In this document: in pieces, positions 1 through 64,000 of the stretch
Layout of the letters: each line of letters begins with the position of its first letter
Position numbering within the stretch: position 1 is the stretch's first letter
From: Cytophagales bacterium
GTDB lineage: Bacteria > Bacteroidota > Bacteroidia > Cytophagales > JAAEPT01
Length of the DNA: 64,000 nucleotides
Assembly: GCA_965267335.1 (NCBI GenBank)
Contig: OZ253953.1
Span: 3,994,662-4,058,661, forward strand
Reading direction: 5' to 3'
Position numbers and translations under genes: made by a program
The notes under the pieces: generated by a model
Told to the model about the DNA's origin: nothing
Seen by the model: the letters and a program-made list of their open reading frames with translations, nothing else
The model's database searches: none

Positions 1-3000
1 TGATTGACACAGTTCTAGTATGCAAAGGTGTCAGACTTCCGGCATCGGGACCTGAAGAGACAGTAATTGTCACGTCCTGAGGTCCATCGGCATCAACCCA
101 AACAGCATCCAGGACAAGATCCTGAAGGACATTGAATTTCAATTTATACCCCGCATTATCAAAATCATCGTTTGTCCAAACATCTCCTCCCGGCTCTGTA
201 GTCGTTGCCGGACCTACGGTGCCATTGAAGAAATCAGCATCTTCAACATAATAGGTTGTGGTTGCAGTGTGATTAGGCGTAGTATAGTTATCCCCACTAT
301 GGATCAAACTACCTCCGGTCGGTGCATCATACCAGTCATAGTTCGAGGGCCCTGTAACCGAGAGATTGAAAACACCACCTGGCTCGCATATAGTATCGTG
401 AGTTGGAACCGCTGCTGCCGAAGTTACTATAGCCTCATCGGTTGAATTTGGACAAGAACCTCCTGAGACCGTAACAGAATAAGTAGCCGGGGTTGTCACC
501 GTTAATTGAGGTGAGGTCTCCCCTCCCATTAGTACCGCATCTTCATACCATGTAAAGTTCAAAGCAGGGTTGGTGAGCCCAGTTGCGAATGTATAAGTAG
601 CTGGTGAACAAAGTTCGGCATCAGGACCAAGGTTTACAGTGAAATTATCGTAAATCTCTACCTCGTCTGTTTGTACGCAACCAAGCGAATCAACTTGTAA
701 ACTATATGTTCCGCTTAGTATTACATTTAAGGTGCTTGATGTTCCTACAGGTGAACCTTCTCTATACCATTGAAAAGATCGATTCGTATGAGGACCGGTT
801 AATCCAGAATTCAATGTGATACTTCCACCCGAAATGCATAAATAATCATCAGCTCCCAAATCAACCGGAGAACAAGGACATTGAACATAGGGACCTCCAG
901 GAGAACCTCCCACACAACCGACAAACCAATTTGCCGGGTCATTGAGATTGCCTGCCGGGTCATCTAATTCGAGCGTAAACCCCATTCCATCAGCACCGGT
1001 TGGCCATGGTGCCACATCATCATAGGTAACATCGGATTTTAAAACTCCAATACTGTTGTACAACCGGAGCCGTTCTCCACCATTACTTAATTTGAAGTTA
1101 AAAGGACCTACCTTGTTTGCTACAGATGGATGGTTTGCAGTGAACATAGAATCATTGCGGAATATGACTAAATACTCATCGGGGTTCAGTACTGTTCCGG
1201 AAGGAATTATAAATTCATTAAAATCATTTCCGTCTTTAAACACCCAACCAGATAAATCAACTGTACCATTACCGTGATTGTAAAGTTCAACCCAATCACC
1301 TGCGTCATATGCATCACTTGAGTTGTAATTAATTTCATTGAAAGTTATCTGACCAATATTCGATGTGCTATTGAAATTAGCCGTAAGAGAGGCATTTTGA
1401 GTAAAAGTTATATCATTACTAACACTTCCTGTTGATAACGACACACCACTTGCTGACCAATTGCTAAACTCGTATCCTTCGTTAGGGTACGCTGTAACCT
1501 CCACCGGACAACCACCAAAATAAACTCCTGACCAAGGATAGGTGTCAGGGATAACCGTACTAATCTTAACAACGCCAGCTCCGGCCGGACTTACATCAAC
1601 AGTTATAGTATATTGACCAGAAACTCCGGAAAGCTGGCCTTCAATGTCATCTCTGGCATAAGCGGGTCGATCATCCATATAATCTTTTATGTGATCCACA
1701 TTACCTGGCCATTGTGCCGCACCCGGCCAGTCAGTCCAGCGGTCATGATGATTAGAAATCTCAGAGGAAATTACGGCTGCAATGGCATCGGCACTGTCTT
1801 TATAATTATCCGGATCAAAAGTTGTATTAATAAGGTCAGCATACCTTTCCGCAAAGTAGCATTTAAAGTCATCGTTGGTCAATAACTTTTTGAGCATAGG
1901 GCTGTGAACATTATCAGTAGCATTGACCACCCGATCCAATTCATCATCTGAAGCCGGATAGCCACCCCACATATTTAACCCAAAATCGGTGTCAAAATAT
2001 ATGTACCTCCATTTATTTCCTGTCTCGGGTGAACTCCAGTACCGAATGTTGTTATGCGGCCAATCTCCGTTTTGGTGGTAGGTCTCAACTGCGAAGTAGT
2101 CAACGAAATTTTCAATGTCCAACATATCTTTTACCTGATCGTAGTTGGCACTATTGGTCATATCATTGTTTTCAACGAAATCCAACAGAGCTGTAAATCC
2201 GTCTCCTGACCCTTGCTTCACATCACCATCAAATTCTAAGAAATTAACATCTTTATGATCTACTCCATGGTTTGCTTCAACGTATTCCGGGTTTACTCTT
2301 TCCCTCATGTTATGTATGCCCCAGTACTCTCCATTAATATAGAGTACAGCAGGTTCATACGCCATGGCATCCATATTATCATTCCCCATCTGCATTCTGT
2401 GGTTTAATCCATCTCTGAACTGGGTATAATTAAAGTCATTACCTGAGTTTCTTAATACCATCTGATCGTGTTCCTGAATATTGGGTTTGTCTTTGAAGAC
2501 GAAGTCAAAGTGGTCTTTACCATATTGATCTCGGGGAATCAAACGAAGGCTTTTCATTGGAAAACCTCTTGACCACCCACCAAATATTTTCACTCCACAA
2601 TCCTGCTCGAAGCCCTGTACATCAGAATCGTTGAAATACTCAATGTGGATTTCTCTTTCCCAATCCTGCCAAAAGTTTGCATCAAAATGAGGAAATGATG
2701 CTTCTCCATTAGGACCAAGCTCATATATTCCTATATCATAGTCGAAAAAGTTATCCGGATGCGTACTGATTGAGATAACAGGGAGGTCATGGTTGTCAAC
2801 AATAAAATAGGAGTTAGTCTCTATTTTGGATTTTTTGGTAATGTAACCTGACCTAAAGCAACCAGCCCGAATTACCCGGGTATCAGGAATACCAATACTA
2901 CCTGAGTAATTTGTAGAGGTAGCAGTAGGCTTACTACCGTCTGTCGTATATTTTACTGTAGATAGACCACTACCACAAGTACAACCTGTAGTTTGTGCAG

Positions 3001-4141
3001 AAGTATAAAATCCCGCGGGGAGGGAGAAAGTCAAAGTATCTTCCCAAATTCCCATATAGCTTGTAGAAGTCGCATTGGATGCTGTTGGTGTAGCAGGGTC
3101 AAGAAAAGCAAATCCTCCGGTACCATTCGGCAAACGCCCGTAAGTAATGTCGTCATGTAATTCTGGTAGCCCTACCTGATCAACCAGTGATGATGATGCA
3201 TCATATAATGAAATAGTTTCTCCATTGTTACTGATTTTAAAATTAGTATGCAGGTAATATGTTCCGGTAGGAGGAGTAAACCATGCCGGAATAGTACTAT
3301 AGTTCACGATTGCCGTTGATACGCCAACTTGAAGCCAGGGTCGGGCAGATAAATCAGTTGAGGCTGATGAAACATTGTGTACTTGAATTGCTAATACGTT
3401 GTTGCCATTAACAATCAGTGGCTTCCATACATTTTTGTCAATTGTATATTCAGCTGGATTCCCCCCGGAATACAGTACCGCCTCATCATTTCCATCCGCA
3501 AAATCATCAAATGCAGGTGGGTTTCCGGAAATATTCTCTCTTGCAATTTCAACCCCGTTTAAATAGGCAACAAAACCATCATCGTAGTCCATGTGAAATA
3601 TTATTTCTTGAATTTCAGCACTATCAACCACATTGAAAGTCCTACGCATATACACGGACTCCGTACCACCTGGGACCACAGTATTATCATCTCCATCACC
3701 CATCCCGATCCCGCCTGGGCCAGAATTCCATGATCCATCATTGAAGCCTATGTCTGTCCAGTCGGAAGCTGGTTCTGAAGTTGGAATCATATATTGCCAG
3801 GTATCATCCTCTTTAACAATGCTTTCCCAGTGATCTATATAATCAACCCTATCCTTGCCAGATGCGAAAATGGTCAGGTACTCTCCTGCCCCAATTGTGA
3901 TATTTGGAAGCACCCAGCTGTTTACCGCCAAAGTAGTGTCTGTAATTTGGTAACCATTCAGGTTCACTGAAGAACCTCCGGCATTGTAGAGTTCGATCCA
4001 ATCTTCATTATCTCCATCGTTATCATAAAGAGAAGTAAAGGTTTCGGAACTGATTTCATTGATAACGACCTGTGCATATACCTTAGTCAGGTACACACTG
4101 CACAACAGCAGAATTAGATAGATTCTTTTCATACGTTTCAT
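1..4141 (-). CDS. CotH kinase-family protein with lamin-tail (LTD) domains and C-terminal Ig-like repeats. Partial: the 3' end runs off the left edge of the window.
   Basis: Absent from the supplied ORF track because its stop lies left of position 1. My reverse-complement translation from ATG 4141 (or 4132) gives MKRMKRIYLILLLCSVYLTKVYAQVVINEISSETFTSLYD. Spot checks stay open in the same frame: 2281-2400 gives RMQMGNDNMDAMAYEPAVLYINGEYWGIHNMRERVNPEY, and 2-70 gives TITVSSGPDAGSLTPLHTRTVSI. These are collinear with the 6688..10206 paralog (QIVINEVSS..., ILFINGQYWGIQNIREKIN). I did not verify every codon. Confidence 0.8.
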   Translation of the reverse strand, partial: MKRMKRIYLILLLCSVYLTKVYAQVVINEISSETFTSLYDNDGDNEDWIELYNAGGSSVNLNGYQITDTTLAVNSWVLPNITIGAGEYLTIFASGKDRVDYIDHWESIVKEDDTWQYMIPTSEPASDWTDIGFNDGSWNSGPGGIGMGDGDDNTVVPGGTESVYMRRTFNVVDSAEIQEIIFHMDYDDGFVAYLNGVEIARENISGNPPAFDDFADGNDEAVLYSGGNPAEYTIDKNVWKPLIVNGNNVLAIQVHNVSSASTDLSARPWLQVGVSTAIVNYSTIPAWFTPPTGTYYLHTNFKISNNGETISLYDASSSLVDQVGLPELHDDITYGRLPNGTGGFAFLDPATPTASNATSTSYMGIWEDTLTFSLPAGFYTSAQTTGCTCGSGLSTVKYTTDGSKPTATSTNYSGSIGIPDTRVIRAGCFRSGYITKKSKIETNSYFIVDNHDLPVISISTHPDNFFDYDIGIYELGPNGEASFPHFDANFWQDWEREIHIEYFNDSDVQGFEQDCGVKIFGGWSRGFPMKSLRLIPRDQYGKDHFDFVFKDKPNIQEHDQMVLRNSGNDFNYTQFRDGLNHRMQMGNDNMDAMAYEPAVLYINGEYWGIHNMRERVNPEYVEANHGVDHKDVNFLEFDGDVKQGSGDGFTALLDFVENNDMTNSANYDQVKDMLDIENFVDYFAVETYHQNGDWPHNNIRYWSSPETGNKWRYIYFDTDFGLNMWGGYPASDDELDRVVNATDNVHSPMLKKLLTNDDFKCYFAERYADLINTTFDPDNYKDSADAIAAVISSEISNHHDRWTDWPGAAQWPGNVDHIKDYMDDRPAYARDDIEGQLSGVSGQYTITVDVSPAGAGVVKISTVIPDTYPWSGVYFGGCPVEVTAYPNEGYEFSNWSASGVSLSTGSVSNDITFTQNASLTANFNSTSNIGQITFNEINYNSSDAYDAGDWVELYNHGNGTVDLSGWVFKDGNDFNEFIIPSGTVLNPDEYLVIFRNDSMFTANHPSVANKVGPFNFKLSNGGERLRLYNSIGVLKSDVTYDDVAPWPTGADGMGFTLELDDPAGNLNDPANWFVGCVGGSPGGPYVQCPCSPVDLGADDYLCISGGSITLNSGLTGPHTNRSFQWYREGSPVGTSSTLNVILSGTYSLQVDSLGCVQTDEVEIYDNFTVNLGPDAELCSPATYTFATGLTNPALNFTWYEDAVLMGGETSPQLTVTTPATYSVTVSGGSCPNSTDEAIVTSAAAVPTHDTICEPGGVFNLSVTGPSNYDWYDAPTGGSLIHSGDNYTTPNHTATTTYYVEDADFFNGTVGPATTTEPGGDVWTNDDFDNAGYKLKFNVLQDLVLDAVWVDADGPQDVTITVSSGPDAGSLTPLHTRTVSI

Positions 4142-4772
4142 CTTCGGTAAGACCCACCAATGCTGTATTGTCGCATCCATCTGTCTTTAGAGAATACGCA
4201 ATTGTATCAGCGACACTAAAATTAAAGTGCCGGGTAGTCTTCTAGGTTAAATCTCAATGATGTGGAATCTTTGAGTAAGGTTAACTCAAATATAATTTAA
4301 TATTAAGAAATTACAAAGCAACTCGTAAGCAGCTTAAATACAACGCAATACAGATCGCATCAACCTCATTTTTTTGCTGATTTATACTTCAGCGGTAGTT
4401 TCAATATGATATCAGTCTATATTCAACAACTTTCATACTAACGCAGAAACGATTAACCCAATCAGAATGAGCAAATTACATGTCTCGGGTTGAGAATAGA
4501 TACCTATAAGTAAAATCCAGGAACAGAATTTGAATATAAATAATTGAATCTTAGCGCCTGAAATTCCGTATATCTAATTCCAATGGATCACCGGTAAGCC
4601 GTCCATAACTTACAACATTAAATAAAAGTAAAACACAGCACCTGTTTAGGAGCTTGTCTGAGGACATTATCAAGATGCACTACTCAAACCTAAACATATT
4701 GCGGTTCCATTGGGGCTGTATTGGAAATAACAAATTTGATAGTATCTCGATGCTGATGTTAAAATATGAGGA

Positions 4773-5336
4773 ATGACAGAACTAGAGAGTTATAAAGATA
4801 CCGTATTGACGCTGTATGATTCAATGGTGTCTAAAAATTTAACCCTTGTATACGAAGGAGAAATCAACCAACATCTGACAAAGGCCTTTTCAGAAATGGC
4901 TGTTTCTAATATGGAATCCAACGAGTCTGACACGGTCAAAAACAGAGTCTTTCATGTGATGATTGAATGCTTGCAGAATATCGCGAAGCATTCGTATAAC
5001 AGTAAAGAAGCTGAGAGAGCTTACAGTGGAAATGGACTCTTTATCATCGGGAATACCGACAATGAATATTTTGTTATCACAGGAAACAGAATACTAAACG
5101 AAAAGGCCGATGTCATCAAAGAAGTCCTTGACAACCTGAATACACTTGATAAGGATGAAATCAAGCAACTTTATAAACAAAAAATTAAAGAATCCCGTCT
5201 TTCGGACAAAGGTGGAGCTGGGCTTGGGCTCATCGATATTGTGAAGAAAACCGGTAATACAATTGAATACTCTCTCCAAAGTATGGAGAACGAGACTTCT
5301 TTCTTAATTCTAATCACTAAAATAAACCGAGAATAA
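4773..5336 (+). CDS. SiaB-family / GHKL-type partner-switch Ser/Thr kinase (RsbW/SpoIIAB-like)
   Basis: 187-aa ORF starting at an ATG. It has an ATP-lid-like motif, DKGGAGLGLIDIVKKTGN. It sits 1 nt upstream of a DUF1987/SiaC-type gene, the canonical SiaB-SiaC arrangement. Confidence 0.6.
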   Translation: MTELESYKDTVLTLYDSMVSKNLTLVYEGEINQHLTKAFSEMAVSNMESNESDTVKNRVFHVMIECLQNIAKHSYNSKEAERAYSGNGLFIIGNTDNEYFVITGNRILNEKADVIKEVLDNLNTLDKDEIKQLYKQKIKESRLSDKGGAGLGLIDIVKKTGNTIEYSLQSMENETSFLILITKINRE

Positions 5337-5337
5337 A

Positions 5338-5724
5338 ATGGAACTATACAAAGTATCTGCAACTGATGAAACCCCAAAGGTTACATTAAACCCGGACACT
5401 GGAATTCTGGAGCTTGAGGGTAAATCCTTACCAGAGAATGTGAGTGTTTTTTATGATCCTATCATGGCCTGGTTGAACGAGTATAGTGCATCACCAGCTA
5501 CCAAGACACTCCTTGAAATGAAACTCAAGTACTTCAATACAGCATCATCAAAAATACTTCTTGATATGCTTATGAAACTAGAAGAAATCAAAACGAACGG
5601 TCATGAAGTTGTCGTCAATTGGCACTACAATGAAAACGATGAAGATATGGAAGAGGCCGGTGATGAATACTCGGATATAGTGGAAGACCTACCCTTTGAG
5701 TTCTTGCCTTATAAACAAGACTAA
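5338..5724 (+). CDS. SiaC-family regulatory phosphoprotein (DUF1987)
   Basis: 128-aa ORF. The N-terminus ATDETPKVTLNPDTGILELEGKSLPENVSVFYDPIMAWLNEY fits the DUF1987 pattern as I recall it. The C-terminus is acidic. Confidence 0.65.
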   Translation: MELYKVSATDETPKVTLNPDTGILELEGKSLPENVSVFYDPIMAWLNEYSASPATKTLLEMKLKYFNTASSKILLDMLMKLEEIKTNGHEVVVNWHYNENDEDMEEAGDEYSDIVEDLPFEFLPYKQD

Positions 5725-5848
5725 GCGAGCTATTTATTGGATCATAGTGCGCCATAAATACCATAACTCACTATGATCCAAATTTTACTTGCTAATTTTT
5801 CGTTTCTTTAATTACCTTTCTGGTACAATTTTGGCTCACTTGTTCAAC

Positions 5849-6244
5849 ATGAAGAGATTCTTAACTGCAATTCTGTTCTTTACAGGAACTTTGACGCTGG
5901 CTCAGTCACCTGATTTCTCCAGCCCTGAAGGAGTTGTAAATACATTCTATAGTGCTGTTCAGTCTCGTAACGTAGAACTCTTATCCCAATGTATTCATCC
6001 CGAGTCAACCCATCGCGAAGCATTGCAATACTACGCGAGGAACACATCGGAGCAACAGATCAAATCTTATGAAGATCGAATAGGAGAGTTTGGTTATATT
6101 GACAGGGTAACACCTCCCAATGAAGATTCCGAAAAGCAATGGACAAAAGTGGAAATTGTTTTTTACAAGACCGGTGGTGAGTCACACACGGTGAGAGTCT
6201 ATGTTACCGAACATGATATGGGATACCGTATTATCTCATTCTAA
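5849..6244 (+). CDS. small secreted protein of unknown function
   Basis: Track ORF 5789..6244. The ATG at 5849 gives a signal peptide, MKRFLTAILFFTGTLTLAQ. I recognise no family motif. Confidence 0.5.
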   Translation: MKRFLTAILFFTGTLTLAQSPDFSSPEGVVNTFYSAVQSRNVELLSQCIHPESTHREALQYYARNTSEQQIKSYEDRIGEFGYIDRVTPPNEDSEKQWTKVEIVFYKTGGESHTVRVYVTEHDMGYRIISF

Positions 6245-6645
6245 GTTCTCCTATTCTATTTGGAACACTAACTTCTATTTTGGTGACGCCCCGTAAAAAA
6301 AATGCCGAATAAATAATTCAGCGCATAGAACAAATCGGTTTCGATTTCCCTAAAATCACCTCTTAAAAGGCTATATCCAACATTTCGATAAGCAATCCTC
6401 CTAGAAAAAATTTACTAAAAATAGTGAGTAAACATCATGAGGTGCACTCGTAAAATATAATAAGAAAACTAAAAACGGAACCTTATATGTTTGACATCAT
6501 AAACCCCGATAGTAATTCAATACTATTTTTTCAACATTGGAAAAAAAGATTCAGAGAGTCAAAATCCATGGTAGAGCAAGCAAGTCGAAAACCAAGAAGA
6601 AAATTAGGCAGGAATATTTAAAATCTAAATAGCTGATTCTTCTAT

Positions 6646-6685
6646 AAGGCCAGTAATCCTCCCTGGAGTGCTGGCCTTTGTTTTT
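6646..6685. terminator. GC-rich hairpin between convergent genes, with a T-tract on the + strand only
   Basis: aaggccag (6646-6653) pairs with ctggcctt (6671-6678), with inner ctcc/ggag pairing, then tgttttt. The hairpin begins 10 nt past the stop of the minus-strand CotH gene. Confidence 0.5.
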
Positions 6686-6687
6686 CG

Positions 6688-6930
6688 CTACAGCACAACA
6701 ATCTTTTGTACGCTCATTTTACCCTCTCCTTTTAAACTGACAGAATATATACCTTTGGGCAAAGAGAATAAAGAAACCTGCTCTAAATAGCCTGCTTCGA
6801 TTCCCTGTAATCGCTTCCTCACTACTGGTACACCACGCGCATCAAGAATCTCCAACAACGATGACTCATACCCTTCACTGTTGATGAGTATATTAATCAT
6901 ACCCTGTGTTGGGTTCGGGAAGACATAAAT
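6688..6930 (-). other. T9SS (Por) C-terminal sorting domain of the CotH protein
   Basis: VFPNPTQG...LEILDARG..V....L......VSLFSLPKGIYSVSLKGEGKMSVQKIVVL matches the usual CTD pattern: FPNP, then beta strands, ending with a hydrophobic tail. Confidence 0.7.
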
Positions 6931-9900
6931 ATCATTGTTATGGGGTTGCTCTTCTTCAAGTGACACAATACAATCCAGACCGTTCATGGAACCTGGGCTA
7001 CCTTTGACACACCTTGCTTCCCAGGAAGTGGACAAACTACCATCATCCGATGGTGTTATTTTTTCCAAAGTATAACCCTGCCCATCTGCAAGAACATCCC
7101 ATGGAGCTTCATCATCAAATAATAGCTGCTCAACAAGATCACCCTTGGCATCATATAGCTCTATCAACTCTCCAGCGTTGCTAAAGCTGAATCCAAGGTT
7201 CCCGATATAGTTGGAAACAGTGGGGTTCACTTGCTTAAACTTTGTTGTATCATTACACACTACAAGGTATTCACCAGAAGCGATCACGGTGCCCTCCGGC
7301 ATCACATAACTATTGTAATCTCTTGAGTCAGATATGGACCAGCCTGAAATATCCAGGTCCACCGAACCATAATTATATAACTCCAACCAGTCATCGGTGT
7401 CAAATATAATAGAAGAGTTGTAGTTAATTTCATTGATTGTTAACTCCAGAGGAACCGAACTGCCAGTAAAAAAGGCCGTAAAGGTTGCATCCTGATCAAC
7501 ATTCAGGGTAATAGACTTGTTCGGGTCAGAACCTGAAATCAGTGGTGCTTCCCACCGGTCAAAGGAATACCCCGGATTGGCTACTGCTGTTATTGTTACA
7601 GGCACACCATCAAAATACACCCCAGTCCAGGGTAAGCTTTCCGGGTAAATGGTATTAATTTTTATATATCCTGCTCCGGGCGGGTTTACCTCCAAAGTTA
7701 TATCCACTTGTTTATTAAGGGAGAACCTTTCCTCAATATGATCACGATGTAATGCAGGACGTTGGTTGATATAATCGCGTAACTCCTGGATATAGTAATC
7801 ATGGGTAAACATATTCCCTCCCCATCGGGCATAATGAATTGGTAATTCATTATCCATTTCGTTCTTTACCTGATCCAGAGTATTATTAAAATAAGTAGGC
7901 AGGTAAATCGTATTCATCAAATCTGCTGAACGATTAATGAAATAGTTGCGATAATCAGGATTCGCCAAAAAAGATGTCATCATCTGAGAATGTGGATCTG
8001 TACTACCATCCATCAGTCGACTGATCATGTTGGAATCCATTGGCAATAAACCCCAAACACCATGAGTGATATCGGTATCATACATAATATACCGTAATTT
8101 GTATTCCCCGGTGCGATGACGCCAAAGCTTTAGGTTATTTTGTGGCCAGTCCCAATTGGACAAAAACAGGTTACACGCGAAATAATCTGCCATAGACTCC
8201 ATATCGAAATACTGACTGTAGTTGTCATAGTTGGATTGATCGGATAGGTCGGAGTTGGTAACCCCCCAATGCAGAATCCAGAAATCACTGGCATCACCTG
8301 CTATAGTTTGTCCCCAGGTATCTATCAAATCAATCTCATCCGAAGGAAAACCTGAGTTATCTTCAATAAAATGATCATTGATTTTTTCTCGAATATTCTG
8401 AATACCCCAATACTGGCCATTTATGAATAAGATTGCTGGCTGAAAACTTTGGTACTCAAAATCAGTGGCTCCTACAATGTTGGATTGATTAGTTCCGTCC
8501 CTCAGATTGGAATTCAAAAAGTCATTCCCGGAGTTTCTCAGCACAATCTGTTTAAAACTGGAGTTCTTCTTATCCTCAAAGAATTTATAATCAATCCGAT
8601 TTTTACCATACATACTTTTGGCCTTTATTCTCAAACTTTTTTGATCCTGAGTCCGTGACCAACCACCAAAGATTTGGGTACCCGCATCTTGTTCAAACTG
8701 TTCGGTTCCTGTATTATCAAAAAATTCGATATGAACAGGCTTTTCCCAATCCATCCAATAGTTGGCTCCGGTATGGGGCATCGGTGCTGTCCAGCCAGGA
8801 CCATCAACATAAATCCCTTCGTTGTAATCCCAAAAATTCTCCGGGTTGGTGGTTAATGAAATTACTGGCAAATCCTTGTCTTGGTTTATGAAATAGGTGT
8901 TTGTCACAACCTCTCCCGGCAAGAAGCCAGAAGAAAAACATGCGGCACGGACAGGTGTAGTGGTGTCGATTGCAATAGGGCCAGTGTATAATGTGGAACT
9001 CGAAGTTGGTAGTGACCCATCAATTGTGTATCTGATTTCCGAACTACCGGTAATACTTACCGTTTGCGAAGAATTATAAAAGCCAGCTGGCAGATCAAAT
9101 GTGAGCACATCAGGACAGTAGCCAAAATACCCAGTAGAGGCATTGTTTGTAGCCCCGGGCGTGCTGACATCAAAGATTACCCAATTCGTATTTCCGTCAG
9201 GTTGGCGCCCGGCAGAGTGATCCAGTTGCATTGCTCCTGTATTGACCTGATCAATTATGGTATTGCTCTCATCTAGTAACGAAAGCTGTTCACCATCCTT
9301 ATCTAATTTGAAATTAGTATGCAGAATACTTGTCGCTCCAGAAAACCACGATGGCGTATTATAGAAGTAACTGCTCCCTGATGAGATCCCAAACGAAAGA
9401 AATGGGCGGACAGTCATATCCGATGAAAACGCGTTTGCATTATGGGCTTGAATGGCCAGGACATTGGTCCCCGTCACTAGTGTGTTTTCAATAATCGAAT
9501 CGTGAATCAAATACCTTGAAGGATCACCACCGGAGTACATCTGTGCTTCATGATCAATAGTTGTATAAGTATCATAAGTTGGTGGTTGCCCGGTTATATT
9601 GTTTGATCGAGCTATTTCGACCCCGTTTAGGTATGCGACAAAACCATCGTCAATATCAATATCTAATATTGCAGAGGAAATATCATTTATGTCCGGGATT
9701 ACAAATTCCTTCCTAATGTAGACCGAAGAAATGGGATTACTGAGAATTGTATTATCATCACCATCACCATATCCAAAACCTCCAATTGCCTGAGCTATCC
9801 CGCTATCATCGAATGATAAATCATTCCAATTCGAAGGTGGTTCAGCGCTTGGGACCTCGTATCTCCAGATGGCCGTATCATTAATCGCGGTCTCCCAGTG

Positions 9901-10206
9901 ATTAACAACCACGGTTCGATTTTTTCCTGAAGCAAATATGAGCAAATAATCTCCGGAAGGGATCACAACAGACGGAAGGGTAAATGTATCACTACTTCCA
10001 TCAATCAACTTATAGTTCGACAAATCAACACTTGTTGCACCTGCATTATATAACTCAATCCAGTCCTCAGCATCTCCATCCTCATCAATCAATCCATTAC
10101 CTGAGTCGTTGAACGAACTGACTTCATTAATAACTATCTGTCCCCGAGTAATAGTACTCCACGATAGAAAAATCAAAAAAAAGAATATTGGTCTGGCGGT
10201 CTTCAA
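6688..10206 (-). CDS. LTD-CotH-LTD kinase-family protein with a T9SS C-terminal sorting domain
   Basis: 1172-aa ORF with a TTG start and a signal peptide. LTD motifs are present at both ends (IVINEVSS...DWIELYNAG and INEINYNSS...DWLELYNYG). The CotH core contains PAILFINGQYWGIQNIREK and WDWPQNNLKLW. The last 80 aa (IYVFPNPTQGMINILINS...SVQKIVVL) look like a Por/T9SS type-A sorting domain. Confidence 0.9.
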   Translation of the reverse strand: MKTARPIFFFLIFLSWSTITRGQIVINEVSSFNDSGNGLIDEDGDAEDWIELYNAGATSVDLSNYKLIDGSSDTFTLPSVVIPSGDYLLIFASGKNRTVVVNHWETAINDTAIWRYEVPSAEPPSNWNDLSFDDSGIAQAIGGFGYGDGDDNTILSNPISSVYIRKEFVIPDINDISSAILDIDIDDGFVAYLNGVEIARSNNITGQPPTYDTYTTIDHEAQMYSGGDPSRYLIHDSIIENTLVTGTNVLAIQAHNANAFSSDMTVRPFLSFGISSGSSYFYNTPSWFSGATSILHTNFKLDKDGEQLSLLDESNTIIDQVNTGAMQLDHSAGRQPDGNTNWVIFDVSTPGATNNASTGYFGYCPDVLTFDLPAGFYNSSQTVSITGSSEIRYTIDGSLPTSSSTLYTGPIAIDTTTPVRAACFSSGFLPGEVVTNTYFINQDKDLPVISLTTNPENFWDYNEGIYVDGPGWTAPMPHTGANYWMDWEKPVHIEFFDNTGTEQFEQDAGTQIFGGWSRTQDQKSLRIKAKSMYGKNRIDYKFFEDKKNSSFKQIVLRNSGNDFLNSNLRDGTNQSNIVGATDFEYQSFQPAILFINGQYWGIQNIREKINDHFIEDNSGFPSDEIDLIDTWGQTIAGDASDFWILHWGVTNSDLSDQSNYDNYSQYFDMESMADYFACNLFLSNWDWPQNNLKLWRHRTGEYKLRYIMYDTDITHGVWGLLPMDSNMISRLMDGSTDPHSQMMTSFLANPDYRNYFINRSADLMNTIYLPTYFNNTLDQVKNEMDNELPIHYARWGGNMFTHDYYIQELRDYINQRPALHRDHIEERFSLNKQVDITLEVNPPGAGYIKINTIYPESLPWTGVYFDGVPVTITAVANPGYSFDRWEAPLISGSDPNKSITLNVDQDATFTAFFTGSSVPLELTINEINYNSSIIFDTDDWLELYNYGSVDLDISGWSISDSRDYNSYVMPEGTVIASGEYLVVCNDTTKFKQVNPTVSNYIGNLGFSFSNAGELIELYDAKGDLVEQLLFDDEAPWDVLADGQGYTLEKITPSDDGSLSTSWEARCVKGSPGSMNGLDCIVSLEEEQPHNNDIYVFPNPTQGMINILINSEGYESSLLEILDARGVPVVRKRLQGIEAGYLEQVSLFSLPKGIYSVSLKGEGKMSVQKIVVL

Positions 10207-10272
10207 AAATTAACTGAATGTAAACAAGAGGTTAAATTTACATAAAAAATACAACAAAAACTAAGCTAAGTC

Positions 10273-10917
10273 CTATAAACCAACCTCATAGGCCACACTA
10301 AATATAGTAGAGTTTTCAAGTGGGGCTTCGTTCAAGGCTATTTGTCTCAGAATAGAAAATTTCAGTTCGCGCTTACCTTTGAGGTCATATGAGAAGTCCC
10401 AGCCTATCCTTACTCTGTTCAGATAGTTTGGTTTATAATGCATCAGGTAAAAAACCTCAGAATATATCCCAGGGGTAAGCTTTTTAAGGAAATTGTTCTT
10501 GAGGTTGTATTCAAAACCGGCTCTCAGACGCAGCCGACTGTATGGAATTTCATTGGTTTCGTAGTCCCTTTGCCAGCGCAGTCTGGATTCGAATCTTGTT
10601 CTTCTAAAAACCTTATTATCATAGTACAAACTTGCTGTAATTCGGTTTCCCTGGGTTCTCTCATTCCATGAGTGCCTGTAGTCAAGTCCTGTTTTCCAGT
10701 CTTTTCCTAGCTTAAAACGTATTCCGGGAGAAAGAAGAAATCTCTTGAAGGATGACAAATTTTCATCCAGCCGATATTGAGATTCAAGGCTCCATTTCAC
10801 CTTTTTTACCAATTTATCCTCAACTTCCAGGCCAGTCCATAGCTCTACATCGTTGGTCTGTGCATATACGCCAGAGCCTATGCAGGATAAAATAAGCAGA
10901 AGGATAAAGCGCCTCAT
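10273..10917 (-). CDS. DUF2490-type predicted outer-membrane beta-barrel protein
   Basis: 214-aa ORF with signal peptide MRRFILLLILSCIGSGVYAQ. It has alternating amphipathic beta-strand patterning rich in Y/R/W, and the N-terminal WTGLEVEDKL...W.L.SQYRL segment typical of DUF2490 as I recall it. Confidence 0.65.
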   Translation of the reverse strand: MRRFILLLILSCIGSGVYAQTNDVELWTGLEVEDKLVKKVKWSLESQYRLDENLSSFKRFLLSPGIRFKLGKDWKTGLDYRHSWNERTQGNRITASLYYDNKVFRRTRFESRLRWQRDYETNEIPYSRLRLRAGFEYNLKNNFLKKLTPGIYSEVFYLMHYKPNYLNRVRIGWDFSYDLKGKRELKFSILRQIALNEAPLENSTIFSVAYEVGL

Positions 10918-10927
10918 AGCACTAAAA

Positions 10928-11569
10928 TCACTTACCTTCTTCGTAATAGTACACCTTGATCTGAGCAGTATCTCTCAGGTAATCGATCCGTGTCACTTCA
11001 ATATTTTGAATCTTTAACCCTGTTCTTTCTTCCAGATCTGCCAATAGTTCAGTTTTTCTCTGGGGCTTGATTAGATCAATTTTTTCATAAGTTATGAGCT
11101 TATAGGCATAATGTGACTTCAGCCAGATTCTTTCCAAAACGAAAGTCATACCTGCAATCGCAACATTGGCAAAAAGTAACTCAGAGCCTGTGATCTTTTC
11201 AGAAAGCGCATTAATAACAGCTACTGTAATACTGACAAAGAGAAAGGTCATTTCCTTAATCGGTATTTGTTCCGTTCGGTATCTGAGAATACTAAACACT
11301 GCAAACAAACCAAATGCGAAGCCAATTTTCAACTTAACACTGCTCAACAGGAAGGTGACGAAGAAAATAATCAGGTTGAAAACAAAGAATGTAAACAAGT
11401 ACTCTCTATTCTTATTTATCGGATAATAGATCAATCTGATTATGACAAAGGCAAAAATGAAGTTGATTCCAAACTTCACCATCAGTTCGACAAAGGAGTC
11501 CTTGTCGAACCAATCCTCTGTAAACATTTCCCATCCTGTGTTTTTCAATAAAATATTTAGTGTGCTCAT
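10928..11569 (-). CDS. DUF4956-type multi-pass membrane protein
   Basis: 213-aa ORF with about 4 hydrophobic helices. It has a FAVFSILRYRTEQIPIKEM motif and a soluble C-terminal domain. Its ATG overlaps the TGA of the upstream VTC gene (ATGA at 11566-11569). Confidence 0.65.
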   Translation of the reverse strand: MSTLNILLKNTGWEMFTEDWFDKDSFVELMVKFGINFIFAFVIIRLIYYPINKNREYLFTFFVFNLIIFFVTFLLSSVKLKIGFAFGLFAVFSILRYRTEQIPIKEMTFLFVSITVAVINALSEKITGSELLFANVAIAGMTFVLERIWLKSHYAYKLITYEKIDLIKPQRKTELLADLEERTGLKIQNIEVTRIDYLRDTAQIKVYYYEEGK

Positions 11570-12381
11570 CGTTGCTCTGAAGTAATCTTTTTTAGTTGTC
11601 GAAATTTCGGTTTGAATCTGTTCTTTTTAACCTCATCATACACTGAGGCTATACCAATACAATATTTGCTAAACCCAAATTCCGAAATTTTCATTTCTCT
11701 CAGTAATTCCGAAATTACAGAGTTGGTTGAAAATTTATCTTGTTTTAACTCAATAATTGCTATACTGTGAAGGTCCTTCTGCTCTCCGTTACCCTCGAAA
11801 CCAAGGTTTATGTCTACCGTCACTCTTTCTGTTAAATTCCTATCCGTCAGAGTAATTCGCTTGTAATAGACCCATAATTTTGCCTCGAGGCTGGATTCGT
11901 CTATATCGGTTTCAGCAATTTCGTTTATAAAATCAATACTCTCTTCATCGAGGTCAATTTCAATCTCATCACGCCCTACTCTTTTTTTAATCGTTCTACC
12001 CCGGTTATTTTTGAATTTGATCTCAAAAAAAGAATTATCCGTTTCAACGTAGGTTCTGCTCCTGAACTTATAGCGGTTTAGTTTACCGTTGTGGTGAGAA
12101 GTATAAAGGTCGAAATCAGGTGTATCATAATACAATGTCTTGTATTGCATGATTCTGTTACCCTCAATATCCATTACATAGTAATCTTCCTGAAGTTTTT
12201 TTAGAACCTCCGGCAGAGTGCTCAAGGCAAACACATGTTTGGTGTCCTTTCGGTTCTGAAGCATTACCTGATTCATCCCTTCCAGGCCGATAGGATCAAA
12301 TCCCTCTACAACTGTCTGTATTTTAGATGTTAGGTCCAATAAGTTATTTGAGGTTGATGATATTGAACTGCGGCACAACAA
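11566..12381 (-). CDS. VTC-domain (triphosphate-tunnel, polyphosphate-polymerase-like) protein
   Basis: 271-aa ORF. It has basic beta-strand motifs typical of VTC/CYTH tunnels: YKFRSRTYVETDNSFFEIKFKNNRGRTIKKR, then AIIELKQD. The start is uncertain: TTG at 12381 overlaps the upstream gene, TTG at 12339 lies just past that gene's stop, and the first ATG is at 12276. Confidence 0.7.
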   Translation of the reverse strand: MLCRSSISSTSNNLLDLTSKIQTVVEGFDPIGLEGMNQVMLQNRKDTKHVFALSTLPEVLKKLQEDYYVMDIEGNRIMQYKTLYYDTPDFDLYTSHHNGKLNRYKFRSRTYVETDNSFFEIKFKNNRGRTIKKRVGRDEIEIDLDEESIDFINEIAETDIDESSLEAKLWVYYKRITLTDRNLTERVTVDINLGFEGNGEQKDLHSIAIIELKQDKFSTNSVISELLREMKISEFGFSKYCIGIASVYDEVKKNRFKPKFRQLKKITSEQR

Positions 12382-12742
12382 CCTCTTGTTTTTTCTCGTC
12401 TATTTTGACTTCTCGTAGGATCACTGCCTGCTCCGATGGACAAGTATCGCAATCGGTATATACGAATACGGTGTAATCTCCTTTTGTAAGATATTTGAAC
12501 TGGTAAGTCCCGTCATAATGAGTTCGTACCTCATCATCAAAGATACTATTGTCTCCATAGACGATATAAACACGCTCCTCCATACCATCGTATTCGGCAA
12601 GAGTGTCACCAGTTAAGGCTGATACATCATACACATATACAGAACCGGTAATCCGGGCTTTTCCCCCTTCTCCTTCTTCTTTTTCACAGGAGATCAAAGT
12701 AAAGCCAAAAAAGAAAATAAGTAAGGTTTTAAGATTCGGCAT
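12344..12742 (-). CDS. small lipoprotein, beta-sandwich-like (carboxypeptidase-regulatory-like guess)
   Basis: The ATG at 12742 gives MPNLKTLLIFFFGFTLISCEKE, a lipobox with Cys. The remainder is beta-rich (ITGSVYVYD..., YQFKYLTKGDYTVFVY). It is the first gene of the co-directional cluster. Confidence 0.55.
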   Translation of the reverse strand: MPNLKTLLIFFFGFTLISCEKEEGEGGKARITGSVYVYDVSALTGDTLAEYDGMEERVYIVYGDNSIFDDEVRTHYDGTYQFKYLTKGDYTVFVYTDCDTCPSEQAVILREVKIDEKKQEVVVPQFNIINLK

Positions 12743-12878
12743 ATCAAATGATTGATCGCACAAATATAATAATAACTTAATGTTAAATTAATGCAAAGCG
12801 ATTAGAAGAGCGGTTTACGTAGCAAAAATTTGCCTTTTAAGCATGATTTTTTCACTGCGTTAATACCATAAATCACAA

Positions 12879-13817
12879 CTAATTTTCACCCACTGACGCA
12901 AGCAGGTAAAGTACCGCCATACGTACCGCGACTCCATTCTCAACCTGATCGAGAATTATTGAATGCCCTGAGTCAGCCACATCACTGGTAATCTCCACAC
13001 CTCGATTGATAGGTCCGGGGTGCATTACAACTATTTCTTTATTCAGTGACTCCAGGAGTTCTTTATTGATACCATAATACATGGAATACTCTCGCAGTGA
13101 TGGGAAAAACTGTACTTCATCGTGTTGCCGTTCTAATTGAATTCTCAAAACGTTCGCAACATCACACCATTCCAATGCTTTCTTTACATGATGAAATACT
13201 TTGACTCCTATCTGGTCAATATATTTGGGAATCAAGGTTACAGGGCCACATACTGCCACTTCTGCCCCAAGTTTCTGTAAGGCAAAAATATTTGACAAGG
13301 CTACTCTGGAGTGTAAAATATCCCCGAATATGCAAACTTTTTTTCCTCCTACTTCACCCAACCTTTCCTTTATGGAAAAAGTGTCCAACAAGGCCTGAGT
13401 CGGATGTTCATGAGTACCATCCCCTGCGTTAATGATATTTGCATCGATATGTCTGGAAAGAAAATGTGGTGCACCGACACTACTATGTCGCATCACAACC
13501 ATATCGACTTTCATTGCAAGAATATTATTAACAGTATCTAGCAGTGTTTCTCCTTTTTTCACGGAACTTGATCCCGAAGAGAAATTCACAACATCAGCTG
13601 AAAGTCTTTTTTCTGCTAATTCGAATGATATTCTGGTTCTGGTAGAGTTCTCAAAAAAGACATTGGCAATCGTGATATCACGTAGTGAAGGTACTTTTTT
13701 AATCGGGCGATTGATTACTTCCTTAAACTGTTCAGCTGTTTCAAATATCAGTTGGATATCCTCTTTCGTCAGATCCTTAATTCCCAGTAAGTGCTTAGTA
13801 CTTAACTGTCCCATCAC
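12879..13817 (-). CDS. pyrB: aspartate carbamoyltransferase catalytic subunit
   Basis: 312 aa. Motifs: [30 protein letters not shown]. Confidence 0.95.
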
Positions 13818-14365
13818 TATGACTCATTATGTGTTATCAACCAGACATTGTCATTTGTTCCGTCATCGCCCTTCCATTCCACTATTACCTTCTGGGACAA
13901 CTGACTATTTATCGATTTTCCAATATAGTTCGGTTCAATTGGAAGTTCTCTGGTATATTTTCTATCAATAAGAACGAGTAATTCTACACTTCTCGGTCTT
14001 CCGTAAGCAGTGAGAGCATCCAATGCAGCTCTGACTGACCTACCTGTAAAGAGAACATCATCAACGATAATGACATTTTTGTCCTCAATTAGAAATGGAA
14101 TATTAGTATTGTTTGCTTTAACCGGCTCATCCCGTCTCCTGAAATCATCCCTATGAAATGTGATATCCAAGGCACCCAACTTTGGAGACTCAACTCCATG
14201 CTTGGTTAGTTGCTCCTTCAAGCGCTTGGCCAATAGTGTTCCTCTTGGCTGTAGGCCTATTAAAACCGATTCCTGAAAATTATTGTGGGATTCAATTAGT
14301 TCCTGACATAACCTGTCAATGGTTATGTTCAGTAGTTGGTCATCCAGTATGAGCTTCTTTTGCAT
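13817..14365 (-). CDS. pyrR: bifunctional pyr operon regulator / uracil phosphoribosyltransferase
   Basis: PRPP-binding motif [22 protein letters not shown] prefer the ATG at 14365 (MQKKLILDD) to the TTG at 14377 used in the track. The gene abuts pyrB. Confidence 0.9.
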
Positions 14366-14401
14366 ACTGAGATACAAAGTTATACAGATAATTAAATATT
14401 C

Positions 14402-15811
14402 TTATTCAAAGTCGATTTTATTGCATCGAACTATCTTTTTATTTCCCTTATCCTTTACATTTTCTATTGTCCAGGATATATAATAGTTGCTATACCAATG
14501 CTCGATGTTTGTATGTGCGAGACTCACACCAGTATCTGGAACCTCTTCAGAAACAACAATTTCGTTCTGATTTGGAATTACCTGAAACACAGTCTTTCCA
14601 TCATTAATATATACCAGTGCCTGGTGATCTTTGATTGAAGTCAAAGTAATCATATCCCGCATATCGTCAATTCGTACCTTATCGATATCAAATGTATTCG
14701 ACCACATCAAATCTCCTTCCGTGCTAATCGCACTTAAAAGTCCGTGCGTATATTGCCACCCGTCAAATACTTTGTAATAAGTAGTTATTGGAAGCCCTGC
14801 GGCATCAAAAAAAGTGTGTGACTCTCGCCTATAGGTTGGGTAGTAAGCCTCTGCAACCATCAGATACTCCTCACCTCGTTTTACCAAAGTATGTGGATTG
14901 ATAAGGTATGGCAATGAAACCGCTTCTCCAACGGCCGAATCCCCTCCAGACATATATTTATCAAATGTTTCCAACCCTGAAAAGGCATAGTATTTATTAA
15001 AAAGTTGCTTTTTGCCTTTAAAACCTGACACAAAAAATCCGCGCTCACCTACTTCACCTTCATCAAGATAGGTTCCGATCACAAAAACCAGATCATTATT
15101 AATTTCTGATATTTTACCATTTATTAAGCGCTTTCCCTCATCCGGACGCACTCGGTAAGACTCCTCTTCCTTTCCCATATCTGAGTATACCTTTACTAAC
15201 AAGTCCCTGTGATCTCTGGTTTTGTTGACACTCACCACATTGACCTTTTTCAACTCTGGAAAAACATCGACTCGTGTTACTTTTGGATACCCCCTGAATG
15301 CCGTGCTTAATGCACGCACTTTACCTGTTTCTAAGTCCGCATGTATTAAAGTAGGGCTGTTGATTAATCTGGCATCAATAAAGAGCTTATCATTGATGGC
15401 TTTAAAGTCCACAATATCAAACCTGGCAAAGGTTTCAACATCTTTGGTTTTGAGTTCCCCGGTGGAGACGTCAATTTTCAGTACCTTCAACCGCTTCTTT
15501 TTGTACCGGTTAAAAATCAGGTACAAATTACCTTGCCCATAGTAATAGGCCTCGTAATCATACTTTCCATCAACTGTTATGTTCTTGTTCCATTTTGGAT
15601 TAAACAGCTCATCATACAGGCTGAAAGTCCAGGTTTGCTCCTTCACTCTCCGCTGAGTTATTCTATTGGAAAAAATGAGAACTCCTTGATGTTCCACTGG
15701 TATTAGTTGATGATGCCGGGTTGGTTCCAGTTCAATTTGTGCAGAATCCCTAAGGTACTGGCCGTATCCAGGCAGCGAAATTAACATCATTATGATCACA
15801 CATAACCTCAT
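14402..15811 (-). CDS. secreted protein of unknown function
   Basis: 469-aa ORF with signal peptide MRLCVIIMMLISLPGYGQ. Its ATG overlaps the bcp stop (ATGA). No family recognised. Confidence 0.6.
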   Translation of the reverse strand: MRLCVIIMMLISLPGYGQYLRDSAQIELEPTRHHQLIPVEHQGVLIFSNRITQRRVKEQTWTFSLYDELFNPKWNKNITVDGKYDYEAYYYGQGNLYLIFNRYKKKRLKVLKIDVSTGELKTKDVETFARFDIVDFKAINDKLFIDARLINSPTLIHADLETGKVRALSTAFRGYPKVTRVDVFPELKKVNVVSVNKTRDHRDLLVKVYSDMGKEEESYRVRPDEGKRLINGKISEINNDLVFVIGTYLDEGEVGERGFFVSGFKGKKQLFNKYYAFSGLETFDKYMSGGDSAVGEAVSLPYLINPHTLVKRGEEYLMVAEAYYPTYRRESHTFFDAAGLPITTYYKVFDGWQYTHGLLSAISTEGDLMWSNTFDIDKVRIDDMRDMITLTSIKDHQALVYINDGKTVFQVIPNQNEIVVSEEVPDTGVSLAHTNIEHWYSNYYISWTIENVKDKGNKKIVRCNKIDFE

Positions 15812-16254
15812 TCCAGCTTCTTCAACATTTCAGTAACATGAATTTTAAAATCAAATAAGTTATTGGTTACGAACTTGATACGACCGTCCTGCCCTACAAA
15901 GTACGTAACTCTTTTCACCAGTCCTATTAACGGAATATAGGCCCCGTATGTTCGCGACACTTCCCCCCCATGATCATAGAGCAAATCAAAGGGAAGGCTA
16001 TGTTTCTGTTTGAATCGCGTGTGCTTTTCCACACTGCCCTTGCTTATCCCAACAATATTAACTCCCTTCTTCTCGAAATGGCTATACTCATCTCTAAAGC
16101 CACAAGCTTCTTTTGTACAGCCCGCGGTAAAGTCCTTCGGATAGAAGTAAATTATCAGTGGCCCTTTCTGAAGTGCTTCCTCCAAATGAAAATCCTCTCC
16201 TGAGGTAGATGGAAGCGTAAAGTCAGGAGCCTTGTCTCCAACTTGTAGTGACAT
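15808..16254 (-). CDS. bcp: thioredoxin-dependent thiol peroxidase (peroxiredoxin Q/BCP)
   Basis: 148 aa. It has the motif YFYPKDFTAGCTKEAC with the peroxidatic Cys. Confidence 0.9.
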   Translation of the reverse strand: MSLQVGDKAPDFTLPSTSGEDFHLEEALQKGPLIIYFYPKDFTAGCTKEACGFRDEYSHFEKKGVNIVGISKGSVEKHTRFKQKHSLPFDLLYDHGGEVSRTYGAYIPLIGLVKRVTYFVGQDGRIKFVTNNLFDFKIHVTEMLKKLE

Positions 16255-16661
16255 TACTCTCCAGCCATTTCCATTACCTTCCTGTACTCTTCAGGACTAA
16301 CTTTAGACACAGAAAGTCGGCTTAGCCTGACAAGCTCCATTTCGCTGAGCTCGGGTTCAGACTTCACTTCAGCAAGTGTAACGGGCTTCTTTAATTTTTT
16401 CTCAGGAACAACATCAACCACAACCCATCTATCATCCTCTGTGGTAGGATCCGGGTAATGCTCACGCACAACCTTCGCAACACCCACAATCTCTTTTCCA
16501 ATATTACTATGGTAAAACAGACACAAGTCTCCTTCCTTCATAGCCATCAGATTAAGTCGTGCCGCGTAATTTCGCACACCATCCCAATGATCTCTTTTGA
16601 GTTCAACAAAGTCATCCCAGGAATATTTATTCGGTTCAGATTTAATCAACCAGTAATTCAT
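16254..16661 (-). CDS. EVE (PUA-like) domain protein
   Basis: 135 aa. MNYWLIKSEPNKYSWDDF...WDGVRNYAARLNLMAMKEGDLCLFYHS is the characteristic EVE N-terminus. Confidence 0.85.
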   Translation of the reverse strand: MNYWLIKSEPNKYSWDDFVELKRDHWDGVRNYAARLNLMAMKEGDLCLFYHSNIGKEIVGVAKVVREHYPDPTTEDDRWVVVDVVPEKKLKKPVTLAEVKSEPELSEMELVRLSRLSVSKVSPEEYRKVMEMAGE

Positions 16662-17043
16662 CTCGTTTTATTCTTAGTTTCTGATCATTTAGTTCCAAAA
16701 TTGTAAATACGGGCTTGGTACCATCCAGATTCAGGACCAATCTTCCGGACTTATCCAAGGCCCATAACCCGTGAATAAAATCCAAATCCTGTTTTTTACC
16801 TTTGACGATTTTAAACATCACCAACTTACCCGTATCCATAAACTGCATACCTTGAAGATTATCTTTCTTATTCCCACTCAGTGGCACTAACACTATTTGC
16901 TCTTCTCCGCTCACAATTGAAATGTCTTTCGACACGTCTTCAAAAACCCAACTTTTCCTTAACAAGGACAAGTCTACTTCCTTTCTTCCGTCACTACAGG
17001 AGGCCATTATAGGGATCAACAAAATCGTCAGTAGTTTCCTCAC
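16642..17043 (-). CDS. lipoprotein of unknown function
   Basis: MRKLLTILLIPIMASCSDG lipobox. It overlaps both neighbouring genes, which suggests an operon. Confidence 0.55.
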   Translation of the reverse strand: MRKLLTILLIPIMASCSDGRKEVDLSLLRKSWVFEDVSKDISIVSGEEQIVLVPLSGNKKDNLQGMQFMDTGKLVMFKIVKGKKQDLDFIHGLWALDKSGRLVLNLDGTKPVFTILELNDQKLRIKRDELLVD

Positions 17044-17438
17044 CTTTTCTCCAGTTTCAAATACTTGTCATCTAATTCAATAACCTTATATACATAAAGT
17101 TTTTCTTTATTTTTAATAGAGAGGCTTACCTCTATTTCAGCTCCTTTATTCAACCATGACCACTTCCCTGATGTACTTTCCCCTCGATCTGATCGTCCAC
17201 CAGTGATCATTTGCATCGACCCGTCCGAATTAAAAACAAGCTTCCTTCTTGGCCTGGAAGGAGGAAGTTCCGTAGTCGAGGGCACATAGGTTTTGACTTT
17301 TCCATCATCTTGTTCATGCGCATGCACCCAGGTTCTACATAGTAGTTCCCTTTTCTTCTTCAAACCTGCACAACCTGCTACAAGTACAGTTATCATGATA
17401 ATAAAAACCCATCTAACACTAGCTCTTCTCTGATACAT
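17040..17438 (-). CDS. lipoprotein of unknown function
   Basis: The signal/lipobox is VLVAGCAG. Its size and beta-rich pattern resemble the downstream paralog-like ORF. Confidence 0.5.
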   Translation of the reverse strand: MYQRRASVRWVFIIMITVLVAGCAGLKKKRELLCRTWVHAHEQDDGKVKTYVPSTTELPPSRPRRKLVFNSDGSMQMITGGRSDRGESTSGKWSWLNKGAEIEVSLSIKNKEKLYVYKVIELDDKYLKLEKR

Positions 17439-17489
17439 TTATGAAAATCATTTATTACATTCAGGACTCTAAATCAAAAGAAACGTGAA

Positions 17490-19178
17490 TTGGAAAATAA
17501 AGAAATTCTAAGTTTTTTAAAACTGACAGCGTCATTACTTGAACTTCATGAAGCAAATGAATTTAAGGTACGGGCTTACAATTCGGCAGTATTCAATCTG
17601 GACAAAACTCCGCAAACATTGGCTAACCTCACTCAGGAAGAGCTGGAAAAACTGGACGGAATTAATAAGAGTTTAGCTTCAAAAATTATAGAACTAATTT
17701 CTCAGGGCACATTTGAAGAGCTTAAAGAGCTTTTGGAAAAGACCCCTAAAGGAGTGATTGAAATGCTCGACATCAAAGGTATCGGTCCGAAAAAAATCAG
17801 GACGATATGGAAAGACCTTAACATCACAAACAAAAAAGACCTGCTTCAGGCCTGCCTTGATGACAAAATCTCAGGCCTCAAAGGCTTCGGGGCTAAAACC
17901 CAGGAAACTGTCAAGCAATCCCTACTATTCTCCAAAGCACAGGAAGGAAAGTATCTATATGCTGAAATTGAAGAATTTGGACTCGAACTGGAGAAAGTAC
18001 TGAAGGAATCAAACATCGCCTCTCAAATAGAAATCTCCGGTCAGTTCAGGAGGAAATCCGAAATCGTTGACAAACTTCAGTTTATCGCTGCAACAGATGA
18101 TTCAGACACGATTTTCAAGGGTATGGAAAAAATCGACCTCGTCAGATATGAAAAAGAATCCTCTGGCCCCTTTGCCTGGCGTGGTACTGCAGGAGATTTT
18201 GACCTAAAGATTGAAATACTGATTGAGAGTCCGGAGAAATTTGGAACTACTTTCTATCTGAACTCATCGGGGTCCGGCCACTTAAAGTATCCGATTGATG
18301 AAAATGGCACTTTGCTTCAAAAGGCCAAATCAATTAATGCCAGGAATGAAAAGGAATTCGTAAAAAATATAGGAATCAAGGAGATCATACCCGAACTGAG
18401 GGAAGGGTTACTCGAATTTGATGAAAAGTTTGAGCCAAAGGAGTTAATTACTGATAAGGATATTACAGGCAGTCTACACAACCACTCTACCTGGAGTGAT
18501 GGAAGAAATAGCATCGAAGAGATGGCAGAGGCCTGCAAGGAATTAGGCTGGAATTACTTCGGAATCTCCGATCACTCCGTGACGGCCTTCTACGCAAATG
18601 GGCTGGATGAAGACCGAGTCGAACAGCAACATCGTGAAATTGATGAATTGAACAGTAGGTTAGCTCCTTTTAAGATTTTCAAAGGAATTGAGTCAGACAT
18701 ATTAAACGATGGTGCTCTTGATTACTCCGATGAAGTACTCAAGTCATTTGACTTTGTAGTTGCATCCATTCACTCCAACCTTAAAATGGATAAAGAAAAA
18801 TCCATGATGCGACTGATCAAAGCAATTGAGAACCCCTATACTACCATTTTGGGGCATATGACAGGGCGACTGCTCTTGCGTAGAGAAGGTTATCCGGTAG
18901 ACCATAAAATGATCATAGATGCCTGTGCTGCTAACAATGTCATCATCGAAATTAACGCGAACCCACGAAGACTTGATATCGACTGGAGATGGATACCCTA
19001 TTGTATGGAAAAGGGAGTCATGCTGTCAATCAACCCGGATGCTCACGTAAAATCAGGGCTCTTAGACACCCACTTTGGTGTACTTACCGGAAGAAAGGGA
19101 GGGCTTACCAAAGACATGACTTTTAATGCACAACCCTTGGAAAAGATTGAAGCCCATTTCAACTCGAAGAAGAAATAA
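17490..19178 (+). CDS. polX: DNA polymerase/3'-5' exonuclease PolX (HhH + PHP domains)
   Basis: 562 aa with a TTG start. Helix-hairpin-helix motifs GIGPKKIRTIW and GFGAKTQETV. PHP motifs LHNHSTWSDG, GISDHS and ASIHS. Confidence 0.85.
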   Translation: MENKEILSFLKLTASLLELHEANEFKVRAYNSAVFNLDKTPQTLANLTQEELEKLDGINKSLASKIIELISQGTFEELKELLEKTPKGVIEMLDIKGIGPKKIRTIWKDLNITNKKDLLQACLDDKISGLKGFGAKTQETVKQSLLFSKAQEGKYLYAEIEEFGLELEKVLKESNIASQIEISGQFRRKSEIVDKLQFIAATDDSDTIFKGMEKIDLVRYEKESSGPFAWRGTAGDFDLKIEILIESPEKFGTTFYLNSSGSGHLKYPIDENGTLLQKAKSINARNEKEFVKNIGIKEIIPELREGLLEFDEKFEPKELITDKDITGSLHNHSTWSDGRNSIEEMAEACKELGWNYFGISDHSVTAFYANGLDEDRVEQQHREIDELNSRLAPFKIFKGIESDILNDGALDYSDEVLKSFDFVVASIHSNLKMDKEKSMMRLIKAIENPYTTILGHMTGRLLLRREGYPVDHKMIIDACAANNVIIEINANPRRLDIDWRWIPYCMEKGVMLSINPDAHVKSGLLDTHFGVLTGRKGGLTKDMTFNAQPLEKIEAHFNSKKK

Positions 19179-19181
19179 CCT

Positions 19182-20201
19182 GTGAAAGAAAAACCTAAAA
19201 TACTTATCCTGCGATTTTCCTCCATTGGTGATATCGTCCTGACAACCCCTGTAATTCGGTGCTTGAAACAACAACTAGACGCAGAAATCCACTATTTCAC
19301 AAAACCTGGCTTTAAGGGTATTCTTGAAGAGAATCCCTATATCGACAAAGTCCACCTATTGGATGACAAGCTTTCGAAGAACATCAAAAAGCTGAAAAAA
19401 GAGAAATTTGATTATATCATAGATTTACACAACAACATCAGGACACGATTCATCAAATTCAAACTTCACCGTAAATCATACAGCTTCCGTAAACTTAACT
19501 TTGAGAAATGGCTGTTTGTTAAGTTCAAGATAAACAAACTACCCAATGTACATATAGTCGACCGATATATGGATACGGTCGCAGCGCTAGGAGTGACAAA
19601 CGATGATAAAGGACTTGATTACTTTGTACCTGATAAGGATGAAGTTGAAGCAGATTGGCTACCTGAATCGCACCAGGGTGAGTACGTAGCCTTTGCGATT
19701 GGAGGACAACATGCCACTAAAAAATTACCGATTGAGCGGATGATTGAGCTCTGTGATCGTATTAACAAACCTATAGTGCTACTTGGAGGCAAAGAAGACG
19801 TAGAAGCTGCTGAAAGCATTGAGAACTTTTTTAGAAAAACTGAAAAATCAGCTCCCTATGAAGAGTCGCTTGAAACTAAGCTCAACAAAAAGGCGATTAT
19901 TTTTAATGGAGCAGGAAAGTTCAACCTTAATCAATCGGCTTCAATTGTCAAGAATTCAAGGTGGGTATTCACTCATGACACTGGTATGATGCACATCGCA
20001 GCAGCTTTCAAAAAAGAGATATTCTCAATCTGGGGAAATACGGTGCCCGAATTCGGGATGTATCCTTACAAAACAAAGTTTACGATCTTTGAAAATAAGA
20101 AGCTGAATTGCCGTCCTTGCTCAAAAATAGGATATGACCAATGTCCAAAAGGGCATTTTAAGTGTATGAAAGAGGTAGTATTTGATTTTTATCTTCCATA
20201 A
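19182..20201 (+). CDS. glycosyltransferase family 9 (heptosyltransferase-like)
   Basis: 339 aa. ILILRFSSIGDIVLTTPVIRCLK and the C-terminal THDTGMMHIAAAF are typical of GT9. Confidence 0.8.
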   Translation: MKEKPKILILRFSSIGDIVLTTPVIRCLKQQLDAEIHYFTKPGFKGILEENPYIDKVHLLDDKLSKNIKKLKKEKFDYIIDLHNNIRTRFIKFKLHRKSYSFRKLNFEKWLFVKFKINKLPNVHIVDRYMDTVAALGVTNDDKGLDYFVPDKDEVEADWLPESHQGEYVAFAIGGQHATKKLPIERMIELCDRINKPIVLLGGKEDVEAAESIENFFRKTEKSAPYEESLETKLNKKAIIFNGAGKFNLNQSASIVKNSRWVFTHDTGMMHIAAAFKKEIFSIWGNTVPEFGMYPYKTKFTIFENKKLNCRPCSKIGYDQCPKGHFKCMKEVVFDFYLP

Positions 20202-20288
20202 GACATTTAGAGCAACTAACGCATATTCATCCAGAAAAATGAATGATTTTTCCTATCTTCCCTTTTTGGTAAATAATTAGTTTACTCC

Positions 20289-21305
20289 ATGAAAAAATTC
20301 ATCATACCAGCCATTATTCTAACCGGACTAGTTTTAGTGTATACCAACTTCACCTTAAAAACCAACGGTTGGGATAAAGACACCCCGCTTGGCGATGTCC
20401 TAATCAAGTTAGGAGACAAGAAACCAATTCACTCTTTAAGTGGAGAACCGACCAAAGAACAAATCAAACAAGGTCGGGAATTAGTGACCAAAGGAGTGAC
20501 CAAAGGCCCTGATGGCAAAAAAACAAAAAGACAATCAATACACTTTGTGTGCACCGATTGCCATAACATCGTAAAGGAAAATCCGAATAATGGCGTAAAC
20601 TCCTCAGATGATCGTTTGAAGTATGCGATGGAAAACAAAATCCCATATTTGCAGGGGACCACATTATACGGCATAGTTAACCGTACCTCCTGGTACAATG
20701 ATGACTACTTAAAAAAATACGGGAAGTTAGTTGAGAGTTCAAGAGATACATTGGAAAATGCAGTACAGCTATGCGCTACTGTCTGTTCTCAGGGAAGAGC
20801 CTTTGAAGACTGGGAAATGGATGCTGTAATGGCTTATTTGTGGTCTATCCAAAATACTTTAGGTGATCTGAATCTTACTGACGAAGAAATGTCAAAGCTG
20901 AACAGTGCCGAACTTGGTAGCAAGCAGGATGATCTGATAAAAATGTTGAAGAACAAATATGTAACCGTATCGCATGCTACCTTCCTTGACCCCCATGATA
21001 AAGAAGGAAGACTGTACGGTGAAGACGGAGACCCGGACAAAGGGAAATTCATATATAAGAGCAGCTGTATGCATTGCCATCACCATAATGGGGTTACTGA
21101 ATTGAAGCTTGACCCTGCAAAAGTGACCATGCGTATGTTCAACAAAAACCTCAAGAAGGAAAACGACTGGAACATTTACCACATCGTACGTGAAGGAACT
21201 CATCCAATAGCCGGTTACAAACCTTATATGCCTCTCTATACTAAGGAAAGACTCAGCCCTTCCCAGGTTGAAGATTTGATTGCTTATATAAAGAGTCGGT
21301 TGTGA
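20289..21305 (+). CDS. periplasmic diheme c-type cytochrome
   Basis: It has a signal anchor and two CxxCH motifs (CTDCH and CMHCH). Confidence 0.7.
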   Translation: MKKFIIPAIILTGLVLVYTNFTLKTNGWDKDTPLGDVLIKLGDKKPIHSLSGEPTKEQIKQGRELVTKGVTKGPDGKKTKRQSIHFVCTDCHNIVKENPNNGVNSSDDRLKYAMENKIPYLQGTTLYGIVNRTSWYNDDYLKKYGKLVESSRDTLENAVQLCATVCSQGRAFEDWEMDAVMAYLWSIQNTLGDLNLTDEEMSKLNSAELGSKQDDLIKMLKNKYVTVSHATFLDPHDKEGRLYGEDGDPDKGKFIYKSSCMHCHHHNGVTELKLDPAKVTMRMFNKNLKKENDWNIYHIVREGTHPIAGYKPYMPLYTKERLSPSQVEDLIAYIKSRL

Positions 21306-22534
21306 TTTGTAGATTAATCATTCCTTTATTACTCCTCTCCTACAGCTATAAAACTAAGGCCCAGGAAATACCCGTACTTTACCCTGTGTTATACCCACTG
21401 GATTTCAGCAAAGAGGGCGAAAAAGAGTTCCAAAAACACCAAACGGAATGTGAGAGGATTTGGAAAAAACAATCCAATAGTGAAGAGCTAACTAAGGCTG
21501 AACAAGAATATGTCTATACATGCAGGGAAGTTGAACAAAGCTATTGGGAAGTCATAGATGCAGGATGCAGCTGGTATTGTGGAGGAGATCCTTACAAGAT
21601 TACGGCTTCTTCTTTTCTTCCAGCCAACAGTAAAATCAGCTACAAACCAGAAAATGCACATGATCTGGATTATGAAAGCGCTTGGGTAGAAGGCGTCAAA
21701 GGATATGGTATTGGCGAGTATTTACTTTACCACTTTAAAGGACATAGTCCAAGAATCAACACCATTACCATAGCCAACGGTTATGTAAAAAGTGAGTCCG
21801 CCTGGAGTAAAAACTCACGCGTAAAAACATTAAAAATGTACGTAAATGACACTGTGCATTCAATCCTAAATCTAGAGGATGCACGAGCAGACCAGGTTTT
21901 TGTTGTACCGCCAATTGGTAATGCCAGAAGTGAATCCGGGGCATTACTTGACACCACTGGATGGACGATTAAATTTGAAATTACAGGAGTCTATAAGGGA
22001 GATAAATACGATGATGTTGTAATTTCTGAGATTTACTTTGACGGGTTGGATGTCCATTGCCTTAGCGCTGGAACATTGATCACAATGGCCGATTCTTCAG
22101 AAAAAAAGATAGAATACCTACAAATTGGAGATGAAGTCTTGTCGTACATACCTGAAACCGATAAGTATGAACCCTCAAAGATTGTGCAGCTAGCTTCTGC
22201 AAATCACACACAATTGATGGTAATAAAATTCAGTAATGGAGCATCAATTAAATGCACGAAGGATCACCCATTTTTGTCGAATCAGGAGCACTGGCTTTCC
22301 CTTTCTCCTGACAAAACCACTGAAGCATACAACTACAATGAAGTCTATCAACTAGACACCACAAGCAATGTAATGTCATTCGGATTTCCCTATTTGCAAA
22401 TCAAATCTATTGATGAAATCACCTTTTATCAAAAGACGTATACAATCGTTAAGCTTGAAGAGGCGCAATCCTTCATAGCCAATGGTTTAATTGTAGGAAC
22501 TGAAGAACTAAGAATACAACTATCTTCGAAGTGA
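21302..22534 (+). CDS. secreted discoidin/NADase-type glycan-binding domain protein with a C-terminal Hint domain
   Basis: 410 aa. The GTG start overlaps the cytochrome gene's stop (GTGA). It has a signal peptide and a GCSWYCGG motif. The jelly-roll segment reads ASSFLPANSKISYKPENAHDLDYESAWVEGVKGYGIGEY...ITIANGYVKS...N.RVKTLKMY. The Hint blocks are listed in the next feature. Confidence 0.75.
   Translation: MICRLIIPLLLLSYSYKTKAQEIPVLYPVLYPLDFSKEGEKEFQKHQTECERIWKKQSNSEELTKAEQEYVYTCREVEQSYWEVIDAGCSWYCGGDPYKITASSFLPANSKISYKPENAHDLDYESAWVEGVKGYGIGEYLLYHFKGHSPRINTITIANGYVKSESAWSKNSRVKTLKMYVNDTVHSILNLEDARADQVFVVPPIGNARSESGALLDTTGWTIKFEITGVYKGDKYDDVVISEIYFDGLDVHCLSAGTLITMADSSEKKIEYLQIGDEVLSYIPETDKYEPSKIVQLASANHTQLMVIKFSNGASIKCTKDHPFLSNQEHWLSLSPDKTTEAYNYNEVYQLDTTSNVMSFGFPYLQIKSIDEITFYQKTYTIVKLEEAQSFIANGLIVGTEELRIQLSSK
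22058..22510 (+). other. Hint (Hedgehog/intein-like) autoprocessing domain
   Basis: Block A is C-LSAGTLITMADSSEKKIEYLQIGDEVLSY, with Cys at 22058-22060. Block B (TxxH) is CTKDHPF, at 22256-22267. The C-terminal block is YTIVKLEEAQSFIANGLIVGTE, which has no terminal HN plus nucleophile. Only about 10 residues follow. Confidence 0.7.
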
Positions 22535-22870
22535 CATCTTGTTTCTCAACTCATTACAATTAGGAACAAAACTCAACTCCCATGATGCTATATTGAAGAA
22601 GTTGATAGTTTTCAATTCATCTTACTCAACGTATCTCAAGAATATGACAAGTAGTTTCATTCGCTTACATGACAACGTAACCCATTTTCGTTTTAGTTAA
22701 CAAATAACATATCCTTCAGATTAATCGCTCGTATTAACTACTGTACCGTAGATTACATTGTTTTCTAAGTGAAACTCAATCATGAGTCCGAAACACTATT
22801 AAAACACTATTCACAAAAAATTTACACCATTGCTATTAAAATGGGGCATCTGATTTGCTATACTTTAGAC

Positions 22871-24694
22871 ATGAAAATTAAATCAACAATACAATTCGTA
22901 CTACTTGGCATTTTGGCATTTTCAACTGTTACCCTCAGTGCCAAAACAACCATTCAGAAAAATAACGGTAAGTGGGAAATTCTAGTTGATGGCGAGCCCT
23001 TTGATGTTAAGGGTGTGACCTTTGGTGGTGACTGGACCCCAGAAACACTTGGTGCACAACTTAAGGAGCTAAAATTTCTCGGAGTTAACTCTATCCGGTT
23101 GTGGGGAACGAATGACATGACTAATATGCTGCTCGATAGTTGTCACGCATATGACATCAACGTAATGGTGGGTATCTGGCTACGTCACGGACGACCTGGG
23201 ATGGAAGCTGATGACAGCTTTGATTATCTCACAGACAAAAAAGGCATGGAAGATATGTATAATGGTGCCATGAAGACTGTTGATTTATACAAAAACCACC
23301 CGGCCGTACTCACCTGGGGTGTTGGAAACGAAGTTTACCTCAACATCGCCACAGATAAAGAAAAGGTAGAGTATTCTAAGTTTTTGGAAAGAATATGCAG
23401 CGACATAAAGAAAAAGGACACCAATCACCCTATTACTTCTGTAGAAGCCTGGACATTTGGGCTGAAATGGTGGAAAGAAATGGTGCCATCGGTGGATATC
23501 TACGGGATCAATTCCTATGGTGGTGGTGTAAACGCATTACAAGGAGAACTTGAAAAAGCCGGGATTGACAAACCTTATGTAGTAACAGAGTTCGGAGTGA
23601 CGGGTGAGTGGGATGTTAAAGATGATAAGAACGGGGTCCGGATGGAACCCAATGATCAACAAAAGTATGATGCTATAGCTAAAGGTTACCATGATTGGAT
23701 AGCAAACAAACCTTCATGTCTGGGAGTATATGTTTTTCATTATAGCAACGGCCACAACTTCGGAGGGCCATGGTTACTACTAAAACACCAGGGAAGTTAC
23801 CGCCCCCAGTATTGGGCAACAAGAGAGGCATACACAGGCAAAAAACCCATCAACAATGTCCCTTCAATCAGCACATTTTCATTACCAGATGAAAAAGTTA
23901 AGACCGGGGCCTGGATTCCAGTGACATTAGAAGCCAGTGATATGGAAAATGATGAATTGAAAGTCAGTTTCCACTACAATCAAAGAATAGGTAGCCGTAA
24001 GAAAAAGGACCAGATCATTGCTCTCAATTACAGAGGTAATCTTGAAGATGGTTTTGAAATACAGATACCTGATGAGGATGGTGGCATAAAAGTTTATGCC
24101 TATGTAAAGGACTCATACAACAATATGGGTATCGCACATACATCCATTACTATTGACAATGGTCGGGAGCCACGCAAAAACCTGGTCGCTAAAGCTAAAC
24201 TACCATTTTACGTATACAAGGATGGTGATAGTGACCTCCCTTATATACCTACTGCGTATATGGGTAATACCAAAATGCTGGGAGTGAATCCAAAAAGTAC
24301 AAGAACCAAGCACTCCGGTGACTATTCCTTAGCAATCAGCTATGGCGATAATGATGGCTGGTTTGGGATCGGTTTTGTTGACCCGCCCGATGACTGGGGA
24401 GAGAGACTTGGAGGCTATAATTTGAGCGGAGCCACAAAGTTTAGTTTCTGGGCCAAGGCAAGTTCCAATAATGTAAAGGCCTCCATAGGCTTTGGTTTGA
24501 TCGGAAAGGACAAAAAATATTATGATACAGAGCAAAAACAACTAAAAGACATAAAGCTCACCACAGAGTGGAAGCAATACACAATTGATATAAGTGGCTC
24601 TGATCTAAGTTGTATTCGTTCGGGACTTGTTATTTATTCCGGTGGGAGTGGAAGTCCACAGTTCATCTGGTTGGATGATGTGGTTTTCGAGTAG
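22871..24694 (+). CDS. clan GH-A (TIM-barrel) glycoside hydrolase with a C-terminal carbohydrate-binding-like module
   Basis: The ATG at 22871 gives signal peptide MKIKSTIQFVLLGILAFSTVTLSA; the track's upstream extension is unlikely. The candidate acid/base motif is WGVGNEVY and the candidate nucleophile motif is YVVTEFG. A beta-rich C-terminal module of about 170 aa follows. Confidence 0.7.
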   Translation: MKIKSTIQFVLLGILAFSTVTLSAKTTIQKNNGKWEILVDGEPFDVKGVTFGGDWTPETLGAQLKELKFLGVNSIRLWGTNDMTNMLLDSCHAYDINVMVGIWLRHGRPGMEADDSFDYLTDKKGMEDMYNGAMKTVDLYKNHPAVLTWGVGNEVYLNIATDKEKVEYSKFLERICSDIKKKDTNHPITSVEAWTFGLKWWKEMVPSVDIYGINSYGGGVNALQGELEKAGIDKPYVVTEFGVTGEWDVKDDKNGVRMEPNDQQKYDAIAKGYHDWIANKPSCLGVYVFHYSNGHNFGGPWLLLKHQGSYRPQYWATREAYTGKKPINNVPSISTFSLPDEKVKTGAWIPVTLEASDMENDELKVSFHYNQRIGSRKKKDQIIALNYRGNLEDGFEIQIPDEDGGIKVYAYVKDSYNNMGIAHTSITIDNGREPRKNLVAKAKLPFYVYKDGDSDLPYIPTAYMGNTKMLGVNPKSTRTKHSGDYSLAISYGDNDGWFGIGFVDPPDDWGERLGGYNLSGATKFSFWAKASSNNVKASIGFGLIGKDKKYYDTEQKQLKDIKLTTEWKQYTIDISGSDLSCIRSGLVIYSGGSGSPQFIWLDDVVFE

Positions 24695-25222
24695 GGCTTT
24701 GTTTAATTTTTTCTTAAATCTACGACTATTCAACACATCAAATAGTACTCTGAATTGAAAACTAGCGGTAGAATAACCTTCCTTCTTTATAAGGACAATA
24801 AGGTAATTCCAATAGGCCCTTGTGGAAAATGCTAATCTGAGATGATGCTCAATCTCAATACTGAAACCATTGCAACTAAACTCATAAACCTGAGGCTCCA
24901 ATACACAAGATTGACCAATGATACTTTCCAGTCTTTTTTTAACATGAGAAAGTTTTCTTGCATATCGTTGAGGAGCGCACTTGAACGTAACAATAAACAA
25001 GATCAACAAAGATAAGGATGCTAACATTGTAATTACTGGCCCGTAGAAATATTGGCTCTGAAAGTATTGAGAATGATCTACAGAACCTGGTTTTTCATAT
25101 TCTTTTATCAGCTCTTGAGTAAGAGAAAAAATTGCTAATACAAAAATTGCACTAGAGAGAAGTATAGGCAAAAAGCCCTCTAATAAAATATTTTTCTTGA
25201 ACTCTTGAACTTTGACCCGCAT
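24605..25222 (-). CDS. hypothetical 2-TM membrane protein carried on the inserted segment
   Basis: Track ORF 24605..25522, trimmed to the ATG at 25222 (MRVKVQEFKKNILLEGFLPILLSSAIFVLAIF...). It has two hydrophobic helices. The last 90 nt read antisense through the glycosidase 3' end. No family recognised. Confidence 0.4.
   Translation of the reverse strand: MRVKVQEFKKNILLEGFLPILLSSAIFVLAIFSLTQELIKEYEKPGSVDHSQYFQSQYFYGPVITMLASLSLLILFIVTFKCAPQRYARKLSHVKKRLESIIGQSCVLEPQVYEFSCNGFSIEIEHHLRLAFSTRAYWNYLIVLIKKEGYSTASFQFRVLFDVLNSRRFKKKLNKALLENHIIQPDELWTSTPTGINNKSRTNTT
24646..24699 (+). repeat. 54-bp direct repeat, copy A (the real 3' end and stop of the glycosidase gene)
   Basis: gagtggaagtccaCagttcatctggttggatgatgtggttttcgagtagggctt. 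It is 53/54 identical to 25313..25366; the single difference is c at 24659 versus t at 25326. Confidence 0.95.
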
Positions 25223-25312
25223 AAAAGCAAGATACTTAAAAGTAAAAAAAGTTGCCGCTTGCTTACTCGTCCTCGTTTCCCCAAAAGTCGGACGAGTGTA
25301 ACAAAAACAGTC

Positions 25313-25366
25313 GAGTGGAAGTCCATAGTTCATCTGGTTGGATGATGTGGTTTTCGAGTAGGGCTT
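25313..25366 (+). repeat. 54-bp direct repeat, copy B (orphan copy of the glycosidase 3' end)
   Basis: Same string as 24646..24699 but with CAG changed to TAG. It is followed by different downstream sequence. Confidence 0.95.
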
Positions 25367-25469
25367 CCCGCGAAAACAGCCATTCGGCACATAACTATTC
25401 ATCCAATTACTCTTCCTCGGATCAGGGTTGCGCTTCCTTGTTTTGATAGCAACACTATCATTCGTTTGT

Positions 25470-25500
25470 AAAACGAAAAAGCCCGTTTCAAAAAACGGGC
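25470..25500 (-). terminator. rho-independent terminator for the minus-strand thr/CotH array
   Basis: gcccgtt (25481-25487) pairs with aacgggc (25494-25500). On the minus strand a TTTTTCGTTTT tail follows. It lies 39 nt downstream of the 25539 stop. Confidence 0.65.
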
Positions 25501-25538
25501 TCCATAACATTACAGTTCTCAACTATATACACAATAAT

Positions 25539-25841
25539 TTAATACCCATAATCTTTCTTATACTCAAGCCTTGTAGCCTCAAGCTCCCTTCTCCACTCAG
25601 CTCCATTATGCTGGTATCTTTCATCTGTATCTTTTGTAAGTGTTACAAGCCGGTCTTCCAACTCGTCAATCTTCTTCCTGACTTCTGGCCCACCTGTGGC
25701 AGCCTGTTTTGATAGCTCTTTAATCTTATACTCAAGGTCAACGATAAAGTGTGCATCACGTTTCATCAGACCTTCTTGTTGAGCATTTGCGGAGAAAATG
25801 GTTACCGCAAAAAGGATTGTCAATAAAAATTTTAGTTTCAT
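25539..25841 (-). CDS. small secreted, charged/coiled-coil-like protein
   Basis: 100 aa with signal peptide MKLKFLLTILFAVTIFSANAQ. It starts 14 nt downstream of the CotH-3 stop. Confidence 0.55.
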   Translation of the reverse strand: MKLKFLLTILFAVTIFSANAQQEGLMKRDAHFIVDLEYKIKELSKQAATGGPEVRKKIDELEDRLVTLTKDTDERYQHNGAEWRRELEATRLEYKKDYGY

Positions 25842-25855
25842 CAGTTTCTATTCAG

Positions 25856-28825
25856 TTAAAACAAATCACTCGGGATATAATCTTTACCCTCAATAACTTT
25901 GCCATCCATTACAAGAACAGACTTCTGAGCAACAGTAAATTTTTTATCTACTTTGTTCAGCTTGGCCCCACTCACCGATATCCGAGCCGGGCCATACTCC
26001 TCTTTCTTCTGGTAGGCCAGGAAACCAATTTTCACATCCGTCAAACTAATATCCCTTACCTTTACTATACTCAAATCTTTGGAAGCAATCCCTAATTTTG
26101 ATTTAAATACCTTCACATTTTCAATATCAAGCATTGATTGCTCACCGGAACTGATCGCTTTGTCACCAGCAGAATACACTCTCACACCTGAAATAGCTAT
26201 TTTACTACCAGAGAAGTCTAACGCATCGTTGCCAAGGTGATGAAATTCTGAATTTTTCACCTCTCCAGTACAGAAGTCACCATCAAAAGCATCAGACTTC
26301 GTGCCCTTGATAGCACAATTCATCATTGAGAAATTACACCGAATCAAATTGAGTGCATCTTCACCATCGGTATCAATAATGTTGACTCCATTCAAAGTAA
26401 TATCGGCTTCATACACCGAAACACAACCGGTCAATATCCACCCCTTGTACTCCAGTGGCTTTAGATTTGCGAAAGTCACATTTTGAAAAGTACATTCTCC
26501 CTGAGGCTGCAAAACTGTAAAACCTCTAGCTGACCTATCACTACTCCTGATACTAACCGGTAAGCCCTGCGTCCCCAAAATTTCGACAGGACCATAGGAA
26601 ATGAATGCCGCCCCGGACGTTATGTCAATTGAAGCACCCGGCCTTATAACAAGCTTTTTATGAGAGGGAATAACCAAATGTTTATCAATTTCAAAGCTTC
26701 CTTTATTAAAAATCACAGCACTATCATCAACTATAACACCTTCTACGGATTCATTTGTTATTTCATAGTTATTCATATCCTGAACTGGTGAATAGTCTAC
26801 AGGTGGGGTGGTTTCAAAAATTTTCGTACTATACTTTTCTCCCTCAACCTCGAAGAATAATCTCTCACCCGATTTTATAAATTTCACTTCTTTCGAATCC
26901 GGTAGACCTGCGCCCTTATATGCCTCTAGCCGAATTTTTTCTCTTAATTTTTGAAGTATCTTTTCATCCCCTGTACCAACAACCTCAACCTCTTGATTAT
27001 GAAAATTCTGAACTACAAGCTGGGTACCTGATGAATCTTTACTGACGGCATAAGCTATCACAGAAATGCTTTCAAGTATTTCGTTAGGCTCTTTATCCAG
27101 ATTAGAAATCTTAGCAAGGGTATTATCTTGTATTTTCGTATAAGAATCATCTAACTGCGACCTTAATTCATTCGCCTTACTGTACACGAAATTCTTGCTG
27201 TACTGATAATTCGGATACTCTCGCTGAAGAATTTTTTCCAGCTTTTCCAGCTGTTGCTGATTTTTATCATAGAAAGCATCTAACCATTCGACAGAGGTAT
27301 ATCGTTTGACATACTTTGAAACCAATGATTTAAATTCAGTATCACTCAGCAAGTTATACAAATACTTTCTACGCTCGGACGCTTCAAGGATAGAGGGCTG
27401 ATTCGCATCTTTCTCACCAATACTCATATAGCCATCAAAGAAAATTGGCTCAAGCTTCCCTATTACCGGATCATAATAAAACCTCTGATTGTGCCATACG
27501 CGACCATGGGTGGCCCGCACCATATCTGAAAGCACATAATATCTGGCCATTTTATCCAGGTTAAATATATCTGCTGGCTTCCGCAGGCCATGCCGGTATT
27601 GATGCATCAAGTTTTTTGCAATCTGAAAATACCCCGCCATGTTCGGGTCTTTTTTTATTTTTTTATCGTTGAAGGCTGTTATTACGGAAGCCATCATGAG
27701 AGGAATATTCGGATAATCCTTTCCATCGTTCTGTAAACGTGCTTCCCAAAGCTCATCCTCATTGAATCTTACCAGAGGCCCTTCTCTTCTACCCTTATAT
27801 TCAATAAGTTGTTTTGTGAAATGCTCTTCCACAGCATAAACCCCAAAAGAGTTTCCATTGATTGACACATTGGCGAAATCATATCTAGGTGTCAGCACAT
27901 CTTCCTGCTCCATCATTTTATGTACAACCCATTCTTCTAAGAAGTGTTTGGTATGTGGCGCCTGAATTGAGAAAACTTCCCATCGGTTGAATAGTTCATT
28001 CCCTTTAGACTTAATTCGCATAGACCATTTTGACTTTTCAAGATGGTCCGGCAAATCCCCTTTTAGCCTCATTTTCACCTCTGCCCTGGCGGAATCAAAA
28101 GTCATTTTTGCAGCGGCCCAATTTCCATCATTGATAATTATACCCGTCTTAAATGCTGCTTTTCTACTCTCCTTTATATCCTGGAAATCGACTGAATCTA
28201 TCTCAAAGTGAAGGTGCGCTAGAGTTGTATCAATTTTATCGTATGTATACAGACTGTCAACATCATATTTTCTGATTGTCAAATCATCGACATATACTAC
28301 ATCGATACTGTCCGGTTTGGCTGTATAAATACGGACTGTAACATCTTCAATATCCCCAGTGATTAAAAATTTCAAACGAACCTGATACCAGTCATCGTTT
28401 TTATTTGATTGACTTGTGCCTTGAATATTATCAAAGGTCCATGAGTCATTCATATAAAACTCATAGCCACCTTGCCCCCCAGCATTAAGCACAGGCTTAC
28501 CATTAGCACCATACACCCAACATGAAGCTTCTATCACATCTCCAGACTTCAATCCTGCCAGTTCAATTCCCATTCCATACAGATGATGCTGATCAAGTTT
28601 GCTTGAAAACTCACCTCGATAGGCCTTTTCTTTGCTCTGAGTATTACCGTTGGCAAAACTCAGTTTTCCGTTTCTGAAAAAATCATCCTTTACTTGCTCA
28701 GCTCCGCAGTAGAGATACTCACTTTGCTTATCTACTGGAAATGAACCATCGGACCTAAAAAGGAGAATATAAACGGCCAATCCTCCAGTTAGCAACACAA
28801 ACAGCCATCCCAGTTTTTTCAGCAT
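25856..28825 (-). CDS. membrane-anchored CotH kinase-family protein with C-terminal parallel beta-helix repeats
   Basis: 989 aa with an N-terminal anchor, LGWLFVLLTGGLAVYILLF. CotH-like core: FSIQAPHTKHFLEEWVVHKMMEQEDVLTPRYDFANVSINGNSFGVYAVEEHFTKQLIE. The C-terminus shows PbH1-like periodicity: NCAIKGTKSDAFDGDF..NSEFHHLGNDALDFSGS..VRVYSAGDKAISSGE. Confidence 0.75.
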   Translation of the reverse strand: MLKKLGWLFVLLTGGLAVYILLFRSDGSFPVDKQSEYLYCGAEQVKDDFFRNGKLSFANGNTQSKEKAYRGEFSSKLDQHHLYGMGIELAGLKSGDVIEASCWVYGANGKPVLNAGGQGGYEFYMNDSWTFDNIQGTSQSNKNDDWYQVRLKFLITGDIEDVTVRIYTAKPDSIDVVYVDDLTIRKYDVDSLYTYDKIDTTLAHLHFEIDSVDFQDIKESRKAAFKTGIIINDGNWAAAKMTFDSARAEVKMRLKGDLPDHLEKSKWSMRIKSKGNELFNRWEVFSIQAPHTKHFLEEWVVHKMMEQEDVLTPRYDFANVSINGNSFGVYAVEEHFTKQLIEYKGRREGPLVRFNEDELWEARLQNDGKDYPNIPLMMASVITAFNDKKIKKDPNMAGYFQIAKNLMHQYRHGLRKPADIFNLDKMARYYVLSDMVRATHGRVWHNQRFYYDPVIGKLEPIFFDGYMSIGEKDANQPSILEASERRKYLYNLLSDTEFKSLVSKYVKRYTSVEWLDAFYDKNQQQLEKLEKILQREYPNYQYSKNFVYSKANELRSQLDDSYTKIQDNTLAKISNLDKEPNEILESISVIAYAVSKDSSGTQLVVQNFHNQEVEVVGTGDEKILQKLREKIRLEAYKGAGLPDSKEVKFIKSGERLFFEVEGEKYSTKIFETTPPVDYSPVQDMNNYEITNESVEGVIVDDSAVIFNKGSFEIDKHLVIPSHKKLVIRPGASIDITSGAAFISYGPVEILGTQGLPVSIRSSDRSARGFTVLQPQGECTFQNVTFANLKPLEYKGWILTGCVSVYEADITLNGVNIIDTDGEDALNLIRCNFSMMNCAIKGTKSDAFDGDFCTGEVKNSEFHHLGNDALDFSGSKIAISGVRVYSAGDKAISSGEQSMLDIENVKVFKSKLGIASKDLSIVKVRDISLTDVKIGFLAYQKKEEYGPARISVSGAKLNKVDKKFTVAQKSVLVMDGKVIEGKDYIPSDLF

Positions 28826-28828
28826 AGA

Positions 28829-30133
28829 TTAATTGTTTGCAATAAGAAATTCTTTGAACTCACTGAACTCGGAGGACAACTTTGTCGAGGATTTTTCTTT
28901 GTTGACAATATCCTTCAGCCTTTGAGGCATCTCAACGCCCTGTCCTATTTCTTTTTCCACGGTTTCAGGGAACTTTGATGGATGTGCGGTGGAAAGAAAG
29001 ACTCCGGTTAGTTCCTCAGACTGTTGTTTCATATAATCTTGCAATCCCATCCAGGCTACTGCAGTATGCGGACACATGATATATCCTGTTTCATTGAATA
29101 CTTTCCCAATGGTCTTTTTGGTCTGTTCATCATTGTAGGCATAGCCTTCAATTTTCGCATTCGCCTCTTCATAACTTTCGTTATGCAAAGCCAAAACACG
29201 AGGAAAGTTACTTGGGTTTCCTACATCCATCGCATTAGAAAGTGTCGCAATAGAAGGCCTTGGATTAAATTTAGCTGTTTTAAGATACTCGGGAACTACA
29301 TCATTCACATTAGTGGAGGCAATAAATTTAGATACTGGCATTCCCATATTTCTTGCTATAAGCCCACCACACAGGTTACCAAAGTTACCGCTCGGTACAG
29401 AAAATACTATTGGTTTTCCAACTTCCTTAAGTCGGGCATAGGCATTGAAATAATAAAAAGATTGAGGTATCAAACGCGCAATGTTAATCGAGTTTGCAGA
29501 ACTCAGGTTCATTTTGTCTCCGAGTTCTTTATCTAGAAAAGCTGTCTTTACCAATCGCTGACAGTCATCAAAAACTCCATCAATTTCCAGGGCTGTTATA
29601 TTCTGCCCTAGAGTTGTTAATTGTTTTTCCTGATTTAGACTTACTTTTCCGCTTGGGTAGAGTATAGTTACTTTAATACCTGGTGCCCCCAGAAATCCCT
29701 GAGCAACGGCACTACCGGTATCTCCCGAAGTAGCCACGAGAATGTTAATTTCTTTCTCCTCTCTCTGTAAAAAGTATGACATTACTCTTGACATAAAGCG
29801 AGCTCCAAAATCCTTAAAAGCTAAAGAAGGTCCGTGAAACAACTCTAATACAAATTGGTCATCATATACCTTAACCAGTGGAGCATCAAAGTTCACCGCC
29901 TCATCAATAATATCTCTTAGATCGGTCTCTGGAATTTCATCTCCTATCAGTTTATTGGAGACTTCAAACGCAATCTCCTGAAGTGACAAATTTTGAATAT
30001 TATCAAAAAAGCCTTGTCCCATTTCAGGAATCTCTGTTGGCATATATAAGCCATTATCTGAAGGCAGTCCTTTGAAAACCGCTTCTCTAAAATTCACATT
30101 ATCAACCTGCCTGTTGGTACTATATAATTCCAC
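28829..30133 (-). CDS. thrC: threonine synthase
   Basis: 434 aa. The PLD-lysine motif is GPSLAFKDFGARF, and GNFGN is also present. Confidence 0.95.
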   Translation of the reverse strand: MELYSTNRQVDNVNFREAVFKGLPSDNGLYMPTEIPEMGQGFFDNIQNLSLQEIAFEVSNKLIGDEIPETDLRDIIDEAVNFDAPLVKVYDDQFVLELFHGPSLAFKDFGARFMSRVMSYFLQREEKEINILVATSGDTGSAVAQGFLGAPGIKVTILYPSGKVSLNQEKQLTTLGQNITALEIDGVFDDCQRLVKTAFLDKELGDKMNLSSANSINIARLIPQSFYYFNAYARLKEVGKPIVFSVPSGNFGNLCGGLIARNMGMPVSKFIASTNVNDVVPEYLKTAKFNPRPSIATLSNAMDVGNPSNFPRVLALHNESYEEANAKIEGYAYNDEQTKKTIGKVFNETGYIMCPHTAVAWMGLQDYMKQQSEELTGVFLSTAHPSKFPETVEKEIGQGVEMPQRLKDIVNKEKSSTKLSSEFSEFKEFLIANN

Positions 30134-30144
30134 TTCTAATAATT

Positions 30145-31077
30145 TTAATCCACCACTCTGGGACCTACTTGACTAACTTTTGAAACATAAATCTCATTCT
30201 CAATATTTAGCTCGTCATAAACTTCAGCAAAGGCCTTACCTATTTTCTGTGCTATTTTTTCATCATCACAAAGAGCAAAAATTGATGGTCCAGAACCTGA
30301 AATACTACACCCTAATGCGCCATTCTCCAATGCTGCCTGCTTGGCCTTATCAAACCCCGGAATCAACAATGACCGAATCGGCTCGACAACTACGTCCTCC
30401 AATGAGCGACCAATTAAAGCGTAATCAGACTGAATTAAGCCCGCAACGAGTCCTGCTACATTTCCCCACTGAGTTACCGCATCTTTAAGTTTAATGTTCT
30501 GCTTTAGAATGTTTCTAGCATCCTTTGTTTTAACCTCAATTTGAGGATGGACAATTGTGCACCATAATTTTTCTGGAGTAGGTAACTGAATCACATCAAG
30601 GGGTGAATAACTCCGCACCAACACAAACCCACCTAACAATGCTGGCGCTACATTATCTGCATGAGCAGAACCACAAGCCAACTCCTCTCCTTTCATTGCG
30701 AAAGGAAGCAAATCCTTATCAGACATGGGTTGTCCCATCAGTTGGTTAAGGGCCCATACTCCCACAACACTACTGGCAGCACTAGAACCCAACCCACTCT
30801 TTAGTGGCATCTTCTTCTTGAGCTCTATTTCTACCCCCTGATTAGAGTCCAATGCCTTGAGGTACTCATTAATAACCAGACTTACAGTGTTTTTTTCGGT
30901 ATCAAGAGGCAGTTTACCTTCATCACCTTCTATTGATTTGATCACTACGCCTGGTTCATCTTTCAGGGTAATCGTCACTTCATCACCAGGATTCTCAACC
31001 GCGAAACCGAGCACATCAAAACCGCAGGCTACATTGGCTACCGTGGCAGGAGCAAATACTTTAATACGCTTTCCCAT
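30145..31077 (-). CDS. thrB: homoserine kinase
   Basis: 310 aa with the GHMP motif PLKSGLGSSAASSV. Confidence 0.95.
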   Translation of the reverse strand: MGKRIKVFAPATVANVACGFDVLGFAVENPGDEVTITLKDEPGVVIKSIEGDEGKLPLDTEKNTVSLVINEYLKALDSNQGVEIELKKKMPLKSGLGSSAASSVVGVWALNQLMGQPMSDKDLLPFAMKGEELACGSAHADNVAPALLGGFVLVRSYSPLDVIQLPTPEKLWCTIVHPQIEVKTKDARNILKQNIKLKDAVTQWGNVAGLVAGLIQSDYALIGRSLEDVVVEPIRSLLIPGFDKAKQAALENGALGCSISGSGPSIFALCDDEKIAQKIGKAFAEVYDELNIENEIYVSKVSQVGPRVVD

Positions 31078-33527
31078 TATTCGTTACTGATTCTGATGAT
31101 GTCCGCAAAAACCCCTGCCGCAGTTACTTCCGCACCAGCTCCCGGACCTTTGATAACTAAAGGATTGGATTTGTAGCGCTTTGTAGTGTAAGATATCATA
31201 TTGTCACTTCCTGCCATTGAGTAGAAAGGATGATCTGCACCTACAGATTTGAGTCCGACCGTCACTTTTCCATCTCTCAGCGTAGCGATAAACCGAAGCT
31301 TCTCATTATTAGCTAAGGCTTTATCTGACATTTCTTTAAAAGAAGCATCTGCTTTCTCCAGTTCTTCCAGAAACTCCTCTACCGACCCTGCATTGATACA
31401 ACTGTCTGGAAGTATATTTTCGACTTTCACATCTTCTGGCTCCAACTCCAGGCCTGACTCTCTTGAGAGTATTAGTATTTTCCTGGCCACATCCATACCA
31501 TTCAGGTCGTCCCGGGGATCTGGCTCGGTAAAACCACTTTCTTTTGCCTGTTGAACAATTTCTTTAAAGGTCGTTGAACCATCATAGGTGTTAAATATGA
31601 ACGAAAGGGAACCAGAGAGAACACCTTCTATTGAGATGATTTCGTCCCCGCTACTAATCAGGTCTTGGAGAGTATTAATAACCGGAAGGCCTGCCCCTAC
31701 ATTTGTCTCATATAAAAATTGTACACTTCTTCTGAAAGCTGCCTCTTTCAGTGCTTTGTAATGTGCCAGCGGCCCCGAATTAGCTACTTTATTAGGAGTA
31801 ACGATATTCACACTGGAGTCGAGCAGTCCTTCATACACTCTGACAATATCTTTATTTGCCGTGTTGTCAACAAAAACACTATTGGGCAAATTCAATTCTT
31901 TAATTTTCTTAACAAAGCCATCAAGGTCTGCGGATTCGCCAGAGTCCAGGTCAGACTTCCAGTCATTAAGATTGATCCCATCTTCATTGAAGACCATTTT
32001 CTTGCTATTAGCCAAACCAACCACGTTGATTCGAATCCCCCGGTGGTCCAATAGATATTGCCCCTGTTCATTAATTTGTTGTAGCAAAGTAGCTCCAATC
32101 AATCCCGGACCTACCATAAAGATATTAAGTGTCTTGGCACCAGAAAGGAATAACTCATCGTGAAGAGCGTTCAGAGCCTTAGATATGTCGCTATTGGAAA
32201 TGACCGCTGAAATGTTTAGCTCCGATGATCCCTGAGCGATAGCGACTACATTGATACCATTTTTACCCAGGGCATTAAATAGTTTAGCCGAAATGCCCGG
32301 AGTACTTTTCATGTTTTCACCTATCAGTGCTACAACTGAAAGATTCTCCTGAACTTTTACCTTATCAATTTTCTTAGCTTCTATTTCATAGTGAAACTCA
32401 TCTTCTATTGCTTTTCTCGCTCTTTTGGTTTCGGATGGATCGATCGCCAAACAGATGGAGTGCTCTGATGAGGCCTGAGTAATCAAAATAATATTGACCC
32501 GTGCATTGGCCAAGGCTCCGAATAGTCGTGCTGAAACACCAGGCACACCCACCATTCCGCTGCCCTGAACATTGAGTAAGGTAATATCATTTATAGAAGA
32601 AATACCTTTTACTCTGTGTTTATGTGGATCTCCACTCTTTGAACTGATGTAGGTACCCTCAAAACTCGGGTTGAATGTGTTTTTGATTCTTATAGGAATC
32701 TTCTTCGTGAATACAGGCTGTAGCGTAGGAGGATAAATTACTTTGGCTCCAAAGTGCGACAATTCCATAGCCTCATTGTACGATATGGCCGGAAGCGTAA
32801 GTGCACCTTTAACTCTTCGGGGATCCGCAGTCATGACTCCATCTACATCGGTCCATATTTCTACAACCTCTGCATCTAGTGCAGCAGCAAAAACTGAGGC
32901 GGTATAATCTGACCCTCCCCTACCCAGGGTAGTGGTTTCTCCTGATTCGTTGGCACTGACAAAACCTGTGACACACAAAGTATCATCAGTTTTTTCAAAT
33001 GCTTCTTTAATATTTTTATTGGTTACCTCGAAGTTAATCCTAGCAGAACCAAAGTTGCTATCTGTTAAAATTACTTTTCTTGCATCCAAATATTGAGCTG
33101 GCAGCCCCCTTTGTGTTGCCGCTTCGGAGATAATGTAAGCATTAAGTCTTTCCCCATGACTTTGTATATGGTCAAGCGTTTTTAACGACAATTCCCGGAC
33201 CAGAAACACTCCCTGAAGTAAATCTTCCAGTTCGTTAATCTTTCTTTTAATGTTAGCAAACACTGTGCTCTGTCCTTTGACATTTACCAATTTACGAACA
33301 GCATCTACATGCGCTTGCTCAAAGTCCTTTAGGTCAATTTGATAGCTTTCATCACCAGCGGCAGCCTTTACACTCATAGCAATCAACCTGTTTGTCATTT
33401 GCGACATGGCAGAAAATACAACAACCAATCGCTCACCATTTGCTTTGTAATCCAATAGTATCTGGATTACTTTTTCAATGTTTTCTGCGTTCCCTACTGA
33501 TGTTCCCCCGAATTTTAAAACCTTCAT
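31077..33527 (-). CDS. thrA: bifunctional aspartokinase / homoserine dehydrogenase I
   Basis: 816 aa. It has MKVLKFGGTSVG, LGRGGSDYTA and ACT repeats, followed by the homoserine dehydrogenase half. Confidence 0.95.
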   Translation of the reverse strand: MKVLKFGGTSVGNAENIEKVIQILLDYKANGERLVVVFSAMSQMTNRLIAMSVKAAAGDESYQIDLKDFEQAHVDAVRKLVNVKGQSTVFANIKRKINELEDLLQGVFLVRELSLKTLDHIQSHGERLNAYIISEAATQRGLPAQYLDARKVILTDSNFGSARINFEVTNKNIKEAFEKTDDTLCVTGFVSANESGETTTLGRGGSDYTASVFAAALDAEVVEIWTDVDGVMTADPRRVKGALTLPAISYNEAMELSHFGAKVIYPPTLQPVFTKKIPIRIKNTFNPSFEGTYISSKSGDPHKHRVKGISSINDITLLNVQGSGMVGVPGVSARLFGALANARVNIILITQASSEHSICLAIDPSETKRARKAIEDEFHYEIEAKKIDKVKVQENLSVVALIGENMKSTPGISAKLFNALGKNGINVVAIAQGSSELNISAVISNSDISKALNALHDELFLSGAKTLNIFMVGPGLIGATLLQQINEQGQYLLDHRGIRINVVGLANSKKMVFNEDGINLNDWKSDLDSGESADLDGFVKKIKELNLPNSVFVDNTANKDIVRVYEGLLDSSVNIVTPNKVANSGPLAHYKALKEAAFRRSVQFLYETNVGAGLPVINTLQDLISSGDEIISIEGVLSGSLSFIFNTYDGSTTFKEIVQQAKESGFTEPDPRDDLNGMDVARKILILSRESGLELEPEDVKVENILPDSCINAGSVEEFLEELEKADASFKEMSDKALANNEKLRFIATLRDGKVTVGLKSVGADHPFYSMAGSDNMISYTTKRYKSNPLVIKGPGAGAEVTAAGVFADIIRISNE

Positions 33528-33613
33528 TTACCCGATAGTGTGTTTTTTATCAATCTGGCAAATATCGAAATTGAAGGCACATTTTCATAAAGTTTAGGGC
33601 ATTCTTTTTACCT

Positions 33614-34279
33614 TTGACAAAATCACAATTTGCTAACAATCAAATGGATTTCAGCTTCGAAAGTAATGGCAAAAACTACGAGTTACACCTTGGTATAACA
33701 GAAGACAAAAAGAATATCGAAGCAACATTGAATGGCTCACCCATATCCTGGGATAACCAAAGTCCTGACCTGGATGGCCCGCGTTTTTACACAATAAGCC
33801 CTGAAGAAAAATTACGAATTCAGTACTATCGTGGCAAGTGGTATGTTACGCTGAATGATAAACCACTCAAAAAATCTGCCACCGTTTTTAAGACCAGACT
33901 TAAAAGGCTTTCGGAATTCATTTATATTATCGCCATTCTTCAGCTCATCCTGGGGCTTGTAGCTGTATTTCTAGATTCCAAACCCGAAACAATAACGATT
34001 GCTATTGTAGGGCTGGTCATACTTGCATTAGCTTATCAAACCTCACAAGCCAAACGGACTCCTCTGCTTATCCTGATTGGTATAATCATTTTTGATCTGA
34101 TCTTCACCTGCAAGACGATGTATGATTATTACAACATAGCCTATTCACAACCGAGCATTCCCTTTTTTGTCCCCTGCATGAGGGTATTGATTGAGATTTA
34201 TTATTTGATCATTCTGGTTCCCGGGATCAAAATCGTGCAGGGTGTACGTAAAGAGATGGAGGCTGAAAAACTGCATTAA
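33614..34279 (+). CDS. membrane protein of unknown function
   Basis: 221-aa ORF with a TTG start (an alternative ATG is at 33644). A soluble N-terminal half is followed by 3-4 hydrophobic helices. Confidence 0.45.
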   Translation: MTKSQFANNQMDFSFESNGKNYELHLGITEDKKNIEATLNGSPISWDNQSPDLDGPRFYTISPEEKLRIQYYRGKWYVTLNDKPLKKSATVFKTRLKRLSEFIYIIAILQLILGLVAVFLDSKPETITIAIVGLVILALAYQTSQAKRTPLLILIGIIIFDLIFTCKTMYDYYNIAYSQPSIPFFVPCMRVLIEIYYLIILVPGIKIVQGVRKEMEAEKLH

Positions 34280-34558
34280 AGATGTAAGCGATGCGCACAA
34301 CTCTATTATCGCCTTGAATCATAGTCAAAATTTTCACAATACACGCTTCTATATCTTTCTTTGTCATACAATATCATTACAGAATACTAAAAACAAAGTA
34401 TGTTAATTCTTGATAGCTAATCTTTAGAAGTTTAAGCAATCCCCATTTAGGGGGTTGGGATTTCCGTGCACAACAGAAATCAAACCTCTCTTTTTTTTAT
34501 AGAAATGAATTAGCTATACTTCGGAGATTTTTCAGATCATAGTAAATGAGTCCAGGGT

Positions 34559-35947
34559 ATGCTCTTTAATTCAGTTGAATTTTCTTTTTTTCTGCCAATT
34601 GTATTTTTCTTCTACTGGATAGTAGCGAAGGGAAACTTAAAGCTCCAAAACCTTATTCTACTATGTTCTAGCTACTTTTTTTATGGCTGGTGGGATTGGA
34701 GGTTTTTATTTCTAATGTTCTTTAGTTCTATTGTTGACTACACCATTGGTCTGAAACTGGAAAACACCGAATCTCAAAAAAAGAGAAGGTTTCTATTGTA
34801 TGCCAGTATTTTTGTCAACATAGGCTTACTTGGTTTTTTCAAGTACTACAACTTTTTCATAGAGAGCTTTCAGAACGCTTTTCAGCTTTTTGGATCATCC
34901 TTTGATGCATCCCCACTTGACATTGTATTGCCTGTTGGTATTAGTTTCTACACTTTCCAGACAATGAGCTATACTATTGATATCTACAATAAAAAACTCG
35001 TCCCCACCCGTGATCCCATTAATTTTTTCGTTTACGTAAGTTTCTTCCCTCAGTTAGTGGCAGGACCAATCGAGCGAGCGAGCAATTTGATTCCACAGTT
35101 CTCAAAGGAAAAGTCTTTTGATAATAGTGCCGCTATCTCCGGATTCAACCAAATTATTTGGGGCTTGTTCAAAAAAATTGTGATTGCAGACTCTCTGGCC
35201 CCGGTGGTTGATAATATCTTCGACAACTTTGAGGCCCTACCCGGAGGAACTTTATTTCTCGGTTGTTTCTTTTTTGCCATTCAAATTTATTGTGACTTCA
35301 GTGGATACTCTGATGTAGCAATCGGTACTGCGAAATTGTTCGGCATCAACTTAATGACGAATTTCAAATTTCCTTATTTCGCCCGAAACATAGGAGAATT
35401 CTGGAGGAGATGGCACATTTCGCTCTCAACCTGGTTCAGAGACTATATCTACATCCCACTGGGTGGATCACAGACTACAAAAATTGTCGCATTAAGAAAC
35501 ATTTTCATAATCTTCCTGGTGAGTGGTTTTTGGCATGGAGCAAATGCCACTTTCATCGTTTGGGGACTAGCTCATGCGTTACTATTTGTTCCTTCTTTCG
35601 TTTTTGGTACAAATAGGAAATACCAAGTTGAAAAATCCTTCAGAGTCATTCATGTGCCCCAGATCATGATTACTTTTCTTTTAGTCTGTCTGACCTGGGT
35701 ATTTTTCCGAGCGGAAACAATTACAGATTCATTGAACTACTTCAACAGAATGTTCAGCGAACCCTCTTTGCCATTGGACTATAAGTTTCAAACCATGATT
35801 TGTATAATATTTATCATCATGGATTACATGAAAATGAATTTTAAGATTGGAAACCAGCAGCTCGCAGGTGTCATCCATTTTATTCTTTTCATACTGACAT
35901 TGTATAATTTTAAAGAAGCAGCCTCATTCATTTACTTCCAGTTTTAA
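34559..35947 (+). CDS. MBOAT-family O-acyltransferase (AlgI/DltB-like)
   Basis: 462 aa and multi-pass. Motifs: FYTFQTMSYTIDIY, FSGYSDVAIG, FWRRWHISLSTWFRDYIYIPLGGS, SGFWHG. Confidence 0.9.
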   Translation: MLFNSVEFSFFLPIVFFFYWIVAKGNLKLQNLILLCSSYFFYGWWDWRFLFLMFFSSIVDYTIGLKLENTESQKKRRFLLYASIFVNIGLLGFFKYYNFFIESFQNAFQLFGSSFDASPLDIVLPVGISFYTFQTMSYTIDIYNKKLVPTRDPINFFVYVSFFPQLVAGPIERASNLIPQFSKEKSFDNSAAISGFNQIIWGLFKKIVIADSLAPVVDNIFDNFEALPGGTLFLGCFFFAIQIYCDFSGYSDVAIGTAKLFGINLMTNFKFPYFARNIGEFWRRWHISLSTWFRDYIYIPLGGSQTTKIVALRNIFIIFLVSGFWHGANATFIVWGLAHALLFVPSFVFGTNRKYQVEKSFRVIHVPQIMITFLLVCLTWVFFRAETITDSLNYFNRMFSEPSLPLDYKFQTMICIIFIIMDYMKMNFKIGNQQLAGVIHFILFILTLYNFKEAASFIYFQF

Positions 35948-35950
35948 AGA

Positions 35951-36856
35951 ATGAAAAAATTTCTAAGCTACATATCGTTTTACTTCATCCTTCCTTATGT
36001 TATAATTTTATGCATATACCAATTGACAGTTGATATTCAGTGGGATTATTTACAAGACTGCCAAAAAAAGGAGGTTAACAGTAGTATTGATAAGATAAAT
36101 AACAGTAAACAGCGCTGTAATATTATTATTGGCGACTCAAGAGCGGCTGATGGTATAATTCCCTTTAATGATAACTGGTATAACCTGTCAATCCATGGTT
36201 CGGATTTTGTGACTGTATATTACTATCTAAGTAAGATCAAACCTGAGCTTATTGATACCATTATAATTTCATGTTGCCCTTTTAACTTCAATAGTGTCTC
36301 TCACCTGGGAATACTGGAAGAAATTATCAAAGTAGATACCCTTGAGTTGTCTCCAAGCTTACCCAGTGGCATAAAACTTTTTGATGATCATGACTATATC
36401 AGGGAATATATATTCTCTAAGAAGGTTATTGACTTCAAGAAAAATATCATAAACCGATCCAATGAACATCAAAAAAAATATGACTCCTTCTCCAAATATG
36501 GAATTTGGTGTTCAAACAAAAAAGATGGAAAAAAAGCATCTGTATCACAGGACGAGTTTAATAGCAATTGGAAATTCGAAGTGAATGCTCCCAACGAAAT
36601 CTGCTTTAACAAAATCGTTAATCGGTTTGGAAAATCTTACCTAGTTTACTCCACAAGTCCCCACTCAGAAAATGTCAAAGAAATTGACCAAAAGTATTTC
36701 AAGGAATTCGAAAATTTCGTTGCACCTAAATTGAATAAAACCTGCTTCTACCATTTTGAAAGATTACCGCACGACCTTTTTTCTGATGGTAGCCACATGA
36801 ACTTTGAAGGTGCCAAAATATGGTCGCAAAAAATCAGGAATGACCTCGCTAAATAG
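35951..36856 (+). CDS. membrane-anchored accessory protein, possible SGNH/AlgX-like acyl-transfer partner of the MBOAT
   Basis: 301 aa, starting 3 nt after the MBOAT stop. It has an N-terminal TM helix. IIIGDSRAADG resembles SGNH block I (GDS), and the C-terminal FSDGSHMNFEGAK resembles block V (DxxH). This assignment is inferred. Confidence 0.45.
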   Translation: MKKFLSYISFYFILPYVIILCIYQLTVDIQWDYLQDCQKKEVNSSIDKINNSKQRCNIIIGDSRAADGIIPFNDNWYNLSIHGSDFVTVYYYLSKIKPELIDTIIISCCPFNFNSVSHLGILEEIIKVDTLELSPSLPSGIKLFDDHDYIREYIFSKKVIDFKKNIINRSNEHQKKYDSFSKYGIWCSNKKDGKKASVSQDEFNSNWKFEVNAPNEICFNKIVNRFGKSYLVYSTSPHSENVKEIDQKYFKEFENFVAPKLNKTCFYHFERLPHDLFSDGSHMNFEGAKIWSQKIRNDLAK

Positions 36857-36882
36857 TAGTGAAAGAAAAGTCTTTAGCCCAA

Positions 36883-37794
36883 TTATTTTCGAAGTCTGAC
36901 CCTTGCCAAAATACTACCTGACACATTGTGCCACACACTAAAAATAGCTGATGGAACCCCAGTCAAAGCCTGAAAAGAAGCTGATTTTGCGATAACCGCG
37001 CCTAATCCTGAGTTTTGCATACCAACTTCTATAGCTATAGTTTTGGCATTGACAGAATTAGCACCAATCAATATAGCCAAGGCATATCCTATTACAAGTC
37101 CGAGTAAATTGTGCAACACTACCGCCCCTGCTACTATTAGCGGAGTCATTGCTAAAGAATCATGATTAGCGGCTAACAATCCAGCAACAATCAAACTAAT
37201 ACCAATTACCGATACTGCCGGAAATACCGGCTTCACTTTTTCAATATAAGTTTTGAGCCACAGCCTCAATATGATTCCACTTATGACTGGAATTAGCACA
37301 ACGATCAATGGCGTCTTCATCAATTGCCAAAATGATAACTGTACTTCAGCAGATAATAACCAATAAATAATTGCTGGTGTAACTAAGGGAGCCAACAAGG
37401 TGGAGACTAAAGTCATACTAATTGATAGTGGCACATTTCCTCTGGCGAGATATACAATCACATTACTGGCTGTACCTCCCGGGCAACAACCGATTACTAT
37501 TATTTCATAAGCATATTGGTTTTCCAAGCCAAAAGCAGCGCTTATTCCTAAAGCAAGTAAAGGCATGATAGTAAACTGAGCCGTCACCCCCAGCAATACA
37601 AGCCACTTATTTTCTACTACTGTAGAAAAATCCCTGGCATCGGTAGTTGCCCCCATTCCAAACATGATAACTCCCAACATCCAAATAATGTGAGGGCTCA
37701 CCCATAAAAACATCTCAGGAAATACAACAGAAAGGCCACTTATCAGTAGAATAACCCATAGAAATTGATCGGAAACAAACCTCAGCAAATACAT
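36883..37794 (-). CDS. bile acid:sodium symporter (BASS) family transporter
   Basis: 303 aa and multi-pass, with the signature GCCPGGTASNV. Confidence 0.85.
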   Translation of the reverse strand: MYLLRFVSDQFLWVILLISGLSVVFPEMFLWVSPHIIWMLGVIMFGMGATTDARDFSTVVENKWLVLLGVTAQFTIMPLLALGISAAFGLENQYAYEIIVIGCCPGGTASNVIVYLARGNVPLSISMTLVSTLLAPLVTPAIIYWLLSAEVQLSFWQLMKTPLIVVLIPVISGIILRLWLKTYIEKVKPVFPAVSVIGISLIVAGLLAANHDSLAMTPLIVAGAVVLHNLLGLVIGYALAILIGANSVNAKTIAIEVGMQNSGLGAVIAKSASFQALTGVPSAIFSVWHNVSGSILARVRLRK

Positions 37795-38016
37795 GAGGTA
37801 AACTTAAGAAAAATAATTTCCTTTGGTTCAGTCCGCCTCTTAGAACGATAGCAGATAAGAAACAGACAAAGCTGTAATCAAAAGAGCTGCCTTAAATGTT
37901 GCAATATGTAGATCGATATTCATGTACTTAAAACAAGGACCACAGAAAATACCCTAACTTGAATCAATTAATTTTGATGAACTTCATTAATTTAATGGTT
38001 TAATAAATAAACTACC

Positions 38017-39024
38017 ATGGCTGCCAACATTGCCAAAATCAACTATCTAAACATTGGGCTTATCCTTATTTCCTGCGTAGCAGCTTACATGATACCCTTC
38101 GAGTTATTCCTGATATCATATGCTGTTTTGGGACCATTGCATTATCTTACTGAAATTTCCTGGTTACACGAGCGCCAGTACTTCACCACTGCAAAATATG
38201 ATTTTGTATTTCTACTCGCACTTTGCATAACTCTTACGGTCGGAGCTTTCCTTTTTAACTATGCGCCTTGGGGCAACGGGATGATATTTATTGCTTTTTT
38301 CAGCGCTCCTTTACTTCTTTTGATAAAAAACATTCAACTAAAAATTTTTGGCTGCCTCGCATTAGTTATTACAGGAATAATGCTTTTCAATGGGCCAAGT
38401 AATTACCACTCTAACTGGTGGTGGATTCTGGTAATTTTGTTACCAACAGTAATACATGTTTACGTTTTTACGGGCGCCTTTATGCTGTACGGCTCCCTAA
38501 AAGAAAAGGGTAATACAGGATATGTTTCATTTGTCGTCTTTTTGATCTGCAGCCTAATATACTTCTTTTATGACCCTGGATTTGATTATCAAATTCACCC
38601 GATCGCATATGACAAATACGTGAGCGGCCCATTCTCCAGCGTTAATATTGCCATGTATAAGGTGTTTGACCTGGCAGATGTACAAACCAGTGATAGAAGG
38701 ATCTTCCATATCTTCTATACTGACCTCGGTATAACGATTATGCGGTTTATTGCCTTTGCTTATACATACCATTATTTAAACTGGTTTTCTAAAACCACTA
38801 TTATCGGCTGGCACAAGCAATCAAAACTAAGACTCGGTATTATAGCAGCTCTGTGGATAGCCTCCGTAACTTTGTATTACCTGGATTATAGTATGGGCTT
38901 CAAGTGGTTATTCATGCTAAGTATGCTGCACGTCTTTCTGGAGTTTCCCCTTAATTACAAAACTTTTATCACCATTGGCCAGGGAATTGGCAATACTATT
39001 GCTGGTAAAAGACAAAGTGTGTAA
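38017..39024 (+). CDS. polytopic membrane protein of unknown function
   Basis: 335 aa with about 8-9 hydrophobic helices. It abuts the downstream GH5 gene, with overlap at 39024. Confidence 0.55.
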   Translation: MAANIAKINYLNIGLILISCVAAYMIPFELFLISYAVLGPLHYLTEISWLHERQYFTTAKYDFVFLLALCITLTVGAFLFNYAPWGNGMIFIAFFSAPLLLLIKNIQLKIFGCLALVITGIMLFNGPSNYHSNWWWILVILLPTVIHVYVFTGAFMLYGSLKEKGNTGYVSFVVFLICSLIYFFYDPGFDYQIHPIAYDKYVSGPFSSVNIAMYKVFDLADVQTSDRRIFHIFYTDLGITIMRFIAFAYTYHYLNWFSKTTIIGWHKQSKLRLGIIAALWIASVTLYYLDYSMGFKWLFMLSMLHVFLEFPLNYKTFITIGQGIGNTIAGKRQSV

Positions 39025-40625
39025 TGGTCGTAATGAAAAATATCCTTTTTGTACTAGTCTTATTCAGTCAACTGTCATTTGCCCAGGATGATTTTGTCAA
39101 AGTAAGTGGAAAACACCTCACGAAAGGTAATAATACCATTCAGCTGAGAGGAGTATGCTTTGGTAACGAGGTCTGGTCTGATACCGAAATACCTACCAAC
39201 CATCACAGTGAACTTGATTATGAAAAACTCAAGGAAATGGGGTTAAATACTGTAAGATTTTACCTCAACTACCGCACCTTCGAAGACGATGACAATCCTT
39301 ATAACTACAAAGAAGACGGCTGGAAGTGGCTAGACCAAAACATCAAATGGGCTAAGCGAAACAACATTCACCTTATTCTCAATATGCACATACCTCAAGG
39401 TGGCTTTCAAAGTTTAGGTGATGGAGTAAAACTTTGGGAGAATAAAAACCTTCAGTCGAGATTCGTTAAACTTTGGAAAGCTATCGCCTCCCGGTATGCC
39501 GATGAACCTACTATTGCAGGGTATGATTTGCTCAACGAACCTGGTGTAACTGACTCTATTGGTCAGTGGAAATCACTAGCACAAAGAACTGTCAGTTCGA
39601 TAAGGACAGTAGATAAAAACCATGCTATAATCATTGAAAGAGTAAATTCAATTGCGAAAAGTTGGGTGTCAACCGATGAAAATCAAAACTTCTTTAAGTT
39701 GGATGATGACAACATCATATATACCTTCCACTTTTATGACCCAATCGAGTATACGCATCAGAATACTCCCTGGACCGGATTGGGTGAAGGAGGCAAGTAC
39801 CCTGATAAGGACATCAACGAATTTCCGTCTGACTTGAAGTGGTACAGTGCCAACTTCGACAACCAGAAAATTGATTGGGGAAACAATGTGCTATGGAAAT
39901 ACTATGAGGGAAAACCCTACAAAATCACTGATGAATTTATTAAGGTAGCAAAGCCGGTTCTGGTAGCCAATAATAACTCCGGTAAAGTGCTATTTGGTTC
40001 TGTAACTATCAAAGAATATGACCCTAGTGGAAAATATGTGCGCGATATTATGAGCACAGAAATCGCAAAACTCAAAGGTTGGAATTTTTGGTCAAAAAAC
40101 GGTAAAGGCAACTTTGGAACAGTTTTCAACTATGGTGTCGAGAACAAAAGTGCAGTATATATAGAAAACACGTCCAGCGATGCAAACTGCTATAATAATT
40201 CCTTGAGATTTATACCAAAATACGGTTATATGTATACGGTGAGCGGTTGGGCAAAAGGTGAGGCAATACCACCTGAAGCCATCTGTATGTTCCGGTTCGA
40301 TTTTGAAACCACAGCAAGTGAAATTAAAGACATAGGCCGCACTAAAGAATACCTCGAGAATCAAATAAAAAAATACCTGGCCTTTCAGGAAAAGTGTAGT
40401 GTCCCTATTTATGTTGGTGAATTTGGGTTATATAAAGACTGCTTCGACAAGCGAAGAGGTGGTGTTAACTGGGTTAGTGATGTTCTGGAAATTCTCACTA
40501 AGTATAATATCAGCTATACCTATCATGCCTGGAATGAAGATGCTTTTGGTATATATCCACGGGGTTTGGCTAATGAACGGGAGGCAAACAAAAAATTACT
40601 CGAAGTGTTGTATAATAAAAAATAG
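39024..40625 (+). CDS. glycoside hydrolase family 5 (cellulase-type) with an inserted beta-sandwich domain
   Basis: 533 aa with signal peptide ILFVLVLFSQLSFAQ. The acid/base motif is GYDLLNEP (E172). The nucleophile motif is IYVGEFG (E466). HAWNEDAFG lies near the C-terminus. Confidence 0.8.
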   Translation: MVVMKNILFVLVLFSQLSFAQDDFVKVSGKHLTKGNNTIQLRGVCFGNEVWSDTEIPTNHHSELDYEKLKEMGLNTVRFYLNYRTFEDDDNPYNYKEDGWKWLDQNIKWAKRNNIHLILNMHIPQGGFQSLGDGVKLWENKNLQSRFVKLWKAIASRYADEPTIAGYDLLNEPGVTDSIGQWKSLAQRTVSSIRTVDKNHAIIIERVNSIAKSWVSTDENQNFFKLDDDNIIYTFHFYDPIEYTHQNTPWTGLGEGGKYPDKDINEFPSDLKWYSANFDNQKIDWGNNVLWKYYEGKPYKITDEFIKVAKPVLVANNNSGKVLFGSVTIKEYDPSGKYVRDIMSTEIAKLKGWNFWSKNGKGNFGTVFNYGVENKSAVYIENTSSDANCYNNSLRFIPKYGYMYTVSGWAKGEAIPPEAICMFRFDFETTASEIKDIGRTKEYLENQIKKYLAFQEKCSVPIYVGEFGLYKDCFDKRRGGVNWVSDVLEILTKYNISYTYHAWNEDAFGIYPRGLANEREANKKLLEVLYNKK

Positions 40626-40673
40626 AAGGTTGTAATATAACCAACCTTCTATACCAATTATCCTTATTTAAAT

Positions 40674-40952
40674 CTATGCCAGGGAAACTTTTCTGTCTTG
40701 GCTTGATGGTTGCTCTGCAGTCTTTTCAACTTTTCCCTTTGTTTCTTTTGGTTCCTTGCGCGGACAAGTCCTCATTCCTAGTATGGCATAAAGAGGGCAC
40801 CAATTTGCCCAACTTGTAATCAACATGATAAGTGCCACAAAAAATGCTATTACGGTCCAAAACCCAACAAACCCATTCATAAAGACCACAATGGTAAGAA
40901 TTAAACCAAGTACGGATCTGAAACCTTTATCTTCACTTCCTACATTTCTCAT
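40674..40952 (-). CDS. DUF2892 (YgaP-like) small membrane protein
   Basis: 92 aa with two TM helices and the motif WANWCPLYAILGMRTC. Confidence 0.7.
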   Translation of the reverse strand: MRNVGSEDKGFRSVLGLILTIVVFMNGFVGFWTVIAFFVALIMLITSWANWCPLYAILGMRTCPRKEPKETKGKVEKTAEQPSSQDRKVSLA

Positions 40953-41235
40953 AATTAAGATGTTTTGATTTATGTCAAAGTTGCCCTATATGCTCTTATA
41001 GTCACAGACCATTCATCAGGATAAAACATGACTTTTGTTAGTTTTGAAGTTTGCAAGCATAGCTGCCTGGTTACCATTTCACATATCTGTTCGGTACTGA
41101 AGTGTACAACATTTTTAAAAAGGATTTTAAAGAGAAAAATCTGAAGATGGTATCACTTTTTCTGACCCTGCCCGGAAGTCAGCCTCTTTTGATGATCACT
41201 TGACCTCCTTAATTGTTAACCAAAGACTATCAGAT

Positions 41236-42573
41236 ATGAAAAAAACTACCAGAACAACAACGGTTATTTTCGGGCTCATTTTGTTTTTGTTAAACTCTGC
41301 TGCTTTTGCAGCTGATTACTTCTGGGTCGGTGGCTCAGGAAGTTGGTCCGATTACGCCACGCATTGGGCAACTACATCGGGAGGTAGCACCTTTCACACT
41401 CAAGCTCCCACAACCTCAGACGATGTCTACTTTGACGCTAATTCTTTTACCTCAACAGGTCAAGGAATTGTCAGTGACGGATTGCTGAACTTCCAGAACA
41501 TGGATTGGTCCAATGTCACTAACTCACCCTTTTTTGACTGGGTTCACTCAACCAATTGCAACGGATCTATCACAATGTCACCAAATATGTCAGTAGCCCA
41601 TAATGGCATCATTTATTTTCAAAGTTCCGGAACAAGCTCCTTCACAACTGCGGGACATACATTTGATATCATTACAATAGATTTTTCTGCTGGCACAGTA
41701 AATTTGATGGACAACCTGAATGCGAGCTCCTTTTCAATCAGTAACGGTGTATTTAATTCGAATGGAAACGATATCGATTTATCTGGGTCGTTTTTTGTCA
41801 ATTACTATAATGGTTCACCCACCATTTCAATGTTCTACTCCAGTATAAACTGCAATGAATGGAGAGTAGAAGGAAACCCCGGCATATTTTCTGCGACCGT
41901 AAGCATGGGTTATACAATACTTACTCTTGACAATACCGCCACCTATTTCAAAGGAGATGGCCAAACTTACGATGCCGTTATCTTTTCAGATTTAAGTAGT
42001 GGCTTTTATGTAGAGGGAGATAATACATTTGGGTCCTTAACAGTTGAAGGTGGTAATGCCGTAGAGTTTACCAGCGGAACAACACAGCAAATTACTTCCT
42101 TACTAAACTTGAATAGCACTTCAGTTGCCGGTATTTCATTAACATCATCTTCCCCCCCAAATCAGGCAACTCTAAATATTCCATCATCTGTATGTGCTGA
42201 ATACTTAAGTATCCAAGACATGGAAATAACCGGTTCCACACTTACAGCGGGAACGGGTTCAACGGACAACGGTAATAATTCAGGAATTACTTTCTCAGGA
42301 ACGGATTGTAATCCGGTTGCTGCCTTAACAAACTCTGAAGATATTGGCATTACAGCATTTCCAAATCCTGTTGAAAACATACTTACTATATCTAATGAGT
42401 CCGGCTCTACTGCGGACATTAGCCTTTATCAAATTGACGGAAGTGAAATACTTTCAAAAACATCTGCCGCTTCATTTACAAAAATAGATTGCTCCGGTTT
42501 ATCCAGCGGATTATATGTCCTGCAAGTTAAGCTCGGAACAACTCTGCACACTGAAAAAATAATTGTTGATTAA
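41236..42573 (+). CDS. secreted protein with a T9SS C-terminal sorting domain (adhesin/beta-helix-like)
   Basis: The ATG at 41236 gives signal peptide MKKTTRTTTVIFGLILFLLNSAAFA. ADYFWVGGSGSWSDYATHWATTSGG is typical of beta-helix surface proteins. The C-terminus is AFPNPVENILTIS...LYVLQVKLGTTLHTEKIIVD. Confidence 0.8.
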   Translation: MKKTTRTTTVIFGLILFLLNSAAFAADYFWVGGSGSWSDYATHWATTSGGSTFHTQAPTTSDDVYFDANSFTSTGQGIVSDGLLNFQNMDWSNVTNSPFFDWVHSTNCNGSITMSPNMSVAHNGIIYFQSSGTSSFTTAGHTFDIITIDFSAGTVNLMDNLNASSFSISNGVFNSNGNDIDLSGSFFVNYYNGSPTISMFYSSINCNEWRVEGNPGIFSATVSMGYTILTLDNTATYFKGDGQTYDAVIFSDLSSGFYVEGDNTFGSLTVEGGNAVEFTSGTTQQITSLLNLNSTSVAGISLTSSSPPNQATLNIPSSVCAEYLSIQDMEITGSTLTAGTGSTDNGNNSGITFSGTDCNPVAALTNSEDIGITAFPNPVENILTISNESGSTADISLYQIDGSEILSKTSAASFTKIDCSGLSSGLYVLQVKLGTTLHTEKIIVD

Positions 42574-42600
42574 AGGCAGGGTCAACAATTTGTTATAAGA

Positions 42601-42631
42601 CCACCGTGGGGAAACCTGCGGTGGTTTTTTT
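42601..42631 (+). terminator. rho-independent terminator
   Basis: ccaccg (42601-42606) pairs with cggtgg (42619-42624), followed by ttttttt. Confidence 0.7.
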
Positions 42632-42731
42632 ATGACTTCAACCCCCAGTAATTTGTGTTGTAATTCCCTTAATTTGTGTGCAACAAAAAACCGAATATTG
42701 CCCACCTTTGTCATGAATCAAAGCCAAAGTC

Positions 42732-43640
42732 ATGTCTGATCAAATATTTGAAATAAAATCAATCAGCCAGGCGCACGAAATTTTTGGATTGCCAAAACCA
42801 AAGCATCCATTGGTAAGCCTTTTGGATGTCAAACAAATAGATAAGTCAAAATTTCCGATAGGCACCAGAATATCAAATGGCTTCTACACCATCTGGCTAA
42901 AGGACACAAGTTGCGGTGTTCAATACGGGCGCAATCATTTCGATTTTGATAGTGGGGTAATGGTCTTTACCGCTCCCGGACAAGTAATGTCCGTAATTGA
43001 AGAACCTGATTCTGCGAATGACCGAGGATGGATTCTATCATTCCATCCCGACCTTATTCGGAAATCACCACTGGGAGAAAAAATCGATTCATTCACCTTT
43101 TTCTCCTACGAAAGTTTTGAAGCCCTACATCTGTCAGAAGAGGAGGAAGAAGAAATCACAGACTGCGCCTTCAAAATCAAAAAAGAATATGATCAACGCA
43201 TAGATAATCATAGCCAGCAGGTTATAACTACAGCTCTTGACCTATTGCTAAGCTATTGCAGCCGTTATTATGAGCGCCAGTTCAATACAAGAACCAATCA
43301 ACATCAGGACTTCGTTGGGGTGGTCGAAAAAGAATTGAAGAAGTACCTGAGCACCAATCAGGCGGTAGAGTATGGTCCGCCAAGTATTCACTATCTGGCA
43401 GATAAAGTAAATCTTTCTTCAGGCTACTTAAGCGATATGCTGAAAAAAGAAACCGGTAAAAGTGGTAAGGATTATATCAATTATCATCTGGTAGAGCAAG
43501 CCAAAAACATCTTACTAAGTACCGACCAAACAGTGAATGAAGTGGCATATAACTTAGGGTTCAATTACCCACATTACTTCAGCCGGTTATTCAAGGCAAA
43601 GACTGGGATGTCACCTCTTGAGTACAGAAGTCAGAATTAG
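42732..43640 (+). CDS. AraC-family transcriptional regulator
   Basis: 302 aa with a C-terminal HTH pair, VAYNLGFNYPHYFSRLFKAKTGMSPLEYR. Confidence 0.9.
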   Translation: MSDQIFEIKSISQAHEIFGLPKPKHPLVSLLDVKQIDKSKFPIGTRISNGFYTIWLKDTSCGVQYGRNHFDFDSGVMVFTAPGQVMSVIEEPDSANDRGWILSFHPDLIRKSPLGEKIDSFTFFSYESFEALHLSEEEEEEITDCAFKIKKEYDQRIDNHSQQVITTALDLLLSYCSRYYERQFNTRTNQHQDFVGVVEKELKKYLSTNQAVEYGPPSIHYLADKVNLSSGYLSDMLKKETGKSGKDYINYHLVEQAKNILLSTDQTVNEVAYNLGFNYPHYFSRLFKAKTGMSPLEYRSQN

Positions 43641-43903
43641 CTATAATACTTATCTGAGCCAAAAGATGCATAGTCACAAAACGCTGGAATCATAAATAGA
43701 TCGCGGCACTCTGTTCTATTTCAAAAAAGGATAATACGGACCTAGGAACCTTTTGTAGATGCCTTTCTAGTTGACAGATGGAAGGTGTGAAATGGGCTAT
43801 CAAATCCAAAGAACCGGAAAAAGTGTTTAGTACTCAGTGATCAGTGATCAATAACCGAATTTTAAACTCCCAACTTTACATTATCACAAAAAACGAAATT
43901 ATC

Positions 43904-44974
43904 ATGACGCAAATAGATAAAACAAAACCCGTACTAGTAACAGGAGCCACCGGATACATAGCCGGTTGGTTAGTCAAAAGACTATTGGAAGATGGTATCA
44001 CCGTGCACGCTGCTGTAAGAGACCCGCAACGTGAAGACAAAATCGCTCACCTTAATGATATTGCTGCCAAGTCGAGCGGTGAGATAAAATATTTTAAGTC
44101 CGATTTATTGGACCAGGGTTCATATGCAGAAGCCATGGAAGGGTGCGAACTGGTATTTCATACTGCATCCCCTTTCACTTCAAATTATAAAGACCCTCAG
44201 AAAGAACTGATTGATCCTGCTGTGAAAGGAACAGAGAATGTTCTCGAACAGGCAAACAAGACGTCTTCCGTAAAAAGAGTCGTACTTACCAGTAGTTGTG
44301 CGGCAATCTATACAGATGCCATCGATTGCCAAAGTGCCCCTAACGGTATACTTACAGAGGAGGTCTGGAACTCTACATCATCATTGAAACACCAACCCTA
44401 TTCACACTCCAAGTTCCTCGCAGAAAAACGAGCGTGGGAAATTAACAAAGCCCAGGACCGCTGGGACATGGTCACGATAAATCCCGCAATGGTATTGGGA
44501 CCAGCACTCAATGCAAAAGTCATCACTTCTGAAAGTTATAGCATTCTGAAACAAATGGGGGATGGCACCTTCAAATCCGGTGTGCCTAAAATTGGTATTG
44601 GATTCGTTGATGTACGTGAGGTTGCCGATGCACATTATGTTGCTGGCTTTACTCCTGAAGCACAAGGCAGGCATATCACCAGCGGATACAACACAAACTT
44701 TCTTGAGCTAGCGAAACTTTTGCTTCCCAAATACGGTGATAAGTACCCAATCCCTAGGAAAGCCTTACCAAAGTGGTTATTGATGTTAGTTGGCCCTTTG
44801 ATGAACAAAATGATCACCCGTAAAATGCTTAGAAACAATCTTAACATTGAATGGAAAGCCGACAATTCAAAAATCAAAAGAGAGCTGGGTATTAAATTCC
44901 GTCCGATGAAGGAGACTATGGAAGAATCTTTTCAGGTATTGATTGACAATGGGATTATTAAGCCCAGGAAGTAA
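43904..44974 (+). CDS. NAD(P)-dependent SDR-family reductase (epimerase/dehydratase, dihydroflavonol/cinnamoyl-CoA reductase-like)
   Basis: The ATG at 43904 gives MTQIDKTKPVLVTGATGYIAGWLVKRLL, a Rossmann motif. The catalytic YxxxK is YSHSK. Confidence 0.85.
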   Translation: MTQIDKTKPVLVTGATGYIAGWLVKRLLEDGITVHAAVRDPQREDKIAHLNDIAAKSSGEIKYFKSDLLDQGSYAEAMEGCELVFHTASPFTSNYKDPQKELIDPAVKGTENVLEQANKTSSVKRVVLTSSCAAIYTDAIDCQSAPNGILTEEVWNSTSSLKHQPYSHSKFLAEKRAWEINKAQDRWDMVTINPAMVLGPALNAKVITSESYSILKQMGDGTFKSGVPKIGIGFVDVREVADAHYVAGFTPEAQGRHITSGYNTNFLELAKLLLPKYGDKYPIPRKALPKWLLMLVGPLMNKMITRKMLRNNLNIEWKADNSKIKRELGIKFRPMKETMEESFQVLIDNGIIKPRK

Positions 44975-45010
44975 CATTCAAAGTTTACCAATTAGAAACA
45001 AATTGTAATA

Positions 45011-45025
45011 TTGACATTGAGTCAA
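45011..45025. promoter_or_regulatory. perfect palindrome TTGAC-N5-GTCAA upstream of the MerR gene (candidate operator)
   Basis: The sequence is ttgacattgagtcaa, 69 nt upstream of the MerR-family start. A second TTGACT lies at 45046-45051. Function is inferred only. Confidence 0.25.
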
Positions 45026-45093
45026 ACAAAAAGTAAAAAAAAGACTTGACTCTAACGTAACGTGATACCCTTTCTTTGTCTTATCAATAGATT

Positions 45094-45867
45094 ATGTCAA
45101 TGAAAAAGTATTCAGCAAATGATTTGTCAAAATTAGCAGGAGTAAGTGTGCGCACCTTACACCACTATGATGACATAGGCTTACTAAAACCTGCACTTAG
45201 AAGTGAATCCGGTTATAGATTTTATGGGGAAAATGAATTATTAAAACTCCAGCAAATCCTTTTTTACAAAGAACTGGAACTTCCTCTAAAAGAAATCCAG
45301 GTTATCATGAGTCGTCCGGACTTTGATTTGATCAAAGCATTGGAAGACCACAAAGTAGCACTCACTTCCAAACGGAAAAGAATTGCTGTAATGCTTCAAA
45401 CGATTGACAAAACTATTTCAAACTTAAAAGACAAAAAAATGATCACGAATGAAGAATTATACGAAGGGTTTCCAAAAGAGGAAGCTGAACGGGTTCGCAA
45501 CCAGGCCATTGAGCTTTATGGTAAAGAAGCTATCGCTACGAGTGAAAATTCCCTCAAGAAACTGACAACAGAAGAGCTCCAACAACTGAAGGATGAACAG
45601 AAAAGTGTTTTTCGGGACCTTTTTAATCTTTCACATATGGAGCCCGATTCGGCAGATGTGCAATTTCAGATCGCAAGACATTATAAGAATGTCCGAAAAT
45701 TCTGGGGCACAGATGGCGCAGAGGATCCACAAAAAGCACAGTACAAAGGTTTAGGTCAACTCTATATTGATGATGAACGATTTACGAGGATCGATGGAAA
45801 GCCTCAACCGGAATTTGGTGAGTTTCTTTCGAGGGCCATGGCTCATTTTGTCAAAACTCAGTTGTAG
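45094..45867 (+). CDS. MerR-family regulator with a TipAS-like antibiotic-recognition domain
   Basis: 257 aa. The N-terminal HTH is YSANDLSKLAGVSVRTLHHYDDIGLLKP. The long C-terminal helical domain is like TipAS/Mta. Confidence 0.85.
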   Translation: MSMKKYSANDLSKLAGVSVRTLHHYDDIGLLKPALRSESGYRFYGENELLKLQQILFYKELELPLKEIQVIMSRPDFDLIKALEDHKVALTSKRKRIAVMLQTIDKTISNLKDKKMITNEELYEGFPKEEAERVRNQAIELYGKEAIATSENSLKKLTTEELQQLKDEQKSVFRDLFNLSHMEPDSADVQFQIARHYKNVRKFWGTDGAEDPQKAQYKGLGQLYIDDERFTRIDGKPQPEFGEFLSRAMAHFVKTQL

Positions 45868-45922
45868 ATAACTAACCGTACATTGCGTGGATATTGTTCA
45901 CGACTTATTGCTAAAAGTAATT

Positions 45923-45960
45923 TCACTACCCTATCCAATGATTTAGGGTAGTGATTTTTA
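45923..45960 (+). terminator. rho-independent terminator
   Basis: tcactaccct (45923-45932) pairs with agggtagtga (45945-45954), followed by ttttt. Confidence 0.7.
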
Positions 45961-46024
45961 AGAGATAGAATTCGGAGTTAATCCATTTGGAAAACTATCT
46001 TTACGCTCTGCAAAAAACCAAACA

Positions 46025-46672
46025 ATGTTTCGCAAAGTACTTATCGTTCTTATTTCACTCATTGCATGCTCAGGTCTCACTTACTTCCTTGATAAAGAAA
46101 TTTATGACCGACTTGTGGTTGAAGATGGAATCATAGAAAACATCACCGCCATTACTATGTTCGTCATTTCCGTGCTGCTGATCATACGTTTATTCAAAAA
46201 GGCGAAACGGAAAAACAAGTGGTGGGTTGTTTACAACATCCTTCTGGCTTTGGCCTGTTTTTTCTTTGCCGGTGAAGAAATTTCCTGGGGACAAAGGATA
46301 TTTTCTACAGAGTCCGGTGAGTTTTTCAAAAGTCATAACCTGCAGGGAGAAACAAACCTTCATAATCTCGAAATCGGAGGAGTAAAAATCAACAAGTGGA
46401 TTTTCTCAATAGGCATCTATAGCGTAGCGTTTATTTACTTTTTCATTTCACCATTCCTCTATCGCAAAGTAAGTTTTATTCAGCGCAAAGTAAACCTCTT
46501 CGGTGTTCAAATCCCCAAATTAGCTTATGCAGCTATATTATTAGCAGCGTTGGTTATTGCTGGTATTATCCCTGATGGTAAAAAATGGGAATTATGGGAG
46601 GCAATTTTTACTGTTGCTGCCTTATTGATCTTTCTTGATCCATACAATGAAGAGGAGAAGTTGATTGGATAA
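46025..46672 (+). CDS. membrane protein of unknown function
   Basis: 215 aa with about 5 hydrophobic helices. No family recognised. Confidence 0.5.
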   Translation: MFRKVLIVLISLIACSGLTYFLDKEIYDRLVVEDGIIENITAITMFVISVLLIIRLFKKAKRKNKWWVVYNILLALACFFFAGEEISWGQRIFSTESGEFFKSHNLQGETNLHNLEIGGVKINKWIFSIGIYSVAFIYFFISPFLYRKVSFIQRKVNLFGVQIPKLAYAAILLAALVIAGIIPDGKKWELWEAIFTVAALLIFLDPYNEEEKLIG

Positions 46673-46680
46673 TCTAAGTA

Positions 46681-47178
46681 TTAAAATATTGCCTTTATAC
46701 CCAACCCCGGATCGATAGAAAACCAAATATGGTCTGATGAGGTAAATTCAACGAACGGTTTCATGTCAATACTGAGCGCGATTGGAATACTGTAGAACTT
46801 GTATTCAAGTCCAAGCATACCGTCTATTCCTAACCCAACAGCTCCATCACTAATATTATCATTATTGTTATTGCCATCATACCATCGATGTCCGCGAAAA
46901 TTTTGCTCATAGAATGTCAGGTGTCCCCCTGCTCCATAATATAGTCCTAATCCATTTACGCTACTTACTGGTTTGTAACGCTCATAAATACCTGTCAAAG
47001 ACAAGCCATCGTTCCAGAATCCCACAACCCCTTCCAGTGCTCGACCAGACGAGTTTATTGACTTAACCGTAAGACCTGAAGTTCCTCCGGCACGAAAACC
47101 CACAGCAAAATCGCATTGTGAATAAGCGGACCATCCCAGGATTAAAAAACTCATTAATAACATCCGTAACTTTTTCAT
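46681..47178 (-). CDS. small outer-membrane beta-barrel protein
   Basis: The ATG at 47178 gives signal peptide MKKLRMLLMSFLILGWSAYSQ. It is Gly/aromatic-rich with alternating strands and ends in a C-terminal Phe (GIKAIF). Confidence 0.65.
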   Translation of the reverse strand: MKKLRMLLMSFLILGWSAYSQCDFAVGFRAGGTSGLTVKSINSSGRALEGVVGFWNDGLSLTGIYERYKPVSSVNGLGLYYGAGGHLTFYEQNFRGHRWYDGNNNNDNISDGAVGLGIDGMLGLEYKFYSIPIALSIDMKPFVEFTSSDHIWFSIDPGLGIKAIF

Positions 47179-47468
47179 AATATTGATCCTTTTGTTTTTG
47201 AGATTTTTGATAATAGTTATCCAAAAACATTGCCGCTTGTACAATTTCAGTCTGGCAAGAACCAAAACGTAGCCAGATTTCTTTAAACCTGCCATTTAAA
47301 CGTCAAAAAAGCGCTTACAAGAAAACTTTCGGGTTCTGAAATAACCTTAAAGTGTAGAGTTTTTTAATTCCTTGTAGAAATATTTACTCAATAACTCCTG
47401 CGACAATATACTTCTTCGGTTTAGAACTTCTATGGGCTTTCAGGCTGTAGTTTCGTATCTTTATTCTT

Positions 47469-48479
47469 ATGAACACCGCGCTAAAAACAAATCGTAATCT
47501 CCTCATTTTCGGGTTCCCACTAGTCCTTTTCGGAGCTTTAATATTATTGATACAATCATCGCTATTCACCGGAGATAACACACTTTCTTTAGCAGTCACA
47601 ATCGACTTGTTAATTACAGTACCTCTGGTTTATTTCTTTACGATTCGCAAGACGGCCATTCCCAAAACAACCGTTGTCCCGATGATGGTTATCGGGTTAT
47701 TCATTGGCTCCTATTTCCTACCCAAAGCCAGTCAGTCGTACCTGGAACTTTTCAAAACATGGATGTTACCGGTGGTAGAAGTGTCTGTACTCACCTACAT
47801 CATCATCAAAGTGAGAAAGGCCAGAAAGAAATTCAAAAGTCTCAAAAGTCAAAGTCCGGACTTTTTTACCACTTTGAAAGCTACTTGTCAGGAGATTCTA
47901 CCTAAAAAACTTGTACTACCTTTTGCCACTGAGGTAGCTGTGATCTACTATGGGTTTATCCATTGGAAAAGAAAACGTTTGGCGGAAAATGAATTCAGCT
48001 ATCACAAAAACAGCGGAACACCCGCACTCATGGGAGCATTTATTTTCGTCATCGCCATTGAAACTTTTGTACTTCACATCCTACTGATAGACTGGAGTCC
48101 GGTGGCAGCTTGGACACTGACTATTCTAAGTTCATACACCGCTATACAGATCTTGGGATTTTCAAAATCATTTGCTCAGCGCCCTATTTCCATTACCAAC
48201 CAAACAATCAATTTGCGGTATGGGCTTCTGAGTGAAGTAAGCATTGTAAGATCTAATATTGATCACATCGAATTATCGGGTCGCGAGCTTAATAAGGAAG
48301 CAGATGAACGTAGCCTATCGCCTATAGGAGAAATGGAAGGACACAACATGATCCTCCACCTAAAGGAAGAAGCAACTATCAGGGGGCTATATGGAATAAA
48401 AAGAAAGGTGAATAGCATCGCAATTCAGGTTGATGATGTGCACGGCTTAAAAAGTAGTCTTGACCTGTTAAAAGTTTAG
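47469..48479 (+). CDS. membrane protein of unknown function (possible C-terminal bacterial PH-like domain)
   Basis: 336 aa. The N-terminal two thirds are multi-pass. The soluble C-terminus (INLRYGLLSEVSIVRSNIDHIELS) is reminiscent of bPH domains; this is a weak call. Confidence 0.5.
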   Translation: MNTALKTNRNLLIFGFPLVLFGALILLIQSSLFTGDNTLSLAVTIDLLITVPLVYFFTIRKTAIPKTTVVPMMVIGLFIGSYFLPKASQSYLELFKTWMLPVVEVSVLTYIIIKVRKARKKFKSLKSQSPDFFTTLKATCQEILPKKLVLPFATEVAVIYYGFIHWKRKRLAENEFSYHKNSGTPALMGAFIFVIAIETFVLHILLIDWSPVAAWTLTILSSYTAIQILGFSKSFAQRPISITNQTINLRYGLLSEVSIVRSNIDHIELSGRELNKEADERSLSPIGEMEGHNMILHLKEEATIRGLYGIKRKVNSIAIQVDDVHGLKSSLDLLKV

Positions 48480-48508
48480 ATAGTAAGACTTAAAATTCAA
48501 TTCCAATT

Positions 48509-48976
48509 ATGCGCCTAATCATATTCTTTGCTTTGATAAACTTCACTTCAAAAGCACAAACTACCTTGTACTTCCCCGACACCCTGGAGCTAAATCACGA
48601 AGACTCACTATATCTCAGCGCGAATAAAATTCAATTTACCCACTCAGAAAATCTGGATTCAATACTAACCAATAACCAAAAGCTACATGACCTTGGCGAT
48701 ATAGCAGCTGTCATGCCAACACACCTATCCCAACAACTCACCGGACAGATCACGATAACCATGGACAACTTGATCACAGATATGAAGCAGCCCCCGGCCA
48801 TTGGCAACACGATTCTCCTTATCTCCTTTATTGAAGGCAGAGTTGCCGAACTTAAATTTCATAGTTGGTGGCTGGTCGGTTCTGATGGACATGAAAGTCT
48901 CATCATTGTTGAGGAAGTAAATCACAAAGGGAAGCGGAAGCAGGTAAAGAAAATAAGAGGGAGAATTGGGTATTAA
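48509..48976 (+). CDS. secreted protein of unknown function
   Basis: 155 aa with signal peptide MRLIIFFALINFTSKAQ. Confidence 0.45.
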   Translation: MRLIIFFALINFTSKAQTTLYFPDTLELNHEDSLYLSANKIQFTHSENLDSILTNNQKLHDLGDIAAVMPTHLSQQLTGQITITMDNLITDMKQPPAIGNTILLISFIEGRVAELKFHSWWLVGSDGHESLIIVEEVNHKGKRKQVKKIRGRIGY

Positions 48977-49010
48977 TAACATTTATGAATTTGAATTTAA
49001 AATCTTCCAT

Positions 49011-49466
49011 ATGCGTATACTTTTGGTTTTTCTAATTCTGGCATCAACAGCATGCGACCCCACAGATTCGCCTAACACTTCGGGTGGCCATCCACCTTTT
49101 GACTACCAAACACCCGATACCAAAAACAACATATTTCATTATGAGAATCTTATTCATGTTGATATAACTCCAGATGTAACTAACCTCTATACTTATGGTG
49201 ATGAAATAGGCATTGACGCATCCTATTATCTGGCATTTGAATGTAATCCAGAAACAGCACAAGCAATTATTGATTCCAATGACATGCAATCCGATTGTTT
49301 TAATATCACCATATTAAACAACGGATTTAAGATGAGTTGGTGGGACTTACAAGAAATCAAAACACTACCACAATTCTGTTGGTCTAATGATAATGAGACT
49401 TATTTCAAACACTTCTGGTATGACCCTCAAACGAAACGGGCTTTCTTTATGGACTTTGATATTTAA
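49011..49466 (+). CDS. lipoprotein of unknown function
   Basis: The ATG at 49011 gives MRILLVFLILASTACDP, a lipobox. Confidence 0.45.
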   Translation: MRILLVFLILASTACDPTDSPNTSGGHPPFDYQTPDTKNNIFHYENLIHVDITPDVTNLYTYGDEIGIDASYYLAFECNPETAQAIIDSNDMQSDCFNITILNNGFKMSWWDLQEIKTLPQFCWSNDNETYFKHFWYDPQTKRAFFMDFDI

Positions 49467-49568
49467 ACACTCTTAATAAAGAAATAGTGTTTTGAACTTT
49501 TTGTCTTCGGCACAACAAACTATTTACCCCCAACATTATACCTTTAATTCGAACAAAGACTTTCTGTA

Positions 49569-50156
49569 ATGCCACACGATCAGCTAATAGATTACGTAAA
49601 CAATTTTGTTCCTCTAATGGACGAAGAAGCCAAAACTTTTTCCTCTTGCTTTGAAGAAGTGAAGATTAAAAAGAGACAATTTCTAGTACAGCCTAATTTC
49701 GTTAACAAACACCGATCATTCGTAATCAAAGGGGCCTTCAGGACCTACGCAGTATCAAATGAAGGGCAAGAACATACCTTACAATTTGCAATTGAAAACT
49801 GGTGGGCTTCAGACCTCAACAGTTATATCTATCAACACCCGGCAACACTTTTCATAGTAGCCCTCGAGGACAGCACGGTTCTTCAAATTGAATACTCCAA
49901 AGAACAGGAGTTGAAACAAAAGAATCATAAGTTTGAAACATTTTTTCGGATCATTGCTGAAAAGGGATTGGCCTTCGAGCATCGTAGAATTTTATTTAAC
50001 CTCACTCATTCTGCAGAAGCTCGCTACGAAAACTTCCTGCTCAACTATCCCAACTTCGTCCAGCGTGTGCCTCAATATGCCTTAGCTTCCTATCTGGATA
50101 TGTCAACTGAGTTTTTATCAAGAATCAGAAACAAGCGGGTTCCCAAAAAAACTTGA
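49569..50156 (+). CDS. Crp/Fnr-family transcriptional regulator
   Basis: 195 aa. It has a cNMP-binding-like N-terminal beta-roll and a C-terminal HTH (VPQYALASYLDMSTEFLSRIR). Confidence 0.85.
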   Translation: MPHDQLIDYVNNFVPLMDEEAKTFSSCFEEVKIKKRQFLVQPNFVNKHRSFVIKGAFRTYAVSNEGQEHTLQFAIENWWASDLNSYIYQHPATLFIVALEDSTVLQIEYSKEQELKQKNHKFETFFRIIAEKGLAFEHRRILFNLTHSAEARYENFLLNYPNFVQRVPQYALASYLDMSTEFLSRIRNKRVPKKT

Positions 50157-50189
50157 TCTGGTTCAACCTTTTTTCTTGATCTGGTTCAT
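50153..50189 (+). promoter_or_regulatory. two tandem FNR/CRP-like boxes (TTGAT-N4-TTCAA and TTGAT-N4-TTCAT)
   Basis: cTTGATctggTTCAa lies at 50153-50166 and cTTGATctggTTCAt at 50176-50189. The shared 14-nt core is identical and the centres are 23 bp apart. The boxes sit between the Crp/Fnr gene and the SnoaL-like gene. Confidence 0.35.
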
Positions 50190-50256
50190 TTTTATCCCCC
50201 TTCCATCTCTAGACCTTTGAAGTGTCAATATTGGCATAGAATCAAAACAAGTAAAG

Positions 50257-50610
50257 ATGGAACAATCACTGAACGAAATCCTCACCTCAAAAAATGAGAT
50301 GATCAAGCAGGGACTAATTGTAGATGCTACGGAGAAGTATTTTGCTCCGGATGCTAAGACAACTGACTTTGATGGTACTGTAACTCATAACAAGTCAGAA
50401 ATGGTCAATAAGATGGTAGGCTTTGCCGGTGCCATAGCAAATGTAAACGGAATCACGCTTCATCATACTTCAATCAATGACAACGTGACATTCGCTGAAT
50501 TTACGTTCGACTTCGACATGAAAGATGGGAGTAAAATCCTCTGGCATGAGATCATCCGTAGCGTTTGGGAAAACGGACAGATCAAGGAAGAACAATATTT
50601 CAAAGCTTAA
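50257..50610 (+). CDS. SnoaL-like / NTF2-family protein
   Basis: 117 aa. Its size and alpha+beta cone pattern fit the family (YFAPDAKTTDF...FTFDFDMKDGSKILWHEI...ENGQIKEEQYF). Confidence 0.65.
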   Translation: MEQSLNEILTSKNEMIKQGLIVDATEKYFAPDAKTTDFDGTVTHNKSEMVNKMVGFAGAIANVNGITLHHTSINDNVTFAEFTFDFDMKDGSKILWHEIIRSVWENGQIKEEQYFKA

Positions 50611-50621
50611 ACGCAATAACA

Positions 50622-50990
50622 ATGAGATTCGTAACGAAAAAAATCCATGCCTATCTGGACTACCCGGTAGCTGTTGCACTTATGGGGTTCCCGTTCCTAC
50701 TCGGTCTTGGCACCTCAAATCCTCTTGCTCTACAACTATCAGTAGGCACTGGAATAGCAGCCTTCGCACTTACGCTGCTGACCGATCATCAGTTGGGTGT
50801 TATCAGAGTCATCCCCTATGCGGGTCATTTGATCGTGGACGCTCTGGTGGGCGTAGTATTTGTTTCCGCCCCATTCCTTCTATCCTTTGAAGGAATAGAC
50901 GCATACTACTATTGGATCAACGGAGCAGCTGTACTCACAGTTGTCAGCTTACACAAGCCGGAACCAACAACAAAATCAATTAACAATTAA
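50622..50990 (+). CDS. small 4-TM membrane protein of unknown function
   Basis: I prefer the ATG at 50622 (MRFVTKKIHAYLDYPVAVALMGFPFLLGL). The track start at 50565 overlaps the upstream gene. Confidence 0.5.
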   Translation: MRFVTKKIHAYLDYPVAVALMGFPFLLGLGTSNPLALQLSVGTGIAAFALTLLTDHQLGVIRVIPYAGHLIVDALVGVVFVSAPFLLSFEGIDAYYYWINGAAVLTVVSLHKPEPTTKSINN

Positions 50991-51008
50991 ACTTATAACT
51001 AAACAATC

Positions 51009-51464
51009 ATGAAAACACTTTCTCTTATCACAGCAATTCTAATAACCTCAGCAGTAGGTTATAGTCAGGATTTAAAGGCAAGTCATAATATTGACGATAG
51101 CAAAATTGCTCTTCAGGGCTACAGTCCGGTATCTTATCTGGACCTCGGGCTTGCTCAAAAAGGTCTGAAGCAATTTAAGTCAACTCATAATGGTTTGTCT
51201 TACTATTTCACAAGCAAGGAACAGCAGCAAAAGTTTGAAGCCAATCCAACGAAGTACCTACCTGAGTATGGGGGTTACTGCGCCTTTGGCATTGCCGTTG
51301 GTGCCAAATTCAGAGTAGATCCAAATAAATTTATTGTGAAAGACGGCAAGTATTATTTGTTCCTCTATGACTTGGAGGTAGATGCTCAACAACTCTGGCT
51401 GGATGGAAAACACGATGAACTGGTTGATAAAGCGGACAAAAACTGGCGAAAGCTCAGTAAGTAG
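51009..51464 (+). CDS. YHS-domain protein (secreted)
   Basis: 151 aa with a signal peptide. It carries ALQGYSPVSYLD...Y.F.S.E....F..NPTKYLPEYGGYCAFGIA...DGKYYLF, typical of YHS-domain proteins. Confidence 0.7.
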   Translation: MKTLSLITAILITSAVGYSQDLKASHNIDDSKIALQGYSPVSYLDLGLAQKGLKQFKSTHNGLSYYFTSKEQQQKFEANPTKYLPEYGGYCAFGIAVGAKFRVDPNKFIVKDGKYYLFLYDLEVDAQQLWLDGKHDELVDKADKNWRKLSK

Positions 51465-51481
51465 TTCCAGGTTAGTAATGG

Positions 51482-51513
51482 CACCCGGGTAGTTTCTATC
51501 CGGGTGTTTTTTG
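51482..51513 (+). terminator. rho-independent terminator
   Basis: cacccgg (51482-51488) pairs with ccgggtg (51500-51506), followed by ttttttg. Confidence 0.7.
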
Positions 51514-51666
51514 TTCTTCCTGCCCTCACCGAAAATCCATCAAACTCCTACATACATTTTTTACTGCTGTCGGCTATATTAAATCCTTTACCCGGTATCA
51601 TTTGAATACCAAAAATATTATCATTGTTTTTTATTTTTGAATTTACCTTAGATATAACCTGTAGCG

Positions 51667-52017
51667 ATGAACTTTATTGATAACAAAAACCTAAATAAAC
51701 CCTGTTTGATTTCATACGAAGAACAAGACTGGAAAGGAGTATTTTTTGATTGGACCAGCCTTTCGGAGGAAGCAAAAGAATTTTTAGAAGACGAGCTTGG
51801 TGATGAGATGTTTGATAATGAAAATCTGGTGCCCGTAGGAGTGTTCAGCTTCGCAGACGAAGATGTCGATTTCTCAGATGTAGAATCATACATAGAGAAT
51901 GCCATCAACGCAGAGGTATACCTTATGTTTGATACTGAGAATAATACCCTACACGAAAGCGGACGTGCGGGCATAAGTATTCCTGTGGATTCGCTTAACT
52001 TAAGAATGGTGGAATAG
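51667..52017 (+). CDS. small, highly acidic cytoplasmic protein of unknown function
   Basis: 116 aa and very D/E-rich (EEAKEFLEDELGDEMFDNE, FADEDVDFSDVE). The overlapping minus-strand ORF is Ser-rich low complexity, as expected for an antisense shadow. Confidence 0.45.
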   Translation: MNFIDNKNLNKPCLISYEEQDWKGVFFDWTSLSEEAKEFLEDELGDEMFDNENLVPVGVFSFADEDVDFSDVESYIENAINAEVYLMFDTENNTLHESGRAGISIPVDSLNLRMVE

Positions 52018-52119
52018 CTCTGATAATACCACCCAACACCATTTACTAACTAATCCTTATATGACATAGGTTCGTTTCTCTTGTGGTGACGAATTTATAT
52101 AAAGTCGTATCTTAACATT

Positions 52120-52647
52120 ATGCGAATACTGTTTTACATTGCTGCTGTAGGTTGGTTCTTGGGACTAGCTATCCATTTAACGGCATTGTTGGGAATAAAT
52201 ATAGAAGCACAAGTTCCGTTTATTTGGGTATTACATTTCGGGATTTTTATCGTGTTTGCTCCACCAGTCATTAAAATGAGTAGAAGTGAGGAAATGAGAG
52301 AATTAAAAAAATCTCAAAGTATAAACCCGTTGGATGGGTTAAAAGTTTTCAGAACTCTATTTCGTGGATCTCCATCATGGCTGGTTATGGTTGCCCTGGC
52401 CGGCTTCATTTATGCCATTATCAACTTTGCCTTATTTATGAGTACTAGCGATGGCTACCCAAAAATCATGGATGGACAATACGCGCTTACCGATCACGGT
52501 AAGTTTATTAGACATATTACTGAAAGTGAATATCACCTGGCAAAGGCGAATCAGACCCGAGGCTTCTCAGGACACTGGATTGCTTTCTATGGAATTTCAA
52601 TAGCTATGCTTTATCAATTTAGCGGTTTGGGTAAAACCAACAATTAG
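52120..52647 (+). CDS. membrane protein of unknown function
   Basis: 175 aa with 4 hydrophobic helices. Confidence 0.5.
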   Translation: MRILFYIAAVGWFLGLAIHLTALLGINIEAQVPFIWVLHFGIFIVFAPPVIKMSRSEEMRELKKSQSINPLDGLKVFRTLFRGSPSWLVMVALAGFIYAIINFALFMSTSDGYPKIMDGQYALTDHGKFIRHITESEYHLAKANQTRGFSGHWIAFYGISIAMLYQFSGLGKTNN

Positions 52648-52653
52648 ATTGAA

Positions 52654-53025
52654 ATGCATCCTCGAATTCTACTACGATATGTCATAAATCTGTTAATCTC
52701 TGGACTGGGGGCGTACTATTGCTTAGTATATTACGGTGTTTGGGTACGGCCACCATTGCGAAAAACTTCAGAGGAGTCTTTATTAGTACTTAATAATTTA
52801 ATAGAACAGTCTGTTCTAGAATTCGGCATACTTATCTTTGTTATACTAATTACACAAGCTTTGCTTACTTTATTGATGCAGAAATGGTTAGATAAAGATT
52901 TTTTTAAGAATGAATTTTGGATAATAACAACTTTGAATCTCCTGATTATGGTTTCATCACTAGCGTTTGGAGCACTAAAATGCAAAAGTGATTTATCTGA
53001 TGAAATCATTAGAAACTTTAATTGA
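52654..53025 (+). CDS. membrane protein of unknown function
   Basis: 123 aa with 3 hydrophobic helices. It starts 6 nt after the previous stop. Confidence 0.45.
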   Translation: MHPRILLRYVINLLISGLGAYYCLVYYGVWVRPPLRKTSEESLLVLNNLIEQSVLEFGILIFVILITQALLTLLMQKWLDKDFFKNEFWIITTLNLLIMVSSLAFGALKCKSDLSDEIIRNFN

Positions 53026-53191
53026 AAACCTGCGTAATCACGTATTATACTTAACAAAAACCTCTTTTGAACACCTGATCAAGAAATAATTACTGATGAG
53101 CTTGGGAACAACTAAACAGATTGCACAACACCAAAAGGAGAACTAAAAATGCAGTCATTTCAACTAAACTTTTGCACGACTTTCAACAGCA

Positions 53192-53240
53192 GCACCCCCC
53201 TCCTTGGCATGTCAAGTGCAATGCAATGAAACGAGACATC
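53192..53240 (+). repeat. 49-nt direct repeat, left copy, flanking the GIY-YIG gene
   Basis: gcacccccctccttggcatgtcaagtgcaatgcaatgaaacgagacatc. It is 44/49 identical to 53810..53858. Confidence 0.9.
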
Positions 53241-53363
53241 TATTCAACACACTATTTTAGAATATCGAGTTCCTTATCAGTAAGATATCAGTGCAACATA
53301 ACGAAAGGAGATATCTAAAACACTCATTATATTTACTCCACTTTTTTTAAACAAGAAACAACT

Positions 53364-53696
53364 ATGGGCTATAACTTTTCAGTATATATTATCACTAATT
53401 ACACACGATCAACACTTTACATTGGTATGACCAATGACCTTACCAACCGGCTATTGGAACACTATTTAAACCGAAACAACCCTAAGACATTTGCAGGTAG
53501 GTATAACTGCCACTATTTGGTCTATTTTGAAGATTATAAGTATGTATATGATGCCATGAATCGAGAAAACCAACTCAAAAAATGGAACAGAGCGAAAAAA
53601 GATGCTTTGATTGAAAGCACCAATCCAGAATGGAGGTTCTTAAATGAAGACTTAATGGAATGGCCTCCAAGGGAAACTGTTCCTAATCGTTATTAA
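53364..53696 (+). CDS. stand-alone GIY-YIG (URI-domain) nuclease-family protein
   Basis: 110 aa. Motifs: VYIITNYTRSTLYIGMTNDLTNRLLEH, then RENQLKKW with the conserved Glu, then NPEW. Confidence 0.9.
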   Translation: MGYNFSVYIITNYTRSTLYIGMTNDLTNRLLEHYLNRNNPKTFAGRYNCHYLVYFEDYKYVYDAMNRENQLKKWNRAKKDALIESTNPEWRFLNEDLMEWPPRETVPNRY

Positions 53697-53705
53697 GTAG
53701 GAATA

Positions 53706-53757
53706 TATCTCTCCATTTGGTCACCTTCGCCAAAGGCTACAGTGACCGCAGTCGAGA
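53706..53757. repeat. nested imperfect palindrome immediately 3' of the GIY-YIG gene
   Basis: The sequence is tATCTCtccatttGGTCACcttcgccaaaggctacaGTGACCgcagtcGAGATg. The outer stem is atctc/gagat and the inner stem is ggtcac/gtgacc. Confidence 0.6.
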
Positions 53758-53809
53758 TGCCAAGAAAGTAGTCCTACCAGTTTAACTTTTGTACAAAATT
53801 CCGTAGCTG

Positions 53810-53858
53810 GCACTCCCTTCCTTGTCATGTCGAGTGGAATGCAATGAAACGAGACATC
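53810..53858 (+). repeat. 49-nt direct repeat, right copy
   Basis: gcactcccttccttgtcatgtcgagtggaatgcaatgaaacgagacatc. Confidence 0.9.
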
Positions 53859-53964
53859 CAAAAAATCTATAACGGTAAATAACTTTACATAAAGAGTGTG
53901 GTAAACGGAATTAGATTATTATAAATTAAACCACTCAAAGATCATCATAATTAAGATTAGTATC

Positions 53965-54666
53965 GTGGCAGAATTTTTAACTACAACCGGAATATCACAT
54001 AAAATTGAAAAAGTGATAATGGATGCAAACAAAAAACTCATTCTGGTTTCACCATATCTCCAACTTTCTAAAACACTTTTTGAACGCTTGAAAGATGCCT
54101 CAAACAATAAGGTTCAAATTAAGATCATATATGGCAAGGATGAACTCAAACCAAATGAACGGAACTCTCTAGCCGACCTGAACAATTTAGAGCTTCTGTA
54201 CTTTGAAAATCTTCATGCTAAATGCTATTTCAATGAATCAGAAATGGTCATTACCTCCATGAATATGTATGAATTTTCCGAGAAAAATAACAGAGAAATG
54301 GGGGTTTATATTACAAGAAAAGTAGATCAAGAACTGTTTCAAAAGGCAGTTAATGAAACCCGTTCTATAATACAATCTTCGGAATTCATTCAACTAACCA
54401 AAACAAAAAGAACTAATTACCAAAACAAGAATATAGAATACAGCAAAGGCACTATCAAAAAACCAAAAAGAGGCTACTGTATAAGATGCGAGGAAAGAAT
54501 ACCTTATAATTCTGAGAGGCCTTATTGCAAAGATTGTTTTTCAATATGGGCACAATATGAGAACCCTGAGTATATCGAGAACTTTTGTCACAGCTGCGGG
54601 GAGTTTGAAGTGTCTACCCTGGTAAAGCCTTTATGCTACAGTTGCTATCAGGAATTCGAAAAATAA
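53965..54666 (+). CDS. single-HKD phospholipase D / Nuc-like nuclease-fold protein fused to two zinc ribbons
   Basis: 233 aa with a GTG start. The HKD-type motif is LHAKCYFNESEMVITSMNM (H-x-K ... S-x-N). The C-terminus has CIRC...CKDC and CHSC...CYSC. Confidence 0.7.
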   Translation: MAEFLTTTGISHKIEKVIMDANKKLILVSPYLQLSKTLFERLKDASNNKVQIKIIYGKDELKPNERNSLADLNNLELLYFENLHAKCYFNESEMVITSMNMYEFSEKNNREMGVYITRKVDQELFQKAVNETRSIIQSSEFIQLTKTKRTNYQNKNIEYSKGTIKKPKRGYCIRCEERIPYNSERPYCKDCFSIWAQYENPEYIENFCHSCGEFEVSTLVKPLCYSCYQEFEK

Positions 54667-54688
54667 AACCCCAACATCTCTGTCGGGG
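54658..54688 (-). terminator. hairpin with a minus-strand T-tract (candidate terminator of the dcw/ftsZ transcript)
   Basis: ccccaaca (54669-54676) pairs with tgtcgggg (54681-54688) with one mismatch. The reverse complement is followed by ttttattttt. Confidence 0.45.
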
Positions 54689-54749
54689 CTAATCAATAAT
54701 CCTGGTTTTTGACCCTATTCGAGTCGTTGATTGATTGTTTTATTTAGAA

Positions 54750-54847
54750 GTCGTCATCGCGAGGGAGGAACGACCGTGGCGATCTGCATATTCAGAGGTC
54801 GTCAAGATTGCAGATTGCTTCTCCCGCAAAGCGGGATCGCAATGACA
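54750..54847. repeat. inverted pair of GTCAT-ended hairpin elements
   Basis: The left element is GTCGTCATCGCgagggaggaacgaccgtgGCGATctgca. The right element is tgcagATTGCttcTCCCGCaaaGCGGGAtcGCAATGAC. Each folds on itself (atcgc/gcgat; attgc/gcaat plus tcccgc/gcggga). The two face each other. Confidence 0.7.
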
Positions 54848-54858
54848 GTTCCAGTGAA

Positions 54859-56502
54859 TTAATCCACATTATCATGAAGAAACTTATTATTCCCCAAGAT
54901 TTCATTATCGTCATTCAGGTTGTACCGTGACACTTCATTCTCCGAAGAGTGTGGCACGTCCTTCAGTGTTACGTTCTTTCTTTTATAAGCAGGAATCTCC
55001 AGCCTTTCCTTAAACTCATCAGGGTCCATGTTGGTATCATTGATCCCTTTGAGTCGCTGAACACGCTCTTTACTCTGCTTATCCAATGCTCTTTTCTTCG
55101 CTTCTAGGTCCTCACTACCATCACGGTTGTAGGTAATGCCTGTTCTCTGCTCCGAACTATGTCTTTCAGGTGTAATCATTGGCTGCGAGTGGGCTGATTC
55201 GTCAGTAACATCAGTGATTTCATAATCACCATCAATCTTGAAAATCACCTTTCCCTCGCTAGTTGAAGGCTCATTGTAGTCGGTATTCTCAGCTTCTGAA
55301 GCCTTGTTCATCGAAGATTCTTCGCTCTGTTGAGAGAATAAATCCGGTTGTTCAAATCTATTCTCTTCACGTTTAGGCTCCTCCCTTTGCTGAGGCCTCT
55401 CAAATGAATAACCCGTTCTCGTAGGTCGGTTGGTTTGAGTAAAAGACTTGGGCTGTTCCTCTGCTTTGTTCTCAATCTGCTGGTTAGTCTCCAGATCAAA
55501 AACGGTTTTTTGAGCAGGTTTCTGGCTAAACTCCTTTTCATCAAATCCGGTAGCTATCAAAGTCACCCGACAAGCACCACCCAACTCGGTATCGATGCCT
55601 TGACCGAAAATAACATCGGCACCCGAACCTGCTTTATCTTCGATGTAGTCGGTGATCTCGGTCAACTCATCCATAGTCAACTCCGCCTGATCACCATAGG
55701 TGATAGACAACAGAATATTTTTAGCACCCTTGATATCGGTATTATCCAGTAAAGGAGAGCTAATCGCATCCTCCACCGCCCTACGGGCTCTGTTTTCACC
55801 TTCCGCTACAGCCGATCCCATTACTGCTGCACCACTGTTTTTCATAACAGCCTTCACATCCTGGAAGTCAACATTGACCTCACTGGTAACGGTAATGATT
55901 TCTGCTATACTTTTAGCCGCTGTGGTCAACACGTTATCAGCTCTTGAGAAGGCATCTCGAATCGAAAGGTTCCCGAATACTTCTCGAAGCTTATCGTTTG
56001 AGATAACCAGCACGGTATCACAATGTTCTCTCATCTGGTCGATACCTGCCTGGGCAAATTGTGCTTTTTTCTTTCCTTCAAACGAGAAAGGTGCAGTCAC
56101 AATACCCACCGTTAGTATATTGAGCTCCCGGGCTACACTCGCAATTACCGGTGCTGCTCCTGTACCTGTACCACCACCCATTCCGGCAGTGATAAACACC
56201 ATTTTGGTATCGGTACTCAGTAGCTCACGAATTTCTTCTTTGTTTTCCAGGGCTGCATTCATCCCAACATCTGGATTGGCACCTGCCCCCAGTCCTTCGG
56301 TCAACGTGGGACCGATCTGAAGTTTGGTTGGCACCTGACTCCCCTTCAGGGCCTGAGCATCAGTATTACAAATGACGAATTCCACGTCTTTGATACCCTG
56401 GTTAAACATGTGCGTTACCGCATTGCTACCACCTCCTCCTACGCCAACAACCTTAATGATCGACTTGTGGTGCGCGGGTATGTCAAATTTATAACTATCC
56501 AT
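54859..56502 (-). CDS. ftsZ: cell division GTPase FtsZ
   Basis: 547 aa. Tubulin signature GGGTGTGAAPV. A long Q/E/P-rich linker precedes a conserved C-terminal peptide. Confidence 0.97.
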   Translation of the reverse strand: MDSYKFDIPAHHKSIIKVVGVGGGGSNAVTHMFNQGIKDVEFVICNTDAQALKGSQVPTKLQIGPTLTEGLGAGANPDVGMNAALENKEEIRELLSTDTKMVFITAGMGGGTGTGAAPVIASVARELNILTVGIVTAPFSFEGKKKAQFAQAGIDQMREHCDTVLVISNDKLREVFGNLSIRDAFSRADNVLTTAAKSIAEIITVTSEVNVDFQDVKAVMKNSGAAVMGSAVAEGENRARRAVEDAISSPLLDNTDIKGAKNILLSITYGDQAELTMDELTEITDYIEDKAGSGADVIFGQGIDTELGGACRVTLIATGFDEKEFSQKPAQKTVFDLETNQQIENKAEEQPKSFTQTNRPTRTGYSFERPQQREEPKREENRFEQPDLFSQQSEESSMNKASEAENTDYNEPSTSEGKVIFKIDGDYEITDVTDESAHSQPMITPERHSSEQRTGITYNRDGSEDLEAKKRALDKQSKERVQRLKGINDTNMDPDEFKERLEIPAYKRKNVTLKDVPHSSENEVSRYNLNDDNEILGNNKFLHDNVD

Positions 56503-56567
56503 AGTTCTTAAATTTTCAAGTCTTAATTACCAACTCCTGCCTCAAAAGCTGGTCGTAGGCTTTAATT

Positions 56568-56620
56568 CTCTCTCCTTGTCTTTAAAGATTTCTCCCTCCG
56601 GTCGAAATGACAAGAGAGAG
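56568..56620. repeat. GTCAT-ended hairpin element in the ftsA-ftsZ spacer
   Basis: The sequence is ctctctccttgtc tttaaagATTTCtccctccggtcGAAATgacaagagagag. The reverse complement contains TTGTCATTTCGACCGGAGGGAGAAATC. Confidence 0.65.
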
Positions 56621-56651
56621 CTACCGACATTGAAGAGCCAATTATTTCCTA

Positions 56652-57983
56652 CTAGTAATCTTTTTTATCGTCAAAGTCATCGATCAAAAGCCCCTTGGTT
56701 TTATCCAATAGGTTTTTGAATACTGACTTACCATTATCTTTTTTCAATACTTTATTTCCTGCTACTGAATCTCTAAATTCTGAGTAGCGATTATCTCGTT
56801 CATCAATAGCCCTAAATCCACCAAGTACCAATCCAACACCAGTTGCGTACATAGGTGACTTCACTGCTTCAATCTTGCTCTTGCCCAGGTGCTCGTTCGG
56901 ATAACCGATTCGCGCATCCATTCCGGTCATATATTCAAACAGTTGCTTCACGCCTTGCAGCTGTGCGCCCCCACCAGTGATCACCATACCTCCGGCAAGT
57001 TTGTCTCCATATCCGGAGCAGATCACCTCCGCGTGAGCCAACTCAATAATCTCCTGCATCCTTGCTTCGATGATAAAGGCCAGGTTCTTTACGGAAATCT
57101 CTTTTGGAGGCCTGTTTCTCAATCCTGGAATTGATACAATCTCATTAGGACTTGCCTCTTCTGCGATAGCTCTTCCGAACTTCACTTTAAGTTGTTCCGC
57201 CTGATGATGCATGACCGTACAACCTTCTTTGATGTCGGAGGTAATGATGTTACCACCAAACGGAATAACTGCTGTGTGCCTGATAATACCATCGTGGAAT
57301 ACCGCAATATCCGTAGTACCGCCACCAATGTCGACCAATACAACTCCAGCTTCTTTTTCTTCTTCACTTAATACCGACATACTGGAAGCAATAGGCTCCA
57401 AAATCAAGTTAGTGATTATCAATTCTTTTCCGTTGCTACCTTCAGCCCGTTTCACACATTTGTTGATGTTCGAAATAGCACTGGTATGTGCAGTAATCAC
57501 ATGAAAATCAGCTTCCAGACGCACACCTGCCATACCAACAGGATCTTTGATAGGATCACCATAATCGACACTGTAATCCTGTGGCATTACATGAATAATC
57601 TCATTGCCCGGAGGCGTCACAATTTTGTACATGTCGTTGGATAGCCTTTCTACATCCTCAACACCTACCTCACCATCCTTTGAATCCCGGATGATACTTC
57701 CATGATGCATCGAACTTTTGATGTGCTGTCCGGCAATACCGACATTCACCTCTCCGATACTGATACCGGATTGTTCTTCTGCTTCACGAAGTGCTTTGTT
57801 AATAGCATTTACTGTCTTCTCAATATTGGTTACCATACCGCGGATAACCCCTTCAGAAACTGCTTTCCCCATCCCGAGGATTTCCAGCTTTCCGAATTCG
57901 TTTTTCTTTCCAACGATGACTACAATTTTCGTGGTTCCTATATCAAGACCGACTACAATTTTTTCCTGTTCCATATTATTCAC
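56652..57983 (-). CDS. ftsA: cell division protein FtsA
   Basis: 443 aa with an actin-like ATPase fold. Motifs: VGLDIGTTKIVVIVG, VDIGGGTTDIAVF. Confidence 0.95.
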   Translation of the reverse strand: MNNMEQEKIVVGLDIGTTKIVVIVGKKNEFGKLEILGMGKAVSEGVIRGMVTNIEKTVNAINKALREAEEQSGISIGEVNVGIAGQHIKSSMHHGSIIRDSKDGEVGVEDVERLSNDMYKIVTPPGNEIIHVMPQDYSVDYGDPIKDPVGMAGVRLEADFHVITAHTSAISNINKCVKRAEGSNGKELIITNLILEPIASSMSVLSEEEKEAGVVLVDIGGGTTDIAVFHDGIIRHTAVIPFGGNIITSDIKEGCTVMHHQAEQLKVKFGRAIAEEASPNEIVSIPGLRNRPPKEISVKNLAFIIEARMQEIIELAHAEVICSGYGDKLAGGMVITGGGAQLQGVKQLFEYMTGMDARIGYPNEHLGKSKIEAVKSPMYATGVGLVLGGFRAIDERDNRYSEFRDSVAGNKVLKKDNGKSVFKNLLDKTKGLLIDDFDDKKDY

Positions 57984-58740
57984 AGACTATTTGATTCTTG
58001 TATCCGACATTTACTTTACTGTAATAGTTGTATCCTTTATCCAAAAGGATCTTCCTATAGAATATTTTTATCCTCTCCAACTTCTCAGTAAGATCAGTCG
58101 GTTTTCCAAATTCCACTACCTGTTTTGACATTTGCATATGCATTTGAATGTCACCATCCTTCTTCACATGCAGTTGAGATATCAGCTTGTTAAGAAATTC
58201 ATCTTTTTCAATTGCTCTTATCAGTTCAAAAAGTGCTGATCTTTGGGGATCATCCTCGCTACCAGCAAAATAATTATCGACCACTGCTCCGGTGATCATG
58301 GGTACGCGAGCGGAAAACCTTTTGGAAGGGGGGAGACAATTTCCTTTACTTCCCAGGTAGAAGGAAGTATCGTGTTGCAAAACCCTGGCTATCGGTTTCC
58401 GCTGTCTCACTTTTACTATCAGATTCCCTTTAAGATCCCTGTAAACTTGCGCGCTTTCAACAAATTTATCCCTTTTTATAGCGTTTTCTAGCGCTTTTAC
58501 ACTGATGTTATCCACATTTTCACCAACCACTTTTTGTCTTCCATTGTGGGTAACTATATTCTCTATATCCGTCCTGTGCACAAAATGACTCTTGTATTTC
58601 GGATAGATTCGGATATCCATTTTTTCGATGATCCGGCCTCCCTGATTCTTCTCGGTAAAGCCAATGATTCCCATCAGGACAACCAATCCGAGGATGACCT
58701 TTACTCCTTTCTTGAGCTTTATTTTGGGTTTCTTAGGCAT
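57976..58740 (-). CDS. ftsQ: cell division protein FtsQ (POTRA-containing)
   Basis: 254 aa with an N-terminal TM anchor. It sits between murC and ftsA and overlaps each by 8 nt. Confidence 0.8.
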   Translation of the reverse strand: MPKKPKIKLKKGVKVILGLVVLMGIIGFTEKNQGGRIIEKMDIRIYPKYKSHFVHRTDIENIVTHNGRQKVVGENVDNISVKALENAIKRDKFVESAQVYRDLKGNLIVKVRQRKPIARVLQHDTSFYLGSKGNCLPPSKRFSARVPMITGAVVDNYFAGSEDDPQRSALFELIRAIEKDEFLNKLISQLHVKKDGDIQMHMQMSKQVVEFGKPTDLTEKLERIKIFYRKILLDKGYNYYSKVNVGYKNQIVCE

Positions 58741-60130
58741 ATACTTTCTCTTCTAATGCTTTTTTTATCGGTTTTACCAATCGATCAATATCACCTGCTC
58801 CACAAGTGGCCAGCACGTCCCAGCTACTATTCATCACATGGTCAACTACCTGATCTTTAGCTATTAAAACCTTATCCTTGATATCAATTTTCTTGAGTAG
58901 TGCTTCAGCAGTAATTCCTTCAATTGGCTTCTCTCTTGCCGGATAAATATCCAGGAGCACTAATGCATTAACCTTGGATAGCACCCTTGCAAATTCTTCC
59001 ATAAAATCTCTTGTTCGTGAAAACAAGTGTGGCTGGAAGATCACCTTCAGTTTCCTTCCGGGGAACATTGCTTTAGCTGAGGTAATAAAGGCTTCCAGCT
59101 CCTGTGGGTGGTGTGCATAGTCATCGATGTACACCATTTTATCCTCTTTAACGATGTAGTCAAACCTTCTTTTTACTCCTTTATAGTCTTCTATAGCTGC
59201 TTTCACCTTATCAGCCGGAACTCCCATCAATAGTGCTGTGGATATGGCGCCAACGGCATTTTCAACATTATGATGACCGGGAAGTTGCAATCTGATTCCC
59301 GTAATCACTTCGTCCATACCATCATAGTCGAAGATGTATTCTCCGTTCTGAATCCTAAGGTTGTGCCCATAGTTTTCACCTTTATTCAGGCCATAGGTAT
59401 AGTAATTCAACCCCGATCGAACTTTTTTGAAATCGCTTTCAATGTTGGTGTTATAAATCAGACTGCCACCTTCTTTGATACATTTGACGAATTCTCTGAA
59501 GGTGTCTTCGAAGTCTTTTTCGTCTTTATAAATATCGAGATGGTCTGCATCGATAGTGGTGATAAGCGAAACATCCGGATTGAGTCGTAGGAAGGATCTG
59601 TCGTATTCGTCTGCCTCCATGACGACAACGGTGTCTTTCTTTGTAGTTTCATCTAGCAATAGGTTTGAGTTATAGTTTTTGGTAATGCCACCCACAAATG
59701 CCGAACATTTGAAACCGGAATGCTTCAAAATGTGTGCAACCATGGATGTGGTAGTTGTCTTGCCATGAGTACCGGCTATGGCAATACTTTTGAAGTCTGC
59801 GGTGATCATACCCAGGACTTCAGATCTCTTTTTAACTGTAAAGCCGGCTCCTTGTAAAAAATTAAGCTCTTTATGATCCTCCGGAATAGCCGGAGTATAG
59901 ATGATCAGCGTATCTACTTTGCTTTTTGTAACCTGAGCAGGTATCAAATCAGGATCATCATCATAGTGTACCGATATATTTTCAGCCACCAATGCCTGCG
60001 TAAGCTCTGATTCGGTTTTGTCATAACCGGCTACGTAGTAGCCATTGGCTTTGAACCATCGAGCCAACGCACTCATACCGATACCACCGATACCTATAAG
60101 ATAGACGCTATTTATATCTTTTAATTTCAA
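58733..60130 (-). CDS. murC: UDP-N-acetylmuramate--L-alanine ligase
   Basis: 465 aa. Motifs: IGIGGIGMSALA, GTHGKTTTTSM. Confidence 0.95.
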   Translation of the reverse strand: MKLKDINSVYLIGIGGIGMSALARWFKANGYYVAGYDKTESELTQALVAENISVHYDDDPDLIPAQVTKSKVDTLIIYTPAIPEDHKELNFLQGAGFTVKKRSEVLGMITADFKSIAIAGTHGKTTTTSMVAHILKHSGFKCSAFVGGITKNYNSNLLLDETTKKDTVVVMEADEYDRSFLRLNPDVSLITTIDADHLDIYKDEKDFEDTFREFVKCIKEGGSLIYNTNIESDFKKVRSGLNYYTYGLNKGENYGHNLRIQNGEYIFDYDGMDEVITGIRLQLPGHHNVENAVGAISTALLMGVPADKVKAAIEDYKGVKRRFDYIVKEDKMVYIDDYAHHPQELEAFITSAKAMFPGRKLKVIFQPHLFSRTRDFMEEFARVLSKVNALVLLDIYPAREKPIEGITAEALLKKIDIKDKVLIAKDQVVDHVMNSSWDVLATCGAGDIDRLVKPIKKALEEKVYA

Positions 60131-60166
60131 TTAGTGTAAGTTCTTATAACACCATAAGAAACAAAT

Positions 60167-60378
60167 CTGTCATTCTGAACAACAGGTGAAGAATGAAGAA
60201 ATAGATTAATATGTCTCGATTCAATTCTCATTTATATCATTGTCAGGTTAAACCTATAGGGTTCCCAGTTTGTCATTTCCGCTGTATTCAGCTCTCTTGC
60301 TGCACAAGAAGGAAATTTTATACTGTTATTCACCTTCAAGTGATTATTCTCAACGCTACGCTCAGAACGAAATGACAG
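60167..60378. repeat. 212-bp composite, MITE-like element bounded by inverted CTGTCATT termini
   Basis: The left end is ctgtcattctgaac. The reverse complement of the right end is ctgtcatttcgttctgagc. Internal copies or hairpins lie at 60171-60196 (tcattc/gaatga) and 60271-60318 (tgtcatttcc...ggaaat). The element occupies most of the 278-bp murC-murG spacer. Confidence 0.55.
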
Positions 60379-60408
60379 GTACGGATTTAGTTTAACCATT
60401 TTCATTTT

Positions 60409-61536
60409 TCATCTTTTTATAATCGACAAAGCATGTTCAGCGATCTCCTTAGCCGCATATGGCTTACCCATCTTTACAATATTCGCTGAAAGCTCTTTCT
60501 GCTTTTCTTCGTTTTTTATTAAGGCCAGCACTTCATCAACCAACTTATCCTTTGCCTCTACATCCTTGACCATTATGGCTGCGTTTTCCTGTACCAATGA
60601 CATAGCATTCATGGTCTGATGATCTTCAGCAACATTGGGTGAAGGAACTAAAATTGCCGGCTTATGCACCAGGCATAGCTCAGAAATTGACAGTGCCCCT
60701 GCTCTTGAGATAACAACATCGGCCGCAGCATAGGCCAGGTCCATTTCATAAATAAACTCATGCGCATAAATTCCTTTATCCTCTTTCCCTTTCACTGCTT
60801 CCAACCCCTCTTCCTTGTACCACTTACCTGTCTGCCACAGAAGTTGCACTCCTGCGTCTTCAATTCTGGATAAACCATCACTAAGCGTATGATTCAGGGT
60901 GCGAGCCCCCAAGCTTCCCCCAACACTCAAGATGGTCTTTTTCTTAGCGCTCAAACCAAAATGCTTAAGAGCTTCCTCTCGCTTGGTGTCTATTTGGAGA
61001 ATATCTTTCCTTACAGGATTACCTGTAAATATGATCTTATCAGCTGGGAAGTATTTTTCCATTCCAGAATAAGCCACACATATTTTTTTCACTCTCTTCG
61101 AAAGCCATTTATTGGTCTTTCCTGCGAATGAGTTTTGTTCCTGAATCAATCCCGGAACTCCCAGTCCGGTTGCCGCTCTAAGCAATGGTCCGCTGGCATA
61201 GCCACCTACACCGATTGCGACATCGGGCTTAAAGTCTTTCACAATTTTTTTCGCCATCGACATGCTCTTCATGAGCTTAAAGGGAAACTGTAGATTCTTC
61301 CAAATAGCCGACAGACTAAAACTTCTTTGAATACCTGACACTGGCAATCCTATAATCTCGTATCCGGCCTTGGGCACTTTTTCCATCTCCATACGCCCCA
61401 ACGCACCCACGAACAGAATCTCCATGTCGGGATGAATATCCTTCAGTGCATTAGCTATGGCAATGGCCGGGTAGATATGCCCCCCGGTACCGCCTCCACT
61501 TATTATCGCTCTATATTTCCGGTTCGATTGGGACAT
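60409..61536 (-). CDS. murG: undecaprenyldiphospho-muramoylpentapeptide beta-N-acetylglucosaminyltransferase
   Basis: 375 aa with the motif SGGGTGGHIYPAIAIA. Confidence 0.95.
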   Translation of the reverse strand: MSQSNRKYRAIISGGGTGGHIYPAIAIANALKDIHPDMEILFVGALGRMEMEKVPKAGYEIIGLPVSGIQRSFSLSAIWKNLQFPFKLMKSMSMAKKIVKDFKPDVAIGVGGYASGPLLRAATGLGVPGLIQEQNSFAGKTNKWLSKRVKKICVAYSGMEKYFPADKIIFTGNPVRKDILQIDTKREEALKHFGLSAKKKTILSVGGSLGARTLNHTLSDGLSRIEDAGVQLLWQTGKWYKEEGLEAVKGKEDKGIYAHEFIYEMDLAYAAADVVISRAGALSISELCLVHKPAILVPSPNVAEDHQTMNAMSLVQENAAIMVKDVEAKDKLVDEVLALIKNEEKQKELSANIVKMGKPYAAKEIAEHALSIIKR

Positions 61537-62680
61537 TGTTGGCTTCTACAGTATTTAAATCTTCTTCATCTTCACCTGAACGACTCACGCTGAGAATGAT
61601 CCCAACGGTAATACAGGTAAAGAGCAATGACGTACCCCCTAAACTCAGGAATGGCAATGGAATACCGGTAGCCGGGGTCAAACCCACATTTACCGCCATA
61701 TGCGTCAAAGCCTGAATTACCAGCATAAAACTCAGACCAGCAGAAAGTAATCCACCAAAAGCCCTATCGCTTTTGGCGGCTACTTTCATACCCCTGTATA
61801 GTAGTGCTAGATAGAGGAATATTAGAGGGATCCCGAATACAGATCCCAAATCGTTATTAATCTTCGAGTATATATAATCGGAGAATCCAAGGAAGACGGT
61901 ATCATCCATAGGTCCATGACCTAAACCGTTTCCAAGTACACCTCCATTTGCGATGGCTACATAGGCTTGTCGCACCTGCGGCTCCATCTGTGCCGGGGTT
62001 ATACTTCCTGTAACCATATCCCACCACTCCTGTAATCTGGCAATTGCCGTAGGCAACCGTTGACCTATAGCCAGAAATATAAAGACCATGGTCAGACCAA
62101 GAACCAAAATGGTCATTAGCTGTTTCATTGGAACTCGTCCAATAAAGAAAATCACCAGACAGGTCATAAATAACTGCAGCGCTGATGAAAGGTCTGCTAA
62201 CGCAATCAACCCACAAATCAATCCGGTCCAGAACAGAATCGGATACAGCGTCACTCTCGCATCGTGAATATTATCCTGCCTTTTTGCCAGCATACTCGCG
62301 AGGTTAGCAATCAAGGCCAGTTTAGCAAAGTCAGATGTTTGAAAACTAAAGCCAGCTATATTCAACCAGCGAACTGCCTGATTGCGTTCTTCCCCAAACA
62401 TAAAAGTCAGAATCAACAGCACTACACTCAACAAAAGTGCGATCCTGGACAACCTGGAGTAGTATTTATAATTCAAATTATGGAATACCCATACTGCAAA
62501 CAGACCAAGCCCAAGGAAGAAAAATTGCTTAAACAATACCTTGGTACTATCTACCCCCGAATAAGTATTTGCAGCACTATACACCACGATTACTCCAATG
62601 AAACAAAGGAGTATAGTGATAGTCCAGATGACCGGATCACCTTTCAAATTACTTCTTATCCATGACTGGGCTTTTGTCAT
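61511..62680 (-). CDS. ftsW: FtsW/SEDS-family peptidoglycan glycosyltransferase
   Basis: 389 aa and multi-pass. It has the SEDS C-terminal motif PLPFLSLGGTSL. Its position in the dcw cluster supports the call. Confidence 0.9.
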   Translation of the reverse strand: MTKAQSWIRSNLKGDPVIWTITILLCFIGVIVVYSAANTYSGVDSTKVLFKQFFFLGLGLFAVWVFHNLNYKYYSRLSRIALLLSVVLLILTFMFGEERNQAVRWLNIAGFSFQTSDFAKLALIANLASMLAKRQDNIHDARVTLYPILFWTGLICGLIALADLSSALQLFMTCLVIFFIGRVPMKQLMTILVLGLTMVFIFLAIGQRLPTAIARLQEWWDMVTGSITPAQMEPQVRQAYVAIANGGVLGNGLGHGPMDDTVFLGFSDYIYSKINNDLGSVFGIPLIFLYLALLYRGMKVAAKSDRAFGGLLSAGLSFMLVIQALTHMAVNVGLTPATGIPLPFLSLGGTSLLFTCITVGIILSVSRSGEDEEDLNTVEANNVPIEPEI

Positions 62681-62683
62681 TCT

Positions 62684-64000
62684 TTACAGTGTAATAAAGT
62701 TTAGAAAACCACTTGGCTGTGACTTCTCCATTGCTTTCACAGCTTTTTTAAATTGATCTCCACGATCCTCATAGTTATTAAACAAGTCGAAACTTGCACA
62801 TGCAGGTGACAACAGTACTACTCCTTCACGATTGGCCAGTTCATTGGCCAAACGAACCGCCTCATTGACATCATCGGTTTCTACCAAAACCGGTACTTCT
62901 CCACCAAATGCCTTTTTTAGTTTTTCATTATCCTTTCCAAGGCAGATCAAAGCAGTGACTTTTTCATAGACCAACTCCTGAATTTCCGTATAGTCATTAC
63001 CTTTATCTACTCCACCAGCTATCCATACAATCGGACGTTGGTAGCTATCTAATGCGTATTTCACGGAATCAACGTTAGTTGCCTTGGAGTCATTGACATA
63101 AGTCACACGATTAATCATTGCCACTTCCTCCAATCGATGAGGTGCATTTCTGAAAGTGCCTAAGGCCTTGAAAATTACTTTTTCTTCCACTCCACTTGCG
63201 GTAGCTGCTAGTATAGCACACATGGTATTGATCATGTTGTGCTTACCACTCAATGAGGAAAGGTTCATATCCACCTTGAAGACCTTCGTAATGTGATTGT
63301 TGATGTTGAACAATAATGAGTTATCACTTACATAGGCTCCGTTGAGCATTCTGTCTTCGAGAGAAACGGCCAATTTAAATGCACCGATTTCTCTTTTGCC
63401 CAACTCCTCATGTACCACGGGATCATCGATAAATGAGATAAAATAATCGTCATTTGTCATGTTTCGAGTAATGCGGAACTTGCTGTCCACATACTCATGA
63501 AAATTATTGTTATATCTATCAAGGTGATCAGGTGTAATATTGAGAAGGACGGCCACATCCGCCTTAAATTCATACATTCCGTCTAGCTGAAAACTACTCA
63601 GTTCCAGTACATAGTATTCATTTTCATCATCAATAACCTGACGCGCCAGGCTCGTCCCCACATTTCCAGCCAAACCGACTTTAAGGCCTGCACTTTTCAT
63701 CAGGTGATGAGTCAACAACGTAGTGGTTGTCTTGCCATTACTTCCCGTTATGGCAACAAATTTCGCATCGGTATACTTCGAAGCAAACTCAATCTCAGAG
63801 ATCACGGGTATGTTTTTAGCCACCAGATTTTTTATCAGGGCTACATTGTCCGGAATCCCAGGGCTTTTCACGACTACATCTGTGTCGAAAATAATATCTT
63901 CAGTGTGCTTATTTTCCTCAAATGCAATTCCAGCTTGTGTGAGCTCGGATTTGTAATTGCCTTTGATTTCCCCTTTATCAGAGACAAATACCTCACAGCC
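62684..64000 (-). CDS. murD: UDP-N-acetylmuramoylalanine--D-glutamate ligase (partial: the 5' end is beyond the window)
   Basis: It has the motif ITGSNGKTTTT. The track's M at 63871 is an internal GTG (Val). The frame stays open to 64000: GCEVFVSDKGEIKGNYKSELTQAGIAFEENKHTEDIIFDTDVVVKSPGIPD. Confidence 0.9.
   Translation of the reverse strand, partial: GCEVFVSDKGEIKGNYKSELTQAGIAFEENKHTEDIIFDTDVVVKSPGIPDNVALIKNLVAKNIPVISEIEFASKYTDAKFVAITGSNGKTTTTLLTHHLMKSAGLKVGLAGNVGTSLARQVIDDENEYYVLELSSFQLDGMYEFKADVAVLLNITPDHLDRYNNNFHEYVDSKFRITRNMTNDDYFISFIDDPVVHEELGKREIGAFKLAVSLEDRMLNGAYVSDNSLLFNINNHITKVFKVDMNLSSLSGKHNMINTMCAILAATASGVEEKVIFKALGTFRNAPHRLEEVAMINRVTYVNDSKATNVDSVKYALDSYQRPIVWIAGGVDKGNDYTEIQELVYEKVTALICLGKDNEKLKKAFGGEVPVLVETDDVNEAVRLANELANREGVVLLSPACASFDLFNNYEDRGDQFKKAVKAMEKSQPSGFLNFITL

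Follow-up and report, generated by a model that had tools for sequence, protein, structure and literature searches.

Organization of the locus

In the window (the whole stretch of 64,000 nt of Cytophagales DNA analysed here), ORF calling yields five co-directional genes on the minus strand, which encode a lipoprotein, a VTC-domain protein, a DUF4956 protein, a DUF2490 protein, and a large LTD-CotH-LTD protein (Table 1). The layout given in an earlier note on this DNA (positions, strand, a 4-nt overlap, ATGA, of the VTC stop with the DUF4956 start, and spacers of 10 nt between DUF4956 and DUF2490 and of 66 nt between DUF2490 and the CotH gene) was recovered throughout, and its family assignments, including the T9SS sorting domain of the CotH protein, are all upheld by the Pfam search. 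The VTC start at 12381, with its 38-nt overlap with the lipoprotein gene, has to be revised as a product of the longest-ORF choice: TTG at 12339 is the most likely start, since it matches the database protein P0001 and follows the end of the lipoprotein gene by 4 nt, and homologues conserve the N-terminal helix.

Table 1. Features of the locus and CotH paralogs in the window
Feature	Position	Strand	Remarks
LTD-CotH-LTD paralog	1..4180	-	CotH E 2.8e-42, LTD x2, CHB_HEX_C_1, Flg_new_2, Ig_7
Stem-loop AAGGCCAG...CTGGCCTT, candidate terminator	6646..6678	-	begins 10 nt after CotH stop
CotH-protein ORF	6688-10206	-	ORF list; 1172 aa
DUF2490 ORF	10273-10917	-	ORF list; 214 aa
DUF4956 ORF	10928-11569	-	ORF list; 213 aa
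VTC longest ORF	11566-12381	-	likely gene 11566..12339, 257 aa
Lipoprotein ORF	12344-12763	-	ATG at 12742, gene 12344..12742, 132 aa; first gene of the unit
Putative -7 promoter element, Bacteroidota type, TATATTTG	12761..12768	-	18 nt upstream of lipoprotein ATG
Marginal CotH paralog	25856-28825	-	24.2 bits vs cutoff 23.8

The putative -7 element, upstream of which TTTG is found at 12797, is a consensus match only, with a background of about 1 per kb on both strands; TAnnTTTG was sought and not found in the 66 nt between the DUF2490 and CotH genes. The stem-loop behind the CotH gene (predicted RNA fold of -17.2 kcal/mol; z of -2.4 relative to shuffled sequences) is without a T-run and hence only suggestive of a terminator of the five-gene unit. 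The tight spacing, the -7 box before the first gene only, and the hairpin after the last one support the view that the five genes may form an operon. The module is directly preceded by pyrR-pyrB, which are clearly unrelated genes.

The VTC tunnel protein and its membrane partner

The VTC protein is a stand-alone triphosphate-tunnel (VTC/TTM) protein without signal peptide, SPX domain, or TM domain, and matches the entire Pfam VTC profile (positions 1-235 of 235, E 1.2e-28). Its AF2 model (pLDDT 91.6) has its best Foldseek matches in yeast Vtc4 (3g3r and 8i6v, E 6e-11), and Vtc4 structures rank above the hydrolytic TTMs YgiF and ThTPase; AtTTM3 was also matched. In the alignment, K34, R93, R95, K108, Y159, R161, E197, S224, and K225 correspond to K200, R264, R266, K281, Y359, R361, E426, S457, and K458 of Vtc4, i.e., to the nine residues whose mutation reduces polyphosphate (polyP) synthesis in that enzyme. 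Eight of them are invariant across 22 aligned homologues, the exception being Y159, where tyrosine is kept in the consensus. K458, the counterpart of K225, is the one residue among them that is absent from the inactive Vtc2/Vtc3. Strand beta1 (R-x-D-x-K) resembles that of Vtc4 (R-x-T-x-K) and is unlike the E-x-E-x-K motif of CYTH hydrolases. With the full profile, the fold match, and nine of nine residues, the ORF is identified as a Vtc4-type enzyme whose tunnel residues are intact; as judged from alignment and model, it retains a Vtc4-like fold and every polymerase residue.

The DUF4956 protein (Pfam E 1.9e-54) is predicted to reside in the inner membrane, with five TM helices, a C-terminal beta-alpha-beta-beta (ACT-like) domain, and the invariant motif G-F-A-F-G-L-F-A...L-R-Y-R-T-E. 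Its AF2 model reaches a pLDDT of 69 overall (about 65 in the TM region, about 85-88 in the C-terminal domain), and a PDB fold search with it gave no significant match and recognised no channel fold. The protein is unrelated to the (DUF202-type) membrane domain of Vtc1/3/4. It might serve as a polyP conduit or, since it is not homologous to the Vtc1/3/4 channel, is modelled at about 65 in its TM region, and has no fold relative, could be a mere anchor or regulator.

Envelope proteins and the CotH protein

The DUF2490 protein (Pfam E 1.3e-23), predicted to form an outer-membrane beta-barrel, possesses a Sec signal peptide ending VYA-Q, a mature length of about 195 aa, a pI of 9.7 (family median 9.5), and an alternating hydrophobic pattern in which Arg, Asp/Glu, and Tyr are conserved. 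Its best PDB profile match is the KdgM porin (E 0.018, marginal), followed by FadL, OmpG, and intimin barrels, and the family is listed as putative porins (TC 1.B.81). It thus resembles the small anion-specific barrels KdgM and NanC in its basic charge, signal peptide, and alternating beta-strands, but differs from them in a feature reported in a 2026 preprint, which describes DUF2490 as an outer-membrane barrel with a buried charge/salt-bridge network inside many of the models. Such a network fits a closed barrel better than an open pore, and the conserved Arg, Glu, and Tyr may belong to it rather than to a phosphate-binding ladder. DUF2490 might conceivably be a polyP pore and not an anchor.

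The lipoprotein carries the lipobox LISC and a conserved C-x4-GEGG motif. It has weak Pfam matches to SdrD_B, CarboxypepD_reg, and fn3_3 and profile matches to Ig-like domains of NOMO and SdrD, and its fold is assigned to the transthyretin/CarboxypepD_reg-like beta-sandwiches. As it is acidic (pI 4.4; family median 5.1), it is unlikely to bind polyP.

Concerning the 1172-aa CotH protein, a signal peptide is followed by an LTD domain, a region (residues ~130-370) without domain assignment, CHB_HEX_C_1/Fn3_assoc, CotH (8e-30, residues 511-818), Flg_new_2, a second LTD domain (LTD x2, 2e-34), and a T9SS type-A C-terminal sorting domain (Por_Secre_tail, 7.6e-11; also NCBIfam TIGR04183). The CotH profile matches B. 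cereus CotH (5jd9) with E 2.8e-37, and the catalytic loop D686-x4-N691 and the metal-binding D710 correspond to D228 and D251 of B. subtilis, both aspartates being intact. The window protein has its catalytic Asp, the Asn downstream of it, and the metal-binding Asp in common with the Bacillus CotH spore-coat Ser/Thr kinase (PDB 5JD9/5JDA), but differs from it in its predicted Sec and T9SS secretion, its LTD and carbohydrate-associated modules, and its occurrence in a non-sporulating member of the Bacteroidota. Characterised CotH reportedly uses ATP (Nguyen et al. 2016), and we know of no enzyme of the protein-kinase fold that uses polyP.

Conservation across genomes

Neighbourhoods were counted over 82 VTC loci and over 40 full-flank Bacteroidota loci. 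VTC and DUF4956 are neighbours in 80 of the 82, and in each of these 80 the distance from the VTC stop to the nearest in-frame DUF4956 start is between -50 and +53 nt. They constitute an obligate, tightly coupled pair, known from at least six phyla of bacteria and from one archaeon. The pair stands alone in Methanoperedens, whereas in Aminobacter its gene order is reversed and a phytase-like esterase adjoins it. The five-gene order is repeated in a relative (L082), which encodes a VTC protein 65% identical to that of the window and, at the equivalent position, a CotH protein with the identical 1172-aa architecture; since the order recurs there and the module core is found again in 80 further loci, the layout is more than chance.

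DUF2490 (37/40) and the lipoprotein (30/40; 55 of the 82 loci, always upstream of VTC on the same strand) belong to the conserved set of genes of Bacteroidota modules. A secreted lysine-rich periplasmic repeat protein, which the window does not possess, occurs in 26 of the 40 loci. The modules of monoderms, Deinococcus, and Chloroflexi are without all three proteins; the envelope components are an addition specific to the diderm Bacteroidota. Regulators of the partner-switching and ECF-sigma types are found repeatedly near modules, whose surroundings in some clades also include other T9SS cargo genes and porU/porV.

Of the 40 full-flank Bacteroidota loci, 19 have a CotH gene within 7 kb of the pair, its position and architecture varying, and 5 have a Cthe_2159 beta-helix protein in its stead. 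Being facultative and missing from about 40% of full-flank loci, with many modules standing alone, CotH has a role that does not belong to the core itself. Its genes are also found with the pair in Firmicutes, Actinobacteria, Spirochaetales, Caldilineaceae, and Deinococcus (six phyla in all with Bacteroidota), and all module-linked CotH proteins examined (Bacteroidota, Deinococcota, Spirochaetota, Chloroflexota) have a signal peptide or lipobox. A secreted CotH is thus linked to the module across phyla.

Comparison with known systems

The cluster had been put forward in the earlier note as a candidate undescribed system. The set of CotH, polyP polymerase, and DUF4956 has already been reported, beside Gram-positive pel operons and in NELoc-2, but the claim stands insofar as no function was assigned there. 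Thus, cotH, a 'poly-phosphate polymerase' gene, DUF4956, and DUF4832 are set beside pel operons (bioRxiv 10.1101/768473), and SIR_1594-1592 of S. intermedius encode a secreted CotH that has the catalytic residues, a VTC-like tunnel protein, and a DUF4956 membrane protein whose C-terminus is ACT-like (bioRxiv 10.1101/2024.04.20.589940). CotH, VTC-like protein, and DUF4956 are contiguous both there and in the window, whereas the window contains neither a pel operon nor DUF4832, its CotH protein is a large LTD-flanked T9SS cargo, and Bacteroidota add the lipoprotein, the DUF2490 barrel, and usually the lysine-rich periplasmic protein. The gene set itself has a wide distribution, and its presence in Gram-positives had been recognised before.

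NELoc-2 of C. perfringens (CP4_0460-0465) encodes VTC-domain, 'tubulin/FtsZ' membrane, and CotH proteins. As in the window, each VTC-domain gene there is followed by a gene for a cytoplasmic-membrane protein of ~225 aa and then by a CotH gene, but NELoc-2 is a pathogenicity-associated locus of a Gram-positive, has the pair in duplicate, and is without outer-membrane components. Its 'tubulin/FtsZ' proteins are presumably DUF4956 proteins, going by the Pfam description of that family.

With the yeast VTC complex (Vtc4/Vtc3 or Vtc2/Vtc1), the window module shares the Pfam family, the tunnel fold, and identical residues for polyP synthesis, as well as the constant pairing of the catalytic domain with a multi-pass membrane protein, which follows the logic of coupling synthesis to translocation. 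Despite this similarity, there are clear differences: the window VTC protein is a separate chain of 257 aa without SPX inositol-pyrophosphate sensor or fused 3-TM domain, its partner (five TM plus ACT-like) is unrelated to Vtc1-type subunits, and the polyP would end up in the periplasm or at the cell surface instead of in the vacuole lumen.

Possible function of the module

The reading that we put forward, with a confidence falling a little short of even, is that of a unit in which a Vtc4-type polymerase and DUF4956 make and export polyP, envelope proteins receive it, and a surface CotH acts with it; polyP synthesis, translocation by DUF4956, the pore role of DUF2490, and the use of polyP by CotH are what we infer. 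At the cytoplasmic side of the inner membrane, the tunnel enzyme would be docked to DUF4956 (possibly at the basic RYRTE loop and C-terminal ACT-like domain of the latter) and would build polyP from nucleoside triphosphate in the manner of Vtc4, and a DUF4956 oligomer would conduct the chain, as it grows, out of the cytoplasm. In Bacteroidota, the lipoprotein, the basic DUF2490 barrel, and mostly the lysine-rich repeat protein would receive or hold polyP in the envelope, and the T9SS-exported LTD-CotH-LTD protein would act on or with it at the cell surface, polyP possibly being its phosphoryl donor, or else serving it as ligand or scaffold when it modifies a protein or polysaccharide of the surface. 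The LTD domains might, as the earlier note suggests, anchor it to a polymer. An extracytoplasmic destination is supported by the predicted envelope partners in Bacteroidota and the signal peptide or lipobox of module-linked CotH, beside a VTC protein without signal peptide. If true, this may be a third bacterial polyphosphate route, working outside the cytoplasm.

An unlikely alternative, to which the intact VTC residues would apply as well, is that the polymerase is membrane-tethered and its polyP intracellular, with DUF4956 as anchor or regulator (its ACT-like domain sensing a ligand) and the envelope genes and CotH as co-regulated surface or biofilm neighbours that do not handle polyP. The confidently modelled ACT-like domain, typical of small-molecule regulation, the want of a recognisable channel fold, the possibly closed barrel of the 2026 preprint, and the recurrent regulators nearby point in this direction, as does the proposal of the S. 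intermedius authors that polyP may remain in the cytoplasm (bioRxiv 10.1101/2024.04.20.589940). However, the persistent link to signal-peptide CotH in six phyla and three envelope proteins in one tight diderm operon would be left unexplained, and free cytosolic polyP is precisely what eukaryotic VTC avoids by coupling synthesis to translocation. About equally improbable is that the tunnel enzyme makes no free polyP but is a triphosphatase, or moves phosphate, pyrophosphate, or short oligophosphate from NTP to a membrane acceptor (a lipid carrier or nascent exopolysaccharide, bound or flipped by DUF4956), the module phospho-modifying a surface glycan or matrix polymer with the help of secreted CotH, LTD, or Cthe_2159 carbohydrate-binding proteins. 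Here, the contiguity with pel exopolysaccharide operons and DUF4832, the replacement of CotH by Cthe_2159, the carbohydrate-associated CHB_HEX_C_1 and Fn3_assoc, the varied reactions of the TTM superfamily on triphosphates (cf. the YgiF, ThTPase, and AtTTM3 matches), and the Aminobacter esterase have to be set against a residue set equal to that of polymerase Vtc4, including the lysine that separates it from non-catalytic Vtc2/3, the rank of Vtc4 above hydrolases in the fold search, the solitary pair of Methanoperedens, and the want of any conserved glycosyltransferase or polysaccharide synthase in the Bacteroidota neighbourhoods.

That there is no functional unit, adjacency being due to chance or local synteny and CotH being an unrelated T9SS cargo gene, is scarcely credible. 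The many modules without CotH, the nearby T9SS cargo and porU/porV genes in some clades, and the unrelated pyrR-pyrB would agree with it, but for the core it is effectively refuted already by the counts for DUF4956 (80/82) and DUF2490 (37/40), and CotH adjoins the pair in independent arrangements (upstream, downstream, different architectures) in six phyla, whereas chance would, by our estimate (not computed), place a few-copy gene family in ~1% of 14-kb windows.

Further CotH genes in the window

The two additional CotH paralogs noticed earlier are real. In the marginal one (25856-28825), the catalytic N-x-D-x4-5-N motif was sought and is absent. The other, of the same architecture as the module protein, is cut by the window start and lies outside the operon, with three plus-strand genes in between; it keeps the catalytic motifs NGDWPHNN and YFDTD.

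Organization of the gene unit

Checking of the open reading frames confirmed the five co-directional minus-strand genes delimited in the earlier note, and also their tight spacing: the ATG of DUF4956 overlaps the VTC stop codon as ATGA, 10 nt separate DUF4956 from DUF2490, and 66 nt lie before the CotH gene. The Pfam searches likewise returned every domain that had been named (VTC, DUF4956, DUF2490, LTD-CotH-LTD and the T9SS tail; see the table), and no curated NCBIfam names were found for VTC, DUF4956, DUF2490 or the lipoprotein. The VTC gene most likely starts at a TTG at position 12339, 4 nt past the lipoprotein stop codon, which gives a protein of 257 aa with the same sequence as the database protein P0001; its N-terminal helix is kept in VTC homologues. 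The product of the first gene is a genuine lipoprotein: its lipobox (LISC) is followed by a GEGG motif found throughout the family.

A Bacteroidota-type -7 box (TATATTTG) is situated 18 nt 5' of the lipoprotein ATG, and the same check (TAnnTTTG) detected none in the 66 nt that separate DUF2490 from CotH. Beyond the CotH stop codon, on its 3' side, lies a hairpin (-17.2 kcal/mol, z -2.4). These end signals, both at consensus level only, would fit a single transcription unit. Scans for sigma-70 promoters (23 promoter-like sites versus 25 expected) and intrinsic terminators (7 versus 5.5) stayed close to the shuffled expectation; this type of scan is also unsuited to Bacteroidota.

Directly upstream, on the same strand, lie a pyrR-like phosphoribosyltransferase gene and pyrB (aspartate carbamoyltransferase), a synteny shared with Cytophagales MAGs and with the closest relative, locus L082, and carrying no obvious functional link. 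These two genes are preceded by an ORF of 469 aa conserved in the window and in L082. An anti-phage defence system was considered for the unit and rejected, with 0 PADLOC matches.

Positions of the genes discussed, in the window or, where so marked, in related loci (L numbers)
Feature	Position	Strand	Match or remark
CotH paralog, full architecture, motifs intact	1-4180	-	
DUF6272 HATPase-like (SiaB-like) protein	4773-5336	+	first of partner-switching pair
SiaC-family phosphoprotein	5338-5724	+	second of partner-switching pair; Pfam SiaC, E 2.9e-42; NCBIfam SiaC below cutoff
151-aa ORF after partner-switching pair	5789-6244	+	
LTD x2, CHB_HEX_C_1/Fn3_assoc, CotH (residues 511-818), Flg_new_2, Por_Secre_tail	6688-10206 (1172 aa)	-	Pfam; CotH PF08757, E 8.3e-30
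DUF2490	10273-10917	-	Pfam, E 1.3e-23
DUF4956	10928-11569	-	Pfam, E 1.9e-54
VTC	11566-12381 (longest ORF)	-	PF09359, E 1.2e-28, whole profile
pyrR-like gene and pyrB	12879-14377	-	
469-aa ORF	14402-15811		no Pfam match
989-aa CotH relative	25856-28825	-	24.2 bits versus cutoff 23.8; catalytic motif absent
thrA-thrB-thrC-like operon	28829-33527	-	
pyrR-like gene and pyrB	L002:8398-9898		Cytophagales MAG
pyrR-like gene and pyrB	L082:7896-9381		closest relative
LTD protein without CotH	L002:11628-12899	+	
LTD protein without CotH	L067:11786-14725	+	3489..6428 relative to VTC start
Lysine-rich MORN-variant-like protein	L066:3908-4471	+	
ispF, porV, porU	L028:12330-18249		
Reversed DUF4956-VTC pair	L087:6409-8721		Aminobacter sp. 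NyZ550, plasmid pMET1

The VTC protein

The match of the VTC protein to its Pfam profile extends over positions 1-235 of 235 (100.7 bits, cutoff 23), and no match to the generic CYTH profile is listed in Pfam for this protein. An AF2 model from a 22-sequence alignment (pLDDT 91.6, pTM 0.88) retrieved yeast Vtc4, Vtc3 or Vtc2 at ranks 1-13 of a Foldseek search (best E 5.7e-11, TM about 0.6), and in this comparison with the PDB the Vtc tunnel domains outranked hydrolytic tunnel enzymes such as YgiF and thiamine triphosphatase. By sequence, the VTC profile found Vtc2 as its sole PDB match (E 0.0055). The residues of Vtc4 were therefore mapped with a Vtc4 sequence (189-481) confirmed to be identical to PDB entries 3g3q and 8i6v. 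It was aligned to the bacterial profile by hhalign (local mode, low mact; probability only 26%, a low value due to the single-sequence template) and independently by MAFFT, and both alignments agree.

According to the cryo-EM study of VTC, the triphosphate or manganese is bound by K200, R264, R266, K281, Y359, R361, E426, S457 and K458; E426 chelates Mn2+, mutation of eight triphosphate-binding residues lowers cellular polyphosphate (polyP), and K458 alone among these residues is changed in the non-catalytic Vtc2 and Vtc3. All nine are identical in the window protein, where they correspond, in the same order, to K34, R93, R95, K108, Y159, R161, E197, S224 and K225 (positions refer to the 257-aa protein and rise by 14 in the longest ORF of 271 aa). 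Eight of the nine are listed as invariant across 22 homologues, and the tyrosine is conserved in the consensus. The tunnel residues on which the earlier note had made its proposal depend are thus intact, and by residue conservation the window protein looks like a competent Vtc4-type polymerase.

In contrast to eukaryotic VTC, it possesses neither an N-terminal SPX domain nor the C-terminal Vtc1-like channel domain with three transmembrane segments; as a single-domain protein it shows no SPX domain, transmembrane segment or signal peptide at all. The 150 best VTC representatives of the profile search are likewise all stand-alone proteins of about 234-322 aa. The same search yielded 2,289 cluster representatives (50% identity) at E 1e-30 and 8,291 at E up to 1e-3, the latter count including more distant VTC-domain proteins, and at least 569 sites in GTDB species genomes were confirmed to hold relatives.

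The membrane partner DUF4956

Conservation of the neighbourhood was followed in 82 loci, i.e., 80 fetched from GTDB species genomes, one earlier locus and the window. DUF4956 adjoins VTC in 80 of them, and in all 80 paired loci the nearest in-frame DUF4956 start falls between -50 and +53 nt from the VTC stop codon; chance adjacency is thereby excluded for this core. DUF4956 is even better conserved than VTC (50-76% versus 42-65% identity among the top matches) and contains the invariant stretch GFAFGLFA...LRYRTE. Its AF2 model exhibits five transmembrane helices of modest confidence and a confident, ACT-like C-terminal beta-alpha-beta-beta domain, in agreement with the description of the Streptococcus intermedius homologue (bioRxiv 10.1101/2024.04.20.589940).

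A fold search with this model gave no match below E 0.06, and its matches touch the ACT-like domain only; no structural relative of DUF4956 has been solved, and the protein does not resemble the Vtc1-type channel subunits of the VTC complex. Of the "split Vtc4" proposed for the pair, the catalytic half therefore stands, by fold and residues, whereas the membrane half is an analogy only. Natural fusions of VTC and DUF4956, sought as evidence of physical coupling, occur neither among the best 120 matches of either family nor among the 150 best VTC representatives.

Envelope components in Bacteroidota

Forty loci with at least 6 kb of upstream and at least 7 kb of downstream sequence were compared for their gene content. 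DUF4956 is present in 39 and DUF2490 in 37, followed by the lipoprotein family (30), a secreted lysine-rich protein of about 187 aa with MORN-like repeats, situated between the lipoprotein and VTC (26), the CotH/LTD family (19) and the Cthe_2159 beta-helix protein (5).

The lysine-rich protein, found in 53 related loci (one example is given in the table), contains about 20% K+R, has a family pI of about 9.1 and is a candidate periplasmic polyanion binder; no homologue exists anywhere in the window. For the lipoprotein, which is acidic, binding of polyP seems improbable.

The DUF2490 proteins are basic (median pI 9.5), carry signal peptides and exhibit hydrophobic/polar alternation with conserved Arg, Asp/Glu and Tyr. 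In the window protein the PF10677 profile (TC 1.B.81), the signal peptide and the strand pattern of a beta-barrel are all present, and two homologues also carry PF13505 (OMP_b-brl). A DUF2490 profile gave weak matches in the PDB, all of them outer-membrane barrels, with the oligogalacturonate porin KdgM as the best (E 0.018, marginal). A separate profile search, meant to show whether DUF2490 genes always adjoin VTC, returned 13 near relatives only. TCDB lists the family as a putative porin, and an independent 2026 preprint classes its AlphaFold models as outer-membrane barrels and reports a buried lumenal charge network. This network speaks against an open pore, so that passage of the polymer across the outer membrane is the weakest link of the earlier note.

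CotH proteins

A single-sequence phmmer search with the window CotH domain found no match in the PDB, and a profile of 19 module-linked CotH sequences matches Bacillus cereus CotH (5jd9) at E 2.8e-37. The catalytic D228 and metal-binding D251 of B. subtilis CotH, known from mutants in the cited literature, are equivalent to D686 and D710 of the window protein; together with an Asn four or five residues after the catalytic Asp (N691), these positions are conserved in 17-19 of the 19 aligned domains. The catalytic residues are thus intact. Whereas CotH of Bacillus phosphorylates Ser/Thr of spore-coat substrates in an ATP-dependent manner, the window protein is secreted and its organism does not sporulate. 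It bears the marks of T9SS cargo at residues 1095-1171 (PF18962, E 7.6e-11; TIGR04183, E 2.9e-11), its N-terminus MKTARPIFFFLIFLSWSTITRGQ is a signal peptide as judged by eye, and every module-linked CotH inspected carries a signal peptide or a lipobox.

The arrangement of the window is repeated exactly in L082, with a 65% identical VTC and a CotH protein of 1172 aa and the same architecture; in most other Bacteroidota the CotH gene is located upstream of the lipoprotein instead. Outside this phylum, CotH joins the pair in Spirochaetales, Caldilineaceae and Deinococcus and, as the literature describes, beside pel operons in streptococci, clostridia and bifidobacteria (bioRxiv 10.1101/768473; 10.1101/2024.04.20.589940), and in NELoc-2 of Clostridium perfringens. 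The assignment of CotH to the system accordingly holds as a link recurring across phyla, but as a facultative one: in 16 of the 40 loci both CotH and Cthe_2159 are missing within 7 kb, and some modules stand alone.

Both further CotH paralogs announced for the window exist, one of them intact and one marginal. The product of the latter also contains a weak right-handed beta-helix region and may represent a CotH relative that is degenerate or non-catalytic; its gene lies directly downstream of the thr-like operon on the same strand. LTD proteins without CotH follow VTC-DUF4956 in some Cytophagales and Chitinophagales loci (L002 and L067), and the lamin-tail domain may have a link of its own to the module.

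Proposed function and alternatives

PPK1 and PPK2 are the enzymes credited with bacterial polyP synthesis, and the VTC polymerase-translocase is regarded as a eukaryotic invention. A review of 2023 surveyed the distribution of VTC domains in eukaryotes only. As judged from the alignments, however, the catalytic machinery of Vtc4 appears fully conserved in a large prokaryotic family, in which the tunnel enzyme has one uncharacterised membrane protein as its near-constant partner and secreted kinase-like enzymes join repeatedly. The module would thus represent a VTC-type polymerase with an unrelated membrane partner, and would challenge the view of PPK1 and PPK2 as the sole bacterial polyP synthases; earlier papers foreshadow the module in part.

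Of the readings considered, the best supported is that of a prokaryotic Vtc4-like polymerase that, with DUF4956, would place polyP outside the cytoplasm, where envelope proteins specific to Bacteroidota would take charge of the product and secreted CotH/LTD enzymes would work on it or with it. The analysis itself establishes the domain identities, the localisation signals, the conserved linkage and, as far as conserved residues tell, catalytic competence; polymerase activity and translocation are inferred, as is, most tentatively, any role of polyP in the action of CotH. Were the pair to make and export polyP, the origin of envelope or extracellular polyP would be explained, secreted CotH kinases would gain a plausible energy source, and the result would be relevant to how the eukaryotic VTC complex arose. 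A stronger version, in which the module constitutes a third, Vtc4-type prokaryotic polyP route with export via DUF4956 and polyP serves as phosphoryl source or cofactor of secreted CotH kinases, we regard as quite doubtful; it would imply that matrix or surface polymers are phosphorylated outside the cell independently of ATP, and that Bacteroidota possess outer-membrane and periplasmic components dedicated to this process.

A polymerase that stays intracellular and is simply tethered to the membrane, with an intracellular enzyme suggested by the S. intermedius authors (bioRxiv 10.1101/2024.04.20.589940), appears unlikely to us. The envelope components occur in the diderm Bacteroidota and are lacking in the versions from Firmicutes, Deinococcus and Chloroflexi, a pattern of gene content which argues for a product that leaves the cytoplasm. 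Nor do we think it probable that the tunnel enzyme performs a different chemistry and feeds the modification of surface glycans: such a role is suggested by the pel context, by the Cthe_2159 partners and by the carbohydrate-associated modules, and the nine identical tunnel residues, among them the equivalent of K458, point to the Vtc4-like polymerase.

The earlier note presented the system as a candidate undescribed one. For the gene association this does not hold, since it was reported in Gram-positives in 2010, 2019/2020 and 2024, without a function, in biofilm (pel, bioRxiv 10.1101/768473) and virulence-associated (NELoc-2) loci; at NCBI the protein already bears the name 'polyphosphate polymerase domain-containing protein', and a literature search found no paper testing the function of the association. 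New are the Bacteroidota version with its lipoprotein, lysine-rich periplasmic protein and DUF2490 barrel, the argument from individual residues, the K458 equivalent among them, for a catalytically competent enzyme, the alternative Cthe_2159 partners and the phyletic breadth, which includes an archaeon. The module is readily testable because at least its DUF4956-DUF2490 part is carried by the genetically tractable Bacteroides thetaiotaomicron (BT3498-99); for BT3496-3500 the literature search gave one transcriptome table and nothing beyond.

Other settings and neighbouring genes

Unlike the pel-associated cluster of Gram-positives, the window neighbourhood lacks pelDEA(DA)FG and DUF4832, and none of these genes was found among the recurrent Bacteroidota neighbours. 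The pair stands alone on an archaeal contig of Methanoperedens, is preceded by a CotH gene on a plasmid of Deinococcus taeanensis, and is reversed, with DUF4956 before VTC, on Aminobacter megaplasmids (Alphaproteobacteria). In the Aminobacter locus L087, an S8 peptidase and an ECF sigma/anti-sigma pair precede it, and a phosphate-related neighbour, annotated as 'esterase-like activity of phytase family protein', follows.

The Cthe_2159 carbohydrate-binding beta-helix protein (PF14262) replaces CotH in L001, L027, L033, L037 and L046, i.e., in Saccharicrinis and a Bacteroidales MAG; its gene comes immediately after DUF2490 in four of these loci and between DUF2490 and VTC in L037. In 16-18 related loci from Flavobacteriales-like genomes (e.g., L028, L050, L023, L079), ispF (YgbB), porV and porU (Peptidase_C25, T9SS) are found in convergent orientation immediately past DUF2490 or DUF4956, which may reflect clade synteny or a link to the T9SS.

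The partner-switching pair of the window is located between two LTD-CotH paralogs on the opposite strand, and SpoIIE/PP2C (SiaA-like) genes occur near VTC modules in seven related loci. These Sia-like neighbours give hints of a biofilm-type regulation.

Follow-up and report, generated by a model that had tools for sequence, protein, structure and literature searches.

A Cytophagales bacterium encodes a 410-aa protein representing a widespread bacterial family with the layout of Hedgehog proteins, that is, an exported cargo followed by a terminal Hint domain which would be able to break only its N-terminal bond. The reading we favor, with a rough probability of 0.55, is that this protein is an exported lectin-like precursor, in which the Hint domain breaks the bond between His252 and Cys253 and the resulting thioester is most likely hydrolysed. 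Its cellular location is probably periplasmic or envelope-associated. Known Hint domains act in protein splicing (inteins), release toxins, or drive Hedgehog lipidation. What is new here, as far as homologue sequences can tell, is a Hint-less sister group whose members end at the residue corresponding to position -1 of the Hint-bearing homologues, and searches of the accessible literature for the Hint/lectin family found no published study. Pairs of Hint-bearing and Hint-less proteins, up to 76% identical in the N-domain, serve as a natural control for the contribution of a terminal Hint, which might be to regulate maturation, to place an adduct on the C-terminus, or to act on its own once released. 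In addition, an intein-like module cleaving only its N-terminal bond, and using no Asn chemistry, could suit engineers who need C-terminal thioesters.

Gene and Precursor Layout

The ORF list of the window (the whole 64,000-nucleotide stretch of DNA that was analysed) assigns the 410-aa protein to the plus-strand ORF 21302-22534 (Table 1), and a database entry, P0001, agrees with the precursor at 100% identity. That the architecture is shared by more than 1,300 Bacteroidota homologues bears out the Hedgehog-like layout proposed by an earlier, sequence-only reading of this DNA, namely an exported cargo and a terminal Hint domain without a splice junction. The signal peptide, the discoidin-type module, and the terminal Hint that it had recognized in this ORF were all confirmed by profiles, fold, and sequence reading, and the blocks it quoted are present as H252-C253-LSAGTLITMADSS, C318-T-K-D-H-P-F, and S390-FIANGLIVGTE401. 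The short tail that it described after the Hint domain consists of the nine residues E402-K410, and the C-terminal splice junction is indeed missing, there being no His-Asn in the protein end.

Table 1. Features of the Hint gene and of the upstream cytochrome gene, in window coordinates.
Feature	Coordinates	Strand	Content or basis
Upstream dihaem cytochrome c gene, 338 aa	20289..21305	+	PF00034, two CxxCH motifs
Whole Hint gene	21302..22534	+	Signal peptide, helical/CSWYC segment, NADase-type discoidin domain, terminal Hint, 9-aa tail, stop
Predicted Sec signal peptide MICRLIIPLLLLSYSYKTKAQ, aa 1-21	21302..21364	+	Read from sequence
Helical N-terminal segment, aa 22-88, then C89-S-W-Y-C93	21365..21580	+	AlphaFold2 and alignment A1
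NADase-type F5/8 (discoidin) domain of glycan-binding type, aa 91-247	21572..22042	+	PF25302, NF047619
Predicted processing junction D250-V251-H252 / C253 (GAT GTC CAT TGC)	22049..22060	+	Homologue alignment, Hint-less C-termini
Hint (BIL-type) domain, aa 253-401	22058..22504	+	TIGR01445, Foldseek, family profile
Block B, T319-K-D321-H322-P323 (TxxH)	22256..22270	+	Family conservation
Block G-like end, F391-IANGLIV-G399-T400-E401	22472..22504	+	Alignment columns compared with those of 134 HN-type Hint units
Variable 9-aa tail ELRIQLSSK and stop	22505..22534	+	Homologue tails compared

The N-termini of the homologues consist of MK, a hydrophobic stretch, and ..AQ or SQ, and neither a lipobox nor a T9SS C-terminal domain was found in the 410-aa protein. 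Downstream of the signal peptide, AlphaFold2 predicts helices at aa 37-58 and 65-71, and alignment A1 shows no variation at C89, W91, Y92, and C93, with Cys at positions 89 and 93 in 120 of 120 sequences. The following domain (aa 91-247) is matched by PF25302 NADase_transloc (E 4.6e-51, 173.3 bits against a cut-off of 27) and by NF047619 NADase_discoid (E 3.1e-39, 134.1 bits against a cut-off of 38), and the translocation domain of Streptococcus pyogenes NADase (PDB 7ji1) is found at E 3e-4 when the single sequence is used and at 6e-8 with the family profile. Glycan binding by aa 91-247 is suggested by homology to this streptococcal domain only.

The Hint Domain and Its Catalytic Residues

Profile alignment and structure prediction, which the earlier reading had named as checks of its Hint assignment, both recovered a Hint domain, whose fold is a horseshoe of paired beta-strands. 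TIGR01445 intein_Nterm matches residues 253-325 with 30.5 bits, above its cut-off of 24.5, and the matches of the Pfam Hint-clan models lie below their cut-offs. The AlphaFold2 model has a mean pLDDT of 79, with values mostly of 84-97 in the Hint part, and its best Foldseek match in the PDB is BIL2 of BUBL (6y75; E 2.5e-12, target TM 0.89, rmsd 2.2 A), followed by mini-inteins, a BIL domain of C. thermocellum, and Hedgehog 1at0. Entries 6y75, 1mi8, 2lwy, and 1at0 all match the model at probability 1.00, and 6y75 is also recovered by the family profile (E 1.3e-15). The block A nucleophile and the block B TxxH motif that mark the Hint superfamily are both present, with C253 as Cys1, T319, and H322. 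These residues and P323 show 100% conservation, among 120 homologues as well as among 44 representatives clustered at 50% identity, and D321 is 98-100% conserved in the family and the 44 diverse representatives.

The C-terminal half of the splicing apparatus has been replaced. The HN-type relatives nearest by sequence (134 units) end in ...VHN-K, and the column comparison with them puts G-T in the His-Asn position and E401 in the +1 position; throughout the family, His-Asn is replaced by G-[T/V/I]-E (G in 98%, T/V/I in 96%, E in 96%), and the block F Asp position is occupied by Thr381. None of the remaining intein features, i.e., a terminal Asn or Gln, a penultimate His, a +1 Cys, Ser, or Thr, and a C-extein, was found in the protein, which ends in V-G-T-E and the 9-aa variable tail. 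In close homologues, the tails after G-x-E are 2 to about 25 aa long and not conserved, and in 44 of 44 representatives 0-8 residues lie beyond the matched Hint unit. A CxxH tail occurs in 19 of 120 sequences; the copy in the window is without it. The junction reads D-V-H-C in 119 of 120 homologues, and D250, V251, H252, H302, and E401 are invariant residues specific to the family, His occupying the H302 position in only 29% of the HN-type relatives. A secreted protein consisting of a Hint domain only is conserved in Bacteroidales.

Hint-Less Relatives and the Predicted Cut Site

Within the family, which has roughly 2,600 members, a large sister group of homologues, about 255 aa long, is without the Hint domain; a 254-aa protein of Flavobacterium is one example. 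These proteins were collected with the L096 protein as query (the divergent Hint-less protein L084 gave only 2 matches), and 114 were inspected. Their C-termini have the form ...FDGIDVH-stop, with the final His in 113 and IDVH in 110 of the 114, so that they end at the residue which precedes Cys1 in the Hint-bearing proteins, and three more divergent Hint-less forms end in His, too (DLIH, IHHH, and LGAH). The Hint-less N-domains share 55-68% identity with a Hint-less query, and as much as 76% with Hint-bearing relatives. By ending at the predicted scissile His, the Hint-less relatives lend indirect support to the view that the His252-Cys253 bond is the natural maturation site.

In the N-domain tree, the Hint-less clade is nested among Hint-bearing proteins. 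The AU test rejects the grouping of all Hint-less rows in one clade (p 0.016), and therefore the Hint-less forms have at least two origins; multiple independent losses within the main Hint-less clade are not demonstrable, since one clade is not rejected there (p 0.26). The next gene begins only 3-135 nt past the Hint-less stop, so no Hint remnant is left, and a search beside the Hint-less genes for such remnants and for shared synteny found neither. The stop codons are mixed (TAA, TGA, and TAG). Because of the short gaps, the unshared synteny, and the mixed stop codons, an origin of the Hint-less forms by conversion of the Cys codon into a stop codon can be called plausible at most.

Genomic Neighborhood

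As the sequence-only reading had stated, the GTG start of the Hint gene overlaps the TGA stop of the upstream cytochrome gene by 4 nt (TTGTGA). Two CxxCH motifs, FVCTDCHN and SSCMHCHH, occur in the cytochrome, which PF00034 recognizes at E 7e-12. From the overlap, and from the lack of a convincing terminator between the two genes, one might propose a functional operon, in which the Hint protein and the dihaem cytochrome cooperate, for instance through redox control of the catalytic Cys. At 80 related Hint loci, however, no homologue of the cytochrome lies within 6 kb. The cytochrome is present in 7 of 12 same-family genomes; in the two read in detail, it belongs to a different three-gene cluster, between the gene of a small CxxCH lipoprotein and that of a protein of about 290 aa, and in none of four cytochrome-bearing relatives checked for other window neighbors is there a Hint-protein homologue within 1.5 kb of it. 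The 4-nt overlap is specific to the genome of the window, and we regard the operon as very improbable. To judge from these neighborhoods, the position next to the cytochrome is incidental, and a functional link is largely refuted.

An operon with other conserved partners was likewise rejected, both by tblastn of six window neighbors against the 80 loci and by all-against-all clustering of the flanking ORFs, in which the largest cluster comprised 9 of 80 loci. A scan for sigma-70 promoters and terminators, together with the Bacteroidota-type promoter pattern, was uninformative.

Proposed Mechanism and Alternative Explanations

In the mechanism we propose, the C-terminal BIL-type Hint would fold after Sec export, and Cys1 (C253), together with block B (T319 and H322), would bring about an N-to-S acyl shift in the peptide bond that joins His252 to Cys253. 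The splicing C-half, i.e., the block F Asp, the penultimate His, and the terminal Asn, is gone, and therefore this bond should be the only one that can be broken. The thioester would then be resolved, most likely by water, and Glu401 may help in this step, as it occupies the position of the intein +1 nucleophile. The products would be a lectin domain of about 26 kDa (aa 22-252) ending in ...D-V-H-COOH and a free Hint of about 18 kDa. The gene would work alone, the cytochrome overlap being a local accident, and a self-contained module fits the absence of any conserved neighboring gene. Cleavage, its outcome by hydrolysis, the role of E401, and the cellular location are what we infer, whereas the architecture, the fold, the residue conservation, and the terminal His of the natural Hint-less proteins are shown by the data. 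That the closest solved relative of this Hint is an active BIL domain counts in favor of the mechanism. A free catalytic Cys might, on the other hand, be blocked in an oxidising periplasm. Simple hydrolysis also leaves the invariance of H302, D250, V251, H252, and E401 unexplained.

Alternatively, the Hint domain might be a single-turnover ligase of the Hedgehog or BUBL kind, in which a nucleophile other than water attacks the His252 thioester and the lectin becomes covalently anchored to a molecule of the envelope. Candidate acceptors are amines of Lys or of diamino acids, in proteins or peptidoglycan, as well as an amino-lipid and a hydroxyl or amine of the lectin-bound glycan, and the Hint-less relatives would then represent a soluble, unanchored lectin. 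BIL2, the closest solved relative, needs no ATP to join its N-terminal flank to the epsilon-amines of Lys (PMC8616854), and this transfer to lysine amines, not to water, counts against hydrolysis. The -3 to -1 residues D-V-H are invariant, and the family-invariant H302 lies two residues from the position of the Zn-binding H48 of BIL2 (PMC8616854) and, at this spacing, should face the same side of the strand. The retention of the Hint domain with intact catalytic residues across most of the deep diversity of the family, in most lineages, points the same way: a single TGY-to-TGA change, one nonsense mutation, would dispense with it, and its persistence therefore argues for a benefit beyond self-removal. 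Against a ligase, hundreds of Hint-less homologues have a plain C-terminal His, from which it follows that the N-domain functions without a Hint-made linkage; there is no adduct-recognition region beyond the Hint, unlike the SRR of Hedgehog, but only a variable tail of 2-25 aa; and the family has neither a conserved partner gene nor a conserved internal nucleophile. We therefore consider ligation possible, though rather unlikely; if true, bacteria would have an equivalent of Hedgehog cholesteroylation and of ubiquitin dispensing by BUBL.

In another explanation, the Hint is non-catalytic, a module for binding or oligomerisation like AXH of ataxin-1, with the protein staying at full length. Such a role would agree with the loss of the C-terminal half of the catalytic apparatus and with the match of the family profile to AXH domains (E 1e-7), which are non-autoprocessing, and the conserved Hint-only protein of Bacteroidales hints at a function of the Hint itself. 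The Cys1, Thr, and His residues in blocks A and B nevertheless show 100% conservation among Hints that are otherwise about 46% identical, and the exact stop of the Hint-less proteins at position -1 makes little sense unless the mature lectin naturally ends at this bond; we regard a non-catalytic Hint as improbable. Descent from a polymorphic toxin, by loss of the toxin from the C-terminus of a pretoxin-Hint protein, could appeal to a weak match to PT-HINT (PF07591; E 0.026, 15.2 bits against a cut-off of 27.7). The earlier reading had named homologues that always carry a toxin after the Hint as a sign that this copy is a truncation, and the family survey found the opposite: the Hint is last in 120 of 120 close homologues and in 44 of 44 diverse representatives, with no toxin-bearing relative among them. 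As this survey found no domain after the Hint in any inspected homologue, truncation was rejected and is scarcely credible. Hydrolytic cleavage at His252-Cys253 remains the reading that we prefer.

Comparison with Known Hint Systems

The cargo domain (aa 91-247) is homologous to the N-terminal translocation domain of the Streptococcus pyogenes NAD+ glycohydrolase (7JI1; PF25302), and both have a jelly-roll/discoidin fold of carbohydrate-binding type. The streptococcal domain is fused to an NADase toxin and takes part in streptolysin-O-dependent delivery into host cells, whereas the domain described here comes without an enzyme and has extra conserved elements, with CSWYC before it and the DVH end after it.

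Among bacterial Hint proteins, A- and B-type BILs (Amitai et al. 2003; Dassa et al. 2004) are autocleaving Hints of secreted, non-essential proteins (PMC7765530). The A-type keeps the C-terminal His-Asn without a +1 nucleophile, in contrast to the present Hint, which is without His-Asn. The B-type has the intein motifs minus the C-terminal one and undergoes N-terminal autocleavage (PMC7765530), a description that fits the Hint studied here; the comparison is by description only, as is that with the proteobacterial and myxobacterial group of Burglin (2008), secreted proteins with a signal peptide, two conserved upstream Cys, and a terminal Hint (PMC2362128). A lectin cargo of NADase type is described for none of the BILs or of Burglin's group, and neither are Hint-less alleles that stop at the junction.

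With Hedgehog/Hog proteins, the family shares the signal peptide, the N-terminal cargo, the C-terminal Hint, and the lack of a C-terminal Asn, and the fold matches 1at0 and 6tyy at E about 5e-6. Hedgehog breaks only the N-terminal bond, via a Cys1 thioester, and cleavage here would proceed likewise. A sterol-recognition region was not found, only 9 residues following the Hint, and the score of PF01079, 19.9 bits, stays below its cut-off of 29.7. The present protein also differs from Hedgehog in its junction, which is DVH-C and not G-CF, in its discoidin-type cargo, in its bacterial host, and in having natural Hint-less alleles.

The best match by sequence and fold together, at 25% identity, is BIL2 of the polyubiquitin-like BUBL1 locus of Tetrahymena thermophila (6Y75/6TMM), which is reported to form Lys isopeptides and to be activated by Zn via H48 and H125 (PMC8616854). 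BIL2 has retained His-Asn (the mutant C1A-N143A was deposited) and is followed by a C-terminal flank, ubl5, whereas the Hint studied here has G-T-E and no C-flank; BIL2 is also cytoplasmic and eukaryotic, with a ubiquitin-like cargo, whereas the present protein is exported and has a lectin cargo. Cys1, the block B TxxH, a W-x-S-x-x-P insert, and the FxANG end are common to both, and BIL2 acts on its own N-terminal flank through a thioester, just as we propose for the terminal Hint of this family.

The Hint Protein and Its Domains

The gene under study encodes a 410-aa product (ORF list), and its GTG start sits within TTGTGA, at the end of an upstream 338-aa gene, so that the overlap with the stop of a two-CxxCH cytochrome gene described by the sequence-only reading is confirmed. 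Residues 91–247 match PF25302, the "NAD glycohydrolase translocation F5/8 type C domain" (E = 4.6e-51), as well as NF047619 (E = 3.1e-39). Residues 253–345 gave overlapping matches, below cut-off, to AXH, Hom_end_hint, Intein_splicing, Hint, Vint and PT-HINT among the Pfam Hint-clan models, and TIGR01445 (intein N-terminal splicing region) scored 30.5 bits on residues 253–325, above its cut-off of 24.5. An AlphaFold2 model, for which the input alignment held 25 sequences, has a mean pLDDT of 79, with values of 84–97 in most blocks of the Hint part. In a Foldseek search against the PDB, the C-terminal 158 residues superpose on 6y75, the bacterial-intein-like (BIL) domain BIL2 of the Tetrahymena BUBL1 locus (E = 2.5e-12, target TM 0.89, rmsd 2.2 Å, 25% identity), with further matches to the Ssp DnaB mini-intein, a C. 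thermocellum BIL domain (2lwy) and Hedgehog (1at0, 6tyy). The sequence blocks quoted from the DNA alone are all present, and the Hedgehog-like layout then proposed, an exported glycan-binding-type domain followed by a terminal Hint, is borne out by the above-threshold TIGR01445 match and by the fit of the model to Hint structures, and is conserved in the family. The N-terminus reads as a Sec-like signal peptide without a lipobox, and the 9-aa tail is too short to accommodate a T9SS C-terminal domain, which makes a periplasmic or envelope-associated location probable. The only other NADase-type discoidin protein of this genome is a 501-aa predicted lipoprotein, 32% identical over aa 101–246, which carries neither a Hint nor the CSWYC motif.

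Coordinates of the features discussed, and C-terminal ends of four Hint-less relatives
Feature	Locus	Coordinates	Strand	C-terminal end
Hint gene	window	21302–22534	+	
Upstream cytochrome gene	window	20289–21305		
Hint N-terminal half with AXH matches	window	22058–22360		
C318 codon	window	22253–22255		
Hint-less protein of genome G225, 51% identical				...EIYFDGIDVH-stop
Hint-less protein of genome G005	L084			...FFDGLDLIH-stop
Hint-less protein of genome G007	L085	1354–1977		...KFNGIHHH-stop
Hint-less protein of genome G207				...EFEPLGAH-stop
176-aa Hint-only protein (P0183/P0389, Bacteroidales MAGs)	L110–L112	4001–4531		
501-aa predicted lipoprotein, own genome	G000:C1:4455660–4456049 (L082)	ORF 1042–2547	minus	
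Cytochrome locus, same-family genome	L087	1037–3318		
Cytochrome locus, same-family genome	L088	593–2863		

Family Breadth and Conservation

A word-indexed search returned 1,312 homologues of the Hint protein, the best 120 of which are 384–470 aa long, 44–55% identical, and hosted by Bacteroidota, e.g., Aquimarina, Limibacter, Rapidithrix, Flammeovirga, Porphyromonas and many MAGs; their source annotations are merely "Hint domain-containing" or "NADase-type glycan-binding domain-containing". In these 120, the D-V-H-C junction occurs 119 times, and all end with FIANGxxVG[T/V/I]E followed by 2–25 variable residues, with neither His-Asn nor an additional domain after the Hint in any. The CSWYC motif columns C89, W91, Y92 and C93 are invariant, as are Hint columns including C253, H302, T319, D321, H322, P323, W331, S333 and P336. 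With mean pairwise identities of 63% for the discoidin domain, 46% for the Hint and 35% for the helical segment, the Hint evolves faster than its cargo, catalytic positions excepted.

When the Hint part alone was used in an exhaustive profile-free search, 2,517 relatives were found; near-full-length Hint units among the best 150 of these, clustered at 50% identity, yielded 44 representatives of the G-x-E-ending type. The Hint is the last domain in all 44, with at most 8 residues beyond the matched unit, and 38 carry a discoidin domain, the other N-terminal parts being a YARHG domain (one), membrane-like segments (four), or a signal peptide and only KGSVH before Cys1, i.e., C253 (one). The earlier observation that no toxin follows the Hint thus holds for 120/120 homologues and 44/44 representatives, and a truncated polymorphic toxin is rejected on the same grounds. 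A conserved 176-aa secreted protein, with 10 members in its cluster on contigs of up to 30 kb, is built from a signal peptide, about five residues (KGSVH) and a G-V-E-type Hint, with no adjoining lectin gene; as it has almost no cargo, the Hint itself may be functional once released.

The distribution of the gene is rare and patchy: among 40 relatives at the level of family or order, just one has a full-length match (36% identical) and two more have the N-domain alone, and an even sample of the phylum gave an N-domain homologue at E < 1e-8 in 7 of 400 genomes.

Type of Hint and Catalytic Residues

The nearest relatives outside the family (28–33% identical) carry Hint units in tandem, with unit ends of the form ...FFANGxLVHNK; they include a four-unit Nanoarchaeota MAG protein and a BUBL-type protein from a foraminifer, in which Hint and ubiquitin are repeated. 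When columns of the 120 family members were compared with those of 134 units ending in His-Asn (HN-type), Cys1, Thr, His and Pro of blocks A and B were conserved at 95–100% in both. D-V-H at positions −3 to −1 (99–100%) is a feature of the family only, and H302, invariant in the family, is His in 29% of the HN-type relatives. In the family, the Asp position of block F is Thr381, and G399-[T/V/I]400-E401 replaces the H-N-K of the HN-type units. Conserved blocks A and B together with the substituted H-N-K indicate strict selection on the N-terminal half of the catalytic apparatus and replacement of its C-terminal half, the part responsible for Asn cyclisation. In the alignment E401 falls at the +1 position, whose residue in inteins attacks the N-terminal thioester, and a carboxylate at this site could activate water.

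A Cys just before the block B Thr (C318) is present in the window copy and in 47 of the 120 homologues; of the 19 tails with a CxxH motif, 17 belong to proteins with this Cys, a raw count that ignores the relatedness of the homologues, and the window copy has the Cys and a tail without CxxH. The tandem arrays P0121 (1,285 aa), P0122 (1,288 aa, Nanoarchaeota MAG) and P0156 (the foraminifer Nonionella) hold 3–7 Hint units each, which end VHNK with the next Cys1 immediately after; in P0156 the units alternate with ubiquitin, i.e., the BUBL type outside ciliates. Over the Hint N-terminal half, the family profile also matches AXH domains in the PDB (human ataxin-1, E = 1e-7; HBP1, E = 1e-4), and Pfam AXH scores up to 137 bits, against a cut-off of 33, on the HN-type BIL arrays P0121, P0122 and P0132. 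On account of these matches, AXH, with which a W-x-S-x-x-P motif is shared, appears to derive from the N-terminal half of this BIL-type Hint; no paper on this link was found in a literature search, and databases may already group AXH with Hint.

Hint-Less Relatives and the Fate of the Predicted Scissile Bond

The genome search revealed four relatives without a Hint that terminate in His at or beside the junction position (see table), and a fifth, more distant one ending ...ELDFE. The G225 protein, used as a database query, has 1,348 homologues at E < 1e-20; the best 119 comprise 114 Hint-less proteins (216–267 aa) and five with a Hint (410–411 aa), the former ending in His in 113 cases and in an identical IDVH in 110, with ...IDVHQTD as the sole non-His end. 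The Hint-less genes are complete, and since the next gene begins 3–135 nt past their stop at the six sequenced loci, no Hint remnant is left there. Hint-less and Hint-bearing N-domains are up to 76% identical. In N-domain trees, the main Hint-less clade is nested within Hint-bearing diversity and more divergent Hint-less proteins are placed elsewhere. A single clade of all Hint-less proteins was rejected (AU p = 0.016), the main clade plus the G005 protein was borderline (p = 0.048), and the main group as one clade was not rejected (p = 0.26). Read conservatively, these trees suggest that the Hint-less state arose independently at least twice, and probably three times, with a C-terminal His left behind on each occasion. 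Cys1 is encoded by TGT or TGC in 75 of 75 Hint-bearing loci, and one change to TGA would yield exactly such a product; as the Hint-less genes now stop variously at TAA, TGA or TAG, this route is considered plausible only. The G007 protein has CFGCGDCSVYC in place of CSWYC, a CxxCxxCxxxC spacing like that of ferredoxin-type cluster motifs and odd for an exported protein.

Because the DVH end is still conserved once the Hint is gone, it is, judging from these proteins, part of the mature lectin, with His252|Cys253 as the natural lectin end, as one would expect of a Hint that releases itself by cutting this bond. Autocleavage at His252|Cys253, all resolutions taken together, is therefore the reading that we favor, with a probability of roughly 0.85. 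The thioester would most likely be resolved by hydrolysis, to which we give somewhat better than even odds, because the Hint-less relatives show that the lectin is able to function with an unmodified carboxyl terminus. The same relatives weigh against the main rival, in which the thioester is passed to a nucleophile other than water and which we hold to be possible, if less likely. Two points speak against pure self-removal: one mutation would suffice to lose a Hint serving only its own removal, yet the Hint is kept, with perfect catalytic residues, in most deep branches of the family, and BIL2, the closest studied relative, is a transferase. That the Hint is non-catalytic appears improbable.

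The Cytochrome Neighbor

The product of the upstream gene contains two CxxCH motifs and was matched to the cytochrome c family PF00034 (E = 7e-12). When 6-kb flanks of 80 related loci were searched by tblastn, neither the cytochrome nor the GT9, PolX, glycosidase or other neighbors of the window were found, and clustering of all flanking ORFs gave no neighbor shared by more than nine of the 80 loci; conservation of the cytochrome/Hint pairing, a check that the sequence-only reading had proposed, is therefore refuted (0/80). The cytochrome is present in 7 of 12 same-family genomes, and two of these loci were read, where it is flanked by genes for a 123–127-aa lipoprotein with one CxxCH motif and for a protein of about 290 aa ending ...ISRPFKL. 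In four further relatives, tblastn placed none of the window's other neighbors, the Hint protein included, within 1.5 kb of the cytochrome. The link is thus incidental, the pair being absent at the 80 related loci and the cytochrome belonging to another cluster in the two same-family genomes read. In the window, both of these partners are missing alongside the cytochrome, which lies between a GT9 glycosyltransferase gene upstream and the Hint gene downstream.

Comparison with Known Systems

The Hint/discoidin feature is real and conserved, the sequence-only interpretation of it is supported, and with this family nature provides an experimentally easy system in which to ask what a terminal Hint does in bacteria. 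A literature search gave no paper on this Bacteroidota family; the concept of a secreted protein with a terminal Hint is not new, since Burglin (PMC2362128) already noted a different group of secreted proteins, proteobacterial and myxobacterial, in which a terminal Hint is preceded by two conserved cysteines. BIL2 has been reported to move its N-terminal ubiquitin-like flank onto lysine epsilon-amines, independently of ATP, and to be activated by Zn bound at H48 and H125 (PMC8616854). In a HMMER alignment, the family-invariant H302 lies two residues past the H48 position, hence on the same strand and facing the same way, a correspondence to the Zn site that is suggestive and no more. The Hint protein belongs to the Hint superfamily and to the PF25302 domain family; membership of the inteins, A-type BILs, pretoxin-Hints and Hedgehog/Hog proteins was rejected, as the defining features tested for each are lacking. 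With Hog and BIL proteins it would share processing at the N-terminal bond only.
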